Shown here piece after piece: positions 1 through 59,818 of a stretch of 59,818 nucleotides of DNA. The DNA is taken from assembly GCA_034660015.1 (NCBI GenBank), contig JAYEII010000142.1, forward strand, positions 1-59,818. The letters are read 5' to 3'. The notes under the pieces were generated by a model. The model had not been told where the DNA came from and did no database searches. It saw only the letters and a program-made list of their open reading frames with translations. This DNA comes from Methanobacteriota archaeon (GTDB lineage Archaea; Halobacteriota; Syntropharchaeia; Alkanophagales; Methanospirareceae). The translations under genes and the position numbers were made by a program. Numbering within the stretch: position 1 is the stretch's first letter; every line of letters starts with the position of its first letter.

Positions 1-27
1 CAGATGAAGACAAGTTCTCGATATAGT

Positions 28-139
28 CAGGATTCAGGATACAAGATGCAGGATGCAGGATGCAGGATGCAGGATGCAGGATACAGGATACAGGATACAG
101 GATACAGGATACAGGATACAGGATGCAGGATACAAGATA
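28..139. repeat. 16 tandem copies of heptamer CAGGATR (CAGGATG/CAGGATA/CAAGATG variants); 5' arm of an imperfect inverted repeat enclosing the four-helix-bundle gene
   Basis: Read directly from 28-139. A complementary arm lies at 534-567. The first ~50 codons of track ORF 4..534 are only this array translated. Confidence 0.9.
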
Positions 140-153
140 CAGGGAGGAGGAGG

Positions 154-534
154 ATGATGGCTTTTCAGACGTATAAGGATTTGGAAATATATCAGTTAAG
201 TCATGATTTGGCAATTGAAATGCATAAGGTAAGCCTCAGCTTGCCGAAATTCGAGTTATATGAAGAAGGGAGCCAACTGAGGAGATCTGCTAAGGCAATT
301 CCTGTGAATATCGTTGAGGGATTTGGACGCCGCCGATATAAAAAAGAATTTATCCGATTTCTTACATTTGCTCTGGCATCCTGCGATGAAACAAAGGAGC
401 ATCTTAAAATCTTGTATGAGACAGAGGCAGTCAATGATGACGATATTTTTAATAGCTTTATCAGGAGGTATGAAGATTTAGGACGGAAAATCCACAATTT
501 CATTAAAGCTGTGGAATCTGGTCATAAATCATAA
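154..534 (+). CDS. four-helix-bundle protein of the '23S rRNA intervening sequence protein' family
   Basis: GGAGG-rich RBS at 142-153, then ATG at 154. Family-like segments YQLSHDLAIEMHKV, GSQLRRSAKAIPVNIVEGFGRR and ASCDETKEHL. About 126 aa, the typical size. Confidence 0.75.
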   Translation: MMAFQTYKDLEIYQLSHDLAIEMHKVSLSLPKFELYEEGSQLRRSAKAIPVNIVEGFGRRRYKKEFIRFLTFALASCDETKEHLKILYETEAVNDDDIFNSFIRRYEDLGRKIHNFIKAVESGHKS

Positions 535-567
535 TCCTGTATCATGTATCTTGCATCATGCATCTTG
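534..567. repeat. 3' arm (AATCCTGTATCATGTATCTTGCATCATGCATCTTG) complementary to the CAGGATR array
   Basis: Its reverse complement reads CAAGATGCATGATGCAAGATACATGATACAGGATT, a degenerate CAGGATR/CAAGATR array. It starts at the stop codon of the enclosed gene. Confidence 0.7.
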
Positions 568-584
568 GAACCTGGTGATTAAAA

Positions 585-1139
585 ATGGGCTTCGGAACTA
601 TATTCGCTACCATTGCTATGGTCGTGATAATTGGTATTTCCTCTTACCTGTTCATGACAGGCGCTCTGTTCACCATGGATACGTTATCCAGCTCACTAAA
701 AATAGCGAATGAAATAGATAATGAACAGCTAAAAACAGAAATAGAAATTGGGGATGTGGTTGTAAAAACATCAAACCCTGGCTCAGGAAGTTCCGATATA
801 AATGTTTCTATCAATAACACTGGCTCCACGAAGATATTAAAGTCCGAGTTCGAGCATATAGACGTGTTCGTCTATTATCATAACTACACGTCAGCCGGGG
901 AAAATATCACCATCCACCGGGGGATACCTTACAATGATACTAATTATAGTGCATTGCAGGGTAACGAATGGACCGTGGTGGACATCACGCCGGATCTGAT
1001 AAACCCGCGAATATTTGACCCTGATGAGCAGATGAAAATCGTGATACGGGTTGAACCTGCGATAAACAGCACGATGCAGAACGGGAACTGGACAAAAATA
1101 GTTATGCCAAACGCAGTTTCGGCTTCCAAATATTTCTAA
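585..1139 (+). CDS. archaellum accessory protein, FlaF/FlaG (ArlF/ArlG) family
   Basis: N-terminal TM helix (FATIAMVVIIGISSYLFMTG) followed by a beta-rich soluble domain, about 184 aa. It lies upstream of flaH-flaI-flaJ. The sequence alone does not distinguish F from G. Confidence 0.6.
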   Translation: MGFGTIFATIAMVVIIGISSYLFMTGALFTMDTLSSSLKIANEIDNEQLKTEIEIGDVVVKTSNPGSGSSDINVSINNTGSTKILKSEFEHIDVFVYYHNYTSAGENITIHRGIPYNDTNYSALQGNEWTVVDITPDLINPRIFDPDEQMKIVIRVEPAINSTMQNGNWTKIVMPNAVSASKYF

Positions 1140-1148
1140 ATATTTATA

Positions 1149-1248
1149 GACACAGATTAACACAGATTAACGCAGATGAAAAAATAACATAGCTAAACAT
1201 GGTAGTAGTATAACAATAAATCCGTGTAAATCTGTGTAAATCAGTGTC
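1149..1248 (+). repeat. A-type hairpin element (left arm GACACAGATTAACACAGATTAACGCAGATG, right arm AAATCCGTGTAAATCTGTGTAAATCAGTGTC)
   Basis: Arms built from 10-nt units are reverse-complementary apart from recurrent mismatches. First of three tandem copies. Confidence 0.9.
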
Positions 1249-1275
1249 TTAAAAAAGAACCAATTAAATTTTATA

Positions 1276-1337
1276 GACACAGATTAACACAGATTAACGC
1301 AGATGAATAAATTAATAAATCCGTGTAAATCCGTGTC
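1276..1337 (+). repeat. A-type hairpin element, short-loop copy
   Basis: GACACAGATTAACACAGATTAACGCAGATG ... AAATCCGTGTAAATCCGTGTC. Confidence 0.9.
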
Positions 1338-1364
1338 TTTCAAGAAAACAGAAAATAAATTACA

Positions 1365-1453
1365 GACACAGATTAACGCAGATTAACACAGATGATAAGA
1401 ACCAACACGGTTAAACTAAAATAAATCTGCGTAAATCCGTGTAAATCTGTGTC
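1365..1453 (+). repeat. A-type hairpin element with canonical loop (ATGATAAGAACCAACACGGTTAAACTAAAATAA)
   Basis: Preceded by the conserved flank AAGAAAACAGAAAATAAATTACAG. The right arm ends GTGTC, 20 nt before ATG 1474. Confidence 0.9.
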
Positions 1454-1473
1454 TTAAAAAAGCCGATTTAAAA

Positions 1474-1860
1474 ATGCCGATGAAAAGTTACAAATATAGG
1501 GCGATAACTGAGAAGATAATTGGAGCAGCCCAAAAAGTACACAATACGCTTGGTTATGACTTTTTAGAGAAAGTATATCAAAATGCGCTCGTTATTGAAC
1601 TTCGAACGCTGGGATTTGATGTGGAAGTGGAACAGCCCATAGCAGTTCAGTATAGAGATGAAATCGTTGGTAATTATGTCGCCGATATTGTCGTCGAAGG
1701 AAAAGTCATTCTCGAAATAAAAGCCGTAAAAGAATTGTCAGAAATTCACGAGGTTCAGCTCGTCAATTATCTTAAAGCAACCGGTATTGAAGTGGGTCTT
1801 CTAATTAACTTTGGTAGGTCTGTAACTGTGAAACGCCGTGTGATGGACAAGAAAAAATAA
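1474..1860 (+). CDS. GxxExxY family protein (PD-(D/E)XK nuclease fold)
   Basis: LGYDFLEKVYQNAL near the N-terminus, ADIVVEGKVILEIKA (D..ExK-type core), QLVNYLKATG and GLLINFG. About 128 aa, the typical size. Confidence 0.85.
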   Translation: MPMKSYKYRAITEKIIGAAQKVHNTLGYDFLEKVYQNALVIELRTLGFDVEVEQPIAVQYRDEIVGNYVADIVVEGKVILEIKAVKELSEIHEVQLVNYLKATGIEVGLLINFGRSVTVKRRVMDKKK

Positions 1861-1866
1861 ATTATT

Positions 1867-1945
1867 GACACAGATTAACGCAGATTAACACAGATGATAA
1901 GAATCAACAATGTTAAACTTAAATAAATCCGTGTAAATCCGTGTC
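1867..1945 (+). repeat. A-type hairpin element
   Basis: GACACAGATTAACGCAGATTAACACAGATG...AAATCCGTGTAAATCCGTGTC. It starts 7 nt after the stop of the GxxExxY gene. Confidence 0.9.
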
Positions 1946-1972
1946 TTAAAAAAGAACCAATTAAATTTTATA

Positions 1973-2112
1973 GACGCGGATTAACACAAACCTTTTTGCA
2001 AGCAAAAAGCTTTACCAAAAAAAATCGTACGTGTTTAGATAACATCTCTGTTTTTCTTTTAGCACAGGTTTTCTTTTTTCTAAAAAGAAAAAGTGTTGTG
2101 TAAATCAGTGTC
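1973..2112 (+). repeat. B-type (long) hairpin element: A-type arms with an inserted low-complexity multi-hairpin core
   Basis: The core ACACAAACCTTT...GCTTTACCAAA...CTTTTAGCACAGGTTTTCTTTTTT..AAAAAGAAAAAGTGTTG is shared with 12088-12225, 26256-26397 and 30559-30736. Confidence 0.85.
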
Positions 2113-2232
2113 TTAAAGAATATTTCCATTCATTCGTTAATAAAACTCTAAATGTTTGTTAAAAGAATTTGATTCGACAAAAGCCTTTTATCTACCCCCT
2201 TACATATCGGGATTAATAGAGGATGAAATAAA

Positions 2233-2976
2233 ATGGGAGAAGAAAAGGACGATGAAGAAATAAGCCTCGCTTCTGTTTTTGGCAGTAAAGAGGTACTTAC
2301 CAGCGGGAACAGAGAGATGGACGGGAAGATGGGGGGTGGAATACCCGCCGGCTCGCTTACCCTTATCGAGGGTGGAAACGATACGGGGAAAAGTGTTTTA
2401 ACGCAACAGTTAATGTGGGGGGCACTGCAGCAGGGCTTTAGCCTGGCTACCTATACCACGGAGAACACCATAAAAAGCATGTTGAAACAAATGGACAGTT
2501 TATCCTTAGGCGTATCCGATTATTTCATATTTGGAAACCTCAAAATATATCCCATTCATTTGGAGGGCGTAGAATGGACTGGAACCGTTCCTTTTCTCAA
2601 TTACATCGCCAGTTACGTAAAAGCTAAGTCCATGGAGGTAATACTCATTGATTCTCTTACTGTTTTCGTCTCTGACGCTTCAGATGCAGCGATTCTCAAT
2701 TTCTTCGCATCTTGTAAAAATATATGCGATTCCGGGAAGACAATCCTGATAACTGCTCACACGTTTGCTTTCCCGGAGGAAGTGCTGACCCGCGTGAGGT
2801 CAATATGCGACGCGCACCTCAGCCTGAAGAAAGAAGAGGTGGGGGATAAACTGGTAAGAACGATGGAGGTTGCAAAGGTAAGAGGCGCCCAGAAGACCAC
2901 GGGCAACGTAGTCGCATTTGAAGTCGAGCCAGCATTTGGCTTGCGAATAATTCCCATTTCCAGAGTAAAAGCATAA
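2233..2976 (+). CDS. flaH: archaellum protein FlaH (ArlH), KaiC/RecA-like ATPase
   Basis: Walker A GGNDTGKS and a RecA-like fold, about 247 aa. Its stop lies 1 nt before the flaI start. Confidence 0.85.
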   Translation: MGEEKDDEEISLASVFGSKEVLTSGNREMDGKMGGGIPAGSLTLIEGGNDTGKSVLTQQLMWGALQQGFSLATYTTENTIKSMLKQMDSLSLGVSDYFIFGNLKIYPIHLEGVEWTGTVPFLNYIASYVKAKSMEVILIDSLTVFVSDASDAAILNFFASCKNICDSGKTILITAHTFAFPEEVLTRVRSICDAHLSLKKEEVGDKLVRTMEVAKVRGAQKTTGNVVAFEVEPAFGLRIIPISRVKA

Positions 2977-2977
2977 A

Positions 2978-4789
2978 ATGCCAAGCATAGAACTGCCTTT
3001 TGAGCATAATAAAGTAGATATTAATGAAGACCCGCATGACCTGACGCGGTGTGGGTTATACCAGCTATTGCCATCCGAGGGTAAGAAACACGTTGAGGAA
3101 AGCAAACACGTTCTCCAGTATTTACACATGCTTCCTTCGGAAAACATTGGAACACCAAAATTCTATCCGAAACTTACGCGGAAAATGAAGGCTATAAAGC
3201 GACCAAATTTAGTCTATCCCGTAAATGAAGACATATCCGTGCATATATGCCCTGACAAAGAGGATTCGAGGGACTATTACATTCCTATCGAGCCTGTTGT
3301 TTTCAATAGCTTTGATGGCTTGATTGAAGAGGTAGAGAGAAAAATATCGGTACTGGTGGATACATACGATGAGCCGGAAAACGCCGAGCAGAAAAGGGTT
3401 ATTCTTACGAGCTGCATAGATGAGGTGTGCGAAATAAATACAGAGCCAAACGGGGGGGGTAATGGTAAGTGGAATGGTAATGGTAATGGTAATGGTAATG
3501 GTAATGGTAATGGTAATGGTAAAATCCAGAAGCTTATATCTAAATTCTGGGGTAGCTATGGAAATGGTAAAAAAGTATCTGTAACTCCTTTCGAGCTTAA
3601 GGCAATAAAATACCTTATGATAAGGGATAAAGTGGGGTTAGGCGTTTTGGAGCCTTTTATGCATGACCCGAACATCGAGGATATATCCTGCTCCGGGTTA
3701 GGGAACATATTCATAGAGCATAAGATATTCGAGTCGTTAAAAGCACCGGTAAAGTTTGTAGATAAAAAGGACTTAGACGCATTCGTCATAAAAATGTCGG
3801 AGAAGATAGGAAAACCAATCTCTTACTTCAATCCAATTATGGATGCCGTTCTGCCTGATGGTTCACGTATAAACATCATACTTGGAGAAGACATATCGAA
3901 GAAAGGGTCGAATTTTACCATACGGAAATTCGCCGAAACTCCTCTCAGCGTCCTTCAACTGATAGAATTTGGCACGTTTGATTACGTAATGGCGGCGTAT
4001 TTCTGGATGTGTCTTAGTTCGGGGCTGAATTGTTTCATTGCAGGAGAGACCGCATCAGGAAAAACAACCACAATGAACGCTATTACTACTTTCATCCCTC
4101 CCAGGGCGAAGATAGTGTCCATCGAGGAAACCCCCGAACTCCAGGTTCCACATCACAACTGGATACGAGAAATTACAAGACCCGTGCAGGGTAAGGGAGA
4201 AGGAGAAGGGTCGAGAGTAGAAATGTTCGACCTGCTGAAGGCTTCCTTGAGACAGCGTCCAAACGAGATAATTGTGGGTGAGATACGGGGTCAGGAAGGG
4301 CTGATAGTATTCCAGGGAATGCAGACCGGGCATCCCGCCATGTCCACTTTCCACGCCGCGAACGTCGAGAAGCTCATTCAAAGGCTTACCGGAGACCCCA
4401 TAAATGTCCCTAAGACTTATGTGGACAACTTGCATTTCGTCGTCATGCAAAATGCCGTAAAAGGTCCTGACGGCAGAATGATGAGAAGAATAACGAACGT
4501 AAGTGAAATAGTAGGATATGACCCTTATACCGAAAGTTTCAATTTTATCGAAGTTTTCAGGTGGAATGCGGAAAATGACCTCTTTGAATTCACCGGAAAC
4601 ATGAATTCGTATCTGCTGGAGCGAATAATAGCACCGAAAAAAGGTATTCCCGCGGGTAACGTGCGAAAGATATATAAGGAGCTGGAGAAGCGCGCGAGGA
4701 TGCTGAAGAAAATAAACGATTCCGGAGTTACGGGCTTCTACGAGCTCTTCGCCGTACTATCCAAGATGGACGCCGAGGGGGTGCTGTAA
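2978..4789 (+). CDS. flaI: archaellum assembly/motor ATPase FlaI (ArlI), type II/IV secretion ATPase superfamily
   Basis: Walker A GETASGKTT, plus SIEETPEL, IVGEIRG and FQGMQTGH motifs. About 603 aa. Translationally coupled to flaH and flaJ. Confidence 0.92.
   Translation: MPSIELPFEHNKVDINEDPHDLTRCGLYQLLPSEGKKHVEESKHVLQYLHMLPSENIGTPKFYPKLTRKMKAIKRPNLVYPVNEDISVHICPDKEDSRDYYIPIEPVVFNSFDGLIEEVERKISVLVDTYDEPENAEQKRVILTSCIDEVCEINTEPNGGGNGKWNGNGNGNGNGNGNGNGKIQKLISKFWGSYGNGKKVSVTPFELKAIKYLMIRDKVGLGVLEPFMHDPNIEDISCSGLGNIFIEHKIFESLKAPVKFVDKKDLDAFVIKMSEKIGKPISYFNPIMDAVLPDGSRINIILGEDISKKGSNFTIRKFAETPLSVLQLIEFGTFDYVMAAYFWMCLSSGLNCFIAGETASGKTTTMNAITTFIPPRAKIVSIEETPELQVPHHNWIREITRPVQGKGEGEGSRVEMFDLLKASLRQRPNEIIVGEIRGQEGLIVFQGMQTGHPAMSTFHAANVEKLIQRLTGDPINVPKTYVDNLHFVVMQNAVKGPDGRMMRRITNVSEIVGYDPYTESFNFIEVFRWNAENDLFEFTGNMNSYLLERIIAPKKGIPAGNVRKIYKELEKRARMLKKINDSGVTGFYELFAVLSKMDAEGVL
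3458..3522 (+). repeat. hexanucleotide microsatellite (AATGGT)n inside flaI, encoding a (Asn-Gly)n tract
   Basis: By my count there are 8 perfect AATGGT units at 3473-3520, preceded by degenerate GGTAATGGTAAGTGG. The repeat is in frame. Confidence 0.9.
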
Positions 4790-4790
4790 A

Positions 4791-6341
4791 ATGCAAAATG
4801 CGAAGAAGCGCAAATTGAAAAAGAAGAATTCAATACATATTGATATTGGGGCTCAAATAAAAGAGGACCAGGCAATGATGCTTGACCTTCTTAACATACT
4901 CACCTATATGTCATCCATTGCAACTTCGAATGTAAGCAGGGATAAGATCTTCGAGTTAGCTGCCCAACAAGAGGGAATTACGGCGAAATCAATGAAAAAA
5001 ATACACCTGTTAGCGAATAATTACGGATATGATTATTCGCACGCAAGCAAGTTGGCTGCGGATGAGGCGCATCATCCTGATCTTAAAGACTTCCTTACCC
5101 GGCTCTCGAACGCATTAGGGCTGGGGGAGGAGGAAGAGAAATTCTTTCGCGACGAAACGGAAAGAATGGTAGAAGTGTACACAAATAAATACCAGAGCGA
5201 TGTAGAAACACTGAAGAAGTGGACGGATGGATATGCTGCGCTGCTCGTATCGGTAATACTGGTCATTGCCGTAGTCCTTATAAGCACCATGCTGTTCAAT
5301 ATGGGCGATACAGTTACTACGTCTATTATAGCGGGCGCTTTATTTTGCTTCATTGCTTTTTTCGGCGTTTATGTGCTCTACCGGTCAGCTCCTTACGAGC
5401 TAACGGCGCATTCACTGGAGATAAAATCGAAGGAGCAGGAATTAGCGAGAAAGATGAGCATGATTCTTCTACCCACGACCGGTATTACCGCACTTATTTT
5501 AGTGGTGATAGGCGTGGAACCCTGGATAATATTTCTTGTGGTCGCAGCTTTGCTTGCACCGGTAGGTGTGGTTGGAATAATGGACGAGAAGAAGATAGAA
5601 AGAAGGGACTACGACATATCAACGTTTTTAAAGAGCCTTGGTTCTACTGCTGGAACCGTGGGGGCTACGCTTGCTGTGGCACTGGAGCATCTGGATAAGA
5701 AATCCGTTGCTTCGTTAGAGGAACCTGTAGGTAGGCTGCAGAGACGATTAGTTAACGGAATAAATCCGAAGGTATGCTGGCGTTATTTCTCAGGAGAAAC
5801 GGGGTCCGAATTAATAAACAAATATACAAACGTGTTCTTAGATGCGACAGACCTTGGAGGCAATCCGACAAAGATAGGCGAAATAGTTGCTCACTCTTCA
5901 TTGGGAATAGCCATATTAAGAGCGAAAAGAAAGCTTGTATCCACCGGGTTCATGAATCTTGTAATACCTCTGCATGCGGCGATGGCAGGTATTCTCATGT
6001 TCATATACCGGATAATGTTTTCGTTCAATAATTCAGTAGCAGCGATGATGGAGGAGAAATCAGCAGAGGTCGGGGGAGCGGGGGGGAGTATGCCGACAGG
6101 CATGGGCTTCTTTAATATCGGCGGGACCACTGACCTCGCTTTCATCGCAAATTACGTGACTGTCATTATCCTCATAATAACGATTGCCAATGTGTTTGCG
6201 ACGAAGTTCGCAGTCGGTGGTAGCAACTACACGCTGTGCTTCTATGCTTCTATTTTATTCTTCGTCTCCGCAATCGTTCTGTTCACCATCCCAATAATGG
6301 CAGATAGCATTTTCGGAATACAAATGGGTGCTGGTGGATAA
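4791..6341 (+). CDS. flaJ: archaellum membrane platform protein FlaJ (ArlJ)
   Basis: Polytopic membrane protein of about 516 aa with two TadC/GspF-like halves. Its start is 1 nt after the flaI stop. Confidence 0.85.
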   Translation: MQNAKKRKLKKKNSIHIDIGAQIKEDQAMMLDLLNILTYMSSIATSNVSRDKIFELAAQQEGITAKSMKKIHLLANNYGYDYSHASKLAADEAHHPDLKDFLTRLSNALGLGEEEEKFFRDETERMVEVYTNKYQSDVETLKKWTDGYAALLVSVILVIAVVLISTMLFNMGDTVTTSIIAGALFCFIAFFGVYVLYRSAPYELTAHSLEIKSKEQELARKMSMILLPTTGITALILVVIGVEPWIIFLVVAALLAPVGVVGIMDEKKIERRDYDISTFLKSLGSTAGTVGATLAVALEHLDKKSVASLEEPVGRLQRRLVNGINPKVCWRYFSGETGSELINKYTNVFLDATDLGGNPTKIGEIVAHSSLGIAILRAKRKLVSTGFMNLVIPLHAAMAGILMFIYRIMFSFNNSVAAMMEEKSAEVGGAGGSMPTGMGFFNIGGTTDLAFIANYVTVIILIITIANVFATKFAVGGSNYTLCFYASILFFVSAIVLFTIPIMADSIFGIQMGAGG

Positions 6342-6350
6342 TAAAGTATT

Positions 6351-6439
6351 GACACAGATTAACACAGATGATAAAAATCAACAATGTTAACGTAAATTTA
6401 ACGTAAATAAATCTGCGTAAATCCGTGTTAATCCGTGTC
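6351..6439 (+). repeat. A-type hairpin element plus conserved tail
   Basis: GACACAGATTAACACAGATG...AAATCTGCGTAAATCCGTGTTAATCCGTGTC followed by TTAAATAGGAGGCAGTCGGATATACTTTATGCACAAT. Confidence 0.9.
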
Positions 6440-6500
6440 TTAAATAGGAGGCAGTCGGATATACTTTATGCACAATAAGAAAGAAAAGGAGGAACGTAAA

Positions 6501-6929
6501 ATGGGGTATCTAAAAAAAATTGGGGATGCGAGTAAGAAGCGGGATATTTTAGCGTCTTCGCATCCTGAAGAGGAAAAGAGCGAGGGGATAGGTATGGGTG
6601 ACAATATAGAAGGAGCAGAAATATTCGAGGATTTCGATAAGGAAAAAGATAAAGTAGGCGAGTGGTGGTTACAAAAAGGAGTGGAGGAGGCAGTAGAAGA
6701 GGAACCCGAAGAAGAGGAGGAGGAATGGGGAGAGGAGGCAGAGGGAGAGAAAGAAGAGGATAAGGATGATTTGATATACAGTTTAAGAGAGGAAGACGAA
6801 GAGGAGGAGGTGGATATGGCGTTGAAGTCCGTGATGGACGAGATAGGAAGTGCGAGTGCAGAGGAATTATTAGAATTGGGAAGAACGGCTTTGCGTGAGA
6901 TGGGGGAAGGGAGTGGGGATGGAGAATGA
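6501..6929 (+). CDS. hypothetical, extremely acidic (Glu/Asp-rich) low-complexity protein
   Basis: ATG 6501 is preceded by the RBS AAGGAGGA. The track start at 6468 lies inside the repeat tail. EEEPEEEEEEWGEEAEGEKEEDKDD. Confidence 0.5.
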   Translation: MGYLKKIGDASKKRDILASSHPEEEKSEGIGMGDNIEGAEIFEDFDKEKDKVGEWWLQKGVEEAVEEEPEEEEEEWGEEAEGEKEEDKDDLIYSLREEDEEEEVDMALKSVMDEIGSASAEELLELGRTALREMGEGSGDGE

Positions 6930-6963
6930 GGTGATGGTTCCCCCCGTCAATGTATAGGTAAAA

Positions 6964-7200
6964 ATGGTAAAAGACGTTTTCTCTTTTGCGCTTGTAACCG
7001 TGGGCATCTTATCCCTGGTAGTTGGCTTCTGGGGCATCTACATCACGGCAATAATGACGCGAGAAGTCCTCCTTCGTCTATCGATGCAGGGGTATGTTAG
7101 CGAATTGGGAGTTGTATTCTGGAATGTTATATTGTTTGCCGCACTTATAGCCGCGGGTGGTATTGCAATTGGCTATGCCGTGGGCAAAAAATACGCTTAA
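6964..7200 (+). CDS. hypothetical small membrane protein (2 TM helices)
   Basis: Two hydrophobic helices (FALVTVGILSLVVGFWGIYI and VILFAALIAAGGIAIGYAV). Confidence 0.45.
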   Translation: MVKDVFSFALVTVGILSLVVGFWGIYITAIMTREVLLRLSMQGYVSELGVVFWNVILFAALIAAGGIAIGYAVGKKYA

Positions 7201-7210
7201 AATCTTTAAA

Positions 7211-7427
7211 GACACGGATTAACGCAGATTAACACAGATGATAAGAATCAACACGGTAAAACTAAATCACAGTAACAAGAAAGAATAATTTTTGATAATC
7301 GGACGCAGATGAACGCAGATAATCAGGATTTTAAACTTAATTTTGGCACTAAACCGGAAGTTAAACGTAAGGCATTTGATAATTTGAGGAAATAGTTTTC
7401 TGCGTAAATCCGTGTAAATCTGCGTCC
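7211..7427 (+). repeat. composite element: A-type left arm followed by a complete C-type hairpin (7301-7427)
   Basis: GACACGGATTAACGCAGATTAACACAGATG..., then GGACGCAGATGAACGCAGATAATCAGGATTTTAAA...TTCTGCGTAAATCCGTGTAAATCTGCGTCC. The same C-type unit occurs at 18115-18215 and 57989-58081. Confidence 0.85.
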
Positions 7428-7586
7428 TAAATAGGTAGAAGTTATACTTTAAAATTGCAAATGTTGTAAATTTATTTTGTAATATTTAAAATTTTTTATT
7501 GTATTATTCCTTGCTGCACTAAAGAACTACTTATAGCGGTTTTATGAAGGAATAGAAGGCAAATATCGCTTAAAAAAACCGAAAAA

Positions 7587-7596
7587 CTTATATACT
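7587..7596 (+). promoter_or_regulatory. candidate TATA box (ACTTATATAC) for the 7617/7620 gene
   Basis: Its centre is about 27-28 nt upstream of GTG 7617 / ATG 7620, consistent with a leaderless archaeal transcript. Confidence 0.35.
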
Positions 7597-7616
7597 TCCT
7601 TTTCTAATATATCACT

Positions 7617-7946
7617 GTGATGAACTACCCAAATAGAATGTTTGTATTTTCCATCCCATACTTCGTGCTCAACTTACTTGACCTTATCACCACACGAGTA
7701 GCGCTTGCAAGCACTGAAAACCTATACGAACTAAATCCCTTTTATCATCACCCTTATTCCGTGCCTTTGAAGATATTCGCACCGATTCTCCTGCTCGTCT
7801 TTTATCTCACCCTATACTACTTTAATAAATCAGAGCAAGGGAAAAGGACAATAGGGAAATATGGATTGTGTTGCGTAATTGCACTGACAATCTTATATTC
7901 AATTATTTGTATTAATAACGTATGCCAATGGGCATTTGTGGTCTGA
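7617..7946 (+). CDS. small polytopic membrane protein, DUF5658-like
   Basis: NLLDLITTRVAL...ELNP motif and 3-4 TM helices. The start is either GTG 7617 or ATG 7620. Confidence 0.5.
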   Translation: MMNYPNRMFVFSIPYFVLNLLDLITTRVALASTENLYELNPFYHHPYSVPLKIFAPILLLVFYLTLYYFNKSEQGKRTIGKYGLCCVIALTILYSIICINNVCQWAFVV

Positions 7947-7970
7947 TGCAACAAGAAAAAATAAATTATT

Positions 7971-8042
7971 GACACAGATTAACGCAGATTAACACAGATG
8001 AAAAAATAAATAAATCCGCGTAAATCAGTGTTAATCCGTGTC
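7971..8042 (+). repeat. A-type hairpin element plus tail
   Basis: GACACAGATTAACGCAGATTAACACAGATG...AAATCCGCGTAAATCAGTGTTAATCCGTGTC, then TTAAATAGAAGGCAGTTATCCTTTATGTACAAT. Confidence 0.9.
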
Positions 8043-8081
8043 TTAAATAGAAGGCAGTTATCCTTTATGTACAATAAAAAA

Positions 8082-8360
8082 ATGGAAGAAGAGAAAGAGA
8101 AAATATGGGCTTGGCTAATGCCAAGCGGGAAGATATATAAGGTGGTGACAAACCCGGAGGACGGAACAATAAGCGTTTACAATCCAAACGGGGAGTTGGT
8201 GAAAAAAGATGAGAACCTGAGTGATGCGGCAGTAAGCCTAATAGAGAAGAATTTTCTCGAAACTGTGGCAACGATGGTAGAGGAGAAGGAAGTGGGAACG
8301 GAAACGGGAAAAGAAACCGGAAATGAGCTAGCGGATGAGATAGGGATGTATATAAGATAG
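8082..8360 (+). CDS. small conserved hypothetical protein (paralog of 35318..35590)
   Basis: MEEEKEKIWAWLMPSGKIYKVVTNPEDGTISVY aligns with MEEEKEKTWAWLMPSGKIYKVVTNPGEGTIDVY. Both also end in the related MYIR tail. The track start 8028 is inside the repeat. Confidence 0.65.
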   Translation: MEEEKEKIWAWLMPSGKIYKVVTNPEDGTISVYNPNGELVKKDENLSDAAVSLIEKNFLETVATMVEEKEVGTETGKETGNELADEIGMYIR

Positions 8361-8407
8361 CTCATCAAAAATTCTGTCTGAACAAAAAGAAAAATAAATT
8401 ATTTATT

Positions 8408-8486
8408 GACACAGATTAACGCAGATTAACACAGATGATAAAACTCAACAATGTTAAACTAAAATAAATCCGCGTAAATCCGTGTC
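8408..8486 (+). repeat. A-type hairpin element plus tail
   Basis: GACACAGATTAACGCAGATTAACACAGATGATAAAACTCAACAATGTTAAACTAAAATAAATCCGCGTAAATCCGTGTC. Confidence 0.9.
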
Positions 8487-8619
8487 TTAAATAGAAGGCA
8501 CTAAGTTATACTTTATGTACAATAAAAAGCAAATACAGATAGTTATTTTTCAGATATTGATAAATTATTTTTTTGCTATACATAACTATTTATGTCATAT
8601 TTAAGAGAATCATATTAAT

Positions 8620-10185
8620 ATGCGAAAACTAATTCATGTGTTTGTGCTGCTTTTAATAATCCTTAGTCCGGGAGTGGCATTGATCCTGGCACCCGTGTCG
8701 GGACTGGATCCACTGAAAACGGACACCGATGGCGATGGCATACCTGATGGTTGGGAAGATGAACATGGGCTGAATCCAAATGATGCAACAGATGCAAGTT
8801 TTGATTATAACCACAATGGACTGACGAATTTTCAAGAATACGAAAACGATAATTCTGACCCCTGGGATATGGACTCGGATGATGATGGGATATCAAATTA
8901 TGCAGAATGTTTCGGTTTATTCGGCTTTTTTACCGACCCCTTCGCATCAGACACGGATGAAGATGGATTAAGCGATTTGGAAGAAATTTGCACGTACATT
9001 AATACGGGTGATGAGACACAGATGAAGGAGATATACCCGGATAAAACTGATAGAGCGAGTGTAAGGGAGGATATAATCAGTCTGAGGGGGGTGTATCCAT
9101 ACAAACTCGACCCCACCACGAATTCAGATAGCGATGGCGATGGGCTACGTGATGTCGACGAGATTTCCAAAGGCACCAACCTCAATCATGTGGATTCTGA
9201 TTACGATGGGTTAAGCGATGGTGATGAAGTTCACGAATATGAAACAGATCCAACGAAACGGGATACGGATGGAGATGGGCTGTTGGACTCAGAAGAAGTA
9301 TTTGGAACATACGGAGTTGTAACAGACCCAACGAAGGTGGATACGGATGGAGACGGGATAAGCGACGGAGAAGAGATATTAGGATTTGGATTCGTCCCCA
9401 TTGAACCCAGCGAGCATGCACTGACCTACGAGGAGTTCATAAGTGGCGCGTATGGCTGTGAATACATCACGTTGAAGGCAAAGGTGGAGAAGATGAGGTA
9501 TCATCCAGATCTAAAGAGTTATCTGGTATTTTTAAAACCGTTGGAATCGGTGGATGGCGGCGGGGGGGAAAGGGGCGTTGCAATAGTTAATAGTTCATGG
9601 CGTTACGATTTTTATCTTGGCGAGATGATGCATGTAGATAGTCGTTTTAATTTCAATCTCCGTGAACGGGACACGATAGTAGTAGTTGGTAAAGCAGGGA
9701 AATTCAGGGGCAGCACTCGTGAAATCGCGGTTGATAGCGGAGGTAAAATGTACCTCATATTAAGTCCAGAGGAGGCAAAAGAGCGATGGCTGCCTTCGAA
9801 GGACTATATTAAGATAATATCTGATAGTAAAACGCAAGCTTCAGCTCAAACCACAAATTCAACTACTGCGGTAAATTCTTCTTCAACTTTAAATCGAACA
9901 TCTACACCCACTCCTTTGCCCTCGCCTGTGAACACAATGAACGGGACAAATGAAACGAACGCAACGAACGCAACTGCTGCGGAGGTTGAATCCAAAGGCA
10001 GAGGCATATTTGGCCTGCTTGGCTATGTAGCGATTGGAATTGTGATCATTGTTGCAGCTCTCTTTTTGTACACTAAGTTTGGCAAGCGTATACAAATTAG
10101 GAAAGGGCAGAAAGAAGGCGAAGGTGATAGCCCTCCAGTGGAAATGTCGAGCATGCCGAGTGGGACAAAAAAGGAGTGGGGTTAG
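8620..10185 (+). CDS. secreted, C-terminally membrane-anchored surface protein with thrombospondin type-3-like Ca-binding repeats
   Basis: Signal peptide, many DxDxDGxxDxxE units (TDTDGDGIPDGWE, DSDGDGLRDVDE, DTDGDGLLDSEE, DTDGDGISDGEE), an N-x-S/T-rich linker and a C-terminal TM helix followed by basic residues. Confidence 0.75.
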   Translation: MRKLIHVFVLLLIILSPGVALILAPVSGLDPLKTDTDGDGIPDGWEDEHGLNPNDATDASFDYNHNGLTNFQEYENDNSDPWDMDSDDDGISNYAECFGLFGFFTDPFASDTDEDGLSDLEEICTYINTGDETQMKEIYPDKTDRASVREDIISLRGVYPYKLDPTTNSDSDGDGLRDVDEISKGTNLNHVDSDYDGLSDGDEVHEYETDPTKRDTDGDGLLDSEEVFGTYGVVTDPTKVDTDGDGISDGEEILGFGFVPIEPSEHALTYEEFISGAYGCEYITLKAKVEKMRYHPDLKSYLVFLKPLESVDGGGGERGVAIVNSSWRYDFYLGEMMHVDSRFNFNLRERDTIVVVGKAGKFRGSTREIAVDSGGKMYLILSPEEAKERWLPSKDYIKIISDSKTQASAQTTNSTTAVNSSSTLNRTSTPTPLPSPVNTMNGTNETNATNATAAEVESKGRGIFGLLGYVAIGIVIIVAALFLYTKFGKRIQIRKGQKEGEGDSPPVEMSSMPSGTKKEWG

Positions 10186-10260
10186 CACAGATTTCAAAAA
10201 TTGCCAAAATTTCAAAAATTGCCAAAATTGGGTTACCATAACTAAATTTTTGAAATTTGT
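10186..10260. repeat. F-type hairpin (CAAAAATTGCCAAAATTT units / AAATTTTTGAAATTTG)
   Basis: CACAGATTTCAAAAATTGCCAAAATTTCAAAAATTGCCAAAATTGG GTTACCATAAC TAAATTTTTGAAATTTG. It belongs to the same family that flanks the 52591..52965 gene. Confidence 0.8.
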
Positions 10261-10262
10261 TG

Positions 10263-10733
10263 TTACTGAGATTCCAGCAGTCTCAGTTTGTTTTTTTCTC
10301 TTTTTAATGTGTTATTTTTAACAATAACCCCTGTGATAAGAGACGTTATCTTAAAGCCAACTATATACACTACAATAAAAACAAGGGGTGGCACCAGACT
10401 TAACACCGGAGCAAAGTTAAAACCAAAGTTCTCTAACGCTTTAAATACCTCAGTCTGCCCCAGAATACCCGCCACGATAGCCAGGGCAAAACCGAGTGCA
10501 AACATCGCTGGAAGTAGGGGTAAAAAAACGGAAATTACGCCGCTTATCTTTGATTCCCGGAACAGCCACGAAGCGCCAATCCGGGTCGCTTCAAGGTCGT
10601 GTATTTTCAATTTTTGTGTTTCGATCTCTCTTAAAAGCTCCGATTCAGAGACAGAATTGAGCTTCTCTTTCAAATATTCAACCTCTTTTTTTAGTGATGC
10701 GACCTCATCCTCTGTCTTGCCCTTATCTGTCAT
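10263..10733 (-). CDS. hypothetical membrane protein with an N-terminal coiled coil
   Basis: Heptad-like N-terminus (LKKEVEYLKEKLNSV) followed by 3 predicted TM helices. Confidence 0.5.
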   Translation of the reverse strand: MTDKGKTEDEVASLKKEVEYLKEKLNSVSESELLREIETQKLKIHDLEATRIGASWLFRESKISGVISVFLPLLPAMFALGFALAIVAGILGQTEVFKALENFGFNFAPVLSLVPPLVFIVVYIVGFKITSLITGVIVKNNTLKREKNKLRLLESQ

Positions 10734-10761
10734 TTCAAGTTTGATACCTCTGTTTTGTCAT

Positions 10762-11178
10762 CTACGTAGATATTTTCTTAGTGAAAGCAGTAATGCGGTC
10801 TATTATAGTAACGGCGCTGTCTATCAAATCAGTCATAGTGTTAATTAATTGCTCAATCCCTGAGATCATTGCCTCAAAGTCATCAATAATGCTGGAATTC
10901 CTACCAGATGCGTTTTTAGCCTCTGCATACTCCGTTTGAGATTGATTAAGCATTTCTTCCGATTGAGAAGTCATATTTTTTAGCAGTTCTTTCGCCTCGT
11001 CAAGACTCGTATTGCCGCTCGCCGTGGTTTCGTTTGTTTGCCGTACGAATTCAAAGAGGTTACCTATGCTATCTTCATCAGGTGAATTGGGCTCAGCCAG
11101 TCCAGGAACAGGCAAACACGCTAAAAATACCATGAGGATCACACCCAACACCGGAATATTTCGCATTTTCGTCCTCAT
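10762..11178 (-). CDS. hypothetical secreted helical protein
   Basis: Start moved to MRTKMRNIPVLGVILMVFLACLPVPGLA (signal peptide), which is preceded by the RBS GAGGTGA. N-glycosylation sequons are present. Confidence 0.5.
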   Translation of the reverse strand: MRTKMRNIPVLGVILMVFLACLPVPGLAEPNSPDEDSIGNLFEFVRQTNETTASGNTSLDEAKELLKNMTSQSEEMLNQSQTEYAEAKNASGRNSSIIDDFEAMISGIEQLINTMTDLIDSAVTIIDRITAFTKKIST

Positions 11179-11384
11179 CTCGGATTTCACCTCTCTATTA
11201 TAACTTAGGTTCCAGAGCATATAAAAAAGTTTCGACTGTTGATAAAAAAATTGCAAATATTTGATAAAAAGATTCATTATTCCAAAACTTTTTAATACCA
11301 AATAGACAGTTAGGATATAATATCCCATTCAAAAATTGAATGGGTAGAGCATAAAAAAACAAAAAGGAGGTGCAAAGAAAAAAA

Positions 11385-11582
11385 ATGGATTGCCCATATT
11401 TGGACGCCTGTCCTATATTTGCCAAATTCAGTAGTGAAGGAATGGCAAATATATGGATTAGTGGCTACTGCAAGAAAAACGAGGGAGGAGATTGTGAGAG
11501 GAAGAAACTAAAGGACGGAGGGAAAGAAGTGCCCATAACACTGCTGCCAAACGGTACACAGTTGGAAAGTCTGGCAAAATAA
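11385..11582 (+). CDS. small Cys-rich hypothetical protein (putative metal-binding)
   Basis: MDCPYLDACPIF...YCKKNEGGDCERK carries 4 Cys. The RBS AAGGAGGTG lies 12 nt upstream of ATG 11385. Confidence 0.45.
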   Translation: MDCPYLDACPIFAKFSSEGMANIWISGYCKKNEGGDCERKKLKDGGKEVPITLLPNGTQLESLAK

Positions 11583-11686
11583 GTGACACCAGCCGGTACA
11601 ATCGCTTAGCAGCAAGTATCTTCCTGTACACGCTAAGGATGGGCAAAGGGCTTACCTTTGCCTTTTATCTTTTTAATTTTAATAAC

Positions 11687-12073
11687 ATGCTAAGAATAAG
11701 CTATAAGCCAAGATATACGTCTGGGAATCCGAGAAAATTCGGTGGAACCTATATCCTGCATGATAAACGAGGAGGAGACGGGAAGCAGGTAGGGCATATT
11801 GATGCCGAATTTGTGCATGAAGATAAAAGGTACTATAATGGATTGGTACCCAGGAGGACCGCCAGGATTATCTATATTGCCATCAAAGATGATTTTCAAG
11901 GTATGGGATACGGGAGAGAGCTGGTTGAATACGTGGAAAGCGAAGGTAAACGTTACGGAATGAGAAGGTCCTATGCAAACAACGCTATGCAGCAATCAGT
12001 GGGGTTTTGGAAGAGAATGGGATATGAAGAACTGATAAGAGAAAGGGGGATATGGATAAAAAAGCTGTGCTAA
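11687..12073 (+). CDS. GNAT family N-acetyltransferase
   Basis: Acetyl-CoA motif A QGMGYGRELVEYVE and a C-terminal FWKRMGY. The start is uncertain (11639 or 11687). Confidence 0.7.
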   Translation: MLRISYKPRYTSGNPRKFGGTYILHDKRGGDGKQVGHIDAEFVHEDKRYYNGLVPRRTARIIYIAIKDDFQGMGYGRELVEYVESEGKRYGMRRSYANNAMQQSVGFWKRMGYEELIRERGIWIKKLC

Positions 12074-12087
12074 AAAAATAAATTTTT

Positions 12088-12225
12088 GACACAGATTAAC
12101 GCAGATTAACACAAACCTTTCTTTCAAAAAGAAAGCTTTACCAAAGAAATTTGTTTTTCTTTTAGCACAGGTTTTCTTTTTTTGAAAAAGAAAAAGTGTT
12201 GCGTAAATCAGTGTAAATCCGTGTC
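12088..12225 (+). repeat. B-type (long) hairpin element plus tail
   Basis: GACACAGATTAACGCAGATTAACACAAACCTTTCTTTCAAAAAGAAAG...AAAAAGTGTTGCGTAAATCAGTGTAAATCCGTGTC. Confidence 0.9.
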
Positions 12226-12281
12226 TCAAATAGAAGGGGGTTATACTTTATATACAATGAAAAAGCAAAGGGGTGAACAAA

Positions 12282-12893
12282 ATGGCATTTACATTTTTCT
12301 TTCGGGATAGGGACACATTAGACCTGGTTTGTGAACTCATATTACCGAAGTTACGCGACAAAAAATATATCAATATATGGGATGCCGGTTGCGCGGATGG
12401 ACCCGAACCATACACTATAGCGATTATGCTTAGAGAGAACATGGGCAATTTCGGGTTCAGGAATATTCGGATATACGCATCGGACATTGATGAGTCAGGC
12501 GATTTTGGAAACGTGGTAAATAAGGGTATATATCCAAATGATGCGATTACACGAGTAGATAAGCGGATATTTGAGAAGTATTTTCTGCCGGTAAACGAAG
12601 ATTTGTGCAGAGTAAAAGAAGAGGTAAGGAAAAGAGTAAGTTATCAGAAGCACAACCTCTTAACTTATGAACCAATAAGGGAAGGATTGAGCCTGATAGT
12701 ATGCAAGAATGTTCTATTGCACTTCAAAGCAGAAGAAAGGATTGAGGTGATAAAAATGTTTCACAAATCTCTGGCTGATTCGGGATTCTTTGTGACGGAA
12801 CAGACACAGAAATTGCCTGATGAGGTCAGTGACCTTTTCACGCCAATAACAAGAAAAGGGCAATTGTTCCAGAAAACAGAAAATAAATTATAG
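12282..12893 (+). CDS. CheR-type SAM-dependent methyltransferase domain protein (lacks the CheR N-terminal helical domain)
   Basis: FFFRDRDTL and WDAGCADGPEPYTIAIML (SAM-binding motif). The last codons ...ENKL* and the TAG stop come from the repeat flank. Confidence 0.7.
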   Translation: MAFTFFFRDRDTLDLVCELILPKLRDKKYINIWDAGCADGPEPYTIAIMLRENMGNFGFRNIRIYASDIDESGDFGNVVNKGIYPNDAITRVDKRIFEKYFLPVNEDLCRVKEEVRKRVSYQKHNLLTYEPIREGLSLIVCKNVLLHFKAEERIEVIKMFHKSLADSGFFVTEQTQKLPDEVSDLFTPITRKGQLFQKTENKL

Positions 12894-12951
12894 ACACAGA
12901 TTAACACAGATGATAAGAATCAATATGGTTAAACTAAAATAAATCTGCGTC
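12893..12951 (+). repeat. A-type hairpin element, single-unit arms
   Basis: GACACAGATTAACACAGATGATAAGAATCAATATGGTTAAACTAAAATAAATCTGCGTC. Confidence 0.85.
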
Positions 12952-12982
12952 TTAAATAGAAGGAAGTTATACTTTGGGTACT
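12951..12982 (+). promoter_or_regulatory. conserved element tail with TATA-like CTTAAATAG; candidate promoter for a leaderless 12983 gene
   Basis: CTTAAATAGAAGGAAGTTATACTTTGGGTACT is followed by ATG. The centre of TTAAATA lies about 27 nt upstream of the ATG. Confidence 0.4.
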
Positions 12983-13573
12983 ATGAAAATAATAAATTTA
13001 ACTGCGCATTCGCGTATATACACCTGCAACGTGTACCTGGTGCGGGGGGATCATAACGCTCTGGCTGACGTTAACACGTTAATTGATGTCGGCAGAGACC
13101 TGGGGGCAATAAGTAACTTGAAGGAAGCATCTACGGGTGTGGGGAAGAAACGGGTTGAACAGGTAATTATAACACACGAGCATTATGACCATGCAGGACT
13201 ATTAGCAGAAATAAAGCGCGAATTCCAACCTCGCGTGTATGCATATAAAAAATCCAAATATGTGGATTACACGGTAAAAGGAGGTGAAAAATTGAAGGTT
13301 GGCGACGGTGAATGTGAGATAATACACTCGCCGGGACATAGCCATGATTCGATTTGCATCTATTGTGAATCAGAGGGTATATTATTCTCTGGCGATACCT
13401 CGTTAGATATAATAACTCCGGGTTGCTACGAGGAATATTACATAAGAACGTTAGAAGAGTTATGCAAAAAGGATATAAGAGTTATTTATCCGGGTCATGG
13501 AGAACCTATGTTTAAAGGAGTGAGGAAAAAGATTCGAGATTCACTGAAAAACGTGACAATGAAATCATTTTAA
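12983..13573 (+). CDS. MBL-fold metallo-hydrolase
   Basis: Contains the HEHYDH metal-binding motif plus downstream His/Asp ligands (SPGHSHD, PGHG). Confidence 0.8.
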   Translation: MKIINLTAHSRIYTCNVYLVRGDHNALADVNTLIDVGRDLGAISNLKEASTGVGKKRVEQVIITHEHYDHAGLLAEIKREFQPRVYAYKKSKYVDYTVKGGEKLKVGDGECEIIHSPGHSHDSICIYCESEGILFSGDTSLDIITPGCYEEYYIRTLEELCKKDIRVIYPGHGEPMFKGVRKKIRDSLKNVTMKSF

Positions 13574-13744
13574 TGTAGCCATTTAAACTTCTCATTTGGA
13601 TATTTTATATGAGCTTCGTCTTAACGGTAACAGAATAGAATACCCCCGGGGTTGCTGTCAAACGTTCTATATAACAACTTTTGGTGATTCTCCGGTATGC
13701 AATCATGTCAGTCCAAAGACGAGCGAAAATAAACATTAATAAAT

Positions 13745-13872
13745 AACCACAGATTACACAGATTAACACAGATGAGGCACAGTCGAATTTTATAGTGAAA
13801 TTGCTAAATCCTTAAATTCCACCGCAGAGCAAGCACACAGAGAACTAAAATAAATCTGCGTAAATCAGTGTC
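13745..13872 (+). repeat. A-type variant whose left arm starts AACCACAGATTACACAGATTAACACAGATG, with inserted loop modules
   Basis: The loop carries the ATAGTGAAATTGCTAAATCC...CCACCGCAGAGCA module, also found at 22364-22425 and 57925-57965. The right arm is AAATCTGCGTAAATCAGTGTC. Confidence 0.8.
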
Positions 13873-13931
13873 TTAAATAGAAAGAGGATATACTTTATAT
13901 ACAAGGATAAAAAGAAATATAAAGTTATAAG

Positions 13932-14669
13932 ATGGCTAAAGCAAAGCAAAGGTATATGGAAATAGTAGAAGAATTCCCGATTGAGTTCCACAAGCCCCTG
14001 CTCCGGCTTGCAGATGCTATAATGGAGCGGATAAGGACGGAGTTCGCGGTCAGGCGAGAAGATTTTGACGAATTAAGAAGTGCGATTGCTGAGTTAGCAC
14101 AGGCGCAGAAGAGGACTGAGGAGCGTGTTGAGGAATTAGCACAGGCGCAGAAGAGGACTGAGGAGCGTGTTGAGGAATTAGCACAGGCGCAGAAGAGGAC
14201 TGAGGAGCGTGTTGAGGATTTATTCAATATTCAGAAAAGGTTTGAGAAGCATTTTGATATGCAAATTGGTGCCTTGGGTAGCAGAGGGGGTTTAAAGACC
14301 GAAGAGAGCTTTCGTGCTGCGGCAGAAGGTATTCTCGGCGAAGATTTTGGAATGCACGTAGAGCGATACCTGACTTATGACGAGGAGGGAGAGGTATTTG
14401 GGCGCCCTGATCAGGTTGAGATAGACATATTGATACGAGACGGTAAGATTACCGCCATTGAAATCAAATCTTCTATGAGCAAATCAGACGTCTATACCTT
14501 TGACAAGAAAGTTTCATTCTACGAGAAACGGCATCAGGTGAAGATAGACCGCAAACTCATCATTACTCCCATGCTGGACCCACGAGCTACCGAGCTGGTA
14601 AAGACCCTGGGAATGAAAGTTTACACTTCGTGTTATGATTGGGGTGACGAAGAACTAAAGTATCAATGA
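13932..14669 (+). CDS. coiled-coil plus PD-(D/E)XK-like nuclease-fold protein (DUF3782-like)
   Basis: N-terminal heptad repeats. The C-terminus has [10 protein letters not shown]...ITAIEIKSS (D...ExK). Confidence 0.6.
14094..14219 (+). repeat. perfect 42-nt tandem repeat x3 within the CDS ([14 protein letters not shown] x3)
   Basis: TTAGCACAGGCGCAGAAGAGGACTGAGGAGCGTGTTGAGGAA is repeated three times with no substitution until the last two bases. Confidence 0.95.
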
Positions 14670-14735
14670 AAAAGCTTTTAAAGAGATAGGTAGCTATACA
14701 TATACAAAAGCTTAAAAGATAGGAGGTATGATAAA

Positions 14736-14924
14736 ATGCCAAATGCAACGATAGACTGACCAAAAATTGAAGATGTAGAAATAAAAAGAGTGTTAGTCAA
14801 GGAAATTACGGATGCTCTTGAAAAAGCTTACAAGATTCCAAGAGAGGCGTATGTGGTGTTGATAAAGGAAAACTCGCCTGAGAATGTTGGTGTTGGCGGT
14901 AAGCTAATCATAGATAAATCATAA
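14736..14924 (+). pseudogene. 4-oxalocrotonate tautomerase family gene with an in-frame TGA at codon 8
   Basis: MPNATID*PKIEDVEIKRVLVKEITDALEKAYKIPREAYVVLIKENSPENVGVGGKLI. It has the N-terminal Met-Pro and the typical ~62-codon length. The TGA is at 14757-14759. Confidence 0.6.
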
Positions 14925-15058
14925 AATATTCGAAAGTTTTTGATAGAATTCTTGTGGATTGTCAATCATCATAAAATGCCCACTATTAGGAATTTGCATT
15001 TTTGGGGCATTATCGAGTATTTTTAATTCAATCTTCTCTTCCACGGGATATATATTGA
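14919..15058 (-). pseudogene. C-terminal remnant of an alpha/beta hydrolase
   Basis: The minus strand reads LNIYPVEEKIELKILDNAPKMQIPNSGHFMMIDNPQEFYQKLSNIL* (catalytic-His region GHF..E/DNP). There is an upstream in-frame stop and no N-terminal part. Confidence 0.5.
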
Positions 15059-15169
15059 GAGCTATATAAGAGCGGTTTGAAAAGGTGGATGAACAATTTG
15101 CACTAAAAAGTTTTATACGTTTGCTATATAATAAATATCGAAAGAAGGAAGTGTGAATGGTATAATATA

Positions 15170-18034
15170 ATGGTTGAACAAAAAGAAAAATACAAAATTA
15201 TGGTAATAGCTATCCTTTTAGCTGGCGCCTGCTTTCTCACTTTTTATTTCCATGTGACACGTGAAACCGGCACTGTTTTCACTCACTTCTTTTATGTTCC
15301 TATTATCTTAGCCGCCTTGTGGTGGAGAAGAAAAGGTTTGGTGGTGGCGATATTTTTAGCGGCATTGCTGGTTCTTAGCCACCACACTTTTCCTAGAGAG
15401 TATGTGGACCCTGCCAATGATTATCTTCGAGCTATTATGTTTATAGTTATTGCTGGGGTAGTTGCTGCGTTAAGTGAGAGGATTGCAAAGGCACAAGTGA
15501 AAGTTACCCATCTTAATCTCATCCTGCGCTCAATACGAAACGTCAACCAGCTCATAGCCATGGAGAAGAACCGCGATAGGCTGCTTAAAGGCGCTTGCGA
15601 GAGGCTCACAGAGACTCGCGGCTATCATAACGTCTGGATTGCTCTGTTAGATGAGTCAGTAGGACTTGTGACGACCGCCGAAGCCGGTTTGGGCGAGGAC
15701 TTCTTGCCCATGGTCGAGCGGCTGAAGCGTGGCGAGCTGCCCGCTTGCGGGCAGAGGGCACTGAGTGAACCGGGTATTGTGGTCACCCAAGACCCGCTCT
15801 CCACCTGCACTGACTGCCCACTGGCGGGGAAGTATGACGACAGGTGGGCGATGACCATCAGGTTGGAACACGGTGGAACGCTCTACGGTCTGTTGTGTGT
15901 CTCCATCCCCGGAGAGCTTACCGCAGATGAGGAAGAGCGAGCATTGTTCAAAGAGGTTGCCAGCGACCTTGCCTTCGCACTGCACAGTATAGAACAGGAG
16001 GAAGAGCGCAAGAAGGCGGAGGAGGAACTAAAAAAAGAGAAGAAATTCTCAGAAAATATTATAACCACCGTCCCGGATTCTTTGATCGTTGTAGATAAGG
16101 ATTTGCGGATAAAGACAGCGAATCTATCCTTCTACCAGGTATTTCAACTGGACCCGGAAAAGGTAGTAGGATGCAGCATAACCGATATTCTGGGAGATGA
16201 GGGAGGAAAACTCAGCACTGAACTGACTAAATTGCTCGGAACCAAAACTTCAGTAGAGAACCTTGAGCTGCATTATCATTCAGAAAAGTCGGGTGAGCGG
16301 ATATTCAGTATCTCTGCGAGAGGAATAATAGTTACCGAAGGAGAAGGAGAAGAGGAAGAAGTATTGGTTGTGATAGGAGATGTCACGAGGCGCAAGCATA
16401 CGGAGGATGCGCTGCTGGAATCGGAAGAGAAATATAGGACCCTTTCAGAGTCACTACCTGACCCGGTATTCGAGATAGATTCGGCAGGAAAAGTCATCTA
16501 TTTAAATAGGGCTGCTCTCGATACCTTCGGTCGTTCCGGGGAAGAAATCCTTAGCGGTGGTGTTCGGCTAAACAATGTGATAGCTGAAAGTGAGTTGGAA
16601 GCTGCAAGAACGAATCTCGGCGAAATTATAAAAGGAAAGAGCCACGTGGGAGAAAGAACTTTTGTCCGTAAGGATGGGAGTAGATTTGTTGGCGAGGTTC
16701 ATGCCGGTCCCCTCTACAAGGGAAAGAGGATTATTGGAGCAAGAGGTGTTATCAGAGACATCACCGAGCGGAAGAAAATGGAGGAGGCGCTGCGTCGGTT
16801 CAGCGAAGAGCTGGAATTGAAGGTAGAAGAGCGAACGGAAGAATTAAAGAAAGAGCGAGACTACACACGCCATTTGATGGAGTCCTCGCCAGATTTTCAA
16901 TTGACGGTGGATAAAGAAGGAAAGATAATGGATGTGAATGAGGCATTTGAGAATGTTGTTGGTAAGAGTCGTGATATTATTATTGGTTGCTCTATTTACG
17001 AATATCTACCGAAGGAGGAGACTGAGAAGGCGATTGCAGAGATATTTGAGAAGAAAAAGGTCAGGGATATAGAATTAACGGCAAATATACCGGAAAAGGG
17101 AGTTTTAATCTGGAACGTCTCGGGCACGGTATTTACCTCGCAGGAAGGAGAGAACAGTATTTATATCACAGGCAGGGATTTGACAGAGCGGAGACGGGCG
17201 GAAGAGGAATTGAGAGCAAAAGAGATGCAGCTTGTTCATGCAGGAAGACTGTCTTCTCTTGGCGAGATGGCTACGGGAATAGCTCATGAGATAAACCAGC
17301 CTTTAACCGTAATCTCTATGGCTGCGGAAGGCACATTAAGAGATATAGAGAAAAAACGAGTGGATATGAGTGCGCTTCCTAAGGACTTGGAAGACATAAT
17401 GAAAAATGTAAAGCGAATAGACAAGATTATCACACACATGCGCACTTTTGCGAGGAAGACAGTGGAAATAAGAGCTGTAAAACCCGAAGAAGTGCTGAAC
17501 AATGCTTTTATCTTGCTTGGCGAGCAGTTCAAGACACATGCCATTTTAGTCGCTCAAGAAATAGCTACGAATTTGCCTCACATCATGGTGGACTCGAATC
17601 AATTAGAGCAGGTATTTATAAATATATTGACAAATGCGAGGCAAGTGTTAGATGAGCGAGAAGAGGAAGCAAAAAAGGAGGGAGAGACTTTTAAGAAAAG
17701 ATTGGTATGCAGAATTTCAAGAGAAAGAGAAAAAGAAAAAGAACACGAGTGGGTGGTGTATGAATTTGCAGATAATGCTTATGGCGTGCCGGAAGAGCTA
17801 AAAACGAGAGTGTTTGAACCTTTCTTTACGACAAAAGAGATTGGCGAAGGCACGGGTTTGGGACTTTCTATCGCTTATGGCATTGTAACTCGTTCGTTGA
17901 GGGGAAAGATATGGGTAGAGGATAATGAAGCAGGAGGAGCAAGTTTTAAGGTCGCGATACCGGTAGCGAATAAAGAAACCACAAGATTACACAAGATTAA
18001 CACAGAAGAAAGAAAACAAGAAAATAGAAAATAA
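15170..18034 (+). CDS. membrane-associated GAF/PAS multi-domain sensor histidine kinase
   Basis: N-terminal TM helices, a GAF-like region and about 3 PAS domains separated by D(I/V)T(E/R)RK linkers. HisKA box HEINQPL and HATPase_c (GEGTGLGLSIAYGIV). The last ~20 codons are repeat-derived. Confidence 0.85.
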   Translation: MVEQKEKYKIMVIAILLAGACFLTFYFHVTRETGTVFTHFFYVPIILAALWWRRKGLVVAIFLAALLVLSHHTFPREYVDPANDYLRAIMFIVIAGVVAALSERIAKAQVKVTHLNLILRSIRNVNQLIAMEKNRDRLLKGACERLTETRGYHNVWIALLDESVGLVTTAEAGLGEDFLPMVERLKRGELPACGQRALSEPGIVVTQDPLSTCTDCPLAGKYDDRWAMTIRLEHGGTLYGLLCVSIPGELTADEEERALFKEVASDLAFALHSIEQEEERKKAEEELKKEKKFSENIITTVPDSLIVVDKDLRIKTANLSFYQVFQLDPEKVVGCSITDILGDEGGKLSTELTKLLGTKTSVENLELHYHSEKSGERIFSISARGIIVTEGEGEEEEVLVVIGDVTRRKHTEDALLESEEKYRTLSESLPDPVFEIDSAGKVIYLNRAALDTFGRSGEEILSGGVRLNNVIAESELEAARTNLGEIIKGKSHVGERTFVRKDGSRFVGEVHAGPLYKGKRIIGARGVIRDITERKKMEEALRRFSEELELKVEERTEELKKERDYTRHLMESSPDFQLTVDKEGKIMDVNEAFENVVGKSRDIIIGCSIYEYLPKEETEKAIAEIFEKKKVRDIELTANIPEKGVLIWNVSGTVFTSQEGENSIYITGRDLTERRRAEEELRAKEMQLVHAGRLSSLGEMATGIAHEINQPLTVISMAAEGTLRDIEKKRVDMSALPKDLEDIMKNVKRIDKIITHMRTFARKTVEIRAVKPEEVLNNAFILLGEQFKTHAILVAQEIATNLPHIMVDSNQLEQVFINILTNARQVLDEREEEAKKEGETFKKRLVCRISREREKEKEHEWVVYEFADNAYGVPEELKTRVFEPFFTTKEIGEGTGLGLSIAYGIVTRSLRGKIWVEDNEAGGASFKVAIPVANKETTRLHKINTEERKQENRK

Positions 18035-18040
18035 ATTATA

Positions 18041-18215
18041 GACACAGATTAACGCAGATTAACACAGATGAAAAAAATCAACAATGTTAAAGAACAAGAA
18101 AATTTTTGATGATCGGACGCAGATGACCGCAGATAATCAGGATTTTAAATATAAGGCATTTGATTGATAATTTGAGGAAATAGTTTTCTGCGTAAATCCG
18201 CGTAAATCTGCGTCC
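18041..18215 (+). repeat. composite element: A-type left arm plus complete C-type hairpin (18115-18215) plus tail
   Basis: GACACAGATTAACGCAGATTAACACAGATG..., then GGACGCAGATGACCGCAGATAATCAGGATTTTAAA...TTCTGCGTAAATCCGCGTAAATCTGCGTCC. Confidence 0.85.
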
Positions 18216-18437
18216 TAAATAGGTAGAAGTTATACTGTATATACAAAAATAAATCCGTGTAATCTGTGGTTAATAAGATTAACAAAAATAGATAATTAAA
18301 TTTCAATTACTTGTAATTTTCTTTCAACTATTTAGCAATATTTTTGGGATTATAAAAAAGTTTTTAAGAGAAGTTAGCAATATTTTCACTAAGCCTTGTG
18401 TAAAAACCTGTGTAATCGGTGTAATCTGTGGTCGAAA

Positions 18438-19238
18438 ATGAAAATACTAATTGTGGATGACGAAATTGCAATTTGTCTGCGTTTACAGCGAGAACTGGAG
18501 AAAGAAGGTCATGAAGTTTACTATGAGACCTCGCCTCTCGGTGTCCTGGAAGAATTAAAGAGAGCAAGGAGAGAAAACAAGCCATACGATCTTTTGCTCC
18601 TTAACATCCAGATGCCCGGGATGAATGGACTCACCTTGTTTTCTCGCATCCGAGAAGAGCGTTTGGGCGTTGAAGCTATCATTATGACCGGGTATCAAGA
18701 CGAGCAGGTAGTAATCGAGGCTATTCGGTTGAGTGTAAAAGACTACCTGAACAAGCCCATTTCCTTACAGGAACTCTATGCTTCGGTGTCTCGTGCAGAA
18801 GAGAAGTTAATCGAGGCAAATTTTAATAACGGAAAGCATCGGATACTGGTAATAGATGATGAGAGGGAGTTATGCACGAGGATAAAGCGAGAGTTAGATA
18901 AGGAAGGGTATAAGGTAGTAGTAGCTTATAATGGGCAGGACGGTCTGGATTACTTTGAACGTCACCATGTGGACATGTTGATTGTGGACGTTAGAATGCC
19001 GGTGATGAGTGGTTTAGAGTTGATAGAGAAATGCAGGCAGCGTACCGATGATTTCGTTTCTATTATCATCACAGGTCATGGAGACCATGAGATAGCGAAA
19101 GAGGCGTTGAAACTGGGTGTTTATGATTATTTGAAAAAACCGATTTCATTGGACAAACTCATTACTTCAGTGAAGAAAGGGATTGAGCAATTAAATGTTC
19201 GGCGTGGCGGCAGGGAAAAGGCATTCGAGAAAAAATAA
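18438..19238 (+). CDS. tandem double-receiver (REC-REC) response regulator
   Basis: Two CheY-like domains (MKILIVDDE...LLNIQMPGMNG...KP and HRILVIDDE...VDVRMPVMSG...KP). It is a paralog of the N-terminus of 19694..22300. Confidence 0.85.
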   Translation: MKILIVDDEIAICLRLQRELEKEGHEVYYETSPLGVLEELKRARRENKPYDLLLLNIQMPGMNGLTLFSRIREERLGVEAIIMTGYQDEQVVIEAIRLSVKDYLNKPISLQELYASVSRAEEKLIEANFNNGKHRILVIDDERELCTRIKRELDKEGYKVVVAYNGQDGLDYFERHHVDMLIVDVRMPVMSGLELIEKCRQRTDDFVSIIITGHGDHEIAKEALKLGVYDYLKKPISLDKLITSVKKGIEQLNVRRGGREKAFEKK

Positions 19239-19244
19239 TTTATA

Positions 19245-19353
19245 GACACAGATTAACGCAGAGGCACTATCTAAAAATATAGTGATTTATCACCGCGGAG
19301 AGCGCAGAGTTTTAAAATCCTCTAAACTCGCTTAATCCGTGTTAATCCGCGTC
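19245..19353 (+). repeat. A-type hairpin element with an S-type loop module
   Basis: GACACAGATTAACGCAGAGGCACTATCTAAAAATATAGTGATTTATCACCGCGGAGAGCGCAGAGTTTTAAAA...TTAATCCGTGTTAATCCGCGTC. Confidence 0.8.
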
Positions 19354-19412
19354 TTAAATAGAAGGAAGTTATACTTTATGTTACGATAAATAAGAACTAA
19401 TTATATATAGTC

Positions 19413-19600
19413 CACTAAATAGGAATCAATAAATTTATTTAGTTAAGTAAACAAAAAAGAGAATTAAAGGGCTTGCTGAAAGCAATGGGAGAGTTCAAGC
19501 TAAAGCAGGGGTTTGTAATAACAGAAGATTATGAAGGAGAAGAGAGGATGGATGACAAGACGATCAAGTTCATTACCCTGTGTAGCTGGCTATTGCGTCA
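19413..19600 (+). pseudogene. internally deleted DUF4143-type ATPase gene, retaining only the 5' leader and the last ~50 codons
   Basis: 19413-19455 matches the leader at 30744-30785. 19455-19600 matches 31958-32100 (KAMGEFKLKQGFVITEDYEGEERMDDKTIKF). The junction lies in AAAGAGAGA-like microhomology. Confidence 0.75.
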
Positions 19601-19693
19601 TAATACAGAAACCACAAGATTACACAGATTAACACAGAAGAAAAAATAGAAAATTATATAATTATGAAAAATTATCAATAGGGAGAGTTGAAA

Positions 19694-22300
19694 ATGCGAG
19701 TCCTGATAGTTGATGACGAAGAGGAAATATGCAAACGATTGCAGGGAGAACTACGAAAGGAAGGATATGCGGTTGATTATACCACTTCATCAGTTGGCGT
19801 TCCGGGGAAGCTAAAGGAAGCGAAAAAGAGGGGAAAGGCTTACGAGCTCCTCCTTCTTGACCTCAGAATGCCAGGGGCAGATGGCTTTGAGGTACTGAAA
19901 GAAATTCGTGATGCAAGACTTGATTTAGACGTCATTATTATCACCGGGTATGGAGACGAGGATAAAGCGGTAGAGGCGATTCGCCTTGGTGCGATAGATT
20001 ATCTGCGTAAGCCGATTTCATTAGAGGAACTCCACACGGCATTATTCCGTGTTCGAAAGAAGCGAGCCGGGAAAGAAAAAAAAACGCTGAAGCACCGCAT
20101 TCTGGTAGTAGATGACGAGAAAGAGTTATGTACGAGAATCAAGCGCGAGTTAGATAAGGAAGGATATGAGGCAGCAGTTGCTTACGATGGCATTGAAGGC
20201 ATGGAATACTTCAAAAACAACCGTGTGGACGTGGTGATTGCCGACATAAAAATGCCGGGGATGAATGGTTTGGAGATGCTGGAGAAATGCCGTGCAATTA
20301 ATCATGATTTTGTCCCCATTATCATTACAGGTTTCGGCGACCAGGAGAAAGCCATTACAGCGTTACGATTGGGTGCTTTCGAGTATTTGAGAAAGCCGAT
20401 CTCACTGGAAGAGCTTATTTCTCTGATAGACAGAGGAATTGAACAGATAGAATCTCGCAGAGGTCTTTCTGCTCGCAAACGCGAATTAGAAATAGAAACT
20501 ACGTTGAAAACGCAATACGCAGAACGGATTGAACGTGAGAAGAGATTTTCAGAAAATGTGATAAATACTATCCCTGATTCTTTGCTTGTTCTCGATTCCG
20601 AGTTGAGGATAAAGAGTGCAAATCAAACATTCTATAAAACGTTTCAAACAGAACCCGAAGAGGTAAGGGGCAGCGGCATAGCCGATATAATGCACGATAA
20701 AGCGGGAACACTCAGCACTGCACTAACTGAACTATTTGGAACGGAAGATATGCTGGAGAACTTTGAGCTGCGTTATCAATCAGAAAAGCTGGGTGAGCGG
20801 ATATTCAATATCAGAGCGCGGGGAATGTTGATTGCAGAAGAAGAAGAAGAAGAAGAAGAAGAAGTGGTTGTGGTGGAAGACGTCACTGAGCGCAAGCGTG
20901 CGGAGGAGGCACTGCGTAACGCTGAGCAAGATTGGCGTAATTCATTCAATTCGTTGGAAGACGTTATGCTGATAATTGACAGAGATTACAATATAGAAAA
21001 CATAAATGAGATTGGATTGAAACTTCTTGGAAAGAGCAAGGAGGAAGTAATAGGGAAAAAATGTTATCAAATCATTAGCGGTGTGGATAGTCCGAGTGAG
21101 GATTGTCCTTGCAGGAACTCATTAGAAACCAAAAAGGTAGAATCCGTCGACCAGTATGAAGAGAGATTTGGCAAGTACTTTTCTATAAAGAGTTCTCCGA
21201 TATTTGATGAAAATGGAGAGATAATAAAATTTGTGGATTTACGGAGAAACATCACCGAGCGCAAGCAGGCAGAGGAGAAGCTCAAGGAGAGCGAAGAGCG
21301 TTTCCGGGCTTTGATAGAAAACTCATCAGATATTATCCAAATCGTCGATTCGGAAGGTGTTATTCGCTATGTAAGCCCATCTATTCAGCGGATACTGGGA
21401 TACACACCGGAAGAAGTAATTGGCAGATTAAGCGTTGATTTTGTTCATCCGGACGACTTTCCTATAGTTGCCAAGGGTTTTGAAAAAGCAATTCAAGAAC
21501 CCGATGTGCCTGTAATTACGGAGTGTCGATGCAAACATAAAGACGACACATGGCGGATTATCAGAGGTGTCGGCGTGAATCGCCTCGATGACCCTTCTCT
21601 AAAAGGATTCATCTCAAATATGCACGACATCACCGAGCGCAAGCGTGCGGAGGAGCAAATAAAAGCATCCCTGAAAGAAAAAGAGGTGTTGTTGCGGGAG
21701 ATACATCATCGCGTAAAGAACAATCTTCAGGTCGTGTCAAGCATGCTCAGTATACAAGCACGAGCTGCCAAAGATAAAGACACGATTGATATGCTCTCGG
21801 AATCGAGGAACAGGATAAATGCTATGGCGCTCATTCATACGCAATTATATGAAAGCAGTGACCTATCGGAGATAAATATGAAGGGGTTTTTAGATAAGTT
21901 GTTACGGCAATTGCTCCAGAGTTATCCTGTTCGAGATACGAAAATCACTCCGATAATTCACATAGTGGATTATCCGTTTCCTCTATCTACGGCAGTGCCT
22001 GTCGGATTAATCGTTAATGAACTGTTATCAAACGCGTTGAAACATGCTTTTGTAAACAGAAAAGAAGGTAAGATTGAGGTCAGGCTCAGTGCATCGGAAA
22101 CAGGTAATACCAGTCTGACGGTCAGCGATGACGGTGTTGGATTGCCAGAAGGGTTGGATATTAATGCAACCAGAACACTGGGTCTGCGTCTGGTAAAAAT
22201 TCTGGCAGAAGATCAGTTACAAGGAAACTTAGAGGTCACCAGTAAAGAAGGAACGACCTTTAAGATAGAATTTGACATAGAGACTAACGGGAGAGGTTGA
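19694..22300 (+). CDS. REC-REC-PAS(x3-4) hybrid sensor histidine kinase of the HisKA_2/HWE type
   Basis: Two receiver domains, PAS domains with DVTERKRAEE-type linkers, H-box HHRVKNNLQVVSSML and a C-terminal ATPase (DDGVGLPEG). Contains a (GAA)n poly-Glu tract at about 20838-20862. Confidence 0.85.
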   Translation: MRVLIVDDEEEICKRLQGELRKEGYAVDYTTSSVGVPGKLKEAKKRGKAYELLLLDLRMPGADGFEVLKEIRDARLDLDVIIITGYGDEDKAVEAIRLGAIDYLRKPISLEELHTALFRVRKKRAGKEKKTLKHRILVVDDEKELCTRIKRELDKEGYEAAVAYDGIEGMEYFKNNRVDVVIADIKMPGMNGLEMLEKCRAINHDFVPIIITGFGDQEKAITALRLGAFEYLRKPISLEELISLIDRGIEQIESRRGLSARKRELEIETTLKTQYAERIEREKRFSENVINTIPDSLLVLDSELRIKSANQTFYKTFQTEPEEVRGSGIADIMHDKAGTLSTALTELFGTEDMLENFELRYQSEKLGERIFNIRARGMLIAEEEEEEEEEVVVVEDVTERKRAEEALRNAEQDWRNSFNSLEDVMLIIDRDYNIENINEIGLKLLGKSKEEVIGKKCYQIISGVDSPSEDCPCRNSLETKKVESVDQYEERFGKYFSIKSSPIFDENGEIIKFVDLRRNITERKQAEEKLKESEERFRALIENSSDIIQIVDSEGVIRYVSPSIQRILGYTPEEVIGRLSVDFVHPDDFPIVAKGFEKAIQEPDVPVITECRCKHKDDTWRIIRGVGVNRLDDPSLKGFISNMHDITERKRAEEQIKASLKEKEVLLREIHHRVKNNLQVVSSMLSIQARAAKDKDTIDMLSESRNRINAMALIHTQLYESSDLSEINMKGFLDKLLRQLLQSYPVRDTKITPIIHIVDYPFPLSTAVPVGLIVNELLSNALKHAFVNRKEGKIEVRLSASETGNTSLTVSDDGVGLPEGLDINATRTLGLRLVKILAEDQLQGNLEVTSKEGTTFKIEFDIETNGRG

Positions 22301-22324
22301 GAATAAAAAGAAAAATAATTTATA

Positions 22325-22699
22325 GACACAGATTAACGCAGATTAACACAGATAAACACAGATAGTGAAATTGCTATATCCCCAAAATTCACCGCAGAGC
22401 ACACGGAGACCGCAAAGGCAAAACAAAAAAATAAATTGTTGACACAGATTAACGCAGATTAACACAGATGATAAAAATCAACAATATCAAACTTAAATAA
22501 GTCCGCGTAAATCAGTGTAAATCTGTGTCTTAAATAGAAGGAAGTTATACTTTATATACAACCAGAAAGCCTAAACAATGATTGGAACCGTCTTAAAACT
22601 CTGCGTACTCTGCGCTCTCCGCGGTGATAAATCACTTGATTTTTAGACTGTGCCCGTTCAACGTAAGTAAATCTGCGTAAATCAGTGTTAATCCGTGTC
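22325..22699 (+). repeat. nested mosaic of repeat modules (outer A-type arms enclosing a complete inner A-type element at 22441-22529 plus T- and S-type modules)
   Basis: Left arm at 22325-22360, T module at 22364-22425, complete element with tail at 22441-22563, reversed S module at 22588-22655, right arm at 22667-22699. Confidence 0.8.
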
Positions 22700-22747
22700 T
22701 TAAATAGAAGGTAGTTATACAGAACAATATTATATCATTATTGTACT

Positions 22748-24109
22748 ATGATAGAGATAATCAGAACAATCCTTGGTGAATGGAAAGGCAGAGAATTACC
22801 CGAAGTTATTGAACGAAGTGTAGATTTGCTGGATTATAGCCATATAGAACCATGTAAAATAATCGTAATCACCGGATTCAGGAGAACAGGAAAGACCTAT
22901 CTTGCTTATCATCTTATCAAAAGATTATTAGAAGCAGAAGGAAAGAGCCGGGAACAGGTGGTTTATGTTAACTTTGAAGACGAGCGGATACCATTAGAAA
23001 CAACATTTCTAACCACTCTGCTCCCTACGATAAAGAAGACACACACCGAGCAGTTGGAGTTCCTGTTCCTGGACGAAATCCAGAACATCCCGAATTGGAG
23101 CAGATGGCTACGGAGAGTTTATGATACAGAGAAAATACGATTTTTCGTCACCGGGTCATCCTCTAAGATGTCAAGCAGAGAAATCCCTACCGAGCTGCGA
23201 GGACGGTTTCTGGAGGTAAAAATATTCCCTTTAAGCTTCAGAGAGTTCCTCCAATTTAAAGATATAAATATCAATGAAGAAACAGTAGCGTACTCCGAAG
23301 ATGAAAAGGCAAAACTGATGGGTGCCCTGAGGGAGTACTTGGAATTTGGGGGCATGCCAGAGGTGGTCCTGGCAAGCGAAGGGGAAAAATCAGAGCTAAT
23401 TCATAGTTATTACAATACCGTTGTCCGGCGGGACATCATTGAGCGATTCAAGATAAGGAATGAGGAAAGTTTGAAAGCGTTACTAAGGCTGTTACTTAAT
23501 TCAACGAGCTATACCATCAGTAAGTTATACAACAACCTGAAGAGTTTGAATTATGAAGTAGGAAAAGGCACTATACAGAGCTATTTGAGCTATATCGAGG
23601 ATTCATATTTTATATACAGCCTTCCCCTGTTCTCATTTAAAATCAAGAATCAGTTGCAATACGCCCGGAAGGTATATTTTATTGACACCTCATTTCTAAA
23701 TCTATTGTCTGCACGATTCACAAAAAACAGCGGCAGGCTGTATGAAAATCTCGTTTTTATTGAATTAAAAAGAAGACAGGCAAACGACCCAAACCTGGAG
23801 ATATACTATTGGAGGTCTGCGCAGAAAGAGGAGGTTGATTTTGTGCTTAAGCACGGATTAAAAGTCGAGCAGCTAATTCAGGTCTGCTACGATATTAACG
23901 ATTATGACACGAAGAGGAGGGAGACAAAAGCGTTACTTAAAGCGAGCAAAGAGCTTAAATGCAATAACCTGTTTGTCATTACCGAGGATTATGACGCCTT
24001 TGAGGAGATAAAGAGAAAGCGAATAGTGTACATTCCATTGTGGAGATGGATTTTGCAAAACAAGATAAATTATAGACACAGATTAACACAGACAGATGAT
24101 AAGAATTAA
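22748..24109 (+). CDS. AAA+ ATPase with a DUF4143-type C-terminal domain
   Basis: Walker A GFRRTGKT, Walker B FLFLDEIQ, SSSKMSS and a C-terminal EVDFVL...QVCY region. The C-terminal 15 codons run through the repeat left arm. Confidence 0.85.
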   Translation: MIEIIRTILGEWKGRELPEVIERSVDLLDYSHIEPCKIIVITGFRRTGKTYLAYHLIKRLLEAEGKSREQVVYVNFEDERIPLETTFLTTLLPTIKKTHTEQLEFLFLDEIQNIPNWSRWLRRVYDTEKIRFFVTGSSSKMSSREIPTELRGRFLEVKIFPLSFREFLQFKDININEETVAYSEDEKAKLMGALREYLEFGGMPEVVLASEGEKSELIHSYYNTVVRRDIIERFKIRNEESLKALLRLLLNSTSYTISKLYNNLKSLNYEVGKGTIQSYLSYIEDSYFIYSLPLFSFKIKNQLQYARKVYFIDTSFLNLLSARFTKNSGRLYENLVFIELKRRQANDPNLEIYYWRSAQKEEVDFVLKHGLKVEQLIQVCYDINDYDTKRRETKALLKASKELKCNNLFVITEDYDAFEEIKRKRIVYIPLWRWILQNKINYRHRLTQTDDKN

Positions 24110-24137
24110 CACGGTTAAACTAAAATAAATCTGCGTC
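24075..24137 (+). repeat. A-type hairpin element (single-unit arms), overlapping the 3' end of the ATPase ORF
   Basis: GACACAGATTAACACAGACAGATGATAAGAATTAACACGGTTAAACTAAAATAAATCTGCGTC. Confidence 0.85.
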
Positions 24138-24168
24138 TAAAATAGAAGGAAGCTATGCTTTATATACA
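24137..24168 (+). promoter_or_regulatory. conserved element tail (CTAAAATAGAAGGAAGCTATGCTTTATATACA); candidate promoter for a leaderless 24169 gene
   Basis: The centre of the TATA-like AAAATAG lies about 27 nt upstream of ATG 24169. There is no room for a Shine-Dalgarno sequence. Confidence 0.4.
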
Positions 24169-26256
24169 ATGACAAAAGTAAGAATTTTAATCGTGGAAGA
24201 CGAAGCCATCGTAGCCGAAGACCTGGCGATGGCGATTACCGATATTGGTTACGAAGTGGTGGGGCGTGCTGGCAGCGCAGAGGAAGCCGTAAAAAAGGCT
24301 GTTGAACTCAAGCCGGATTTGATATTGATGGATATTGTTCTTAGAGGGCGAGAAAACGGCATAGGCACTTCTCATGAGATAAAAGAGAAGATGGATATTC
24401 CCATTATATTTCTTACCGCATTTTCGGATAGAGAGTTATTAGATAGAGCCAAAAGCGTCGAGCCGTATGCTTACATTGTTAAACCGTTCCAGGAGCGGCA
24501 GCTTTTCGCATCCATAGAAATGGCTCTTCACAAAAACAGGATGGAGAAGAAATTAAAAGAGAGTGAGAAATTTAGTTCCAGCCTGCTGAGCAATTCGCCC
24601 AATCCCATAATAGTTGTCAATCCAGATACTTCAGTAAGATATGTGAATCCTGCTATGGAAAAGCTAACCGACTTTTCTGCTGCCGAGCTCGTTGGCAAAA
24701 AAGCGCCATATCCCTGGTGGACGGAAGAAACGCTGCCGCAGACCAGTAAGGACCTGAAAGAAGCTATGCAGAAGGGGGTGACGCAACTTGAGGAGCTTTT
24801 TCAGAAGAAGAACGGGGAGCGTTTCTGGGCTGAGATAACTTCTACACCCGTGAAAAGCAATGGCGAGTTCAAGTATTACCTGTCAAACTGGGTTGACATC
24901 ACCGAGCGCAAGCGTGCGGAGGCGAAGATAAGGAAATTAAGTTCCGCGGTTGAGCAGGCGATTGACGGTATAGCGATGTATGACTTAGAACAAAAACTGA
25001 GCTATGTGAACGATGCTTTTGCACTGATGCACGGTTATTCACCGGAAGAGATGATAGGAATGAAAGTAGAGAATCTACATGATGAGGAACGGATGAATGA
25101 ATACAGGAGTGGTATGAACCAGATAATGACACAGGGTTCATGGGCAGGAGAAACATGGCATCTCAAAAAAGACGGCACACTTTTTCCCGCATTCATGAGC
25201 GTTAGTTTATTGAAAGGCGATGATGGAAACCACCCGGGGATCCTGGCAGTTGCAAGAGACATCACCAAGCAGAAGCGAGCGGAGGTGAGACTGCAGGAAA
25301 GAGAAGCACAATATCGCGGCATCTTTAATTCTGCTACCGATTCATTACTTATCTTCGATTATTACGGTAATATTGAAGAGGTAAATCCTCAAGCATGTGA
25401 AATGTATGGTTATCTTTATGAGGAGTTGATAACACTATCGGGCAAGGATATCGTTCATCCCGATTATTATCATATTTTTGAACAATTCAAACGAGACGTT
25501 CAGACCACCGGTGAATTTCACGCGGAATCGGTAGACGTCCGTAAGGATGGCACTCCATTTAATATCGAACTCGGAGGAGCGGGATTTAATTATAAGGGGG
25601 AACCACATTTGTTGGCTATCGTAAGAGACATCACCGAGCGGAAGAAGGCGGAGGAAGAAGTAAAGAGATCCCATGAGTTCCTTGCGACTATCATTGATAA
25701 CATTCCTGATATAGTCACCATTAAGGACCTGCAGTACCGCCTCGTATTGGTCAATCAGGCATATTGTAACATAACAGGGCATACGAAGGAGGAAGTAATT
25801 GGGAAAAAAGCCTACTGGGAAAAAGATAAGGAAATATTTCAAACAGGGAAAGGGTTGGACCTCCCTGAACAGTCTTATACTGACCTTGAAAGTATGTGCC
25901 ATTATATATCTGTTAAAAAAGCGCCATTAACAGACGAATCAGGAAAACCAACTCATGTTCTGACAATAAGTCGTGACTTCACCAAGCGTAAGCATGCGGA
26001 GGAGAAGGCGAAAGAGGCTTATAGACTAAGAGAACACTTTCTAAAAGAAACGTCACATAGAATTATCACCCCGGTGACTATCATCGGAGGAAACGCAGAA
26101 TTACTGCTTGATTCCCGCAATCTCGGCGAAGCCCAAAAAGCGAGAATCAGGACTATACGAGAGAAGAACGATGAAGTCCAGAAACTGGTGATGGACGCGC
26201 TGGCGGGAAGGTATTTAAAGGAAGAGGAAGGTGAGGAACAAGAAGATAAATTATAG
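24169..26256 (+). CDS. REC-PAS(x4)-DHp protein: receiver plus PAS sensor with a HisKA-like phosphoacceptor region but no ATPase domain
   Basis: REC (ILIVEDE...LMDIVL...KPF), four PAS modules with DITERK linkers, and H-box LKETSHRIITPVTIIGGNAELL. The ORF stops at the TAG of the next repeat element. Confidence 0.8.
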   Translation: MTKVRILIVEDEAIVAEDLAMAITDIGYEVVGRAGSAEEAVKKAVELKPDLILMDIVLRGRENGIGTSHEIKEKMDIPIIFLTAFSDRELLDRAKSVEPYAYIVKPFQERQLFASIEMALHKNRMEKKLKESEKFSSSLLSNSPNPIIVVNPDTSVRYVNPAMEKLTDFSAAELVGKKAPYPWWTEETLPQTSKDLKEAMQKGVTQLEELFQKKNGERFWAEITSTPVKSNGEFKYYLSNWVDITERKRAEAKIRKLSSAVEQAIDGIAMYDLEQKLSYVNDAFALMHGYSPEEMIGMKVENLHDEERMNEYRSGMNQIMTQGSWAGETWHLKKDGTLFPAFMSVSLLKGDDGNHPGILAVARDITKQKRAEVRLQEREAQYRGIFNSATDSLLIFDYYGNIEEVNPQACEMYGYLYEELITLSGKDIVHPDYYHIFEQFKRDVQTTGEFHAESVDVRKDGTPFNIELGGAGFNYKGEPHLLAIVRDITERKKAEEEVKRSHEFLATIIDNIPDIVTIKDLQYRLVLVNQAYCNITGHTKEEVIGKKAYWEKDKEIFQTGKGLDLPEQSYTDLESMCHYISVKKAPLTDESGKPTHVLTISRDFTKRKHAEEKAKEAYRLREHFLKETSHRIITPVTIIGGNAELLLDSRNLGEAQKARIRTIREKNDEVQKLVMDALAGRYLKEEEGEEQEDKL

Positions 26257-26397
26257 ACACGGATTAACGCAGATTAACACAAACCTTTCTTTCAAAAAGA
26301 AAGTTAACTTTACCAAAGAAATTTGTTTTTCTTTTAGCACAGGTTTTCTTTTTTTGAAAAAGAAAAAGTGTTGTGTAAATCAGTGTAAATCAGTGTC
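26256..26397 (+). repeat. B-type (long) hairpin element
   Basis: GACACGGATTAACGCAGATTAACACAAACCTTTCTTTCAAAAAGAAAG...AAAAAGTGTTGTGTAAATCAGTGTAAATCAGTGTC. Confidence 0.9.
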
Positions 26398-26434
26398 TTA
26401 AATAGAAGGAAGCTATACTGTATATACAATAAAA
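26397..26434 (+). promoter_or_regulatory. conserved element tail (CTTAAATAGAAGGAAGCTATACTGTATATACAATAAAA); candidate promoter
   Basis: ATG 26435 lies 38 nt after the first C, which predicts a leader of about 6 nt. Confidence 0.35.
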
Positions 26435-26827
26435 ATGGAATATACTATTTTGCTGGTGGATGATGAAGAGTCGCTTCACGAATTACTGCCTATTTTTCTG
26501 GCGAGGGACAAGAAGCACACGTTGTTCACGGTGCACTCTGCCATGAACGGAGAGGCAGGAGTTGAAATGTACGGCAAACTGGCAAGAGAAGGACATAAAC
26601 CGGATCTCGTGCTGATGGACCTCCGAATGCCAGTGATGAACGGTGTTGAGGCGACCATAAGGATAATTAAAAATGACCCAAAAGCGAATATTTACCTGTT
26701 CACCGCCTACACCGGAACAGAGGTAGAAATAGATGCACTCGAGGCTGGCGCAAAAGGGACAATAAGCAAAATCGCTGATTGGAATAAGACGGTGGAAATA
26801 ATTATAAATATTCTGGAATCTCGATAA
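26435..26827 (+). CDS. single-domain response regulator (CheY-like receiver)
   Basis: LLVDDEE...VLMDLRMPVMNG...FTAY...K. Confidence 0.85.
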   Translation: MEYTILLVDDEESLHELLPIFLARDKKHTLFTVHSAMNGEAGVEMYGKLAREGHKPDLVLMDLRMPVMNGVEATIRIIKNDPKANIYLFTAYTGTEVEIDALEAGAKGTISKIADWNKTVEIIINILESR

Positions 26828-26831
26828 TATA

Positions 26832-26954
26832 GACACAGATTAACACAGATGATAAAAATCAACAATGTTGAGCGTAAATTATAGTTATTCCAGTAATCTT
26901 GTGGTTATTTTTCGGAAAAACGATAATCCGCGTAAATCCGTGTTAATCTGTGTC
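26832..26954 (+). repeat. A-type hairpin element with an extended loop
   Basis: GACACAGATTAACACAGATGATAAAAATCAACAATG...CCAGTAATCTTGTGGTTA...AATCCGCGTAAATCCGTGTTAATCTGTGTC. Confidence 0.85.
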
Positions 26955-26968
26955 TTAAAAAAAAAGAG

Positions 26969-27364
26969 CTAAAGGCATCGGGTTAGGGCTTTTTCTATTG
27001 CATCCATGAGTCTTTTAATGGTAAACGGTTTTTCGATAAAATCTACAACCTGTTGTGAAGCAACCAAACCTTCTTCCTCCGCCTCAGGCAGATGAACTGC
27101 GGTAAGGAAAATAATTTTTACACTCGATAATCTACTGTCTTTTTCTATTGCCCTTAGTATTTCCTTAGTTGTCACTCCAGGCATCATTATATCAAGCAGA
27201 ATGACATCAGGAATTTCGTCGTGTTTTAATTTGTTCAAGCACTCTTGCCCATCTTTTGATTTAATTGTTTTAAAATTGTTCGCAACTAAAATTTGCGCGA
27301 GCTTGTTCAACACATCTGGTTCATCATCTACAACCATAACGGTTTTAGTTTCAGTATTAGTCAT
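26969..27364 (-). CDS. single-domain response regulator (CheY-like receiver)
   Basis: VMVVDDEPD...ILLDIMMPG...FLTA...KPF. Confidence 0.85.
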   Translation of the reverse strand: MTNTETKTVMVVDDEPDVLNKLAQILVANNFKTIKSKDGQECLNKLKHDEIPDVILLDIMMPGVTTKEILRAIEKDSRLSSVKIIFLTAVHLPEAEEEGLVASQQVVDFIEKPFTIKRLMDAIEKALTRCL

Positions 27365-27369
27365 TGTTT

Positions 27370-27442
27370 AACCACCAGATTACACAGATTTACACGGATT
27401 TATTTATTTTATCATCTGTGTTAATCTGCGTTAATCTGTGTC
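27370..27442 (-). repeat. A-type hairpin element in minus orientation, immediately upstream of the minus-strand receiver gene
   Basis: The minus strand reads GACACAGATTAACGCAGATTAACACAGATGATAAAATAAATAAATCCGTGTAAATCTGTGTAATCTGGTGGTT, then AAACA, then the ATG. Confidence 0.9.
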
Positions 27443-27468
27443 TATAAAATTTAATTGTTTTTTTTTAA

Positions 27469-27540
27469 GACACTGATTTACACAGATGTACACGGATTTA
27501 TTTATTTTATCATCTGTGTTAATCTGCGTTAATCTGTGTC
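27469..27540 (-). repeat. A-type hairpin element in minus orientation (second tandem copy; a partial third copy lies at 27565-27584)
   Basis: The minus strand reads GACACAGATTAACGCAGATTAACACAGATGATAAAATAAATAAATCCGTGTACATCTGTGTAAATCAGTGTC. Confidence 0.9.
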
Positions 27541-27710
27541 TATAAAATTTAATTGTTTTTTTAAGACACTGATTTACACAGATTTTTTCTTTTCTTTGTT
27601 TGCTTAGGGTACTTTTAACGGTATGCTTTCTGAAGTAGGTTAAGTATAATTAACATAAAATCTATTATAGGTTAAATACAAATTTAAATTTAAATATACA
27701 AAACTAAAAC

Positions 27711-28991
27711 ATGGCAAAAATTAAGGATGTGTTGCGGGATTTAAATCCCTGGTGGAAGGGAGAATTTGGGATAGAATATAAGCAGCGAGAAATTTACGAA
27801 CAAATAAAAAAATTCATGCCGTTGCCGCAGATAATTGCACTTACGGGTTTAAGAAGAGTTGGAAAAACGACTTTAATGCGGAAAATCATAGAAGACGCGA
27901 TAGAAAATGGCTTCGATCCGCGGAATATAATTTACTTCTCCTTTGACGAATTCCGCGAAGCAGAAATAAGAGAGGTTATGAGGGGATATGAGGAACTAAT
28001 GGAAAAGGACTTCCGTGGACGACGAGGAAAATATCTGCTCTTGCTCGATGAGATACAAAAGCTAAGCAATTGGGAAAATCAATTAAAGAGCATATATGAC
28101 CTATTCGGGAAAAAAGTTAAGATAATAATATCGGGTTCAGAATCGTTATTTATAAGAAAAAAGACAAAAGAAACGCTTGCCGGGAGAATATTTGAGTTCA
28201 AAGTCGAGCTGCTCTCATTCGGCGAATTCCTTCGGTTCAAAGAAGTTGATTTCGAGCCCATCGGCATTTATGAGCGGGAATTAGCCAAGTTGTTCGGCGA
28301 ATTCACCTTGACCGTCGGCTTTCCTGAATTGGTAAACATCAAAGAGAAAGACGTGGTGAAGAAATATGTAAAAGAAAGCATAGTAGAAAAGGTTGTTTAC
28401 AGGGACATACCGGGATTGTTTAAGATTAGAGACATATCAGTAATAGAATCACTACTTAACGTAATTATGGAAGAGCCGGGGCAACTCATAGAAGTTTCAG
28501 AATTGTCAAAGGAGTTGAAAATGTCAAGACAAACGATTTCAAATTACCTGTCGTATCTCGAGGAATCGTTTCTCATTAAAAAAATGTACAACTATTCAAG
28601 AAGTAGGAGGAAGACGGAAAGGAAACTAAAAAAATATTATCCCGCGATAATCTCTACCGAGCTCCTGTTCAGAGAAGATGAGCATTCTAAATCGCGCGTA
28701 TTTGAGTGGTTGGTAGTAAATCAACTTAACGCGGAATTCTTCTGGCGCGACCCGTACAAGAATGAAGTTGACGTAGTGATGACAAACGGAGAACCAGTGC
28801 CAATCGAGGTAAAATATGGGAAAACCGATACGAAAGGATTGCTTGCGTTTATGAACAGGTTCAAAGTAGAGCAGGGTTACGTAATTTCGCGGGATAAGGA
28901 GGAGACGCAAAAAAGTGGTGGAAAACGTATTTCGATAGTTCCGGCATTTAAGTTTTTCCTCGTTAATTTAATTGTTTTTTTAAGACACTGA
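27711..28991 (+). CDS. AAA+ ATPase with a DUF4143-type C-terminal domain
   Basis: Walker A GLRRVGKTT, Walker B LLLLDEIQ, GSESL and a C-terminal EVDVVM...IEVKYG. The last codons overlap repeat-derived sequence. Confidence 0.85.
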   Translation: MAKIKDVLRDLNPWWKGEFGIEYKQREIYEQIKKFMPLPQIIALTGLRRVGKTTLMRKIIEDAIENGFDPRNIIYFSFDEFREAEIREVMRGYEELMEKDFRGRRGKYLLLLDEIQKLSNWENQLKSIYDLFGKKVKIIISGSESLFIRKKTKETLAGRIFEFKVELLSFGEFLRFKEVDFEPIGIYERELAKLFGEFTLTVGFPELVNIKEKDVVKKYVKESIVEKVVYRDIPGLFKIRDISVIESLLNVIMEEPGQLIEVSELSKELKMSRQTISNYLSYLEESFLIKKMYNYSRSRRKTERKLKKYYPAIISTELLFREDEHSKSRVFEWLVVNQLNAEFFWRDPYKNEVDVVMTNGEPVPIEVKYGKTDTKGLLAFMNRFKVEQGYVISRDKEETQKSGGKRISIVPAFKFFLVNLIVFLRH

Positions 28992-29013
28992 TTTACACAG
29001 ATTTACACGGATT
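28984..29013 (-). repeat. isolated A-type right arm (minus orientation) with the adjoining CCGTTAGCCCAGTCCAACAAAAAAG module
   Basis: The minus strand reads AAATCCGTGTAAATCTGTGTAAATCAGTGTC. The neighbouring module is repeated at 37445-37480. Confidence 0.7.
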
Positions 29014-29053
29014 TTTTTCTTTTTTGTTGGACTGGGCTAACGGTCTCGCGGTT

Positions 29054-30505
29054 CTAAGGTTTTACGACAGCGACTAATTGAAGGGGTCCTTTTTTGCCTA
29101 TTACTAAAGAAGCTGATAGCCGAATATTGAATTCTGAACCGTCTTTTCTCACACCCGTCAATTCTCCTTCCCAGCTCCCCTTTCCCTGCACCATACGTAG
29201 AATATCTTTTCCTCTTTGTTCCCAGAATGCTGTGCAGGAGCGTCCTAACACTTCCTTTTCACTATTATAGCCCCAAAGGTTCAAGAATGCCGGGTTCACA
29301 TACGTTAAGTTACCTCTATTGTCAGCCATAAAAATTGGGTCAATAGAAATTTCGATAGCATTAGCTTTGAGTCTTAACTCTTCTTCGAGCTTAATTTTTG
29401 CAATACCACCGGCAATCTCTTCTGATACACCATCAAGTAAACTCCTCTCTTCTTTTGATAGCACTCTACCCGCCATAAGAATTAATAGTGCACCGTGAAG
29501 CTCTCCTTTTGTCTTTAGAGGAATCGTATATATTTCCTGAAGATTGTATACGTCAGCCAGGAAAAAAGCATGGCTATCGCGGACAAGCTCATTCTTATTC
29601 TTAAACGTAAAATCGAAAAGAAGGGGTTTTTTAGAAAGAATTGCCGTGGTCGCAACGCCTTTTTTCCATTCTTCCACTTCTTGACGGCGATTTTTTTCCC
29701 CGCTGAACTCATCTCCCAAGTTTAAAGGATAACCTATCTGTGCAGTGGCATAAAGCACATTATTTTCGGGATTGTAAATCAATATATCACCCATATCATA
29801 GTCAATTATATCACGCAGGTTTTCGAGAACGCTTGAACATAGTTGGTCAATTGTATATGACCTGTTAACTGACTCGCCAAGCAACCGGTGCAGTTCAGAA
29901 AGATTTTTAATAGTCTCTTCTCTTCTAACTTTTTCAGAAACGTCGCTAACGAGTGCAATAATAGAGAAAGAGCGGTCGGGATTTTCCACTTTTCTTGCTT
30001 TGATATTCAATATTCTTCCTTCTTTATCGTTTGCCTGCGTCTCAACTTCTTCCGTCCCGGCTTCAATAATCGCATCTATTTCGCTCTTATTTTGATCCTT
30101 TTGAATGCCAAAGATAGCGTGATAATATTTCTGTCCGATATGGGGCCCATAAAGAGCAATCAAATAGTTATTCATGAACAGGATATTGGAATCAAAATCA
30201 AGAACAAGGACACCACCAGGCATATCAGCTAAAATGCGTGAGAAAATGCGCTCGGTATATGTTTTTTCGGCTTCGCTCAATCGGGAGAGGGGTTGCAAGG
30301 GCGCTCTGCTCACGAACCATACCTTTGCTCTTCCTATTTGTTTGTATGAGATGCGTCCATCTGCTCTCAAGCGGTTCAAGTATTTAGATAACGTATGCCT
30401 TTCTAAAGGCACGAGTTTCGAGAGTTCGTCAATAGTAGCTCCCGTTTCACCTATGTTCTGTATAGCGCCGATGATTTTATTGTATGTTGCTTCTTCTGCT
30501 TCCAT
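29054..30505 (-). CDS. wHTH-PAS-GAF-PAS putative transcriptional regulator/sensor
   Basis: N-terminal winged helix (ATIDELSKLVPLERHTLSKYLNRLRADGRISYKQIGRAKVW), followed by PAS-like, GAF-like and C-terminal PAS regions. Confidence 0.7.
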   Translation of the reverse strand: MEAEEATYNKIIGAIQNIGETGATIDELSKLVPLERHTLSKYLNRLRADGRISYKQIGRAKVWFVSRAPLQPLSRLSEAEKTYTERIFSRILADMPGGVLVLDFDSNILFMNNYLIALYGPHIGQKYYHAIFGIQKDQNKSEIDAIIEAGTEEVETQANDKEGRILNIKARKVENPDRSFSIIALVSDVSEKVRREETIKNLSELHRLLGESVNRSYTIDQLCSSVLENLRDIIDYDMGDILIYNPENNVLYATAQIGYPLNLGDEFSGEKNRRQEVEEWKKGVATTAILSKKPLLFDFTFKNKNELVRDSHAFFLADVYNLQEIYTIPLKTKGELHGALLILMAGRVLSKEERSLLDGVSEEIAGGIAKIKLEEELRLKANAIEISIDPIFMADNRGNLTYVNPAFLNLWGYNSEKEVLGRSCTAFWEQRGKDILRMVQGKGSWEGELTGVRKDGSEFNIRLSASLVIGKKGPLQLVAVVKP

Positions 30506-30558
30506 TTTAATAGTATGAATAAAAATGAGAGAAGGGGATATAAAAAAACTATATCATA

Positions 30559-30736
30559 GACACTGATTAACGCAGATTAACACAAACCTTTCTTTAAACC
30601 TTTTAAGAAAAGGTTTATCAAAAACGCTTCGCGAAAAGAAAGTTAACTTTACCAAAGAAATTTGTTTTTCTTTTAGCACAGGTTTTCTTTTTTTGAAAAA
30701 GAAAAAGTGTTGCGTAAATCAGTGTAAATCTGTGTC
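30559..30736 (+). repeat. B-type (long) hairpin element with an extra inserted hairpin
   Basis: GACACTGATTAACGCAGATTAACACAAACCTTTCTTTAAACCTTTTAAGAAAAGGTTT...AAAAAGTGTTGCGTAAATCAGTGTAAATCTGTGTC. Confidence 0.85.
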
Positions 30737-30797
30737 TTGTTCACTAAATAAAAATTAATGAATTTATTTAGTTAAGTAAATAAAGAGAGAGAGAAAT

Positions 30798-32120
30798 ATG
30801 GAGAAAAAAGAATTGCTAGAGATTTTGCACGACTGGAATTTTTGGAAAAAAGAATTAGATACCGGCAAAGAAAGGAGAGCATACCTTGAGAAATGTTTGA
30901 GTTTTCTCGAAACAAATGTCGTTGCTGCGATTATTGGCGTCAGGAGAGCAGGTAAATCATATCTTATGAGACAGGCAATAAAAAAATTGATTGAAAAAGG
31001 AGTGAAAAGGGAAAACATATTGATGGTGAATTTTGAAGATGGAAGATTTGCAGAGTTATATCCAAAATTGCTCGATGAGATTTATGAAACTTATCTTGAA
31101 TTTTTAAACCCAGAAGAAAAACCATTTATTTTCCTTGATGAGATTCATAATGTACCAAAATGGGAAAGAGGGGTAAGAACAATGCAGGAGCTAGGAAAAG
31201 CAAAAATAATTGTTTCTGGCTCTTCTTCTAAACTTCTTGCGGGTGAACTGGCAACCGTCTTAACAGGAAGGCATCTTGATGTTTTTGTTTTCCCTCTCAG
31301 CTTTGAAGAATTTCTTTATTTTAAAGGTCTGGAGATAAAAGATGAGCTTGATTTAATAGCAAGGAGAATAGAAATAAGGAGGGCTTTTAATGAATATTTT
31401 GAATTTGGTGGCTTCCCGGAAGTTATCCTGAGTGAGGAGAAAAAACAATTACTCCTAACCTATTTTGATGATATACTTACGAAAGACATAGAGAAGAGAT
31501 ATAGGTTAAAGAAAGGCGAAAAATTAAGGGCTTTGGCACGATTTTATTTGACAAATATCTCCTTTCCCATCACTTTTAATTCATTAAAAAAGTCGCTGGA
31601 TACAACCACGAATACGATAGAAAAATACTCTTCATATCTGGAAGAAGCAGGCATGATTTTCTTTGTAAAACGCTTTTCTTTTAAAGTCAAAGAGCAGGAG
31701 AAGGCGGCAAGAAAAATTTACGCAATTGACGTTGGTTTGGCTAATGCCATCGGATTCAGGTTCAGTTCAAATCTTGGCAGAGTTGCGGAAAACATTGTGG
31801 CTATTGAATTAATGAAGAAGAGCAAATTGAACCCAAACATGGAAGTTTATTACTGGCGAGACCCTACGGGAAAGGAAGTTGATTTTATTATCAAGGAAGG
31901 ATTAAAAGTAAAACAATTAATACAAGTTTGTTGGGATATTGGAGACATGGGTACCAAAAAGAGAGAATTAAAGAGCTTGCAGAAAGCGATGGAGGAGTTC
32001 AAGTTAAAGCAGGGGTTTGTAATAACAGAAGATTATGAAGGAGAAGAGAGGTTGGATGACAAGACCATCAAGTTCATGCCCCTATCCAGGTGGCTATTGT
32101 TTGTGATTTGGTTCTTATGA
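30798..32120 (+). CDS. AAA+ ATPase with a DUF4143-type C-terminal domain
   Basis: Walker A GVRRAGKSY, Walker B FIFLDEIH, GSSSKLL and a C-terminal EVDFII...QVCW. Confidence 0.85.
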   Translation: MEKKELLEILHDWNFWKKELDTGKERRAYLEKCLSFLETNVVAAIIGVRRAGKSYLMRQAIKKLIEKGVKRENILMVNFEDGRFAELYPKLLDEIYETYLEFLNPEEKPFIFLDEIHNVPKWERGVRTMQELGKAKIIVSGSSSKLLAGELATVLTGRHLDVFVFPLSFEEFLYFKGLEIKDELDLIARRIEIRRAFNEYFEFGGFPEVILSEEKKQLLLTYFDDILTKDIEKRYRLKKGEKLRALARFYLTNISFPITFNSLKKSLDTTTNTIEKYSSYLEEAGMIFFVKRFSFKVKEQEKAARKIYAIDVGLANAIGFRFSSNLGRVAENIVAIELMKKSKLNPNMEVYYWRDPTGKEVDFIIKEGLKVKQLIQVCWDIGDMGTKKRELKSLQKAMEEFKLKQGFVITEDYEGEERLDDKTIKFMPLSRWLLFVIWFL

Positions 32121-32276
32121 AGTGATTTGTCACTCACCGCGGAGAGCGCCGAGTACGCAGAGTTTTAAGACTGTTTCAATCTATGCTTAGTTTTTTCTAT
32201 CGCAATTTCACTGAAAAATTCGACAGTGCCGTTGATTTTTATCATCTGTCCGTGTTAATCTGCGTTAATCTGTGTC
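32121..32276 (-). repeat. reversed mosaic: S- and T-type modules plus an A-type left arm, in minus orientation
   Basis: CACCGCGGAGAGCGCCGAGTACGCAGAGTTTTAAGAC...ATCATCTGTCCGTGTTAATCTGCGTTAATCTGTGTC. It is one of the few copies oriented against both flanking genes. Confidence 0.75.
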
Positions 32277-32456
32277 TATAATTTATTTCACTATATATGC
32301 AAATTATTTTAAAACACTTGTAATTTTTTTTGGTATAATAGGAAAATTTATATAGGGTCTATTTATAAACTCTTTTTACGGTTACCAAAAATGGTTACCA
32401 TAAAGGGAAACAATAAGTGAGGGAAAAACTAAAAAGGAGGTGTAGAGAAAAAAAAA

Positions 32457-34568
32457 ATGAAATTGGGAAACATGAAAGTTGGACCGAAATTGTTTGCGGG
32501 CTTTGGCATCGTGCTGGTATTGACGGCAGCACTGGGAATAGTTGCATTTTTGCAAATAGGTACCATGTCCGACCAAAGCGACATGATGGGAAGCGCGGCA
32601 GACCTGAAGGCGGAAATGAAAACGGTCAGGCAGCAGGAAAAGAACTATATAATGAGGGAAGACCAGGCGAGCATTGACAAGAACAACGAAGCCCTGGCAA
32701 AGGTAAAGAGCCTGGCAACTGAGCTTGCAGGAATGGTGCAAACCGTGGAAAGCAAAGCGGCAGTAGAGGAAGTCAAGACAACGATTCCGAAGTATGAGAG
32801 TGCCTTTGATGAGCTTCAGGCACTTACAGACACCAAAGAGGAGCAAATAGCAGCCGTCAGAGGCAATGCACGCGATTTAGAGAGTATAATAAGAGGCAGT
32901 TCCGCCGACCAGGCGACCAAAGATGCGATGATAATCAATATGTTAACTATCAGGCGAGCGAGAAAGGACTACATAATAAAAGGGGACGAGAAATATGTTA
33001 CACAAGTATCTGAAGAGCTAAACAACTTGAAGGCAGATGCCGATGCAGCTGCGATTACGGAAGCGGAAAAGAGTGCAATCAAAACCGGAGCAGATAAATC
33101 TCTGAAGCTTTTCTCGGCATACGTGAGCACCACGAAAGACGTTGCTGAGATCCAGTCAACCGACGGTCCGCTGGTGCAGTCAGGACGTGGGATAGATGCA
33201 GCGGCAACTACTCTGCTTGGGAATGCAGAGGCAGACTCAGCAAAGGCAGCGTCAACAGCCACTATGTTTGTGATAGCATTTATTATCGCAGCGATCGCAG
33301 TGGGCGTAGGAATCGCAGTTGTCGTTACCAGATCAATCGTCGGACCAGTTACCGAAGTGGTAAGAGTGATGAAGAATTTTGCGGCTGGTAAACTCGGCAC
33401 GAGAGCGGAGACAAAAGCATCAGGCGAACTCCTCGAAATGACCAACACCTTGAACCGGTTCGGAGACGATTTGCAGGGTATTATCAAAGACATCGGTAAA
33501 GTGACGGGGAACATGGCAGCAGGGGACTTGAACGCAGATTTCACCGCAGAGACACCCGGGGAATTCAATGAGATAAGGGACAACATCAACCAGGCAAACG
33601 CGAGTTTATCGGATTTGATCGGTGAGCTGGGAGGCGCGGTGGAGAACGTCGCATCGGTAGGCAAAGAATCTGCTTCCTCTGTCGAGCAGGTGAATTCCGG
33701 TATGCAGCAGATTTCTTCAGCATCGCAGCAAATAGCAAAAGGCGCTCAGGAAACTTCGGGCACCGTAAACGAATCGGCAAAGGAGATTAAGGATACGAAC
33801 GCAGTGTTACAACAGGTGCAGTCGCATGCAGAAGAATCCAACAAGTTCGCCGTGGAGAGTGCGGAAAACGCAAAAGAGATGAATGAAGCAGCTAAGAAAT
33901 CAGCAGAAGGAATGAAGGAGATACAGGAAGCTATCGGTGATACTGTGGAGGTAATTAAGAACCTGGGCAGTTCATTAGAGCAAGTAGGAAAGACCACAGA
34001 GATGATAGAAAGCATTGCCGACCAGACGAATCTATTAGCGTTGAACGCGGCGATAGAAGCCGCACGTGCCGGAGAACATGGACGTGGTTTTGCGGTCGTT
34101 GCCGAAGAAGTGCGAAAACTGGCAGAGAACTCTAGGCAGTCCACCGCAGAAATTGATACAATGATAAGTAGCTTACAAGAGGAGATGGAAAAAGTCATAA
34201 AAGCTACGGACAGCGTCACGCAGCGTGCCGACGTAGGTCGTGAGGACCTCGACAAAGTGGTGGAAAGTGTAGAAAAAACCGCAGGCATGATCAGGGACAT
34301 CAAGGGCAGGATGGGGCAAATCACCGAGGGTGCGAGAAAGGGTGCGGAAAGCATAGACAAAGTATCAAAGGGCGTGGACGAGATTGCAAGCTCTTCCGAG
34401 GAGAGCGCATCATCATCAGAAGAAAGCTCTTCCGCAGTAGAGGAGCAAACGGCAGCCATAGAACAGCTCAGCGGCGGCATGCAGAAACTTTCGGAAATTG
34501 CTGACCAGGCAACGGAGATGATTGGGAAATTCAAATTGAATGAGAACGGGGGCAAGAAACAGGAATAA
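32457..34568 (+). CDS. transmembrane methyl-accepting chemotaxis protein (4-helix-bundle sensor, HAMP, MCP signalling domain)
   Basis: Two TM helices, HAMP regions, the conserved hairpin-tip region [39 protein letters not shown], and a [20 protein letters not shown] tail. Confidence 0.92.
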
Positions 34569-34572
34569 AGGA

Positions 34573-34682
34573 GGGACTAGGGACTAGGGACTAGGCAATA
34601 GGGGTAAGGGTTTAGTCCCTTGTCCCTATTGGCTATTGGCTACGTGGCTATGTGGCTATTCGCTACTTGGCTATTCGCTATT
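34573..34682. repeat. G-type hairpin: (GGGACTA)n/(GGCAATA) arm against a (CTATTGG/CTATTCG/CTATGTGG)n arm
   Basis: GGGACTAGGGACTAGGGACTAGGCAATAGGGGTAAGGGTTTAGTCCCTTGTCCCTATTGGCTATTGGCTACGTGGCTATGTGGCTATTCGC..., followed directly by TTTTAGGAGGAGGTGAG (RBS) and cheW. Confidence 0.85.
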
Positions 34683-34705
34683 TTAGGAGGAGGTGAGAAA
34701 TAAAA

Positions 34706-35242
34706 ATGGAAGAAAAAATGGGAATGGGAATGGGAATGGAAAAAGAGGAAGTAAAAGAAAAAGCAGAAGTAGAAGGAAGTGGGGTAAACCAGCAGCAATT
34801 AGTGGTCTTCAAGCTCGGTGGCGAGGATTTCGGCGTTGACATCAATCAAGTGCGCGAGATAATAAGAAAAGGGGCTGCTACGGTGGTTCCAAACGCTCCT
34901 GGGTACGTTAAAGGTGTGATAAATCTCAGGGGGGTGATAACAACGATTATAGACCTGAGAAGAAAGTTAGGGTTGGCAGAGAAGGAAGCGGGTGATGAGC
35001 AACAAGAGCGCGTAATCGTGGTTGAGGTGAACAAAAATACCGTCGGGATGGCTGTTGACGCTGTGACAGAGGTAACCTATCTCTCAGAAAGCGACATAGA
35101 CGAAGTGCCGGCAATGGTAAAAGAGAATATAGGGACGGAGTATCTAAGGGGAGTAGGAAAACTGCCGGATAAACTGCTCATCCTGATAGACCTGAAGCGC
35201 GTGCTAAACGGAGAGGAAATGAATGTGCTGCAACCCGCATAG
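34706..35242 (+). CDS. cheW: chemotaxis coupling protein CheW
   Basis: CheW domain (LVVFKLGGEDFGVDINQVREI...VKGVINLRG...IDL). About 93% identical to the 45071..45604 product. Confidence 0.92.
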   Translation: MEEKMGMGMGMEKEEVKEKAEVEGSGVNQQQLVVFKLGGEDFGVDINQVREIIRKGAATVVPNAPGYVKGVINLRGVITTIIDLRRKLGLAEKEAGDEQQERVIVVEVNKNTVGMAVDAVTEVTYLSESDIDEVPAMVKENIGTEYLRGVGKLPDKLLILIDLKRVLNGEEMNVLQPA

Positions 35243-35317
35243 CAACATGAGAAATCACATCTCAAATCTATAAAAAGTTTGGAATTTGGGATTTTCTGAT
35301 AGGAGTTGAGAATAAAA

Positions 35318-35590
35318 ATGGAAGAAGAAAAAGAAAAAACATGGGCCTGGCTAATGCCGAGCGGGAAGATATATAAAGTGGTGACAAACCCGGGGGAGGG
35401 AACGATAGACGTCTATGATGAAGACAGAAAGTTGGTGAGTAAAGAAGAGAAACTGAGCGAAGAGGCGATAAGCCTCCTTGAGAAAATCTTTCTCGAAACC
35501 GCAGCATCAGAAGTTGGAGGGAAAGAAAAAGGAATGGAAAAGGGAGAAGGAACTGAAAACGAGCTTGGGATTGCGATGTACATACGATAA
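35318..35590 (+). CDS. small conserved hypothetical protein (paralog of 8082..8360)
   Basis: MEEEKEKTWAWLMPSGKIYKVVTNPGEGTIDVYDEDRKLV...IFLET...MYIR. Confidence 0.65.
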   Translation: MEEEKEKTWAWLMPSGKIYKVVTNPGEGTIDVYDEDRKLVSKEEKLSEEAISLLEKIFLETAASEVGGKEKGMEKGEGTENELGIAMYIR

Positions 35591-35629
35591 GAAGTAACTG
35601 CTCAATCTTCAGTTGACTTATAGGTTAGG

Positions 35630-35710
35630 TTCCAAATGGGTGCATTACGCTACAGGATTGCCTTACCTCAATTCTGCATGTTTTCCTCCTTAGTAATGCA
35701 CCCTTTGGAA
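35630..35710. repeat. unique 18-bp-stem hairpin (TTCCAAATGGGTGCATTAC ... GTAATGCACCCTTTGGAA) with a ~44-nt loop
   Basis: The arms are complementary with a single-base bulge. The 8-nt word TGCTCAAT occurs on both sides (35599-35606 and 35721-35728). Confidence 0.6.
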
Positions 35711-35767
35711 TTTTTGTAATTGCTCAATATCTAAGGGGTATAAAATTCTAAGCACTAAACTCTAAAT

Positions 35768-35810
35768 AAGCCCCTACTGGGCTTGCGGGGTTACCGGGGC
35801 AGAGCCCCTG
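35768..35810 (+). repeat. H-type GC-rich double-hairpin module (AAGCCCCTACTGGGCTTGCGGGGTTACCGGGGCAGAGCCCCTG)
   Basis: Related copies at 35886-35927, 45731-45772 and 54917-54957. Confidence 0.7.
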
Positions 35811-35885
35811 TCTAAACAAACTCCAATATCTAAACTCAAAATTCAAACAAACCTTTCTTTTGGGATTTTGGTATTGTTTAGGATT

Positions 35886-35927
35886 AAACCCTTTCAGGGC
35901 TTGCGGGGACGTGGGCAGAGCCCACGA
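35886..35927 (+). repeat. H-type GC-rich double-hairpin module (AAACCCTTTCAGGGCTTGCGGGGACGTGGGCAGAGCCCACG)
   Basis: CGTGGGC-AGA-GCCCACG forms a perfect 7-bp stem. It abuts a reversed single-unit A-arm (GTTAATCTGTGTC). Confidence 0.7.
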
Positions 35928-35980
35928 GCGTTAATCTGTGTCAACAATATATTTACTATTTTCTTGTGGAATCACCCTTT

Positions 35981-36229
35981 TCATTCCTCCAAATACGCCA
36001 TACCTGAACTGATATTGAAGCAAATCGTGAATCTTTCGAGCAAACGCTTGAAACCAAGAATCAAAGGAACTCTATCGCCAATCGCACAAAACGCATAGAA
36101 TTCAACCTCTTTCGTACGATTCAAATCCTCATCAAAAAGCATTCCTTTAATAACGCTCACTTTCACTGGCAGACTGCATTCCTTCTTGGCAACAATCCCA
36201 CGAATCGAATGTTTCGCCTTCTCTTCCAC
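35981..36229 (-). CDS. hypothetical protein; the C-terminus resembles the end of retropepsin-like aspartyl protease domains (weak)
   Basis: AIGDRVPLILGFKRLLERFTICFNISSGMAYLE. The reading frame stays open upstream as far as the TAG that ends the 36308..36532 ORF, so the true start is unclear. Confidence 0.35.
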   Translation of the reverse strand: MEEKAKHSIRGIVAKKECSLPVKVSVIKGMLFDEDLNRTKEVEFYAFCAIGDRVPLILGFKRLLERFTICFNISSGMAYLEE

Positions 36230-36307
36230 TTGAATCCCCTCCCAGATATATTTTGGAATTTTAAATCCAATTCCGGGTCTATCAGTTTCTTTATCCGAAT
36301 TCGCAAC

Positions 36308-36532
36308 CTAATAGACATTTGCTCCACTTTCTACGAAAATTACTGGAATTTCCTCTCTATTCTTCCCAGTAAGCTTTGATGCTTTCTCTTTCACATATTT
36401 TAAGTCATCACCTGCCACAATGACCTCCCTGTTCATTATTGCAACCCATAGATCTCTGAACTTCAGTTGCAGGCTTTTATAATTGTCGAGACCCCACTTC
36501 ATATCTTCCATGAAAGTCTTTTGGATTTCCAT
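36308..36532 (-). CDS. small DUF5678-like protein
   Basis: KFRDLWVAIMNREVIVAGDDLKYVKEKASKLTGKNREEIPVIFVE fits the ~70-aa archaeal family pattern. Confidence 0.55.
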   Translation of the reverse strand: MEIQKTFMEDMKWGLDNYKSLQLKFRDLWVAIMNREVIVAGDDLKYVKEKASKLTGKNREEIPVIFVESGANVY

Positions 36533-36649
36533 TTTCCCTCACTCTAATATTATCTAATTGCATTCCTTATATAAATAGATTCATTCATCAATGCTATATT
36601 TAACTCCCTCTATATGTTCTCGAATAATTTTTACAGCTTCGAGTGTTTT

Positions 36650-36689
36650 CATCTGCGTTAATCTGTGTTAATCTGCGTTAATCTGTGTC
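36650..36689 (-). repeat. A-type left arm (three units) in minus orientation, at the 3' end of the decayed ATPase gene
   Basis: The minus strand reads TAG-ACACAGATTAACGCAGATTAACACAGATTAACGCAGATG. The TAG is the stop codon of the ORF. Confidence 0.85.
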
Positions 36690-37345
36690 TATAATTTATT
36701 TTCTATTTTCTTGTCATGCCCTAACAGCCACTTCCAGAGCGGCACAAAACGTATTTTTTTACCTTTTATTTCCTCCTCTTCCTCATAGTCCCATGTGATA
36801 ACGAGCAAATCAGTGCATTTTAACTCTTTGCTTGCTTTTATCAATTTACCAATATTCTCCGAGAACCTGAATCCCCGCACATAATAGAATCCCGTATCTA
36901 TTATATAGACTTTTCTTACAGACCGGATTTGCTTAAAAGCAGAGTATCCAAACTTTTTTTTTCCAATTTCTCTATCTCTCTTATCCCAAATCTCCTTACT
37001 ATGTCTTTTGCAGTTATATCCTCGAAATAATTCGTTAAGAGCGCTCTTTTTCTTGTGGGTGAATCAGAGAGCACCACTTCGGGGAATCCACCATATTTCA
37101 AATAGATGTCAAACAGGCTAAGTATTTTTATTCTGTTTTTAAATTGTTAACGTACAAATAAGCGATGGATGATTTCCCTGCTCTTCTCACGCCAGATAAA
37201 ACAAGAGCTACTTTGGCACCAAATAAACTTTTCATTCTGGTTAGATATGCGGGTCTATCAATCAGTTTTTCATCGAAATTCCCCCAGAAGTTTCAATCTA
37301 CTAATATTTCCAATATCTCTCTTTCGTTCATATTAAATATATTTG
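36689..37345 (-). pseudogene. decayed DUF4143-type AAA ATPase gene (fragments in several frames, internal deletions)
   Basis: C-terminal fragment KASKELKCTDLLVITWDYEEEEEIKGKKIRFVPLWKWLL, middle fragment GGFPEVVLSD...YFEDITAKDIVRRF, and an N-terminal fragment with a Walker A remnant read antisense to 37165..37350. Confidence 0.75.
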
Positions 37346-37434
37346 CATAGAAATACTTAAAGTTTATCGGTCAAATGTAATAAAAACTTACCGATGTATT
37401 TTCACTTTCATCTCCATAGTATATAAGATAACAA

Positions 37435-37520
37435 GACACTGATGGATTTTTTCTTTTTTTGTTGGACTGGGCTAACGGCATTGCTCTTTTTATCTGCGTT
37501 AATCAGTGTTAATCTGTGTC
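37435..37520 (-). repeat. A-type element (degenerate right arm) in minus orientation, upstream of the decayed ATPase gene
   Basis: The minus strand reads GACACAGATTAACACTGATTAACGCAGAT...CCGTTAGCCCAGTCCAACAAAAAAAGAAAAAATCCATCAGTGTC. Confidence 0.75.
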
Positions 37521-37530
37521 TATAAAATTT

Positions 37531-37603
37531 AATTTTTATTTCAAATATCTTCAATAAAATTACAAATAACAGATAAAAAATTTTATCCCTACGAAAGGTT
37601 TTT
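37531..37603 (+). promoter_or_regulatory. conserved ~73-bp upstream block shared with 41082-41157; contains the inverted repeat GATAAAA-AA-TTTTATC
   Basis: AATTTTTATTTCAAATATCTTCAATAAAATTACAAATAACAGATAAAAAATTTTATCCCTACGAAAGGTTTTT is about 90% identical to the block upstream of the poly-HAMP MCP. Confidence 0.5.
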
Positions 37604-37652
37604 ATCCACTATTCAACTGTCAGAATTAATAAGCGCTATTCAAATACAATTC

Positions 37653-39980
37653 ATGAGCAGCAAAGCAGACGAGGGGAAGAGGAAAAAGCGAGAAAAAGGC
37701 TTTAAATTCGGGATTAGAGAGAAGATATTGATTATATTTTTGATAATTATTACGATATCCACGGCTGTTACGGGATACCTCGGTTCGAACACACTCGACA
37801 GTGCAGACAAGGCTGCCGTTTCCATAACGAGAGACGAATTAACATCAAGTGCAGAAACAGATCTTATGTTTTTAGCGGAAGATAAGGCACATGAGGTCGG
37901 CGAGTTCTGCTCCGAAGTTGCCCGTGACACGGCAGGTTCGGCATCTTATGTGTATCACGCCTTTACAGACGATACCTATGCGGATCTCACCTACAAGGGG
38001 GACCTATACGCTAACTTTGGCTACGCCGACTGGAAGCACGAGGCTAACAGGAACAGGATAAACGGGATTCTGGATGGAACTATCACTGACCCAATGTACG
38101 ACGAACTATTAGCTATATGTGATGATGCAAACGATACGAAGCTGAACACTGCCCTCAGGACGTTAGCAGCGGGCAGTTATGCGGAGCGACCAGCGAGCCA
38201 TAAGAAGGCATCCAGGATAAACGGCACTTTGTGGTCAAAGTTGATGAGTGTAAATACGTTAGTGAAGGTGAATAGCAAGAAAGGCACTTGCGACCAGTTC
38301 CTGTTGTACAACTTCATGTACGGGCTGCTGACAAAAGAGGCACAAAATGAGATTGACCAGTCTTTAATTGCCGAGGTGACAATAAGGAGTCAAATAGACA
38401 GCCATGATGATTATGATATGGTGAGGCTTGACTATTGGGGGAACACAACGTATTCTACGTCATTAATTTACTCGAAGAAGCCCATTATAATTCCACTGCC
38501 TTTTCATAATATATACTACTGTCCTAAGAACAAAGCGGTAAGAGAAAAAGGAGAAGGATTGGGACCCGTCTGGACAGTAATTGGGTGTACGGGGGAGCCG
38601 AGCATGACTTGCACCGTTCCGGTCTGCCGAGCCCCTCTTGAACCACTGAGCGAAGAAAATAAGATGGTTGGTGCCGTAACTTATTGGACCGACCTGACGA
38701 CACTGTCCGCGCGTATCGCAAGCATAACGGTGGAGGAGACGGGGTATGCGTTTATGGTAAATGATAAAGGATTAGCGATTGCACATCCAGACGCTCGCAT
38801 GCTGGAGATAGACCTCACAGCAGGCGAAACGGAGTTTAACACCGCGGTGAAGAAGATGGTGGAAGGAAGGAGCGGAATCGAACGGATTACGCATGAGGGA
38901 AAACCGTTTTACATCGCGTATGCACCGGTAGATATTACGGGCTGGAGCATTGCTCTGATGGCTCCTTTTGAAGAGGTTATTCAACCTGCGGTGGACGTGG
39001 CGAGTGAAATGGACGAGAAAACAAATACGCTGTATCTGTATCTCAGTACAGCAACGATATTGATTATAATGCTCGCAGCACTCGTAGGATATGTCGTTGC
39101 CAGTACGCTAACAAAACCCATAACAGATTTGGCAGAGGGCACAAAAGCCATTTCAAAGGGTGACCTTTCCCACAGGATTGAGATAGACCGAAAAGATGAG
39201 TTCGGCGAGCTGGCGACGGCATTTAACCACATGACCGTTTCATTGCAAGAACATATAGAAAAGCTCAAGGAAAGAACGGCAGAAGTGGAAAAACTCCTCA
39301 GGCATAAAGATGAATTTATAACCCAGTTAGGGCACGATTTAAAGACACCGTTAGCACCACTTGTGTCCTTGCTTCCCATGGTAGAGAAACGAGAAAAAGA
39401 CCCTAAATCGAAGGAACTGTTAGAAGTAACTATTCACAGTGTCAATTATATGAAAGACCTGGTTATTAAAACCTTACAGATCGCAAGGCTTTCTTCCCCT
39501 GATGTAGAGCGTAATATCGAAGATATAAATCTCTTGCAGGGGGCCAATAATGTTATCGGAAGTGAAAAATACATTGTTAAGGAGAAAGGCATCAAGATAG
39601 AAAATAAAATCAACGACAAAATCAGTGTCAAAGCAGATAAACAAAGATTTGAAGAACTATTTGGCAATATTGTTACTAATGCCGTAAAATTCACGCCGGA
39701 TGGCGGTGGCACTATTACCATTGATGCGAAGGAAGATAAAGATTTTATTACCGTATCAGTTAAGGATACAGGCATTGGCATAACCGGGGAACAATTAGAA
39801 CATATCTTTGACGAGTTTTACAAGGCTGACGAATCCCGGCATGAACTGGACTCTTCAGGTCTTGGGCTTTCTATCTGTAAGCGTATTGTGGAACAGCATG
39901 GAGGAAAGATAAGGGCAGAAAGCCAGGGGCAGGGTATGGGCACCACCATTTATTTCACGCTTAAATCCGGTGATGAATGA
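37653..39980 (+). CDS. transmembrane sensor histidine kinase (large extracytoplasmic Cache-like domain, HAMP, HisKA, HATPase_c)
   Basis: TM1, a ~400-aa outside domain, TM2, HAMP (PITDLAEGTKAISKGDLSHRIEIDRKDEFGELATAFNHM), H-box ITQLGHDLKTPL, and G-boxes DTGIGI and GLGLSICKRIV. Confidence 0.88.
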   Translation: MSSKADEGKRKKREKGFKFGIREKILIIFLIIITISTAVTGYLGSNTLDSADKAAVSITRDELTSSAETDLMFLAEDKAHEVGEFCSEVARDTAGSASYVYHAFTDDTYADLTYKGDLYANFGYADWKHEANRNRINGILDGTITDPMYDELLAICDDANDTKLNTALRTLAAGSYAERPASHKKASRINGTLWSKLMSVNTLVKVNSKKGTCDQFLLYNFMYGLLTKEAQNEIDQSLIAEVTIRSQIDSHDDYDMVRLDYWGNTTYSTSLIYSKKPIIIPLPFHNIYYCPKNKAVREKGEGLGPVWTVIGCTGEPSMTCTVPVCRAPLEPLSEENKMVGAVTYWTDLTTLSARIASITVEETGYAFMVNDKGLAIAHPDARMLEIDLTAGETEFNTAVKKMVEGRSGIERITHEGKPFYIAYAPVDITGWSIALMAPFEEVIQPAVDVASEMDEKTNTLYLYLSTATILIIMLAALVGYVVASTLTKPITDLAEGTKAISKGDLSHRIEIDRKDEFGELATAFNHMTVSLQEHIEKLKERTAEVEKLLRHKDEFITQLGHDLKTPLAPLVSLLPMVEKREKDPKSKELLEVTIHSVNYMKDLVIKTLQIARLSSPDVERNIEDINLLQGANNVIGSEKYIVKEKGIKIENKINDKISVKADKQRFEELFGNIVTNAVKFTPDGGGTITIDAKEDKDFITVSVKDTGIGITGEQLEHIFDEFYKADESRHELDSSGLGLSICKRIVEQHGGKIRAESQGQGMGTTIYFTLKSGDE

Positions 39981-40044
39981 GATAGCTAAGTATAGAGTGG
40001 TATATAAAGATTTGGAGGAAAAATATGGTAAGGAGGAAAGGCAG

Positions 40045-40434
40045 ATGAAGAAAAAGGTTATGATAGTGGACGACGAGTACCCTATCCGGTTTATTGTAAG
40101 AGAAATTTTTGAACCTGAAGGGTTTGAAGTGGTTACTGCCGGTAGTGGAAGAGAATGCCTTGAAGAGCTGGAAAAAGGATTCAAGGGCGTGATACTCATG
40201 GACATCATGATGCCGCAGATGGATGGATGGGATACAATAAGAGCGATAGTTGATAGAGGATTTATCGAAGGGAATATAATTGCTATGCTCACGGCAAAAG
40301 ACGTGCCAGACCAAAAAATGGAGGGGCTGCAAGAATATGTGATAGATTATATAACAAAACTATTTGAGCCCGATGAACTCGTAGCTACCGTTGAAGAATA
40401 TTTCTCATGCCTAAATCTAAACACAAAAGAATAA
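40045..40434 (+). CDS. single-domain response regulator (receiver)
   Basis: The RBS AAGGAGGA precedes ATG 40045. VMIVDDE...ILMDIMMPQMDG...LTAK...ITK. Confidence 0.85.
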   Translation: MKKKVMIVDDEYPIRFIVREIFEPEGFEVVTAGSGRECLEELEKGFKGVILMDIMMPQMDGWDTIRAIVDRGFIEGNIIAMLTAKDVPDQKMEGLQEYVIDYITKLFEPDELVATVEEYFSCLNLNTKE

Positions 40435-40449
40435 AGAGGGGTAATAACA

Positions 40450-41022
40450 ATGCAGACAAAAAACACAGTTGTAATAATAGGTGCCTCCACCGGTGGATTT
40501 AAGATAGTGAGGAAAATATTTTCTGGTTTACCCGTGCTGAATGCAGGTATAATAATAGTTCAACACATGCTCTGGAGCGTCAATGGGGCATTTAAAGAAA
40601 AATTGAACGGAAACGCAGGGATGGAAGTAAAAATAGCTGACGATGGAGATGGTATCGAAGCAGGGAAGGCATATATAGCTCCAAGCGGGCTTCATCTACG
40701 ACTAAAAAATAATACAAAAATACGTTTATTCGACGATGGGAAAGTAAACGCCGTCCGTCCGTCAATTGACGTAACAATGAAATCTCTTAAAAGCGGACCC
40801 GAAGGCGGGATTATAGGTGTAATTCTCACGGGTATGGGGAAAGACGGAGTAGAGGGTATAAGTCATATTAAGAGCATCGGAGGAATTACAATCGCTCAAG
40901 ATAGAGACACAAGTGCAATTTACGGGATGCCAAAGGCAGCCGTTGAAACAGGAGACGTTGATTTTGCTCTAACACCAGAAGAAATAAGCGATAAACTAAT
41001 TGAAGTGTGTGGCGTGGCATAA
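40450..41022 (+). CDS. stand-alone CheB-type methylesterase catalytic domain (no receiver domain)
   Basis: The catalytic triad contexts are intact: GASTGG (Ser), VQHM (His) and GMGKDG (Asp). It is about 190 aa, whereas the full-length CheB at 47332..48426 is 364 aa. Confidence 0.85.
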   Translation: MQTKNTVVIIGASTGGFKIVRKIFSGLPVLNAGIIIVQHMLWSVNGAFKEKLNGNAGMEVKIADDGDGIEAGKAYIAPSGLHLRLKNNTKIRLFDDGKVNAVRPSIDVTMKSLKSGPEGGIIGVILTGMGKDGVEGISHIKSIGGITIAQDRDTSAIYGMPKAAVETGDVDFALTPEEISDKLIEVCGVA

Positions 41023-41081
41023 TGGAAAAATATATCCACATTTTATTGAGCACGTCCATCTCAACTTCACCTTAATAACCC

Positions 41082-41157
41082 AATTTTTATTTCAATTATC
41101 TGCAATAAAATTACAAATAGTGGATAATAAATTTTATCCTTACGAAAGGTTTTTTAA
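41082..41157 (+). promoter_or_regulatory. second copy of the conserved upstream block (see 37531-37603)
   Basis: AATTTTTATTTCAATTATCTGCAATAAAATTACAAATAGTGGATAATAAATTTTATCCTTACGAAAGGTTTTTT. Confidence 0.5.
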
Positions 41158-41219
41158 GTAACTACTGAAACATCATTACGTAGGTAAGGCAAAAAATAAA
41201 ACCAAAAAGAGGAGGAAAT

Positions 41220-44090
41220 ATGTCAGAAGTAGAAAAGAACAGGGGAATTGGTGAAGGGGTCATTACGCCGGCAACCAGCGATGTAAACCAGTTTACAAAA
41301 GCGCAGTTGCAAAGCGAACTCGATAGAAAGGAACAGGAGTTACGAGAACTCCAACAGGACATGGATAATTTGGTAAGCGAGGCTGAAATGCTTACCAAAG
41401 CAGCAGTCGAGGGGAAATTAGATACAAGAGGTGACGTGACGAAGTTCAAAGGTGGGTCAGCGGAAATAGTGCAGGGCGTGAACGACACGCTCGATGCCGT
41501 AATAGGACCGTTGAATGTAGCGGCGGAATACGTGGACAGGATATCAGCGGGGGACATCCCGGCGGAGATAACGGACGAATACAAGGGCGACTTCAACGAG
41601 ATAAAGAACAACCTGAACAAGGTCATCATCTCTTTGAACGCACTGGTAGCAGAAGCGGGAATGCTTAACGAAGCAGCAGTGGGAGGTAAACTGGACACGA
41701 GAGGAGACGCGAGCAAGTTCAAGGGCGATTATGCGGGAATAGTGCAGGGCATGAACGAGACGCTGGACGCGGTTATAGGACCGCTGAACGTGGCGGCGGA
41801 ATACATGGACCGAATATCAGCGGGGGACATCCCGGCAGAGATAACGGATGAATACAAAGGCGACTTCAACGAGATCAAGAACAACCTGAACAAGGTCATC
41901 ATCTCTTTGAACAGCTTAGTGGCGGAAGCGGGAATGCTAAACGAAGCCGCAGTGGAAGGTAAACTGGACACGAGAGGAGACGTGAGCAAGTTCAAGGGCG
42001 ATTACGCGGGGATAGTGCAGGGCATAAACGAGACGCTGGATGCCGTTATCGGGCCGTTGAACATGACCGCGGAATACGTGGACCGAATATCAGCGGGGGA
42101 CATCCCGGCGGAGATAACGGACGAATATAAAGGTGACTTCAACGAGGTGAAGAACAACCTGAACAAGGTCATCCGGTCTTTGAATGGCTTGCTGGAAGAG
42201 ACAGGGACGCTTGCCAATGCCACAGTGGAAGGCAAACTGGAGGCGAGAGGCGACGTGACGAAGTTCAAAGGCGGGTATGCGAAATTGGTACAGGGCATAA
42301 ACGAGACGCTGGATGCCGTTATCGGGCCGTTGAACATGACCGCGGAATACGTGGACCGAATATCAGCGGGGGACATCCCGGCGGAGATAACGGACGAATA
42401 TAAAGGTGACTTCAACGAGGTGAAGAACAACCTGAACAAGGTCATCCGGTCTTTGAATGGCTTGCTGGAAGAGACAGGGACGCTTGCCAATGCCACAGTG
42501 GAAGGCAAACTGGAGGCGAGAGGCGACGTGACGAAGTTCAAAGGCGGGTATGCGAAATTGGTACAGGGCATAAACGAGACGCTGGATGCCGTTATCGGGC
42601 CGTTGAACATGACCGCGGAATACGTGGACCGAATATCAGCGGGGGACATCCCGGCGGAGATAACGGACGAATACAAAGGTGACTTCAACGAGGTGAAGAA
42701 CAACCTGAACAAGGTCATCCGGTCTCTGAATGGCTTGCTGGAAGAAGTAGGAATGGTTGGAGAAGCCGCGGTGGAAGGAAAACTGGAGACGAGGGGAGAC
42801 GTGACAAAGTTCAAAGGCGAGTATGCGAAATTAGTGCAGGGGGTAAACGATATGGTAGATGCTGTGGCAAGTCCTATCCAGGAGGTTATCCGAATGTGCG
42901 ACGCACTTGCTGAAGGGGATCTTTCAGAGCGGATAAAAATAGAAGCACAGGGGGATTTCCTGAAACTGACCGAGACATTGAATAATTTCGGGGAGGAGTT
43001 GCAAACGATTATCAATGACATCAGTAAAGTAGCACAGAACATGGCAGCAGGGAACCTGAGCACAGATTTCACTTCCGAGACACCAGGAGAATTCAATGCG
43101 ATACGCGAGAACATCAACCAGGCAAATGCGAGTTTATCGGATTTAATCGGTGAGCTGCAAGGCACAGTGCAGGATGTCGCATTAATAGGTAAAGAATCTG
43201 CATCATCCGTAGAGCAGGTGAATTCAGGCATGCAGCAGATTTCTTCTGCATCGCAGCAAATAGCAAAGGGCGCTCAGGAAACCTCGGGCACCGTAAACGA
43301 ATCGGCAAAGGAGATTAAGGAGACAAACGCAGTGTTACAACAGGTGCAGTCAAATGCAGAAGAATCGAATAAGTTCGCCGTGGAGGGTGCAGAAAGCGCA
43401 AAAGAGACGAATGAAGCGGCTGAGAAATCATCAGAAGGGATGAAGGAAATACAGGAGGCTATTGGCAGTACTGTGGAGGTAATAAAAAACCTCGGCAGTT
43501 CGTTAGAGCAAGTAGGAAAAGCAACAGATATGATAGAGGGCATTGCCGACCAGACGAATCTGCTTGCTTTGAATGCCGCGATAGAAGCTGCACGTGCCGG
43601 AGAACATGGACGTGGCTTTGCCGTCGTTGCCGAAGAAGTGCGAAAACTGGCAGAGAACTCAAAGCAGTCCACCGCAGAGATAGATACAATGATAAAGGGC
43701 TTGCAAGTGGAGATGGACAAAGTAATAAAAGCCACAGACAGCGTCACGCAGCGTGCCGATGTAGGTCGTGAAGACCTCGAAAAAGCGGTAACGAGTGTAG
43801 AAAAAACAGCAGGCATGATCGAAGACATCAAGAACAGAATGCTGCAGATTACTGAGGGTGCAAGAAAAGGAGCAGAAAGCATAGAAAGAGTATCGAAGGG
43901 TGTGGACGAGATTGCAAGCTCTTCAGAAGAGAGTGCATCGTCATCAGAAGAAAGCTCTTCTGCCGTAGAGGAGCAAACGGCAGCCATAGAACAGCTCAGC
44001 GGTGGCATGCAGAAACTATCGGAAATCTCCGACCAGGCAATAGAGATGATTGGGAAATTCAAACTAAGGGAGGGCGAGAAACAGGTGTAA
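41220..44090 (+). CDS. soluble (no TM) methyl-accepting chemotaxis protein with an N-terminal array of ~91-aa HAMP-like repeats
   Basis: No hydrophobic helices. About 5.5 repeats of ...[63 protein letters not shown]. The C-terminal MCP signalling domain is nearly identical to that of 32457..34568. Confidence 0.9.
41405..42870 (+). repeat. 273-bp tandem repeat array (~5.5 units) inside the MCP gene; the units from ~42025 to ~42700 are essentially identical
   Basis: For example GTGGAAGGCAAACTGGAGGCGAGAGG occurs at 42225 and again at 42498 (period 273 nt = 91 codons). Long stretches recur base-for-base. Confidence 0.9.
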
Positions 44091-44215
44091 AAGAGCCGTA
44101 TTTGTTTACCGCCGAGATCACGGAGAGCGCGGAGATGACGAAAAAGACTCTCTGTGTTCTCTGCGGGCTCAGCGGTAAACTATTTTCTATTTTAGGAGGA
44201 GGTGAGAGAAAAAAA

Positions 44216-44515
44216 ATGAGTGGTAAAAGCTTGGTAAACATGCAAATAGTGGTAGAAAAAGTAGAAAACATGGATGAGTTTCTTGTCAGAGGAGGATATT
44301 ATGGAAGCGGAATCGACATGGAACACTTAGTTCTGGATGTTCTCCTATCAATAGACGAGTTATTTCATCGATCAGTGGGCCTTGAGGTAAAAGAACTAAC
44401 AGAAAAGAAAACAAAGGGGAAAATCGTGGTAAACATGCAGATAGCGGCAGAAGAAATAGAAACTTTAGGTGGGCTTCCAGAGGAGGATTTTATCCCGGTG
44501 TGGAGCTGCGTATAA
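44216..44515 (+). CDS. uncharacterised small protein, copy 1 of a tandem pair inside the che operon
   Basis: A strong RBS (TAGGAGGAGGTGAG) precedes ATG 44216. MSGKSLVNMQIVVEKVENMDEFLVRGGYYGSGIDMEHLVLDVLLSIDELFH...GKIVVNMQIAAEEIETLGG shows an internal N/C repeat. Confidence 0.5.
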   Translation: MSGKSLVNMQIVVEKVENMDEFLVRGGYYGSGIDMEHLVLDVLLSIDELFHRSVGLEVKELTEKKTKGKIVVNMQIAAEEIETLGGLPEEDFIPVWSCV

Positions 44516-44519
44516 AAGA

Positions 44520-44606
44520 GGCAATAGGGATTGGGCAATAGGCAATAGGCAATAGGGCAGGGCAATAGCTGCCTATTGGCTATTCGCTATTTGGCTATTG
44601 GCTATT
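44520..44606. repeat. G-type hairpin ((GGCAATA)n against (CTATTGG/CTATTCG)n)
   Basis: GGCAATAGGGATTGGGCAATAGGCAATAGGCAATAGGGCAGGGCAATAGCTGCCTATTGGCTATTCGCTATTTGGCTATTGGCTATT, followed by TTAGAAGGAGGTGA (RBS). Confidence 0.85.
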
Positions 44607-44626
44607 TTAGAAGGAGGTGATAAAAA

Positions 44627-44962
44627 ATGAGTGGTAAAAGCATGGTAAACATGCAAATAGTGGTAGAAAAAGTAGAAAACATGGATGAGTTTCTTGTCAG
44701 AGGAGGATATTATGGAAGCGGAATCGACATGGAACACTTAGTTCTGGATGTTCTCCTATCAATAGACGAGTTATTTCATCAATCCGTAGGTCTTGAGGTA
44801 GAAGAACTAACAGAAAAGAAAACAAAGGGTAAAATCGTGGTAAACATGCAGATAGCGGCAGAAGAAATAGAAACCTTAGGTGGGCTTAGGTGGGCTTCAA
44901 GGGGAGGATTTTATCCCAGTGTGGAGCTGCGTATAAAAGAGGCAATAGGCATTGGGCAATAG
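44627..44962 (+). CDS. uncharacterised small protein, copy 2 of the tandem pair
   Basis: The first ~85 codons are nearly identical to copy 1. A 10-nt duplication (GGTGGGCTTA GGTGGGCTTC) shifts the frame of the tail into the G-type repeat. Confidence 0.5.
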   Translation: MSGKSMVNMQIVVEKVENMDEFLVRGGYYGSGIDMEHLVLDVLLSIDELFHQSVGLEVEELTEKKTKGKIVVNMQIAAEEIETLGGLRWASRGGFYPSVELRIKEAIGIGQ

Positions 44963-45047
44963 GCAAATAGGGACTAGGCAATAGGGGTAAGGGTTTAGTT
45001 TAGTCCCTTGTCCCTATTGGCTATGTGGCTATGTGGCTATTCGCTAT
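44941..45047. repeat. G-type hairpin (GGCAATA/GGGACTA arm against CTATTGG/CTATGTGG arm)
   Basis: GGCAATAGGCATTGGGCAATAGGCAAATAGGGACTAGGCAATAGGGGTAAGGGTTTAGTTTAGTCCCTTGTCCCTATTGGCTATGTGGCTATGTGGCTATTCGC, followed by the RBS and cheW. Confidence 0.85.
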
Positions 45048-45070
45048 TTTAGAAGGAGGTGAGAATAAAA

Positions 45071-45604
45071 ATGAAAGAAAAAATGGAAATGGGAATAGAA
45101 ATGGAAAAAGAGGAAGTAAAAGAAAAAACAGAATCGAGCGGGGTAAACCAGCAGCAATTAGTGGTCTTCAAGCTCGGCGGTGAGGATTTCGGCGTTGACA
45201 TCAATCAAGTCCGCGAGATAATAAGAAAAGGGACTACTACGGTGGTTCCAAACGCTCCTGAGTTCGTTAAAGGGGTGATAAATCTCAGAGGGCAGATAAC
45301 AACGATTATAGACCTGAGAAGAAAGTTAGGGTTGGCAGAGAAGGAAGATGGCGATGAGCAACAAGAAAGGATAATCGTAGTTGAGGTGAACAAAAATACT
45401 GTGGGGATGGCTGTTGACGCCGTGACAGAGGTAACGTATCTTTCAGAAAGCGACATAGACGAAGTGCCGACAATGGTAAAAGAGAATATAGGGACGGAGT
45501 ATCTCAAGGGAGTAGGAAAACTGCCTGATAAACTGCTCATCCTGATAGACCTGAAACGTGTGCTGAACGGAGAGGAAATGAACGTGCTGCAACAACCAGC
45601 ATAA
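45071..45604 (+). CDS. cheW: chemotaxis coupling protein CheW
   Basis: CheW domain. ATG 45071 follows the RBS GAAGGAGGTGAG. Confidence 0.92.
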   Translation: MKEKMEMGIEMEKEEVKEKTESSGVNQQQLVVFKLGGEDFGVDINQVREIIRKGTTTVVPNAPEFVKGVINLRGQITTIIDLRRKLGLAEKEDGDEQQERIIVVEVNKNTVGMAVDAVTEVTYLSESDIDEVPTMVKENIGTEYLKGVGKLPDKLLILIDLKRVLNGEEMNVLQQPA

Positions 45605-45730
45605 AAACACGAAAAATCCCAAATTCCCAAAAAGAAACCACGAGATTTCACAACACTTTTTTTTTTTTACAAAAAGAAAACCTGTGCTAAAAGAAAAACT
45701 AAGGGAATGTTTTTAGTCAAGGTTTTTACT

Positions 45731-45772
45731 AAGCCCTTACAGGGCTTGCGGGGTCGTGGGGTGGAACCCCAC
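45731..45772 (+). repeat. H-type GC-rich double-hairpin module
   Basis: AAGCCCTTACAGGGCTTGCGGGGTCGTGGGGTGGAACCCCAC. It is preceded by a reversed fragment of the B-type core (45650-45715). Confidence 0.7.
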
Positions 45773-45844
45773 ATAGGTAAAAAAGTTGTGTGAAAATCTG
45801 TGTAATCTTGTGGTTAAAATCAGTTCAGGGGGTGTAAAAAGAAA

Positions 45845-46762
45845 GTGCGGTTCGCTTTGCCAGGAGAGGATACATGGAGAGAAGGAAAGATAGCGCTCGA
45901 AAACGAGGGCTTATACTTCGGCAGCAACGAGCAATCCAAGCGCTCCTTCCTCTCCCTTCCTTTTCTGAAAAAAAACAAAGAAACTGGCTTCTTCATTCTA
46001 CTAAGGAGTATGAAAGACGTGATACGAGAGGAACGGGGTATCCTGACCATAAAACACACGGGCAATGCCACCTCGCTTGCACAAGAACCGGGCTCTGAGT
46101 CGGAGCTGCTGCTTTCGACACAACTCGCTGCAGACGAGCAGGTGCTGAACGAGGTGGAACGGGAGCTGATAATGAGCATGGACGCATACAAGTTCAACGT
46201 TTACTTTACGCATGCGGGCGAAGGGGGTGTTCTATCAATGGAAAAGAACGTAGAGCTGGAAAAAGGGCTGTTGAAGATTTCTAACAACGCGTTGTGGATA
46301 ATCGGACGGAACAACCACAAGCGAATCACATGGGACGATATAGTAAACGTGGAGCAGAAAAAAAGGAGCAGATATAAAGGGACTGAATTTGGTGCGGTTT
46401 CTATTGACTATTTCAGTGAGGGAAGCACAAACAACGTGGTAGAATCCACCATCGTCATCACCAAAGGCAACACCATTGAGGTATTAAAACGACATGTCAT
46501 GGAACTGCTGAGTGCATATAAAATGGAGGAAAAACTTCCAGACATGGAAAACCAGATACTGTCAATGATGTATGCCGGTGCTTTGGACTTGTCCGCACTT
46601 GCATCAACTGCTGAAGCCTTTGGGCTGAGCGAGGAAGAGCTGAAAAATCAGTTAGAACACATGAGTGAGCTGGGCATACTTGACGCGGCGAATCAAACAC
46701 TGACGAAGAAAGGCATTAAATACGTGATGGACCTGTCGAAAAACGGCACTTTCGGTGGTTAA
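45845..46762 (+). CDS. cheF: archaeal chemotaxis protein CheF-like (DUF439), the adaptor between CheY and the archaellum
   Basis: About 305 aa and located between cheW and cheY. The C-terminal region has a wHTH-like DMENQILSMMYAGALDLSALA...LSEEELKNQLEHMSELGILD. The GTG start is preceded by GGGGGTG. The call rests mainly on context, size and architecture. Confidence 0.6.
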   Translation: MRFALPGEDTWREGKIALENEGLYFGSNEQSKRSFLSLPFLKKNKETGFFILLRSMKDVIREERGILTIKHTGNATSLAQEPGSESELLLSTQLAADEQVLNEVERELIMSMDAYKFNVYFTHAGEGGVLSMEKNVELEKGLLKISNNALWIIGRNNHKRITWDDIVNVEQKKRSRYKGTEFGAVSIDYFSEGSTNNVVESTIVITKGNTIEVLKRHVMELLSAYKMEEKLPDMENQILSMMYAGALDLSALASTAEAFGLSEEELKNQLEHMSELGILDAANQTLTKKGIKYVMDLSKNGTFGG

Positions 46763-46830
46763 AAGGGAAGGTGAAAGAAACCACGAGATAATCTTGTGGT
46801 TAATAAAAAAGGGGGTGAGATAGAAAAGAA

Positions 46831-47193
46831 ATGGCGAAAGTATTGGTTGTAGATGATGCCGCTTTCATGCGGATGATGGTGAAGAACATTTTGGGTGCAA
46901 ACGGACACGAAATAGTGGGTGAAGCAGAGAACGGAGTACAAGGGTTGGAAAAATACGCGCAGTTGAAGCCGGACCTTGTAACTATGGACATAGTAATGCC
47001 GGAGTTGGACGGAATTGAAACTACGAAAGAGATTATACGGAGCCATCCAGAAGCAAGAATAGTAATGTGCACCGCAGTGGGACAACAGGCAAAAGTACTG
47101 GAAGCGATGAAAGCAGGAGCAAGAGGTTACATAATAAAACCTTTCCAGGCTCCGAAGGTGCTAGAGGAGATAAATAAGGTGTTGGGCTCTTAG
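46831..47193 (+). CDS. cheY: chemotaxis response regulator CheY
   Basis: VLVVDDAAFMR...VTMDIVMPELDG...CTA...KPF, 120 aa. Confidence 0.92.
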   Translation: MAKVLVVDDAAFMRMMVKNILGANGHEIVGEAENGVQGLEKYAQLKPDLVTMDIVMPELDGIETTKEIIRSHPEARIVMCTAVGQQAKVLEAMKAGARGYIIKPFQAPKVLEEINKVLGS

Positions 47194-47218
47194 AGAGATG
47201 AACAAGAAATAAATTATT

Positions 47219-47302
47219 GACACAGATTAACACAGATGATAAAAGTCAACAATGTCTGTCAAACTAAAATAAATCTGCGTAAATCCGTGTTAATCTGCGT
47301 CC
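47219..47302 (+). repeat. A-type hairpin element inside the che operon (between cheY and cheB)
   Basis: GACACAGATTAACACAGATGATAAAAGTCAACAATG...AAATCTGCGTAAATCCGTGTTAATCTGCGTCC, followed by TAAATAGAAGG. ATG 47332 lies 30 nt after the hairpin. Confidence 0.9.
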
Positions 47303-47331
47303 TAAATAGAAGGATGGGATTTTGAAGAGGA

Positions 47332-48426
47332 ATGACGATGGAAGAAAAGAGAGAAACAGGAAACGAGAAGATAAAGGTGCTTGTGGTAGACGATTCAGCA
47401 TTTATGCGCGTGGTTATTTCAGACATGCTTAATGCCAGTCCCGGGATAGAGGTGGCAGGTGTGGCAAGGAACGGTATAGAAGGTGTAGAAAAAGCGAAGG
47501 CACTTTCTCCTGACGTGATAACGATGGACGTCGAGATGCCTAAGATGAACGGTATCGAGGCGGTACGGCAGATAATGGCAGAAAAGCCAACGCCAGTCGT
47601 GATGCTAAGCGGCATCACGAAGAAAAACGCAGACGTTACGTTAGAAGCATTGGCTAACGGTGCTTTTGACTTCGTCACAAAACCTTCCGGCACTCTATCC
47701 TTAGACATAGATAAAGTAAAGGAAGAAATTATAGCGAAGATAAAGAGTGCGTATGCGTCTGCGGGAAAAATTTGCACGGGCACGAGTCATGGCATGAAAC
47801 GATTACACGGTGCGGGAGAATATGCTCATATACGTGCGTTGCAGGCAGAAGCGGGAAGAATAAGCAAAAGGGTAGTGGTCATCGGCTCTTCCACCGGAGG
47901 TCCGAAAGCACTTGACGAGATATTTTCCGCACTTCCCGATGGCATCCCTGCTGGAATGCTCGTGGTTCAGCACATGCCTCCCTACTTTACTAAATCGCTT
48001 GCAGAACGACTGGACAAACACTCCCCTGTTCACGTCCGGGAAGGAAAAGAAGAAGATAAGATAACCAACGGCTTTGCACTCGTTGCTCCCGGTGATTATC
48101 ACATGGCAGTAAACAACGGAAAGATACACATGAACAAAGAACCGCCTGTGAACGCCATTAGACCTTCGGTTGACGTTACCATGCTGTCCATAGCCAAAAC
48201 TTACGGTTCAAACACGGTCGGCGTAATACTTACCGGTATGGGGAGAGATGGTGCGGATGGAATGAAAGCGATAAAAGAAATGGGTGGTAAAACGATAGCC
48301 TGTGATGAGGAAACATCTATAATCTTTGGTATGCCAAAAGAGGCGATAAAGCTCGGCTGCATAGATAAAATCGTTCCTTTGCACGAGATTGCAGATGCGA
48401 TTATGAAAAGCCTGGAGGTTAATTAA
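47332..48426 (+). CDS. cheB: chemotaxis methylesterase/deamidase CheB (REC plus catalytic domain)
   Basis: REC (VLVVDDSAFMR...ITMDVEMPKMNG) and a catalytic domain with GSSTGGP, VQHMP and GMGRDG. Confidence 0.93.
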   Translation: MTMEEKRETGNEKIKVLVVDDSAFMRVVISDMLNASPGIEVAGVARNGIEGVEKAKALSPDVITMDVEMPKMNGIEAVRQIMAEKPTPVVMLSGITKKNADVTLEALANGAFDFVTKPSGTLSLDIDKVKEEIIAKIKSAYASAGKICTGTSHGMKRLHGAGEYAHIRALQAEAGRISKRVVVIGSSTGGPKALDEIFSALPDGIPAGMLVVQHMPPYFTKSLAERLDKHSPVHVREGKEEDKITNGFALVAPGDYHMAVNNGKIHMNKEPPVNAIRPSVDVTMLSIAKTYGSNTVGVILTGMGRDGADGMKAIKEMGGKTIACDEETSIIFGMPKEAIKLGCIDKIVPLHEIADAIMKSLEVN

Positions 48427-48509
48427 AGAAATGTTCAGTAAAGCGCGTAAAATTAGTTTTTCGGATTTAGTATTTAGTATTTCAGAGCAAGTACAGGGAG
48501 GTGTTTCAG

Positions 48510-50549
48510 ATGGATATTGACGTTTCACAATACCTGAATGTGTTTCTGGAAGAGACAAAAGAGCACTTACAGACGTTTACGCAAGCTCTGATAGACCTCG
48601 AGGGTTCAGATGCCGAACGTGCTACCGAAGCGTTAAACGAGGCTTTTCGCGCTGCGCACACGATAAAAAGTATGTCAGCTTCGATGGACTTCAGGAACAT
48701 GGAGCATTTATGCCATTCCACGGAAGACGTGATGGACGAGCTGAGAAGTGGCAGCCGCAGCGTAACGCCGGAGATAATTGACTTGCTATTGGAATGTTCC
48801 ACGAAGTTAGAAGAACTGACCAGCAGTATTGAGGGAAACGGAAACGATGACATTGACGTCTCCGCGGTGCTATTAGCGCTCAAGAGTTTGATGACGGGGG
48901 AAAAGGAAAAGGAAGAAGGAGGACCAGTGCAAAAGAAAAAGAGCAAAGCGAAAAAAGGAAAGCGCAAAGTGCAAAAAAGAAAAGGCAAAATAGATAAGAA
49001 GGTGATGGGAGGACGTAAAACATACGAGATAAAAGTTTCATTGGACAAAAGTTGTGATTTTAAGGGTGCAAGAGGTTTCTTAGCGTTAAATAACCTTGCG
49101 GAAATAGGAGAAATTATCAAAACGGTTCCATCGCAGGGAGATATAGAAAATGAGAAATTTGATTTTGATTTTGAGGTTGTTCTGGCGACGGATGCAAATG
49201 AAGAGAACGTGAAGAAGGTTCTCGCGTCGGTTGCGGACATAGAAAAAGTGGATATATTTAGCGAAGAGAATTTGGAAAAAGTAGAAGTAGAGGCTGAAGC
49301 AGGAGCACGTGCAGAAGTTGTTGCAGGTGTGAAATCGGAAGGAGGCAAGAGCAAGGATAATTTAGGTAAAGGTAAAGAAACAGCGGTGAAAAGCGTTCGT
49401 ATAAGCATAGACAAGCTGGATACCGTAGTTAACTTCGTGGGCGAGCTCGTGATACACAAGAGCAGGCTCATCCAGATAGGCAAGGAGCACGAAATAGAAG
49501 AACTGAGCGGCACGATGGCTGTCGTCGAAAGAACGATAAGTGACCTGCAATACGAGGTGACGCAGATGAAGATGATCCCGGTGGAACACGTGTTTAACAG
49601 ATTCCCGAAACTCGTTCGCGACCTTTACCGGGCTCAGGGGAAAGAAGTTGAATTCATAATCGAGGGAAAGGAGATAGAGCTGGACAGGACAGTTTTGGAT
49701 GAGGTAGTAGATCCCATAGTCCATTTGTTAAGAAACTCCGTTGACCATGGGATAGAGCTGCCGGAAGAGCGAGCCCGGAAAGGAAAAAGCAGGGAAGGCA
49801 GGATAAAGCTGGTAGCACGGCGTGAAACGGGACACGTAACGATAAGCGTGGAGGACGATGGAAAGGGTATGAATGCGGATAAACTAAGGGAGAAAGCAGT
49901 TAGCAAGGGACTCAAGTCAGCAAAAGAAGCTTCTATACTCTCTGATGAGGACGCTTTTAAACTCATCTTCGCGTCAGGATTCAGCACGACGGAAAAAACT
50001 ACTGAGGTATCGGGACGCGGTGTCGGGATGGGTGTGGTGAAGACGAAGGTAGAAGCACTGGGCGGTTTGGTGGATATTCAGTCCGAAATGGATATGGGGA
50101 CAGGAATAATGTTGAAGTTACCGCTTACCACCGCCATCATTCAAGCACTGCTCGTGGACGTCTGCAACAAAGCTTATGCCATCCCGTTATCAAATGTGAG
50201 AGAGATTATAAGCGTGTCCAGGGACGCGGTAGAAACGATACAGGGTGCAAAGGTGATAACGCTCCGTGGTTCCATACTGCCGCTTGTTATGCTGCAATCA
50301 GTCTTTGGGCTCTTCGGTAGCGACAACAATGGCAACCACAATCATAAGGATAAATTCGTGGTGGTCGTGGTGGAAAGGAGCGAAGGTCGGATGGGTTTAG
50401 TCGTGGACGCTGCCCTGGAACAGCAGGAGATAGTGGTAAAGCCGCCGGATGAACGCTTGCAGGGTGCCACGGGAGTTGGCGGCTTCACCATTCTCGGTGA
50501 CGGTAACGTCATCCCAATACTTGACGTCGCTACGTTAACTCTGGCTTGA
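48510..50549 (+). CDS. cheA: chemotaxis histidine kinase CheA
   Basis: Hpt (FRAAHTIKSMSASM), a dimerisation domain, HATPase (DHGIE...DDGKGM...GRGVGMGVV) and a C-terminal CheW-like domain. The RBS GGGAGGTG precedes ATG 48510. Confidence 0.93.
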   Translation: MDIDVSQYLNVFLEETKEHLQTFTQALIDLEGSDAERATEALNEAFRAAHTIKSMSASMDFRNMEHLCHSTEDVMDELRSGSRSVTPEIIDLLLECSTKLEELTSSIEGNGNDDIDVSAVLLALKSLMTGEKEKEEGGPVQKKKSKAKKGKRKVQKRKGKIDKKVMGGRKTYEIKVSLDKSCDFKGARGFLALNNLAEIGEIIKTVPSQGDIENEKFDFDFEVVLATDANEENVKKVLASVADIEKVDIFSEENLEKVEVEAEAGARAEVVAGVKSEGGKSKDNLGKGKETAVKSVRISIDKLDTVVNFVGELVIHKSRLIQIGKEHEIEELSGTMAVVERTISDLQYEVTQMKMIPVEHVFNRFPKLVRDLYRAQGKEVEFIIEGKEIELDRTVLDEVVDPIVHLLRNSVDHGIELPEERARKGKSREGRIKLVARRETGHVTISVEDDGKGMNADKLREKAVSKGLKSAKEASILSDEDAFKLIFASGFSTTEKTTEVSGRGVGMGVVKTKVEALGGLVDIQSEMDMGTGIMLKLPLTTAIIQALLVDVCNKAYAIPLSNVREIISVSRDAVETIQGAKVITLRGSILPLVMLQSVFGLFGSDNNGNHNHKDKFVVVVVERSEGRMGLVVDAALEQQEIVVKPPDERLQGATGVGGFTILGDGNVIPILDVATLTLA

Positions 50550-50576
50550 AATGAAAAAAAAGGAAAAGAAGAAAAA

Positions 50577-51236
50577 ATGGATGAAAAGGGAGAGAATATA
50601 AGTGAGGACTCAATGCTTGAGCTAAGCCCTTTTCTAAAGGACGCACTGAATGAGCTTGGTAACATAGCCTCGTGTCATGCCGTAACGGCTCTGGCAGAGA
50701 TGACGGGAATGACAATAAATATAGAAGTGCCGACGGTGGATGTAGTCACAATAGGTGATGCGGAAAAACTGGTAGAGGTAGAGAGAATAGTTGCAGGGGA
50801 CTTGGTTAAGCTTGACGGCGGATTCTCTGGCTACTTACAGGTTCTGTTCCCGGAGAGAAGCGCTTTTTTAATCGTTGACCTTCTCCTCGGTAGGACACCC
50901 GGAGAGACGAAGAGCATAGAGACAGAAATGGAGGAATCGGCGTTAACGGAAACAGGAAATATATTAGCTTCTTCGTTCTGCAGTGCCATAGCGGACCTTC
51001 TTCAGTTTACGCTGATGCCATCCCCGCCCTCTTTCGCTTTTGATATGGCGGGTGCAATGGTGGAATATGCGATAATTGCCGTGGCACAAGAACACGGAAC
51101 TGAGCACATCATCCTGTTCAAGTGTGACTTTCAGGAAAACGAGAAGGACATCTACGGCTATATCCTCCTGTTTCCACACCCTGACAGTCTAAAAGGCTTG
51201 CTATCTACTCTTGAGGCGAAAGTAGGAGTGAACTAA
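50577..51236 (+). CDS. cheC: CheC-family CheY-P phosphatase
   Basis: Two CheC motifs: DALNELGNIASCHAVTALAEM and ESALTETGNILASSF. Confidence 0.88.
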   Translation: MDEKGENISEDSMLELSPFLKDALNELGNIASCHAVTALAEMTGMTINIEVPTVDVVTIGDAEKLVEVERIVAGDLVKLDGGFSGYLQVLFPERSAFLIVDLLLGRTPGETKSIETEMEESALTETGNILASSFCSAIADLLQFTLMPSPPSFAFDMAGAMVEYAIIAVAQEHGTEHIILFKCDFQENEKDIYGYILLFPHPDSLKGLLSTLEAKVGVN

Positions 51237-51258
51237 AAAGGTTAAGGAGGAAAAGAAA

Positions 51259-51918
51259 ATGAGCAAAAAAGAAGAACAAGGGGATTTAGAGTTTGAGCTA
51301 AGCGCTTTTCAGAAGGATGCACTGAATGAGCTTGGTTACAGAGCCTCACATCATGCAGTGACCTCTCTGGCAGCGATGGCGGGAGTGAAAATAAATATAG
51401 ACGTGCCGACTGTGGATGTAGTGCCGATAGAGGATGCGAAAAAACTGATAGATGCAGAGAAAAGAGTTGCAGGACTCTTACTTCAGCTTGACGGCGGATT
51501 CTCTGGGTACTTACAGGTTTTATTCCCAGAGAGGAGTGCTTTCAGTCTCGTTGACATCCTCATGGGCAAAATGCCCGGGGAGACGAAGAGCATAGAGACA
51601 GAAATGGAGGTATCGGCGTTAACGGAAACAGGAAACATATTAGCTTCTTCGTTCTGTGATGCCATTGCGGACTTTCTTAAGTTTTCCCTGCTGCCCTCTC
51701 CACCATCTTTTGCTTTTGATATGGCAGGCGCAGTGGTGGAAAATGTAATAACGGCAGTGGCACAAGCACAAGCACAAGTAACAACAGAGCGCATAATACT
51801 GTTCAAATGCGATTTTAAGGAGGAACCCTCGGAAGGAATCTACGGCTATATCATGCTGTTTCCACACCACGAAAGTCTAAAAAACCTGCTGTCCTCGCTT
51901 GATGCGAAAGTGAAATAA
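51259..51918 (+). CDS. cheC: CheC-family CheY-P phosphatase (second paralog)
   Basis: DALNELGYRASHHAVTSLAAM and VSALTETGNILASSF. It is a close paralog of the preceding gene. Confidence 0.88.
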   Translation: MSKKEEQGDLEFELSAFQKDALNELGYRASHHAVTSLAAMAGVKINIDVPTVDVVPIEDAKKLIDAEKRVAGLLLQLDGGFSGYLQVLFPERSAFSLVDILMGKMPGETKSIETEMEVSALTETGNILASSFCDAIADFLKFSLLPSPPSFAFDMAGAVVENVITAVAQAQAQVTTERIILFKCDFKEEPSEGIYGYIMLFPHHESLKNLLSSLDAKVK

Positions 51919-51930
51919 AAGAGAAATGAA

Positions 51931-52446
51931 ATGGTTATTGAACAATCTAAGTCGGAATCGGAAGGTGAGGTGGGAAGGTACTATGCAGGTATAGGAGAAA
52001 TGCAGGTAGCGCATAATCCACACCAGTTGATAATAATGGGGCTTGGCTCCTGCATAGGACTTGCTCTTTATGACAGGAATGCAAGAGTGGGCGGGATAGC
52101 ACATATAATGCTTCCTGATGGTAAAGGCGACGGCGACAATACGGGAAAGTGCTGTAAGTTTGCAGACCGCGCTGTTCCTGTGCTGTTAAAGGAAATGTTG
52201 CGATGGAAGAATGCTAAGAAGGAGCGGATAGTAGCGAAGATAGCGGGTGGTGCTTCCATGTTCTCGGCGATGGACACGCTACGAATAGGGGAGCGGAACA
52301 CGGAAGTGGTCAAGGAAGCGCTGAAGAAGGAAAGAATAAGGCTCGTTGCAGAAGACATCGGCAGGAACTGTGCCAGGACTGTTACACTGGATACGTGCAC
52401 TGGAGAATTTAGTGTGAAGACGAAAGAAGGGGTGAAAAGGATTTGA
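51931..52446 (+). CDS. cheD: chemoreceptor glutamine deamidase CheD
   Basis: GLGSCIGLALYD...GGIAHIMLP signature, about 171 aa. Confidence 0.9.
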   Translation: MVIEQSKSESEGEVGRYYAGIGEMQVAHNPHQLIIMGLGSCIGLALYDRNARVGGIAHIMLPDGKGDGDNTGKCCKFADRAVPVLLKEMLRWKNAKKERIVAKIAGGASMFSAMDTLRIGERNTEVVKEALKKERIRLVAEDIGRNCARTVTLDTCTGEFSVKTKEGVKRI

Positions 52447-52590
52447 GTTCAAAAATTGCTAAAATTGCCGGAATTTCAAAGATTGCCTAAAAGTTCAAAA
52501 ATTGCCGGAATTTCATTGAGTTCAAAAATTGCTAAAATTGGCTTAACATAACTTTATGAATTCTTTGAAATTTATGAAATTTATGAATTC
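52447..52590. repeat. F-type repeat block and hairpin (TTCAAAAATTGC / CCGGAATTTCA units against TTTATGAATTCTTTGAAATTTATGAAATTT)
   Basis: GTTCAAAAATTGCTAAAATTGCCGGAATTTCAAAGATTGCC...GTTCAAAAATTGCTAAAATTGG CTTAACATAAC TTTATGAATTCTTTGAAATTTATGAAATTTATGAATTC. The loop resembles that of 10186-10260. Confidence 0.8.
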
Positions 52591-52965
52591 TCACTCATAG
52601 TTTGATCTCTTGGAAGTGCTGTAAGAGGAAGTGAAAATTGCAAGGAGTTCACTGCATTCTTTATATACCTGTTTGACATCTGTCTGGGGGAGCATCTCAG
52701 CTTCGACAGCAACCTCAAGCCAGTACTGGGTTTCACTTGCTTCTTTCATGCATATGCTAATCTTGTTCCTGAAATCCGCTTTCGACACGGACCGATTTGC
52801 TTCACGATAATTCGCACCAACGGAAGTTCCTGCTTTAACCATTTGGTACTTAACGACCTTCCCGGCTTCCTTATTCGGCAATTTACCCGCGAGTTTGATA
52901 ATCTGAACCGCAAATTGCTTTGTCCGCTTTTCAAGCTCTTTACCCTTCTCTTTTCTGCTAACCAT
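52591..52965 (-). CDS. four-helix-bundle protein of the '23S rRNA intervening sequence protein' family
   Basis: Start taken at MVSRKEKGKELEKRTKQFAV. VVKYQMVKAGTSVGANYREANRSVSKADFRNKISICMKEASETQYWLEV is a family hallmark. Confidence 0.8.
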   Translation of the reverse strand: MVSRKEKGKELEKRTKQFAVQIIKLAGKLPNKEAGKVVKYQMVKAGTSVGANYREANRSVSKADFRNKISICMKEASETQYWLEVAVEAEMLPQTDVKQVYKECSELLAIFTSSYSTSKRSNYE

Positions 52966-53025
52966 TCTAATTCCCAATTTTTGAAATTTATGCAATTTTT
53001 GAATTCTTTGAAATTTTCTTATAGA
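52966..53025. repeat. F-type repeat arm upstream of the four-helix-bundle gene, overlapping the 3' end of cheR
   Basis: AATTTTTGAAATTTATGCAATTTTTGAATTCTTTGAAATTTTC. On the minus strand it encodes the last cheR codons, YKKISKNSKIA*. Confidence 0.75.
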
Positions 53026-53836
53026 TCCTCTCTCTTGTATTAACGCACGTAAATTTCTCTCTCGCTTCTCCGATCATTGTCTCGGTCCTGCCTATGATCA
53101 AGTACCCTCCTTCATGTAAAGCATCGTAAAAGTCGAGAAGCAACCTGCTTTGAAGTTCTTTCCCAAAGTATATGAAGACGTTCCGGCAAAAGATGATGTC
53201 GAAGTGCGAGAACTTCTTGCCCGATATAAGGTCGTGTTGCTGGAACCTCACAAGATGCTTCACATTGTCTTTTATCCGGTACTTGTCATTCTCATCCACC
53301 GCATCAAAATATTTAGATACCATGTATTTTTTAAGTTTTTTCAGCGCTGGTGCATCATAAACACCCGCTCTGGCGACACTTAGAGCTTTTACGTCTATAT
53401 CTGTTGCGTGTATCGAAACGAGGAAGTTATTTAGCTCGGGACCAAGTTTTTCGTGCAGAATAATGCCTATCGTATACGGCTCTTCACCAATGGAACACGC
53501 AGCACTCCATATCCGCACTATCTTGCTGTTTCGCTTTCTCTTCTCGGAGAGCAGTTGAGGTAATACCTCGTTTTTGAAGGCGTCAAACACCTCCAGGTCC
53601 CTGAAAAACTCCGTAACGTTTATTGTTATTCCGTCAAGAAGAGACTTGTATTCATCGTGATTTTTTTCTAAAAATCGGTAGTATTCGTTGTAAGAAGAAC
53701 CAATACCTATTGCTTTCATCCTCAGGTCTATTCTTCGTTTTAGGTAGTTATCCTTGTATTTACTGCAATCTACACCCGTTCTATCCCATATCTTCTTCTT
53801 TAGAAGATTAAAGCTGGATTCATCGTTCAATCCCAT
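52988..53836 (-). CDS. cheR: chemotaxis protein methyltransferase CheR
   Basis: TEFFRD motif, SAM-binding WSAACSIGEEPYTIGIIL and CRNVFIYF. Confidence 0.92.
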   Translation of the reverse strand: MGLNDESSFNLLKKKIWDRTGVDCSKYKDNYLKRRIDLRMKAIGIGSSYNEYYRFLEKNHDEYKSLLDGITINVTEFFRDLEVFDAFKNEVLPQLLSEKRKRNSKIVRIWSAACSIGEEPYTIGIILHEKLGPELNNFLVSIHATDIDVKALSVARAGVYDAPALKKLKKYMVSKYFDAVDENDKYRIKDNVKHLVRFQQHDLISGKKFSHFDIIFCRNVFIYFGKELQSRLLLDFYDALHEGGYLIIGRTETMIGEAREKFTCVNTRERIYKKISKNSKIA

Positions 53837-53955
53837 AGTATACCTCGTGCATTAAGAGATAAGAAACCAATGTTGATATAAAAAACTATCTTATATAGGA
53901 ATATTTTTTACAAATAAACCCTTTGAACAAAAAACAAAAAGAAAAATAATTTATT

Positions 53956-54044
53956 GACACAGATTAACGCAGATTAACACAGATGATAAAAATTAACAAT
54001 GTTCAACGTAAATAAATCCGCGTAAATCCGTGTTAATCAGTGTC
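53956..54044 (+). repeat. A-type hairpin element plus variant tail
   Basis: GACACAGATTAACGCAGATTAACACAGATGATAAAAATTAACAATG...AAATCCGCGTAAATCCGTGTTAATCAGTGTC, then TTAAATAGAAGGCAGTAATCTGTGAAATCTGTGGTTATAAA and ATG 54086. Confidence 0.9.
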
Positions 54045-54085
54045 TTAAATAGAAGGCAGTAATCTGTGAAATCTGTGGTTATAAA

Positions 54086-54772
54086 ATGAAAGCGATTATA
54101 CCATTTAAGAAGGAAAGAGCAAAATCGAGATTAGGCGGAGTTTTAAGCGAAAAGGAACGAGAAGAATTCGCTGTAAGAATGTTAGGGGATGTTTTAGTTG
54201 CACTGTCGGAATCCGAGATAGAAGAAGTCGAGATAATCTCAACGTGCTCAGAGGAAGAAATAAAGGAAGATTTGAACAGGGGGTTGAACTTAGAGTTAAA
54301 CTTAAAGCTGACCGTCAGAGAGGATGGGCGAGGGCTGAACGAAGTGCTAAATGAAGCGATAAAGGATGAAAAGGAGCCGGTGCTGATAATAATGGCTGAC
54401 GTTCCACTGGCAACGCCTGAAAGTATAAACGAAATTATCAGCCGCGAAGAGGACGTAGTGATAACACCGGGGAGAGAAGGGGGCACAAACGCTTTGTTCC
54501 TCCGTAAACCGTACAAATTCGCGGTTTCTTATTATGGTATTAGCTGTTTGAAGCATATAGAAACGGCGAAGAGGCGGGATTTGAGCTATGCCATTCACGA
54601 TTCTTTTTTTATCAGTACGGATATAGACGAGGTAGATGATTTAATCGAATTATTGATTCACGGTAGGAGTAGGGGTAGGAGTTTCTCAGCGGAATATCTA
54701 CGTGGAATCGGCGTTTCTATTCATGCAGATAACAATTCGAAAATGCGTGCAAAGGTAAAGGTGGGCAGATGA
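54086..54772 (+). CDS. cofC: 2-phospho-L-lactate guanylyltransferase (CofC, F420 biosynthesis)
   Basis: N-terminal IIPFKKERAKSRL...EREEFAVRMLGDVL and GGTNAL motifs, about 228 aa. Confidence 0.75.
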   Translation: MKAIIPFKKERAKSRLGGVLSEKEREEFAVRMLGDVLVALSESEIEEVEIISTCSEEEIKEDLNRGLNLELNLKLTVREDGRGLNEVLNEAIKDEKEPVLIIMADVPLATPESINEIISREEDVVITPGREGGTNALFLRKPYKFAVSYYGISCLKHIETAKRRDLSYAIHDSFFISTDIDEVDDLIELLIHGRSRGRSFSAEYLRGIGVSIHADNNSKMRAKVKVGR

Positions 54773-54916
54773 GCACCTTCACTTGGTCTCGGCACAGTCT
54801 AAAAAACAAGTGATTTATCACCGCCGAGAGCGCAGAGACCACAGAGTTTTTTTTAGACGGTTTTATAGCCAATAGAGTGCCTAAATCTGATTACCATTAT
54901 TCCTCTCTCGTGGAAT

Positions 54917-54957
54917 AAACCCTTTCCAGGTTTTTGGGGACGTAGGTGGAGCCCACG
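54917..54957 (+). repeat. H-type GC-rich double-hairpin module (degenerate copy)
   Basis: AAACCCTTTCCAGGTTTTTGGGGACGTAGGTGGAGCCCACG. Confidence 0.55.
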
Positions 54958-55120
54958 ATGCGTAATCTGAGGGGTTATAAAACGACTTCATATTTTTAGA
55001 ATTTTAAAAAGGTCTTTTCTAATGTCTTCATTGCCTATTATGTCCTCAATAGTGAAGAAATTGGACGAAGCGAAGCGTAGTCATTTACTGTGTTAGGTGA
55101 GGTCCAGAAACCAAATGGTT

Positions 55121-55252
55121 TTAATATTTGATTTCCTCACTGTGGGAGTCATACTTTGGCATTCTTTGCAGATAAATCCACTGGTCAAAAGTAGATTTTG
55201 GAATATTCAAAGCATTCATTATCTCCTCTCTTGAAGCACCTCTCCTTCTCAT
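55121..55252 (-). CDS. short HTH-like ORF (43 aa), possibly a remnant of an IS or regulator
   Basis: MRRRGASREEIMNALNIPKSTFDQWIYLQRMPKY resembles a helix-turn-helix. It is below the track length cutoff and is weak. Confidence 0.25.
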   Translation of the reverse strand: MRRRGASREEIMNALNIPKSTFDQWIYLQRMPKYDSHSEEIKY

Positions 55253-55353
55253 CTCCAAAGCTTGTAAAATCTGCCACGAGTTCTTACCTTAAAGTTTACA
55301 TTGATTTTATTTTTTACACACGGCTTATAACCTGACTTTCAGAGTTGTATAGG

Positions 55354-56303
55354 CTACAACCCGAAAAGCATATCCGCAAACCCCAACTTTTCGATAATCT
55401 CCTTTTGCTCTTTAGTGAGAACGGAAATTTTATCATGCCGTTCGCCCCCAACATCAAGCGTAGTTTTTCGTATTCTGCCCAGTTCATCCAGACTATCTTC
55501 AACACCTTCCCAACCCGTAACGCCTAAATGATGCTTGTACAGCGCCAGAACCAGATATGCAAGATAGCAGATAAAAATATAAATTTCGTCAATGTTTCCT
55601 TCCTCAAAATGCCTTACCGGCTGCATATCTAACCCGTTTTTGAAGCAATCGAATATCTTTTTCAATCGTGCCGTGCGTTCTCTCTCAAGATCGCTGTGAT
55701 TGAAGCAAATAATCGCCCTGCCAGGAATGTCAAACAGCGATGTAGCGATGTCTTCGTAATAGATTAGACCTAAGGGACGCATTAACTCATTTTCTTCGGA
55801 TATATCCCCCACTACAAGCTCTTTAGCCTCATTGGACGTTAAAGGGATGCCACCAATTATTTTCAGGCCATCTCCATCCAGCTTTATTAAATTATTCCTT
55901 GACGCCATCCCACGATCAAGAATTATCGCATCAATGCGGAAGTCTATCCGTTTAACATCTGCAACAAGTTGTTCTACCGTCCTCACATCCGTTACATTTC
56001 CCTCATACGTCCTGAAAAGGACGGGTAGACCTTTGTTCTTTGTTGCGACCAATCCGATGTTTATCTGGGGTCATCCCGGTTGTATCCGAGTCACGCTTTA
56101 GGCAATTTTGTCGAATAAAAATACGTGGAGGTGATGTCATAGATCAAGGTGCTCGTTTCTGTCTCAAGATGCTTTATTCTGTTGAACAGCTCAACGCACA
56201 CGTCCACGATACCTCCGGAGCCTATTTTACTGCCGGTCTTCATGACCGCACCAAGATTGCTGGAGTTTAGTTTCTCGGGAGTGATGCCGATGAGTTCTTG
56301 CAT
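55354..56303 (-). mobile_element. degraded IS4/IS1634-like DDE transposase gene (frameshifted and truncated)
   Basis: Fragment 56091..56303 carries LIYDITSTYFYS (first D region). Fragment 55354..56052 carries AIILDRGMASRNN (second D region). They are in different frames and together are much shorter than a full transposase. No inverted ends were identified. Confidence 0.6.
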
Positions 56304-56352
56304 TTCATGGGGAGGAGGATAAGGGAATAAGTTCCCCGATATTCATTGAGTA

Positions 56353-56889
56353 TCAACCCGAAATGTTCTGTTTTTCAATTTGACCATTCTTAAGGAAGGC
56401 ATGAACTATTTTTACTTCTACATTTTTCATTACCACACTGAAAAAGTGAAGCCTCTCTTTGTAATTCCCTCTATATTTATCTATGTGGGTATGAAGTGTC
56501 CCTATATTAATGAAAATGCCAAGAGGATACTCTAATTCTTTAAACATAACGTCTAACTTATAAAAATCTTCCCCTACTTTCTTTAATGTTGCATTCTTCT
56601 TGAATGCAAATACAACAAGGTTGTTTTTAGAAGTATTGGCTAATCCACTGATTTCTGTAGGTATATGAACTATAAGATCTGGTCGTTGTCCCGTTCCGTG
56701 TTCATTCAGTCTCTTTTGATATTCCTCTTCGAGGATTGCATCATCTGGAAATATTCCCTTATCATCCATAACCTCATACATAGCACAGGCAAATCGACCT
56801 TGATATCCTCTCTCGGTTTTAAAGAAACGTGGATTGTTCACTTTCTTCAATGCTTCAATTATAATCTCAATTACAATATTTGTGTCCAT
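56353..56889 (-). CDS. hypothetical protein (AT-rich cassette, downstream gene)
   Basis: 178 aa with no family I can name. QRPDLIVHIP ... NLVVFAFKKN weakly resembles a PD-(D/E)XK core. Confidence 0.4.
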   Translation of the reverse strand: MDTNIVIEIIIEALKKVNNPRFFKTERGYQGRFACAMYEVMDDKGIFPDDAILEEEYQKRLNEHGTGQRPDLIVHIPTEISGLANTSKNNLVVFAFKKNATLKKVGEDFYKLDVMFKELEYPLGIFINIGTLHTHIDKYRGNYKERLHFFSVVMKNVEVKIVHAFLKNGQIEKQNISG

Positions 56890-56927
56890 TTATACTATCT
56901 CTCTTTTTCGCCCTGTCCGCGCCACAC

Positions 56928-57410
56928 TCAGACTAAAAGTCCGAGTATCCGTTTCAGACTCCTTTTTTTTTGATACACACCAAAAAGTTGTTTGAACTTA
57001 TTTTCAAAATCTTCTTGTTCTATCTCCTTATTAAAATATTTGCCTAAAGCAATTACTATTTGTTTAAATTTGTCCGGCGGAAGCTTACTTTTTATTTGGT
57101 TAATGAGATATAAGGAAACAACAAGGCAAGAAGTAGGATCTTCAGGATTTTCATGGTCAATTGTCAATACAAGAGCATCTTCCAAAGGATCTATAACTAC
57201 TTTATTTTCAGGGTTGAATTTACTCGTAATGCCTGTGTAAAAGCATTTAAAACAGCTTTCTTTTTTCTCCTTGTCTTTATGAGAATACGCTTTTTTTAAT
57301 GCTTTTCTAACTTCTTTCATTGAGTATCTTGTATCATTCTGATATTTACTTACAACTTTATTACATGCTTCACAAGATAGAGTCTCTAAAAAAAATGTTC
57401 TCCTCCGCAT
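56928..57410 (-). CDS. putative HNH-like (beta-beta-alpha-Me, zinc-finger) nuclease (AT-rich cassette, upstream gene)
   Basis: Two CxxC pairs (CEAC, CFKC), LTIDHENPED and LINQIKSK fit a Cys4 HNH pattern. The assignment is tentative. Confidence 0.4.
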   Translation of the reverse strand: MRRRTFFLETLSCEACNKVVSKYQNDTRYSMKEVRKALKKAYSHKDKEKKESCFKCFYTGITSKFNPENKVVIDPLEDALVLTIDHENPEDPTSCLVVSLYLINQIKSKLPPDKFKQIVIALGKYFNKEIEQEDFENKFKQLFGVYQKKRSLKRILGLLV

Positions 57411-57549
57411 ATATCTCCCTCATTCATCTTCACTCTTTTTCCACACCTGTTATTCCAACCACTTTAGAACCTGCATTATGTTGTTGACATAACGATACAT
57501 AAAATCTTTTTGATTCCCGATTTTGTTAATACCACAATAGAAGAAGAAA

Positions 57550-57915
57550 ATGGCAATAAGTTTTCAGGTAATCTACGTGCTGTGGCTCAGAGAGATGAAA
57601 GGGATGTGGAGAACAAAGAGCAGAGTTGTTGGTGCGTTAGGAATGCCGATATTCTTCCTCGCGTTTCTCGGATTAGGTTTTGGGCATGCATCTATTCCGG
57701 GAATACCGGCAGGGATAAACTATATCGAGTTTCTCACACCCGGGATAATAGGGATGACCATACTTTTCAGTTCGATGTTCGCAGGCATTTCCGTTCTCGA
57801 GGATAAGGAGTTTGGATTTCTTAAGGAGGTGATGGTGGCACCGGTATCGAGAGTTTCTATTGGAATGGTAAGCATAAGTTCTTATTTATTCGCGAGTACT
57901 GAGGTGGAAAGATAA
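57550..57915 (+). pseudogene. N-terminal fragment of an ABC-2 type transporter permease
   Basis: VLWLREMKGMWRTKSRVVGALGMPIFFLAFLGLGF...LTPGIIGM...LEDKEFGFLKEVMVAPVSR is typical of the first ~105 aa. The frame then degenerates and stops. There is no cognate ATPase gene upstream. Confidence 0.65.
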
Positions 57916-57988
57916 ATCTATTTGTTAAATTCCACCGCAGAGCACACGGAGACCGCAAAGGCACCAGAAAGAATAATTTTTGATAATC

Positions 57989-58081
57989 GGACGCAGATGA
58001 ACGCAGATAATCAGGATTTTAAAGTTAAATGTAAGGCATTTGATAATTTGAGGAAATAGTTTTCTGCGTAAATCGGCGTCC
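57989..58081 (+). repeat. C-type hairpin element
   Basis: GGACGCAGATGAACGCAGATAATCAGGATTTTAAAGTTAAATGTAAGGCATTTGATAATTTGAGGAAATAGTTTTCTGCGTAAATCGGCGTCC. It is preceded by a T-type module at 57925-57965. Confidence 0.85.
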
Positions 58082-58830
58082 TAAATATTTCCGTGGCATT
58101 CCGTTTTTGCCCGGATGCCTTTTCTGTTCCTAACCGCTTTTGTAATTCTGGTTTGCAGCCTGTTAACACATTTTCCAACCTTCTTCCAGTCGACATCAGT
58201 CCACTGGAGTTTTGATCGAATGTCTGTAAGTCTCTCGCCTTTTAGCGGCGTAATTGAACTACTTACATTCACAGGTTTGCCTCCGTTCATACAATGAAAC
58301 ACCATTCGGTAAGTCAGCACCCTTTCGAGTTAGGGCAAATTTTGAACCCCTATACGCCTCATTACAAGATGTCATTCGCTTTTTACCGATTCCTCTACCC
58401 TCTATGCCATCGTTTACCCTTACGAGGTCCCTACCCGGCAATTTCGGGAGCATATAGGGCTTACCAAGTTCTACATCGCAGATAACTATGAACGCCTTAG
58501 AAGCCATCTGTGAGCCGAGAACCGTTTGTCCATTCCCCATTACGTCCAAGTAACCGTTATGGTCTGATTCCGCACCTTTTGGTCTAAGCGTATCAACCCA
58601 ATTTCGCTTATTCTAATTTACGACTCTTACAATGGTTCGCATTACACTCTTCATAGCGTTCTTATCCTGGCAGTTGATCTGAGCTGGGTTCTCAGATTTT
58701 CCCACGTTGTCCTGCGAGCATACCACGCAAGCGTTACCCCCGGCGTGTTCCGCAGTAGGATTACCACGAATGGATGTGGTAGCCACAAAAGGGCAATCCG
58801 CGATGCAACTTCTTGTCAACAGACTTGATT
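58081..58830 (-). mobile_element. 5' portion of a group II intron (ribozyme domains plus the first ~40 codons of the RT ORF), truncated
   Basis: The minus-strand ORF start reads ...LQWTDVDWKKVGKCVNRLQTRITKAV, a typical N-terminus for a group II intron reverse transcriptase. The upstream ~500 nt is structured non-coding sequence containing GTGCGG. The RT is cut off where the C-type repeat begins. The 5' boundary is uncertain. Confidence 0.55.
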
Positions 58831-58850
58831 TTTAGACTGTGCCCTTTTCC

Positions 58851-59818
58851 TCACTCAGAACTTTTTTCTGAAACACCTGCTTCTTCAAATGTAGCCATCT
58901 CACGTAGTACTTTACACGACGCATCCACGAGGCTTATTCCCAATGCGGCTCCCGTTCCTTCCCCGAGTCGCATATTCAGATTGAATAAAGGTTCGAGTCC
59001 GATGTAATCCAAAATAGCTTGATGACCTGATTCAACGGATAGATGCGATGCAATGAGATAATCCTTTAACTTCGGACTGATTTCGTATGCGATAAGTGCT
59101 GCGGCACCGGAAATAAAACCATCAACGACAACGGGAATTCGGTGTGACGCAGCAGCGAGCATCACGCCAGCCATGCCGCCTATCTCAAACCCGCCTAATT
59201 TTGATAATATATCTATTGCGTCATCTCTATCGGGTTTATTAACCTCTAAAGCATTTTTTATCGTCTCCACCTTCATCTTTAACCCCGCGTCATCCAGACC
59301 CGTTCCACGCCCGGTTACGAACTCAACTGGCTTGTCTGTGATGAACGCGGCAATAGCACTACTGGCTGCTGTATTTCCTATTCCCATGTCACCCACACCC
59401 ACGATGTCCATGCCGCGCTCTATCTCATTCTCCAGAACGTCTATCCCCGCTTCTATTGTCCTTTTCGCATCGTCATAACTCATTGCCGCTCCTTTTGCCA
59501 TGTTAGCGGTTCCATAACCGATTTTCCTGTCTATGAACCCTCCTGCATGCTCTTGTGTGCGTTCAATATCCGCAGCCACGCCCATGTCCACGACCACAAC
59601 CCGTCCACCGGCATGTCTTGCAAGCACGTTTATTCCCGCACCGCCGCTTAAGAAATTATAAACCATTTGCGATGTTACATCCCTTGGATACGCACTCACG
59701 CCTTCATCTACAATGCCATGGTCACCCGCCATTGTTATTATTACCTTGTCGTTTATCTTAGGTATGTAATTCCCGGTAATGCCGGCGATTTTCACCGAGA
59801 GGTCTTCCAGAACGCCCA
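58851..59818 (-). CDS. cobT: nicotinate-nucleotide--dimethylbenzimidazole phosphoribosyltransferase CobT (N-terminus beyond the window)
   Basis: [14 protein letters not shown] signature and [10 protein letters not shown]. The frame remains open upstream of the track GTG (…[15 protein letters not shown]) to the window edge. Confidence 0.9.

Follow-up and report, generated by a model that had tools for sequence, protein, structure and literature searches.

The ATG of the receiver-PAS-HisKA gene at 24169..26256 (+ strand, as are all features given here; receiver domain from residue 6) directly follows the conserved tail of an imperfect hairpin repeat. The question raised by this locus is whether that tail is merely the end of a repeat or also the promoter of the gene, the earlier note having proposed that it is spaced like a TATA box for leaderless transcription. 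The locus was analyzed within its window, i.e. the whole stretch of 59,818 nt, which belongs to an archaeal, ANME-1-like genome encoding CofC, archaellum and che genes and is syntenic with ANME-1-type MAGs at 94-98 %. Much of the anaerobic oxidation of methane in the sea is due to ANME-1 archaea, which are uncultured; to our knowledge, almost nothing is known of their promoters and mRNA architecture. We consider that the 35-nt tail is probably a complete outward-facing archaeal core promoter, carried as the right-end module of an abundant intergenic repeat that inserts en bloc in ANME-1 genomes.

The focal element begins with a left boundary at 24062..24074 (AGATAAATTATA before GACAC), placed from the conservation profile of 144 left ends. 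The family consensus of this boundary is A-rich, AAAAATAAATTAT(A/T), with stop codons in several frames. Of 58 upstream genes, 12 stop at a TAA located 6 nt ahead of GACAC, and 7 have a stop that overlaps GAC. The left arm GACACAGATTAACACAGACAGAT (24075..24097), made of 10-nt units CAGATTAACR and nearly invariant across copies, is followed by a loop of the short type, GATAAGAATTAACACGGTTAAACTAAAATA (24098..24127), which contains the end of the upstream ORF 22748-24109, and by a right-arm remnant AATCTGCGTC (24128..24137), represented elsewhere by one to three units of GYGTWAATCN. In the family as a whole the arms are arrays of 10-nt units (GTGTAAATC arrays), other copies carry different loop modules, some of them with T-runs, and the distance from GACAC to the tail has a mode of 86 nt, to which the tail adds about 34-35 nt. 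The element is short, non-coding and bounded by inverted repeats, as is a MITE. Pairing of the arms is imperfect: 19 of 19 copies show the A.A and A.C mismatches at the same positions, without covariation, and the left arm is wholly missing in 25 % of the tails. Hairpins of most copies nevertheless fold better than their shuffles (z = -1.7 to -4.7), that of the focal copy being weak (-13.6 kcal/mol, z = -2.0).

Offsets in the tail are counted from the C of the GTC that ends the right arm, here position 24137 (CTAAAATAG, 24137-24145). Offsets 1-8 hold the candidate TATA box TAAAATAG (24138..24145; consensus TTAAATAG), so designated for its spacing; its AAATAG is invariant across all window copies and its first two positions vary (TT, CT, TC or TA). 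A conserved spacer follows (24146..24158, 1.4-1.9 bits), composed of the purine block AAGGAAG (24146-24152) and of CTATGC (consensus GTTATAC). The last segment (24159..24168) comprises the A/T-rich TTTATATA (24159-24166, offsets 22-29), in which offsets 22 and 27 carry some 0.5-0.7 bits, and CA (24167-24168, offsets 30-31). It forms the right terminus of the repeat, as placed from the end of conservation and from the cheB junctions described below, and the ATG (24169-24171) comes next, at +32. Over about 130 copies, conservation of the tail runs to offset ~33, an A-rich stretch extends to ~40, and nothing is conserved beyond.

The repeat is abundant. The window contains 13 copies of GTCTTAAATAGAAGG at <=2 mismatches, + strand in every case, whereas shuffled sequences average 0.20 and never exceed 2, and each of these 13 tails closes an imperfect hairpin repeat on its right. 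Allowing looser variants brings the number of tails to 16, and the density of the repeat is about 1 per 2.4 kb. This tail recurs in about 25 ANME-1-type MAGs (labelled ANME-1, Methanophagales or Syntrophoarchaeum), where at least 99 stretches carry it, for a total of about 130 copies. Neither an Rfam scan of the window, whose sole match was a group II intron fragment (58671-58781), nor a tRNA scan assigned the repeat to a family. In an IMG/VR scan the tail was absent and the arm gave three unrelated arm-like matches, with no sign of viral origin. No earlier description of the element was found in the literature on ANME-1 repeats, promoters and leaderless genes. Two other identities were considered and dropped: a C/D-box sRNA, since the hairpin lacks D boxes, and an integron attC site, which GATTAAC/GTTAATC resembles only partially at the core sites, the element moreover preceding core housekeeping genes.

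The distances from tail to start codon given in the earlier note were re-measured and agree. Besides the focal gene, the metallo-beta-lactamase-fold gene (Pfam) with ATG 12983 lies at +32 from its tail (12949..12982). The ATG of the receiver protein 26435 is at +38 (tail 26395..26430; receiver domain from residue 5), that of gene 8082 at +40 (tail 8040..8075, a TTTATG variant with an in-frame upstream ATG at +25), and that of cofC, 54086, at +42 (tail 54042..54085, which keeps the first half only and continues as GTAATCTGTGAAATCTGTGGTTATAAA). The CofC domain starts at residue 1, and the upstream neighbour of cofC is on the opposite strand. For 24169, 26435 and 54086, these Pfam domain positions back the assigned start codons. 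Three genes stand further away: cheR, 12282, at +57 (tail 12223..12258), 13932 at +60 (tail 13870..13905) and 6501 at +62 (tail 6437..6476, with a 4-nt insertion and an in-frame ATG at +29). Each of them had been credited with its own Shine-Dalgarno (SD) sequence; those of 12282 (AGGGGTGA, offsets 44-51) and 6501 (AAGGAGGA) are indeed present, but none is recognisable before 13932. For cheB (ATG 47332; tail 47299..47331, matching the consensus in the TATA part only but of conserved length), the distance of +30 is correct when counted from the second C of GTCC and becomes +31 from the first. Similarly, the absence of room for a ribosome-binding site, put forward for three genes, was verified for 24169, upstream of whose ATG no SD fits, but not for cheB, which has an SD-like GAAGAGGAA before its ATGs. 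Further tails of the window are a partial copy (22697..22720) with ATG 22748 at +49, a copy at 8484..8523 with the next ATG, 8620, at +134, a truncated GTCCTAAATAGG variant at 7424..7452 (next gene ~190 nt off), and copies at 18212..18247 (~180 nt off) and 19351..19386 (next gene 19688, ~335 nt off). No gene follows the tail at 22527..22562, which precedes a non-coding hairpin module, itself conserved, with TTTTT at its end. A tail-like module without arms, GCTTTTAAAGAGATAGGTAGCTATACATATACAAAAGC (14676..14710), was also retrieved before the tautomerase-like pseudogene, as had been reported.

Over all copies, the position of start codons is far from uniform: 21 of the 65 located within +32 to +63 are at exactly +32 (21-22 of ~117 overall), for a mean of 2.0 per offset over this range (Poisson P ~1e-14; 8e-15). 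Fewer than ten starts fall before +32, most of them with an in-frame downstream alternative, and several of the +32 starts open canonical N-termini (Asd MKKIKVGVLGATG, P-loop MKILICGKGGCGKS, MoaA, PorA-like). SD-like 5-mers are distributed as follows: 0/38 for genes at +32 to +45, 2/18 at +46 to +55, and 8/14 at +56 to +75. The consensus of the repeat (TACAATGAAAAA) itself partly provides the ATG at +32. This ATG is present in 35 copies, 15 of which open no ORF of at least 50 codons and would yield 5'-terminal short ORFs. The signal is the pile-up at one offset and not the fraction of long ORFs, ATG at +32 opening a long ORF in 57 % of cases against 49 % for ATGs at other offsets, which is not significant. 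The TATA positional profile of 328 genes without the element showed no sharp peak, but gene and start calling was crude and the profile is uninformative on the general ANME-1 promoter consensus or on the frequency of leaderless genes.

These distances match those of archaeal promoters, in which TATA is centred near -27, an A/T-rich element (PPE) near -10, with a pyrimidine at -1 and a purine at +1 (PMC5316973), and in which a promoter box lies about 26 nt ahead of leaderless starts (PMC6028130). For a start at offset 32, TTAAATAG occupies -31 to -24, and for a start at 31, -30 to -23, so that its centre is 26.5-27.5 nt before the putative start; TTTATATA falls between -10 and -2, and the CA of offsets 30-31 supplies the pyrimidine/purine initiator. 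We infer from the sequence that RNA polymerase would initiate at the tail, and at this precise site: TBP/TFB would bind TTAAATAG, the A/T-rich TTTATATA would be the promoter-proximal, initially melted region, and RNA synthesis would begin at the A that follows C (offsets 31-32), which is also the final base of the repeat. Where the ATG is flush with the repeat, as at 24169, the mRNA is then predicted to be leaderless; genes at +37 to ~+55 would receive short A-rich leaders without SD, and those at ~+56 or more a leader with its own SD. The BRE was not matched, the corresponding position (offsets ~-6 to 0) being occupied by the repeat arm ...ATCNGYGTC (GTGTC/GCGTC), which is not purine/A-rich. 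BRE is weakly conserved in many archaea, so that this mismatch lowers the promoter claim without excluding it. Altogether, the end of conservation near offset 33, the +32 peak, the SD distribution and the tRNA and divergent genes described below lend indirect support to the reading of the tail as a TATA-spaced promoter for leaderless genes.

An alternative which we judge unlikely is that the repeat is a passive MITE- or REP-like element devoid of promoter activity. The tail would then be conserved as the end of the element, or because the copies are young; its resemblance to TATA would come from A/T-rich ends, and the genes would be transcribed by read-through and translated by SD-independent or coupled initiation. 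The junction between cheY and cheB bears on this. The element is absent there in L103-L110, the relatives L105-L107 having TAG, 1 nt and ATG, and is present in the window and in L101 (137 nt) and, shifted by ~9 nt, in L102. This polymorphism upholds the description of the repeat as mobile or duplicating, and it implies that the unit inserts en bloc with its right end at offset ~31, the right junctions of both cheB insertions being at offset 30-31. Imperfect direct repeats flank these insertions, of ~8-10 nt in the window (AGAGATGAAC / AGAGGAATGAC) and ~13 nt in L102, their lengths being different and their sequences degenerate. A scan of 30 window proteins revealed no transposase. Upstream of asd, L021 has a right arm and tail only, and L096 the full hairpin. 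En-bloc insertion with the right terminus at the end of conservation suits a passive element. In addition, insertion into a 1-nt stop-start spacer leaves the ATG flush with the repeat end by itself, so that very short spacers used as insertion sites could account for part of the +32 peak. cheB is also the weakest example of the putative promoter: it keeps its SD-like motif, and in L101, a relative with 95 % identity, ACG stands in place of its first ATG. In L102, cheB seems to need the start at +25, upstream of the predicted start site, as does the PGM-like gene of L062; start codons in L101 and L102 thus misfit a transcription start at +31. Other observations agree with a passive element. Its left end, read outward, is likewise A/T-rich and TATA-like, and read-through is plausible in most short-loop copies, which have no T-run. 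In about 17 of 112 cases the tail has nothing useful ahead of it and points, for instance, at a convergent gene from its 3' side or at a short T-run. Finally, the tail is 88 % identical between orthologues, compared to 91 % for third codon positions; these orthologues are too close for purifying selection on the tail to be demonstrated.

Genomic context argues in the other direction. The upstream neighbour is divergent, with the gene still at +32 to +52, for asd in L055 and L096 (a placement of asd found in four MAGs), for genes in L072, L049 and L097, and for cofC in the window. Read-through is impossible for such genes, and the tail is the best-placed promoter candidate. In L049 only right-arm units and the tail precede the gene, with no other promoter-like box, and in L019 two back-to-back arm-plus-tail modules serve as the upstream regions of two divergent genes. 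Two kinds of tRNA gene, tRNA-Met (in three MAGs) and tRNA-Glu, start at +48 and +52, a placement which argues for a role in transcription, not translation. The two ends of the repeat also differ strongly, the tail pointing at a gene start in 90 of 112 cases and the left end in 20 of 68; these counts were obtained with an RNY-filtered gene caller, simple counts being confounded by spurious antisense ORFs. A possible alternative source of this bias is that the reverse orientation puts T-runs, i.e. archaeal terminators, on the sense strand. A passive element also accounts poorly for SD motifs being missing until the leader is long enough, and for cheB, which lost its translational coupling with cheY by the insertion but persists, with the 31 nt from C to ATG kept in the window although the distal half of the tail differs in sequence.

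It is highly improbable that the functional TATA box is TTTATATA, with a start at about +50 to +55, TTAAATAG being merely part of a repeat arm. TTTATATA is a textbook methanogen box A, half-tails keeping only GTTATACTTTATATACAA are found ahead of leadered genes (e.g. L038, L017), and such a start is compatible with genes at +75 or more and with 13932. But it would fall in or after the 21 genes at +32 and all those at +37 to +52, and inside the tRNA genes, for which TTTATATA is excluded as the box. Moreover, several SDs are located at offsets 41-52 (12282 and 6501 in the window, L094, L093 and L054), so that transcription must start upstream of them, and transcripts driven by TTTATATA (~+53) would miss them. 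Variants with TTTATG, TTTACA or insertions are tolerated, which also speaks against a TATA function. The view already expressed in the earlier note, that this second box is the less likely one, was borne out; TTTATATA may act as a secondary promoter for distant genes. The least probable reading is an RNA-level element. Its hairpin would direct the processing or the stability of polycistronic mRNA, much as REP or Correia elements do when cut by RNases, and the unstructured A/U-rich tail would be a 5' UTR or translation-initiation region with AAGGAAG as weak SD. The hairpins do beat their shuffles, AAGGAAG is one mismatch from AGGAGG, and TTTATG variants place an ATG 8-9 nt past it, a start apparently used by cheB of L102, where an SD-like GAGAGGGG lies 9 nt before +25. 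But AAGGAAG is 15 nt from the +32 ATG, too distant for an SD role, the ATG at +25 shares its frame with a long ORF in 6 of 16 copies, about the chance rate, and the fixed arm mismatches, the tails without left arm, the tRNA genes and the divergent contexts do not fit.

Going beyond a core promoter, the repeat might tentatively be seen as a domesticated modular mobile cassette of ANME-1 supplying a whole gene boundary, with stop codons, optional T-run terminator loops, 10-bp phased protein sites, core promoter and a start at the last base; we hold this broader view to be possible but doubtful. The 10-bp phased arrays would bind a dedicated DNA-binding protein, as an upstream activating or insulating sequence, and genes inside operons, until then translationally coupled, would become leaderless and be transcribed on their own after an insertion. 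If so, a single repeat family would have rewired transcription units across the lineage, and a common regulator could control hundreds of genes. For the core promoter itself, a gene downstream of an inserted repeat probably acquires a transcription start of its own, which in many cases coincides with the start codon. If the tail works in this way, one repeat family sets the transcription start of about a quarter of the window genes, and of housekeeping genes and tRNAs in related genomes, and a sequence-defined ANME-1 promoter becomes available for heterologous expression and future genetics. It would also be a case, for which we found no archaeal documentation, of TATA-type promoters adapted to leaderless translation being dispersed by a mobile element, and would explain ANME-1 assembly breaks at gene boundaries. 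The only public contig retrieved with window proteins, a short DNA-like contig carrying the focal gene, has repeats at both its ends; public contigs were also sought for two other window genes, in the hope of transcript-derived ones, and none was found.

Several known systems share features with this element. Archaeal core promoters driving leaderless mRNAs have been mapped (PMC5316973, PMC6028130, PMC5378194). With the canonical BRE-TATA-PPE-Inr promoter of Thermococcus, Haloferax, Sulfolobus and Methanolobus, the tail shares an 8-bp A/T-rich box ~27 nt before the putative start, an A/T-rich block near -10, a pyrimidine/purine pair at -1/+1 and an SD-less ATG at this start. It differs in being a near-identical cassette repeated on a hairpin element, in having the arm GTGTC at the BRE position, and in that its start is deduced from the sequence. 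Neisseria Correia elements and bacterial IS with outward promoters also have ends that supply promoters to neighbour genes, via sigma-70 -35/-10 boxes. Correia elements are small, non-coding, interspersed, gene-adjacent and strain-polymorphic, with inverted-repeat ends, and their RNA can form a hairpin. The ANME-1 element resembles them in being small, non-coding, interspersed, gene-adjacent, polymorphic and hairpin-capable; unlike these and the IS, it would carry a complete TATA-type promoter that starts transcription at its final base, an arrangement fitting leaderless translation. The element is moreover archaeal, directional, with two different ends, and mosaic, and neither a TA duplication nor an IHF site was seen. 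Bacterial REP are 20-40 bp long, usually located 3' of genes, and are not promoters. REP and BIME are, like the present repeat, very abundant extragenic imperfect palindromes, found as mosaics with short modules between co-directional genes (see also PMC3733652). The ANME-1 arms differ from them as arrays of 10-nt units, with ends GACAC/GTGTC unlike the GTAG/CGTC of the REP palindrome base. Archaeal MITEs (Sulfolobus SM1-SM4 and haloarchaeal ones) derive from identifiable IS elements, and we know of no report that they carry a positioned core promoter. The ANME-1 element is similarly non-autonomous, below 300 bp, with inverted ends, an archaeal host and insertion polymorphism, but no parent IS was found for it, and its density in the window is far higher than that of these MITEs.

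The stretch 24135-24171, at the 5' end of a receiver-PAS-HisKA gene, reads GTC-TAAAATAG-AAGGAAG-CTATGC-TTTATATA-CA-ATG and is preceded by a short inverted repeat with imperfect arms, in which a loop separates GACACAGATTAACACAGACAGAT from AATCTGCGTC. A repeat search revealed that many repeat families of the window share 10-nt units, CAGATTAACR in the left arm and GYGTWAATCN in the right arm. GTCTTAAATAGAAGG occurs 13 times with up to two mismatches, always on the + strand, against 0.2 copies expected; admitting looser variants yields 16 tails and about 27 arm clusters per 59.8 kb. The repeat family is real and dense. Right arms end either in the promoter-like tail A (GTCTTAAATAGAAGGNAGTTATACTTTATATACAAT) or in GTCTTAAAAAA..., the latter found before another arm or a converging gene. 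Left arms, which start with GACAC, are preceded by a conserved A-rich block with stop codons, AAAAATAAATTAT(A/T); among 58 cases, the upstream gene has its stop as a TAA 6 nt ahead of GACAC in 12, and as a TAG or TGA overlapping GAC in 7. The distribution of element lengths has a strong mode at 86 nt and further classes 10 nt shorter or longer, which argues for a master form that has gained or lost units.

Several observations concern gene ends and arm variants. The receiver-PAS-HisKA protein (24169-26256), devoid of an ATPase domain, ends at a TAG that belongs to the left boundary of the following element, and the upstream AAA_14/DUF4143 ORF (22748-24109) extends 12 codons into the focal left arm and loop; gene 3' ends appear to be reshaped by repeat insertions. 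In one class of hairpin loops (12110-12200, 26290-26380, 30590-30710, 2040-2100), small palindromes and long T-runs (TTTGTTTTTCTTTT, GGTTTTCTTTTTTTG) are present within the loop and resemble intrinsic terminators of archaea; neither occurs in the common short loop. A variant arm, AACCACAGATTACACAGATTAACACAGA, is found alone at 13740, 17980 and 19615 (+), and its reverse complement GTGTAATCTGTGGTTA(T/A)AAA directly precedes the start codons of cofC (54062-54085; gene at 54086) and of a minus-strand receiver gene starting at 27364 (27365-27385).

As the earlier note assumed, the host is archaeal, given the Pfam content (CofC, an archaellum operon, two che clusters and many two-component proteins), the distribution of the repeat and sequence identity. 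An exact-match scan with GTCTTAAATAGAAGGNAGTTATAC, one genome per species, returned 99 stretches, all in MAGs labelled ANME-1, Methanophagales, Syntrophoarchaeum or vaguely methanogen-class, and stretches of the window share 94-98% identity with such MAGs. The archaellum operon (flagellin, FlaH-, FlaI- and FlaJ-like) and the chemotaxis clusters of this ANME-1-type genome occupy 585-6341 and 32457-52446, and three AAA_14/DUF4143 ATPase paralogues (22748, 27711, 30798) lie interspersed among sensor kinases. An Rfam match to domains D1-D4 of group II introns (58671-58781, minus strand, 40.4 bits) lies within a ~760-nt stretch missing from the syntenic MAG loci L042 and L050. Four tandem repeats fall within ORFs (28-143, 3458-3522, 14094-14222, 41387-42850): 16.6 copies of the heptamer CAGGATA, 10.8 of the hexamer GGTAAT (FlaI-like gene), 3.1 of a 42-nt unit and 5.4 of a 273-nt unit, the last of these within the coding sequence of a 956-aa protein. 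The tautomerase-like ORF at 14736-14830 (MPNATID*PKIEDVEIKRVLVKEITDALEKA) has an in-frame TGA at 14757 and is probably a pseudogene, as had been proposed.

The spacing between tail and start codon was analyzed on about 130 tail copies, from the window and the tail-bearing MAG loci L002-L100, with offsets counted from the C of GTC. Nine distances given in the earlier note were all right to within 1 nt on re-measurement. Conservation is high up to offset ~33, the sequence is A-rich to ~40 and background lies beyond; at offsets 0-21 conservation is inflated by the locus-finding method, which leaves offsets 22-33 unaffected. First plausible start codons form a single sharp peak at +32 (22 of 117, a duplicate contig being counted). 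This offset holds 21 of the 65 starts within +32 to +63, for a mean of 2.0 per offset (Poisson P = 8e-15). Fewer than ten calls fall before +32, most with an in-frame alternative downstream; ATG(+25) is seemingly required for a PGM-like gene (L062). Textbook N-termini occur at +32, namely those of Asd (MKKIKVGVLGATG; four MAGs), a P-loop ATPase (MKILICGKGGCGKS; three MAGs) and MoaA- and PorA-like proteins. The ATG at +32 is partly built into the repeat, since 35 copies have it and 15 of these lack a long ORF. SD-like pentamers between -18 and -4 were found for none of the 21 starts at +32 or the 17 at +33 to +45, for 2 of the 18 at +46 to +55 and for 8 of the 14 at +56 to +75. They lie at offsets 41-60, and the transcript must therefore begin upstream of ~+41. 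Genes for tRNA-Met (L067, L075, L077) and tRNA-Glu (L057) start at +48 and +52. A transcription start at ~+31 would satisfy the peak, the SD and the tRNA positions together.

With a start at offsets 31-32, TTAAATAG would occupy -31 to -24 and TTTATATA about -10 to -2, and C30/A31 would provide the pyrimidine at -1 and the purine at +1. Primary transcriptomes place the TATA box ~27 nt upstream of the start, an A/T-rich PPE near -10 and Py/Pu at -1/+1 (PMC5316973); leaderless genes have a promoter box ~26 nt before their starts (PMC6028130), and a related methanogen has ~16% leaderless transcripts (PMC5378194). The predicted geometry matches this architecture exactly but for the BRE, the sole element without a match in the tail, because a repeat arm sits at that position. 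Several independent but indirect lines of sequence evidence agree with the proposal that the tail is spaced like a TATA box for leaderless starts. The tail is probably a functional promoter driven by TTAAATAG, with a predicted start at the last base of the repeat.

The main alternative, that the repeat is passive and has no promoter role, we consider unlikely. In its favour, ~15% of tails face no gene, and orthologous copies are too alike to reveal selection on the tail. Of the 112 scorable copies of tail A, 90 point towards a gene start (62 within 70 nt), and the other end of the repeat does so in 20 of 68; this bias alone is not decisive, since T-runs would come to lie on the sense strand if the orientation were reversed. 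Read-through as the only source of transcription, which the earlier note had raised, is excluded at 21 tails with a start within 80 nt, where the upstream neighbour lies on the other strand. Upstream of asd in L055 and L096 (ATG at +32), the opposite-strand genes encode 202-256 aa; L096 has other promoter-like sequences, TTTAAATA and ATAAATAG, just upstream of the left boundary of the element, and their use requires transcription through the hairpin. L072, with its ATG at +32, is likewise divergent, as are L097 and the window's cofC. In L049 only three right-arm units and a tail separate two divergent genes (ATG at +47). At L019 (~2810-2970), alone among the sampled loci, two right-arm-plus-tail modules stand back to back and form a palindrome with its tails directed at two divergent genes, suggestive of a bidirectional promoter made of the repeat. 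For 25% of tails, no left arm lies within 260 nt, so that arm-plus-tail exists independently of the hairpin. Upstream of asd, the flank GCATAAAAACCTTTAAATA... is joined directly to right arm and tail in L021, whereas left arm and loop separate them in L096, L055 and L039; hairpin halves can thus be gained or lost independently.

That the repeat is mobile or duplicating was borne out at the cheY-cheB junction, which varies among the window and ten close relatives (L101-L110) retrieved by a CheB metagenome search. In L105-L107 (CheB 80% identical) the cheY TAG, one base and cheB (ATGACGAT...) form a coupled operon junction; the element is also absent from L103/L104 (85-86%; 20-nt spacer) and from L108 (76%) and L110 (72%), with longer spacers. 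The window and L101 (95%) have a 137-nt element between TAG and AATGACGATGG. In L102 (91%) it lies ~9 nt further right, with the ancestral ATGACGA on its left, and cheB restarts at an ATG within a TTTATG-variant tail. The right junction is at offset 30-31 in both insertion cases, which indicates that the whole unit inserts en bloc and that its right terminus coincides with the predicted transcription start. Direct repeats flanking these insertions are imperfect and unequal in length. The element did insert before cheB, but the claim that it brings this gene a ready-made promoter is less secure. The distal half of the window cheB tail is off consensus, though its C-to-ATG length is kept (31 nt); an SD-like GAAGAGGAA precedes the ATGs, L101 has ACG in place of the first one, and L102 uses ATG(+25) with an SD-like GAGAGGGG. 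Read-through translation is plausible, and cheB is the weakest case for a tail-driven start. Intergenic heptamer arrays, CTATTGG / GGCAATA, lie upstream of che genes in the window (34626-34682, 44520-44568, 44940-44985) and of cheY in L105-L107, relatives without the hairpin element.

We hold it very improbable that TTTATATA is the main box. Leadered genes are in some cases preceded by a half-tail bearing TTTATATA alone, which makes a secondary promoter role possible; a start at ~+53, however, fits none of the peak, SD and tRNA observations, in line with the lesser role assigned to this second box earlier. Action of the element at the RNA level is likewise very improbable. Relative to shuffles, RNA folding is moderately improved (z = -1.7 to -4.7), with a weak fold in the focal copy (-13.6 kcal/mol), and no arm covariation was found across 19 canonical copies. 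In these copies the left arm is nearly invariant, mismatches are fixed (A.A at one position in 19/19, A.C at another in 17/19) and the N of ATCNGTG varies freely. Such a pattern resembles phased protein-binding sites, or a DNA hairpin with obligatory bulges and strand specificity, more closely than an RNA helix under selection; our preferred guess for the arms is an upstream-activating or insulating protein array.

Some tails without a facing gene are followed by a second conserved hairpin module, TTTTT-ended. A second repeat family, ...TCTTAAAACTCTGCGTACTCTGCGCTCTCCGCGGTGATAAATCACTNGATTTTTAGACTGTGCC, is present at 22560-22650 (+), with reverse-complement copies near 19270-19340 and 32120-32190, and has 29 copies across loci (e.g. 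L024, L053, L038, L072). An upstream TTCACCGCAGAGCACACGGAGA often pairs with TCTTAAAACTCTGCGTACTCTGCGCTCTCCGCGGTGATAAATCACTNGATTTTTAGACTGTGCC, giving a hairpin with a T5 run at its end. In several genomes this module directly follows tail A on its 3' side, with no intervening gene; it could be a terminator module or a small RNA driven by the tail.

The searchable literature yielded no description of this repeat or of ANME-1 promoters. Its nearest analogues are bacterial: the outward promoters of Correia elements and IS, and REP/BIME mosaics. Beside these, an archaeal TATA-type cassette geared to leaderless starts would be a novel form.

Follow-up and report, generated by a model that had tools for sequence, protein, structure and literature searches.

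What controls a CheB-type methylesterase that has no receiver of its own and is encoded next to an ordinary sensor kinase? In the textbook scheme only CheA can activate CheB, so that adaptation is a closed feedback loop. The 59,818-nt stretch of DNA analysed here (the window) contains a module of three consecutive genes, encoding a sensor histidine kinase (37653..39980, + strand, 775 aa), a single-domain receiver (40045..40434, + strand, 129 aa) and a stand-alone CheB-family catalytic domain (40450..41022, + strand, 190 aa), followed by a soluble poly-HAMP methyl-accepting chemotaxis protein (MCP) and a complete che operon. The setting of the module is an archaeal motility island. An earlier note had described the arrangement as a split CheB wired to a dedicated sensor, and our ORF check placed the kinase, the receiver, the esterase and the 15-nt gap between the latter two exactly where that note had put them.

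The third protein, assigned by Pfam, structure alignment and clade membership, matches CheB_methylest (PF01339) over the entire profile (5.3e-55, positions 1-174 of 174) and thus has the fold class of protein-glutamate methylesterases/glutamine deamidases. Residues Ser13 (nt 40486-40488, GASTGG), His39 (nt 40564-40566, VQHM) and Asp132 (nt 40843-40845, GMGKDG) form the catalytic triad, and their motifs align with the catalytic motifs of the solved CheB domains 7ESG and 3SFT. The AlphaFold model superposes on 3SFT with an rmsd of 2.4 A (TMt 0.86), and TMt values for 3SFT and 1CHD are 0.85-0.86. According to Pfam, the protein starts 7 residues ahead of the catalytic domain, so that a fused receiver is absent. 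The previously proposed 190-aa CheB domain with an intact Ser/His/Asp triad and without a receiver is therefore borne out by both Pfam and the 7ESG/3SFT alignment. At the same time, the protein scores only 185.4 and 183.0 bits against the NCBIfam CheB models NF001965 and NF009206, with cut-offs of 342 and 293, respectively, and shares only 43% identity with the full-length CheB encoded in the same window.

The receiver (Pfam Response_reg, 4.5e-24, no other Pfam match) has all the residues of a classical two-component receiver, namely D9, D10, the phospho-acceptor D53 (nt 40201-40203), T83 and K105. It ends about 12 residues past the receiver domain and lacks the winged-helix DNA-binding domain, as judged by this length and the Pfam search. 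A longer receiver ORF starting with GTG at position 39970 would be possible, but homologues begin at the ATG (MKKKVMIVDD) and GGAGG lies upstream of this ATG. The best NCBIfam matches are YycF (74.8 bits) and PhoB (70.4 bits), compared to 51 bits against CheB receivers, and identity to the receiver of the resident CheB is only 31%. The closest protein of known structure is 3CG4, after which the PDB matches are receivers of YycF, MicA, VicR and PhoP. By sequence, the receiver is thus of the OmpR/PhoB type and belongs to a lineage other than that of CheB receivers. As members of its family also occur without the esterase, an origin by splitting of CheB, as implied by the earlier description, is not supported.

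PDB entry 3CG4, a CheY-like receiver of Methanospirillum hungatei JF-1 solved by structural genomics, belongs to the same family (135.7 bits, 51% identity, TMt 0.93) and shares with the window receiver the signature GWDTIR...MLTAK..PD.KM.GLQEYV.DYITKPF. To our knowledge, no function has been assigned to this structure. The two proteins differ directly after the active-site Lys: 3CG4 has the usual Pro there and the window receiver Leu106 (nt 40360-40362), at a position that is Pro in 99% of the family. Apart from Leu106, which had escaped the earlier note, the window receiver fits all family positions conserved at 90% or more. The family is large and consists of single-domain proteins of 119-132 aa with 60-85% identity. 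When its receivers are taken as the starting point, the esterase is found in only 5 of about 12 loci; receivers without esterase are represented by L087, L092, L095, L097, L098, L100 and L101. One of the esterase-less loci is near the archaellum gene FlaC.

Pfam scan, hydrophobicity and motif positions define the kinase as a membrane protein with two hydrophobic segments (TM1, residues 17-45; TM2, residues 458-490), followed by HAMP (residues 482-533, 2e-17), HisKA (residues 552-615, 1e-8) and HATPase_c (residues 662-771, 2e-28). The H-box His561 (nt 39333-39335) lies within HDLKTPL, and the ATPase domain contains NAVKF, DTGIGI and GLGLS, so that the phosphorylatable His, the N and G boxes and the input domain of a classical two-component kinase are all in place. 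The extracytoplasmic sensor of about 410 aa is Cache-like yet sub-threshold in Pfam: both dCache_1 (37.9 bits, cut-off 45) and Cache_3-Cache_2 (26.9 bits, cut-off 27.7) match residues ~331-442 only. Consequently, of the earlier designation as a Cache/HAMP transmembrane histidine kinase, the HAMP, transmembrane and HisKA parts hold, while the Cache label is only suggestive. NCBIfam matches are best for WalK/PhoR/BaeS-type kinases, and by sequence the protein is a WalK/PhoR-like membrane HisKA sensor rather than a CheA.

A public brine-metagenome run yielded a contig of 1767 nt that corresponds to positions 39804-41570 of the window with 0 differences, which excludes an assembly artefact at the junctions of kinase, receiver, esterase and MCP. 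The receiver stop codon TAA (40432-40434) is separated from the esterase ATG by a 15-nt spacer (40435..40449, + strand), which contains a Shine-Dalgarno-like GAGGGG (40436-40441) 8 nt ahead of the ATG. The two ORFs share a frame in the window by chance, with TAA and 5 codons between them. Downstream of the esterase, a 197-nt AT-rich intergenic region (41023..41219, + strand) with several T5-T6 runs is probably, judging from its sequence, where the three-gene transcription unit ends and the MCP/che unit begins. Upstream of the module, positions 35300-37600 contain gene fragments and dispersed repeats.

The MCP that follows (41220..44090, + strand, 956 aa) has seven stretches matching HAMP_2 in addition to MCPsignal in Pfam, with five HAMP repeat units of 273 nt (repeat family D1), and a hydrophobicity scan found no hydrophobic segment in it. 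Five matches to the methylation-site consensus (residues 661, 899, 906, 913 and 920) make it a candidate substrate of the esterase. A second, transmembrane MCP (32457-34568, + strand) is encoded upstream of the module together with CheW (34706-35242, + strand); the signalling domains of the two MCPs are almost identical and share these five consensus matches (repeat families D13 and D14). The resident che operon (45059..52446, + strand) comprises, based on Pfam, CheW (45059-45604), a CheF-like gene (45845-46762), CheY (46831-47193), full-length CheB (47332-48426), CheA (48501-50549), two CheC (50577-51236 and 51259-51918) and CheD (51931-52446), all on the + strand. The CheB scores 433.7 bits against the NCBIfam CheB model with the cut-off of 293; Pfam and NCBIfam thus agree with the previous assignment of a soluble poly-HAMP MCP and a che operon with its own canonical CheB. 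CheR (52988..53836, - strand; Pfam CheR 8.9e-58 and CheR_N) is the source of methyl esters for any CheB-type esterase to remove.

To place the module in an evolutionary context, we compared 28 stand-alone esterases with assessable flanks, from both archaea and bacteria, and 73 full-length CheBs. When 104 CheB catalytic domains were arranged in a neighbour-joining tree, all 28 module esterases, the one from the window among them, grouped in a single pure clade, from which the full-length CheBs are excluded, including those from the same loci. A receiver of the same family is directly upstream of the esterase in all 28 loci, and 27 of these junctions measure between -14 and +36 nt. In Geobacter-type loci the two genes overlap by 4-14 nt out of frame, and in the closest relative (L001) they are in different frames. 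An orthologous kinase core (128-404 bits), fused to varied sensor domains, is encoded upstream in 24/28 loci. Against other members, the window receiver scores 123-209 bits (about 20-50 bits against CheY or CheB receivers) and the window esterase 132-272 bits. By comparison, a CheB domain within 4 kb is absent from all 70 control loci, which were chosen around generic receivers. The same order of orthologous proteins is present in a Methanophagales MAG, other Halobacteriota MAGs, Geobacter/Desulfuromonadales, an anammox bacterium and the complete genome of Geotalea uraniireducens. Thus, the question of the distribution of the three-gene arrangement, raised in the earlier note, can be answered: it recurs across archaea and bacteria. 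Conversely, the possibility that it is a recently frameshifted cheB absent from relatives fails, given the 43% identity to the resident CheB and the old, monophyletic clade.

The three genes have been inherited together. Distance matrices of receiver and esterase correlate with r = 0.84, a value reached in 0 of 2000 permutations, and those of kinase and receiver with r = 0.80. All three genes have dN/dS values of 0.30-0.48 with respect to the closest relative. Kinase transmitter, receiver and esterase of the window and L001 have been kept at 81-88% nucleotide identity, whereas the sensor domain has been replaced: kinase residues ~480-775 are about 85-90% identical and the sensor parts are unrelated. 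Such a contrast is what one would predict for an output module that stays fixed while its inputs are exchanged, and indeed the sensor domain is exchangeable, with PAS, PAS/GAF or CHASE4 found at other loci. The kinase itself varies too. In a Dehalococcoidia locus (L084) the kinase beside the receiver is CheA, and L008 lacks a kinase gene between its canonical cheB and the receiver gene. A close relative (L089/L090) has a relocated cassette beside a transposase fragment, with the kinase lost and the receiver truncated. Rare natural receiver-esterase fusions (P0035 and P0038) have a degenerate receiver without the acidic pocket and Lys, and the P0035 receiver shares only 32% identity with that of the window. 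Taken together, these observations are best explained by a conserved, horizontally mobile two-component operon.

Adjacency of the module to che operons varies between loci. A che operon is directly upstream in 14 of the 19 Geobacter-type loci, the L084 module lies within a che operon, the L081 module adjoins CheD, and poly-HAMP MCPs are found beside the module both in the window and in L086, where a 1350-bit homologue of the window MCP is convergent to the same module. On the other hand, no che or MCP genes are near the module in L001 (its neighbours are a helicase and an NADH-dehydrogenase-like gene), L082, L085 and L088, and the complete genome of G. uraniireducens has no che gene within 9 kb of it. 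The anammox genome with L082 does have a che cluster in another part of the assembly (L022).

We regard the chances as about even that this conserved operon encodes a classical two-component system with a receiverless CheB-family esterase as its output. According to this scenario, the membrane kinase would sense an extracellular cue through its large extracytoplasmic domain, autophosphorylate on His561 and in turn phosphorylate the receiver on Asp53. The phosphorylated receiver would then control the co-translated esterase by protein-protein contact, as an in-trans counterpart of the receiver fused to canonical CheB, and the esterase would demethylate or deamidate chemoreceptors, the poly-HAMP MCP and the upstream transmembrane MCP being the candidates, with CheR and CheD encoded nearby. 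The net effect would be a CheA-bypassing input to receptor modification, parallel to the resident full-length CheB. What we infer here is the phosphotransfer, the binding of receiver to esterase, the direction of the regulatory effect and the MCPs as substrate; through this operon, the two-component sensor would probably reset chemoreceptor methylation independently of CheA. The activity of the E. coli CheB catalytic domain by itself, modulated by its receiver (PMC5809149), was counted in favour of the mechanism. Leu106, the esterase-free receivers, the che-distant loci, the broken L089/L090 cassette, the degenerate fusion receivers and the uncertain receiver-esterase arrangement modelled by AlphaFold were counted against it.

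The most probable alternative, although we consider it rather unlikely, is that the esterase is constitutively active and linked to the receiver for co-expression only, with kinase and receiver as an ordinary two-component pair and the receiver acting on the archaellum switch or another protein, or serving as a phosphate sink. If the esterase is only a passenger of the operon, its amount and not its activity would follow operon expression. The isolated catalytic domain of E. coli CheB is active without the receiver, which modulates its activity (PMC5809149), and Galperin et al. 2018 (PMC5847659) have argued that single-domain receivers of archaea work by contacting a variety of proteins. The occurrence of the receiver family in seven esterase-free loci, one of them near FlaC, points in the same direction, as does the lack of confident receiver-esterase docking by AlphaFold: in a model of the read-through receiver-esterase chain the domains are confident and their mutual arrangement is uncertain (pTM 0.61), and the chain does not superpose on full-length CheB structures 6YMZ and 1A2O (TMq 0.52, rmsd ~19 A). 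However, the esterase clade never occurs without the receiver directly upstream, and in most cases the two genes overlap or nearly touch. This pairing holds in bacteria and archaea, with a classical histidine kinase (most loci) or CheA (L084), and is not seen at any of the 70 generic receiver loci. Because the pairing is so strict, co-expression alone hardly explains the one-sided dependence of the esterase.

It is improbable, in turn, that the substrate is a non-chemoreceptor protein, deamidated or demethylated, and that che adjacency in the window is incidental. The five che-distant contexts listed above, including G. uraniireducens, and the movement of the cassette within closely related genomes would fit such a substrate. 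They have to be set against the che genes upstream of most Geobacter-type modules, the L084 and L081 neighbourhoods, adjoining poly-HAMP MCPs in two independent contexts, the separate che cluster of the anammox genome, and the full CheB profile and triad kept in the catalytic domain. Moreover, no dedicated methyltransferase accompanies the module, which must therefore depend on methyl groups placed by CheR. Finally, a recent accident or decaying remnant, such as a cheB disrupted by a frameshift or split in two, or a mobile cassette that has lost its function, is highly improbable: the shared frame across TAA and 5 codons, Pro106Leu, the upstream fragments and repeats and the broken copy beside a transposase fragment are outweighed by comparative data that already contradict it, namely the low identity to the resident CheB (43% for the esterase, 31% for the receiver), the old monophyletic clade, gene order kept across two domains of life, the esterase's own ribosome-binding site, the different frames in L001 and out-of-frame overlaps in Geobacter-type loci, the dN/dS values, and a receiver intact at all positions conserved at 90% or more except Leu106.

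Returning to the two-component operon with an esterase output, we would extend it, somewhat more tentatively, to a widespread mobile class in anaerobic archaea and bacteria, with covalent chemoreceptor modification, in place of transcription or a second messenger, as the output and the free receiver as a detachable, phosphorylation-controlled CheB subunit. Such detachment would allow interchangeable sensors (Cache-like, PAS, GAF, CHASE4) to bypass CheA and reset methylation, taxis bias and sensitivity. The taxa covered by this reading are Methanophagales, other Halobacteriota, Geobacter relatives, Dehalococcoidia and anammox planctomycetes. If correct, ordinary sensor kinases would have a second, open-loop entry to receptor methylation, which would link classical two-component signalling directly to chemotaxis adaptation in bacteria and archaea. 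It would also provide a function for a large, very conserved family of orphan single-domain receivers, including 3CG4, and a concrete response regulator with receiver and output as separate co-translated proteins. Since the module is present in cultured G. uraniireducens with a complete genome, the idea is directly testable.

Our literature search found no paper describing a kinase-receiver-esterase operon. The stand-alone CheB architecture as such is already catalogued: the archaeal census of Galperin et al. 2018 (PMC5847659) lists 'CheB, REC-CheB', argues that archaeal two-component signalling works mainly through protein-protein contacts, with free receivers and separate output proteins, and states that the gene neighbourhood of most REC-only regulators is not conserved. 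It does not describe the receiver-then-esterase pairing or its bacterial occurrence. Two other receiverless proteins invite comparison. CheBc, the isolated E. coli/Salmonella catalytic domain, is of similar size (about 190-200 aa) and active with a high catalytic rate, without phosphorylation feedback (PMC5809149), but it is artificial, a laboratory construct or proteolytic fragment, whereas the module esterase represents a natural conserved family always found beside a specific free-standing receiver. FrzG of Myxococcus xanthus resembles the module esterase in being a naturally occurring homologue of CheB, encoded in a chemosensory cluster, that shows no recognisable receiver; its only Pfam domain is the methylesterase at residues 150-330 (PMC3945109, Table 3). 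Unlike the module esterase, FrzG (334 aa) keeps an N-terminal region of ~150 residues and belongs to the CheA-based Frz system, and no separate pair of receiver and sensor kinase has been reported alongside it. Canonical CheB (Salmonella 1A2O, Pectobacterium 6YMZ and window 47332-48426) shares with the module the fold and Ser-His-Asp triad of the esterase, an associated phosphorylatable receiver and chemotaxis gene neighbourhoods. In the module, by contrast, the receiver is a separate polypeptide of an OmpR/PhoB-like lineage, the kinase is a membrane HisKA sensor instead of CheA, and the esterase scores under the NCBIfam CheB cut-offs and belongs to a clade of its own.

Re-examination of the three genes bore out the coordinates and domain assignments of the earlier note. 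The sensor kinase (37653-39980, 775 aa) has two hydrophobic segments (residues 17-45 and 458-490), and its HAMP, HisKA (His561) and HATPase_c domains are recognized by Pfam. It had been described as a Cache kinase; the transmembrane, HAMP and HisKA part of that description stands, but we rejected Cache as a firm sensor label because the region gave only partial Pfam matches below threshold. The receiver (40045-40434, 129 aa) consists of the receiver domain alone, with D9, D10, D53, T83 and K105 all in place. Its codon 106 (40360-40362) encodes Leu (CTA) at the position where 99% of the family have a conserved Pro after the active-site Lys, and where the Methanophagales relative has Pro (CCA); Leu106 is the sole departure of this receiver from the family consensus of at least 90%. 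After a 15-nt spacer, with GAGGGG 8 nt ahead of the ATG, follows the esterase (40450-41022, 190 aa), which spans the whole CheB_methylest profile (5e-55) and retains Ser13, His39 and Asp132 in the motifs GASTGG, VQHM and GMGKDG, aligning with those of solved CheB catalytic domains. The kinase/receiver/esterase/MCP junctions are real, since positions 39804-41570 have an exact match in an independent contig of 1767 nt from a public brine-metagenome run.

As a whole, the window (59.8 kb) forms an island of archaeal motility and signalling genes. Archaellum genes for a KaiC-like ArlH (2233-2976), the secretion-type ATPase ArlI (2978-4789) and an ArlJ-like membrane protein (4791-6341) are present, which makes it likely that the che system of the window drives true motility. 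They are followed, in window order, by several PAS histidine kinases and receivers, a transmembrane MCP with CheW (32457-35242), ~2.3 kb occupied by gene fragments and repeats, and the kinase gene. After the module come a soluble poly-HAMP MCP and a complete che operon (CheW, CheF-like, CheY, CheB, CheA, two CheC and CheD, with CheR on the opposite strand), and cofC, an F420-biosynthesis gene, is last in the listed gene order. Metagenomes containing DNA of the window come from brine, marine sediment and cold seeps, whereas among RNA runs none contains the region of the module.

The two MCP plus CheW segments (32457-35242 and 41220-45604) represent a segmental duplication, with 79% nucleotide identity in the MCP signalling domains, 88% in the cheW genes and identical methylation-site motifs, whereas the sensor is of the transmembrane four-helix-bundle type in one copy and, in the other, a soluble poly-HAMP array in which a 273-nt unit occurs five times. 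The poly-HAMP MCP is separated from cheW by two tandem ORFs (44102-44515, 137 aa, and 44627-44962, 111 aa) which share 269 nt at 97% nucleotide identity (44208-44476 and 44619-44887) and have no match in Pfam or NCBIfam. Three intact paralogues of an AAA_14/DUF4143 ATPase (22748-24109, 27711-28991 and 30798-32120) are accompanied by an apparently degraded fourth copy, seen as minus-strand fragments at ~36689-37235 within the fragment-rich DNA that immediately precedes the kinase gene. The window also contains ~20 tandem copies of the heptanucleotide CAGGATR at 14-153, within the first ORF (4-534), and, on the minus strand, a match to group II intron domains D1-D4 (58671-58781; Rfam RF02012, 40.4 bits, E = 5e-5) adjoining a 314-aa ORF at the window edge (58851-59795). 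A palindromic element of 10-nt units (left arm, TTATAGACACAGATTAACGCAGATTAACACAGATGA; right arm, TAAATCCGTGTAAATCTGCGTCTTAAATAGAAGGnAGTTATACTTTATATAC) is dispersed at more than 20 intergenic sites, including 1125-1472, 1843-1990, 6317-6484, 7187-7471, 7934-8087, 8384-8531, 12072-12270, 12859-12996, 18017-18259, 22306-22574, 26240-26442, 27362-27604, 36627-36711, 37458-37542, 47203-47346 and 53927-54089; copies are found just upstream of the kinase gene, between cheY and cheB within the che operon, and in a close relative (locus L089). It may be MITE- or REP-like, or may serve as a terminator/promoter cassette.

The kinase, receiver and esterase form a conserved unit. Their nearest genome-derived relative, at 81-88% nucleotide identity, is found in a Methanophagales (ANME-1) MAG (locus L001), where a HAMP-HisKA-HATPase kinase, a 129-aa receiver and a 195-aa esterase have a helicase gene on one side and NADH-dehydrogenase-like genes on the other; the 14 kb examined are free of che genes. 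Nineteen loci of Geobacter, Pelobacter and Desulfuromonadaceae keep the same order, and in 14 of them the module comes directly after a che operon (CheA-CheW-MCP-CheR-CheD-CheB-kinase-receiver-esterase, often followed by CheY or MCP). Further copies are carried by L081 and L088 (both Halobacteriota MAGs), L085 (an archaeal metagenome contig), L082 (a Candidatus Anammoxibacter MAG), and L093 and L099 (metagenome contigs). In L086, an unclassified MAG, the module and a 1785-aa poly-HAMP MCP are convergent. The complete genome of Geotalea uraniireducens also has the module, and its kinase there (AP027151.1, 4164208-4166151) has CHASE4 and PAS domains. A Dehalococcoidia MAG (L084) has the receiver-esterase pair without a classical kinase, in a che operon immediately before cheA. 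Since some copies, such as that of the Methanophagales MAG, are far from che genes, adjacency to them was rejected as a defining trait. Among the 28 esterase loci with assessable flanks, the receiver is directly upstream in all, separated by -14 to +36 nt in 27 (the Geobacter-type genes overlap), and an orthologous kinase core lies upstream in 24. The window receiver scores 123-209 bits against receivers of other modules versus ~20-50 bits against those of CheY or CheB. Distance matrices are correlated for receiver and esterase (r = 0.84, reached in none of 2000 permutations) as well as for kinase and receiver (r = 0.80); because common phylogeny inflates such correlations, the values show co-inheritance rather than physical contact.

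The dependence is one-sided: the esterase clade is always accompanied by the receiver, whereas the receiver can occur without the esterase. The receiver belongs to a large and tightly conserved family of single-domain receivers (1914 matches in the protein search, the best 120 being 58-95% identical and mostly 119-132 aa long), which includes 3CG4, a structural-genomics protein of Methanospirillum hungatei (135.7 bits, 51% identity, TMt 0.93). Between archaeal and Geobacter-type sequences, the receiver (56% identity) is more conserved than the esterase (48%). When loci were sampled starting from the receiver, the esterase was found on three of four looked-up contigs and in two of about eight assessable metagenome loci, the others having only the kinase or unrelated neighbours. 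No CheB domain occurred within 4 kb of generic receivers at any of 70 control loci. Dedication of the receiver to the esterase was rejected, as the family is also found alone or with the kinase only.

Natural proteins that join a receiver-like domain to an esterase of this clade are rare, being limited to three protein clusters (P0035, P0038 and P0241; 318-322 aa). In P0035 and P0038 the acidic pocket (VVGRDP for VDDE) and the conserved Lys (LTEPF) are lost, so that this part looks like a pseudo-receiver, and in P0035 it shares just 32% identity with the receiver of the window. Given their rarity, degeneracy and divergence, these natural fusions make weak 'Rosetta stone' evidence. Proteins P0242-P0248 from metagenomes (347-405 aa) have two tandem CheB catalytic domains and no receiver; for at least three of them the longest contig is exactly as long as that of a receiver-family match (6990, 12598 and 10869 nt), suggesting that they share contigs with members of the receiver family.

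The module combines plastic input with fixed output. From HAMP to the C-terminus, the kinases of the window and the Methanophagales MAG are ~85-90% identical in protein and 88% in nucleotide sequence, and the receiver, the esterase and 116 nt upstream of the kinase gene are conserved too, whereas the ~460-residue sensor regions are unrelated. Other members have PAS, PAS/GAF or CHASE4 sensors. Position beside the che operon is not shared by the two nearest relatives of the module. In loci L089 and L090, which are 92-95% identical to the window in nucleotide sequence, only the receiver-esterase cassette (window 40051-41013) is present, without the kinase. It lies elsewhere in the genome (L089 9265-10579; L090 8093-9407), beside genes syntenic with window 13.7-18.3 kb, and adjoins a Mu-transposase-C fragment; the 5' end of the receiver gene has been replaced, resulting in an in-frame TAG, while the esterase is still intact. 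Identical cassette breakpoints (~40069 and 41007 of the window) were found in a marine-sediment run. The relocated and partly broken cassette thus shows that the module is mobile and in some cases decays.

In the best-supported model, to which we assign an even chance, the module would be a two-component system with receptor modification as its output; all of its steps beyond the joint conservation of the genes are inferred. The kinase would detect an extracytoplasmic signal and phosphorylate Asp53 of the receiver, which would in turn regulate the esterase in trans, and the esterase would act on MCPs. Both window MCPs have five heptad-spaced matches to the methylation-site consensus, and CheR and CheD genes are near the module. 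The isolated catalytic domain of E. coli CheB is active, and its regulation is supplied by the receiver (PMC5809149). The model is tempered by Leu106 of the window receiver and by the occurrence of this receiver family without the esterase. A read-through chain (receiver, RGVIT, esterase) was modelled with AlphaFold from a correctly blocked, unpaired alignment of 35 sequences; larger MAFFT block alignments, which set receivers under the catalytic domain, were left out. The resulting structure, from a program that is not a multimer predictor, has confident domains (pLDDT 87.8) but a pTM of 0.61, and its superposition on full-length CheB failed (TMq 0.52, rmsd ~19 Å), an outcome that weighs neither for nor against docking. 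The main rival explanation is that the esterase has constitutive activity, with the receiver acting on something else. The second rival is that the substrate of the esterase is not an MCP, as suggested by the module copies found far from che genes.

The weakest rival, that the resident cheB (47332-48426) was recently split or duplicated or that the module is a pseudogene, is effectively excluded. Sequence identity and the tree argue against a split or duplicate: the esterase shares only 43% identity with the catalytic half of that CheB, and the receiver 31% with its receiver and 29% with CheY. In a neighbour-joining tree of 104 CheB catalytic domains from the fetched loci, 28 stand-alone esterases form one pure clade, apart from all 73 full-length CheBs, including those of the same loci and of the window. 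The protein search retrieved 4713 relatives of the esterase; nearly all of the best 120 are 184-222 aa long with PF01339 only, come from Halobacteriota, Methanomicrobiaceae, Geobacter relatives, Dehalococcoidia and others, and in some cases are annotated as 'CheB methylesterase domain-containing protein'. Comparison of the window with the Methanophagales relative gives dN/dS values of 0.30 (kinase transmitter), 0.35 (receiver) and 0.48 (esterase). Sequence scores place the receiver nearest to the OmpR/PhoB/YycF type (70-75 bits), ahead of CheB receivers (51 bits), and the kinase is WalK/PhoR/BaeS-like. The earlier reading as a split CheB wired to its own sensor kinase is therefore upheld in the conserved three-gene unit and not in the origin: 'split CheB' describes how the module may work, not its ancestry.

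A published comparison of che clusters in Geobacter makes no mention of the kinase-receiver-esterase extension (PMC2577667), and our full-text search of openly accessible papers found no description of the operon. The conserved wiring of a sensor kinase to a free-standing OmpR-like receiver and a CheB that has no receiver of its own thus appears to be undescribed, and its functional consequence is putative. The parts are known, and receiverless CheB architectures have already been catalogued: the archaeal census of Galperin et al. 2018 includes 'CheB, REC-CheB' architectures and reports no conserved neighbourhood for most archaeal REC-only regulators (PMC5847659). The catalytic domain of the window esterase is a true CheB-family domain, but the protein lacks the two-domain architecture that defines CheB and falls below the NCBIfam CheB cut-offs. 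FrzG of Myxococcus xanthus is another CheB homologue with no recognisable receiver (PMC3945109).
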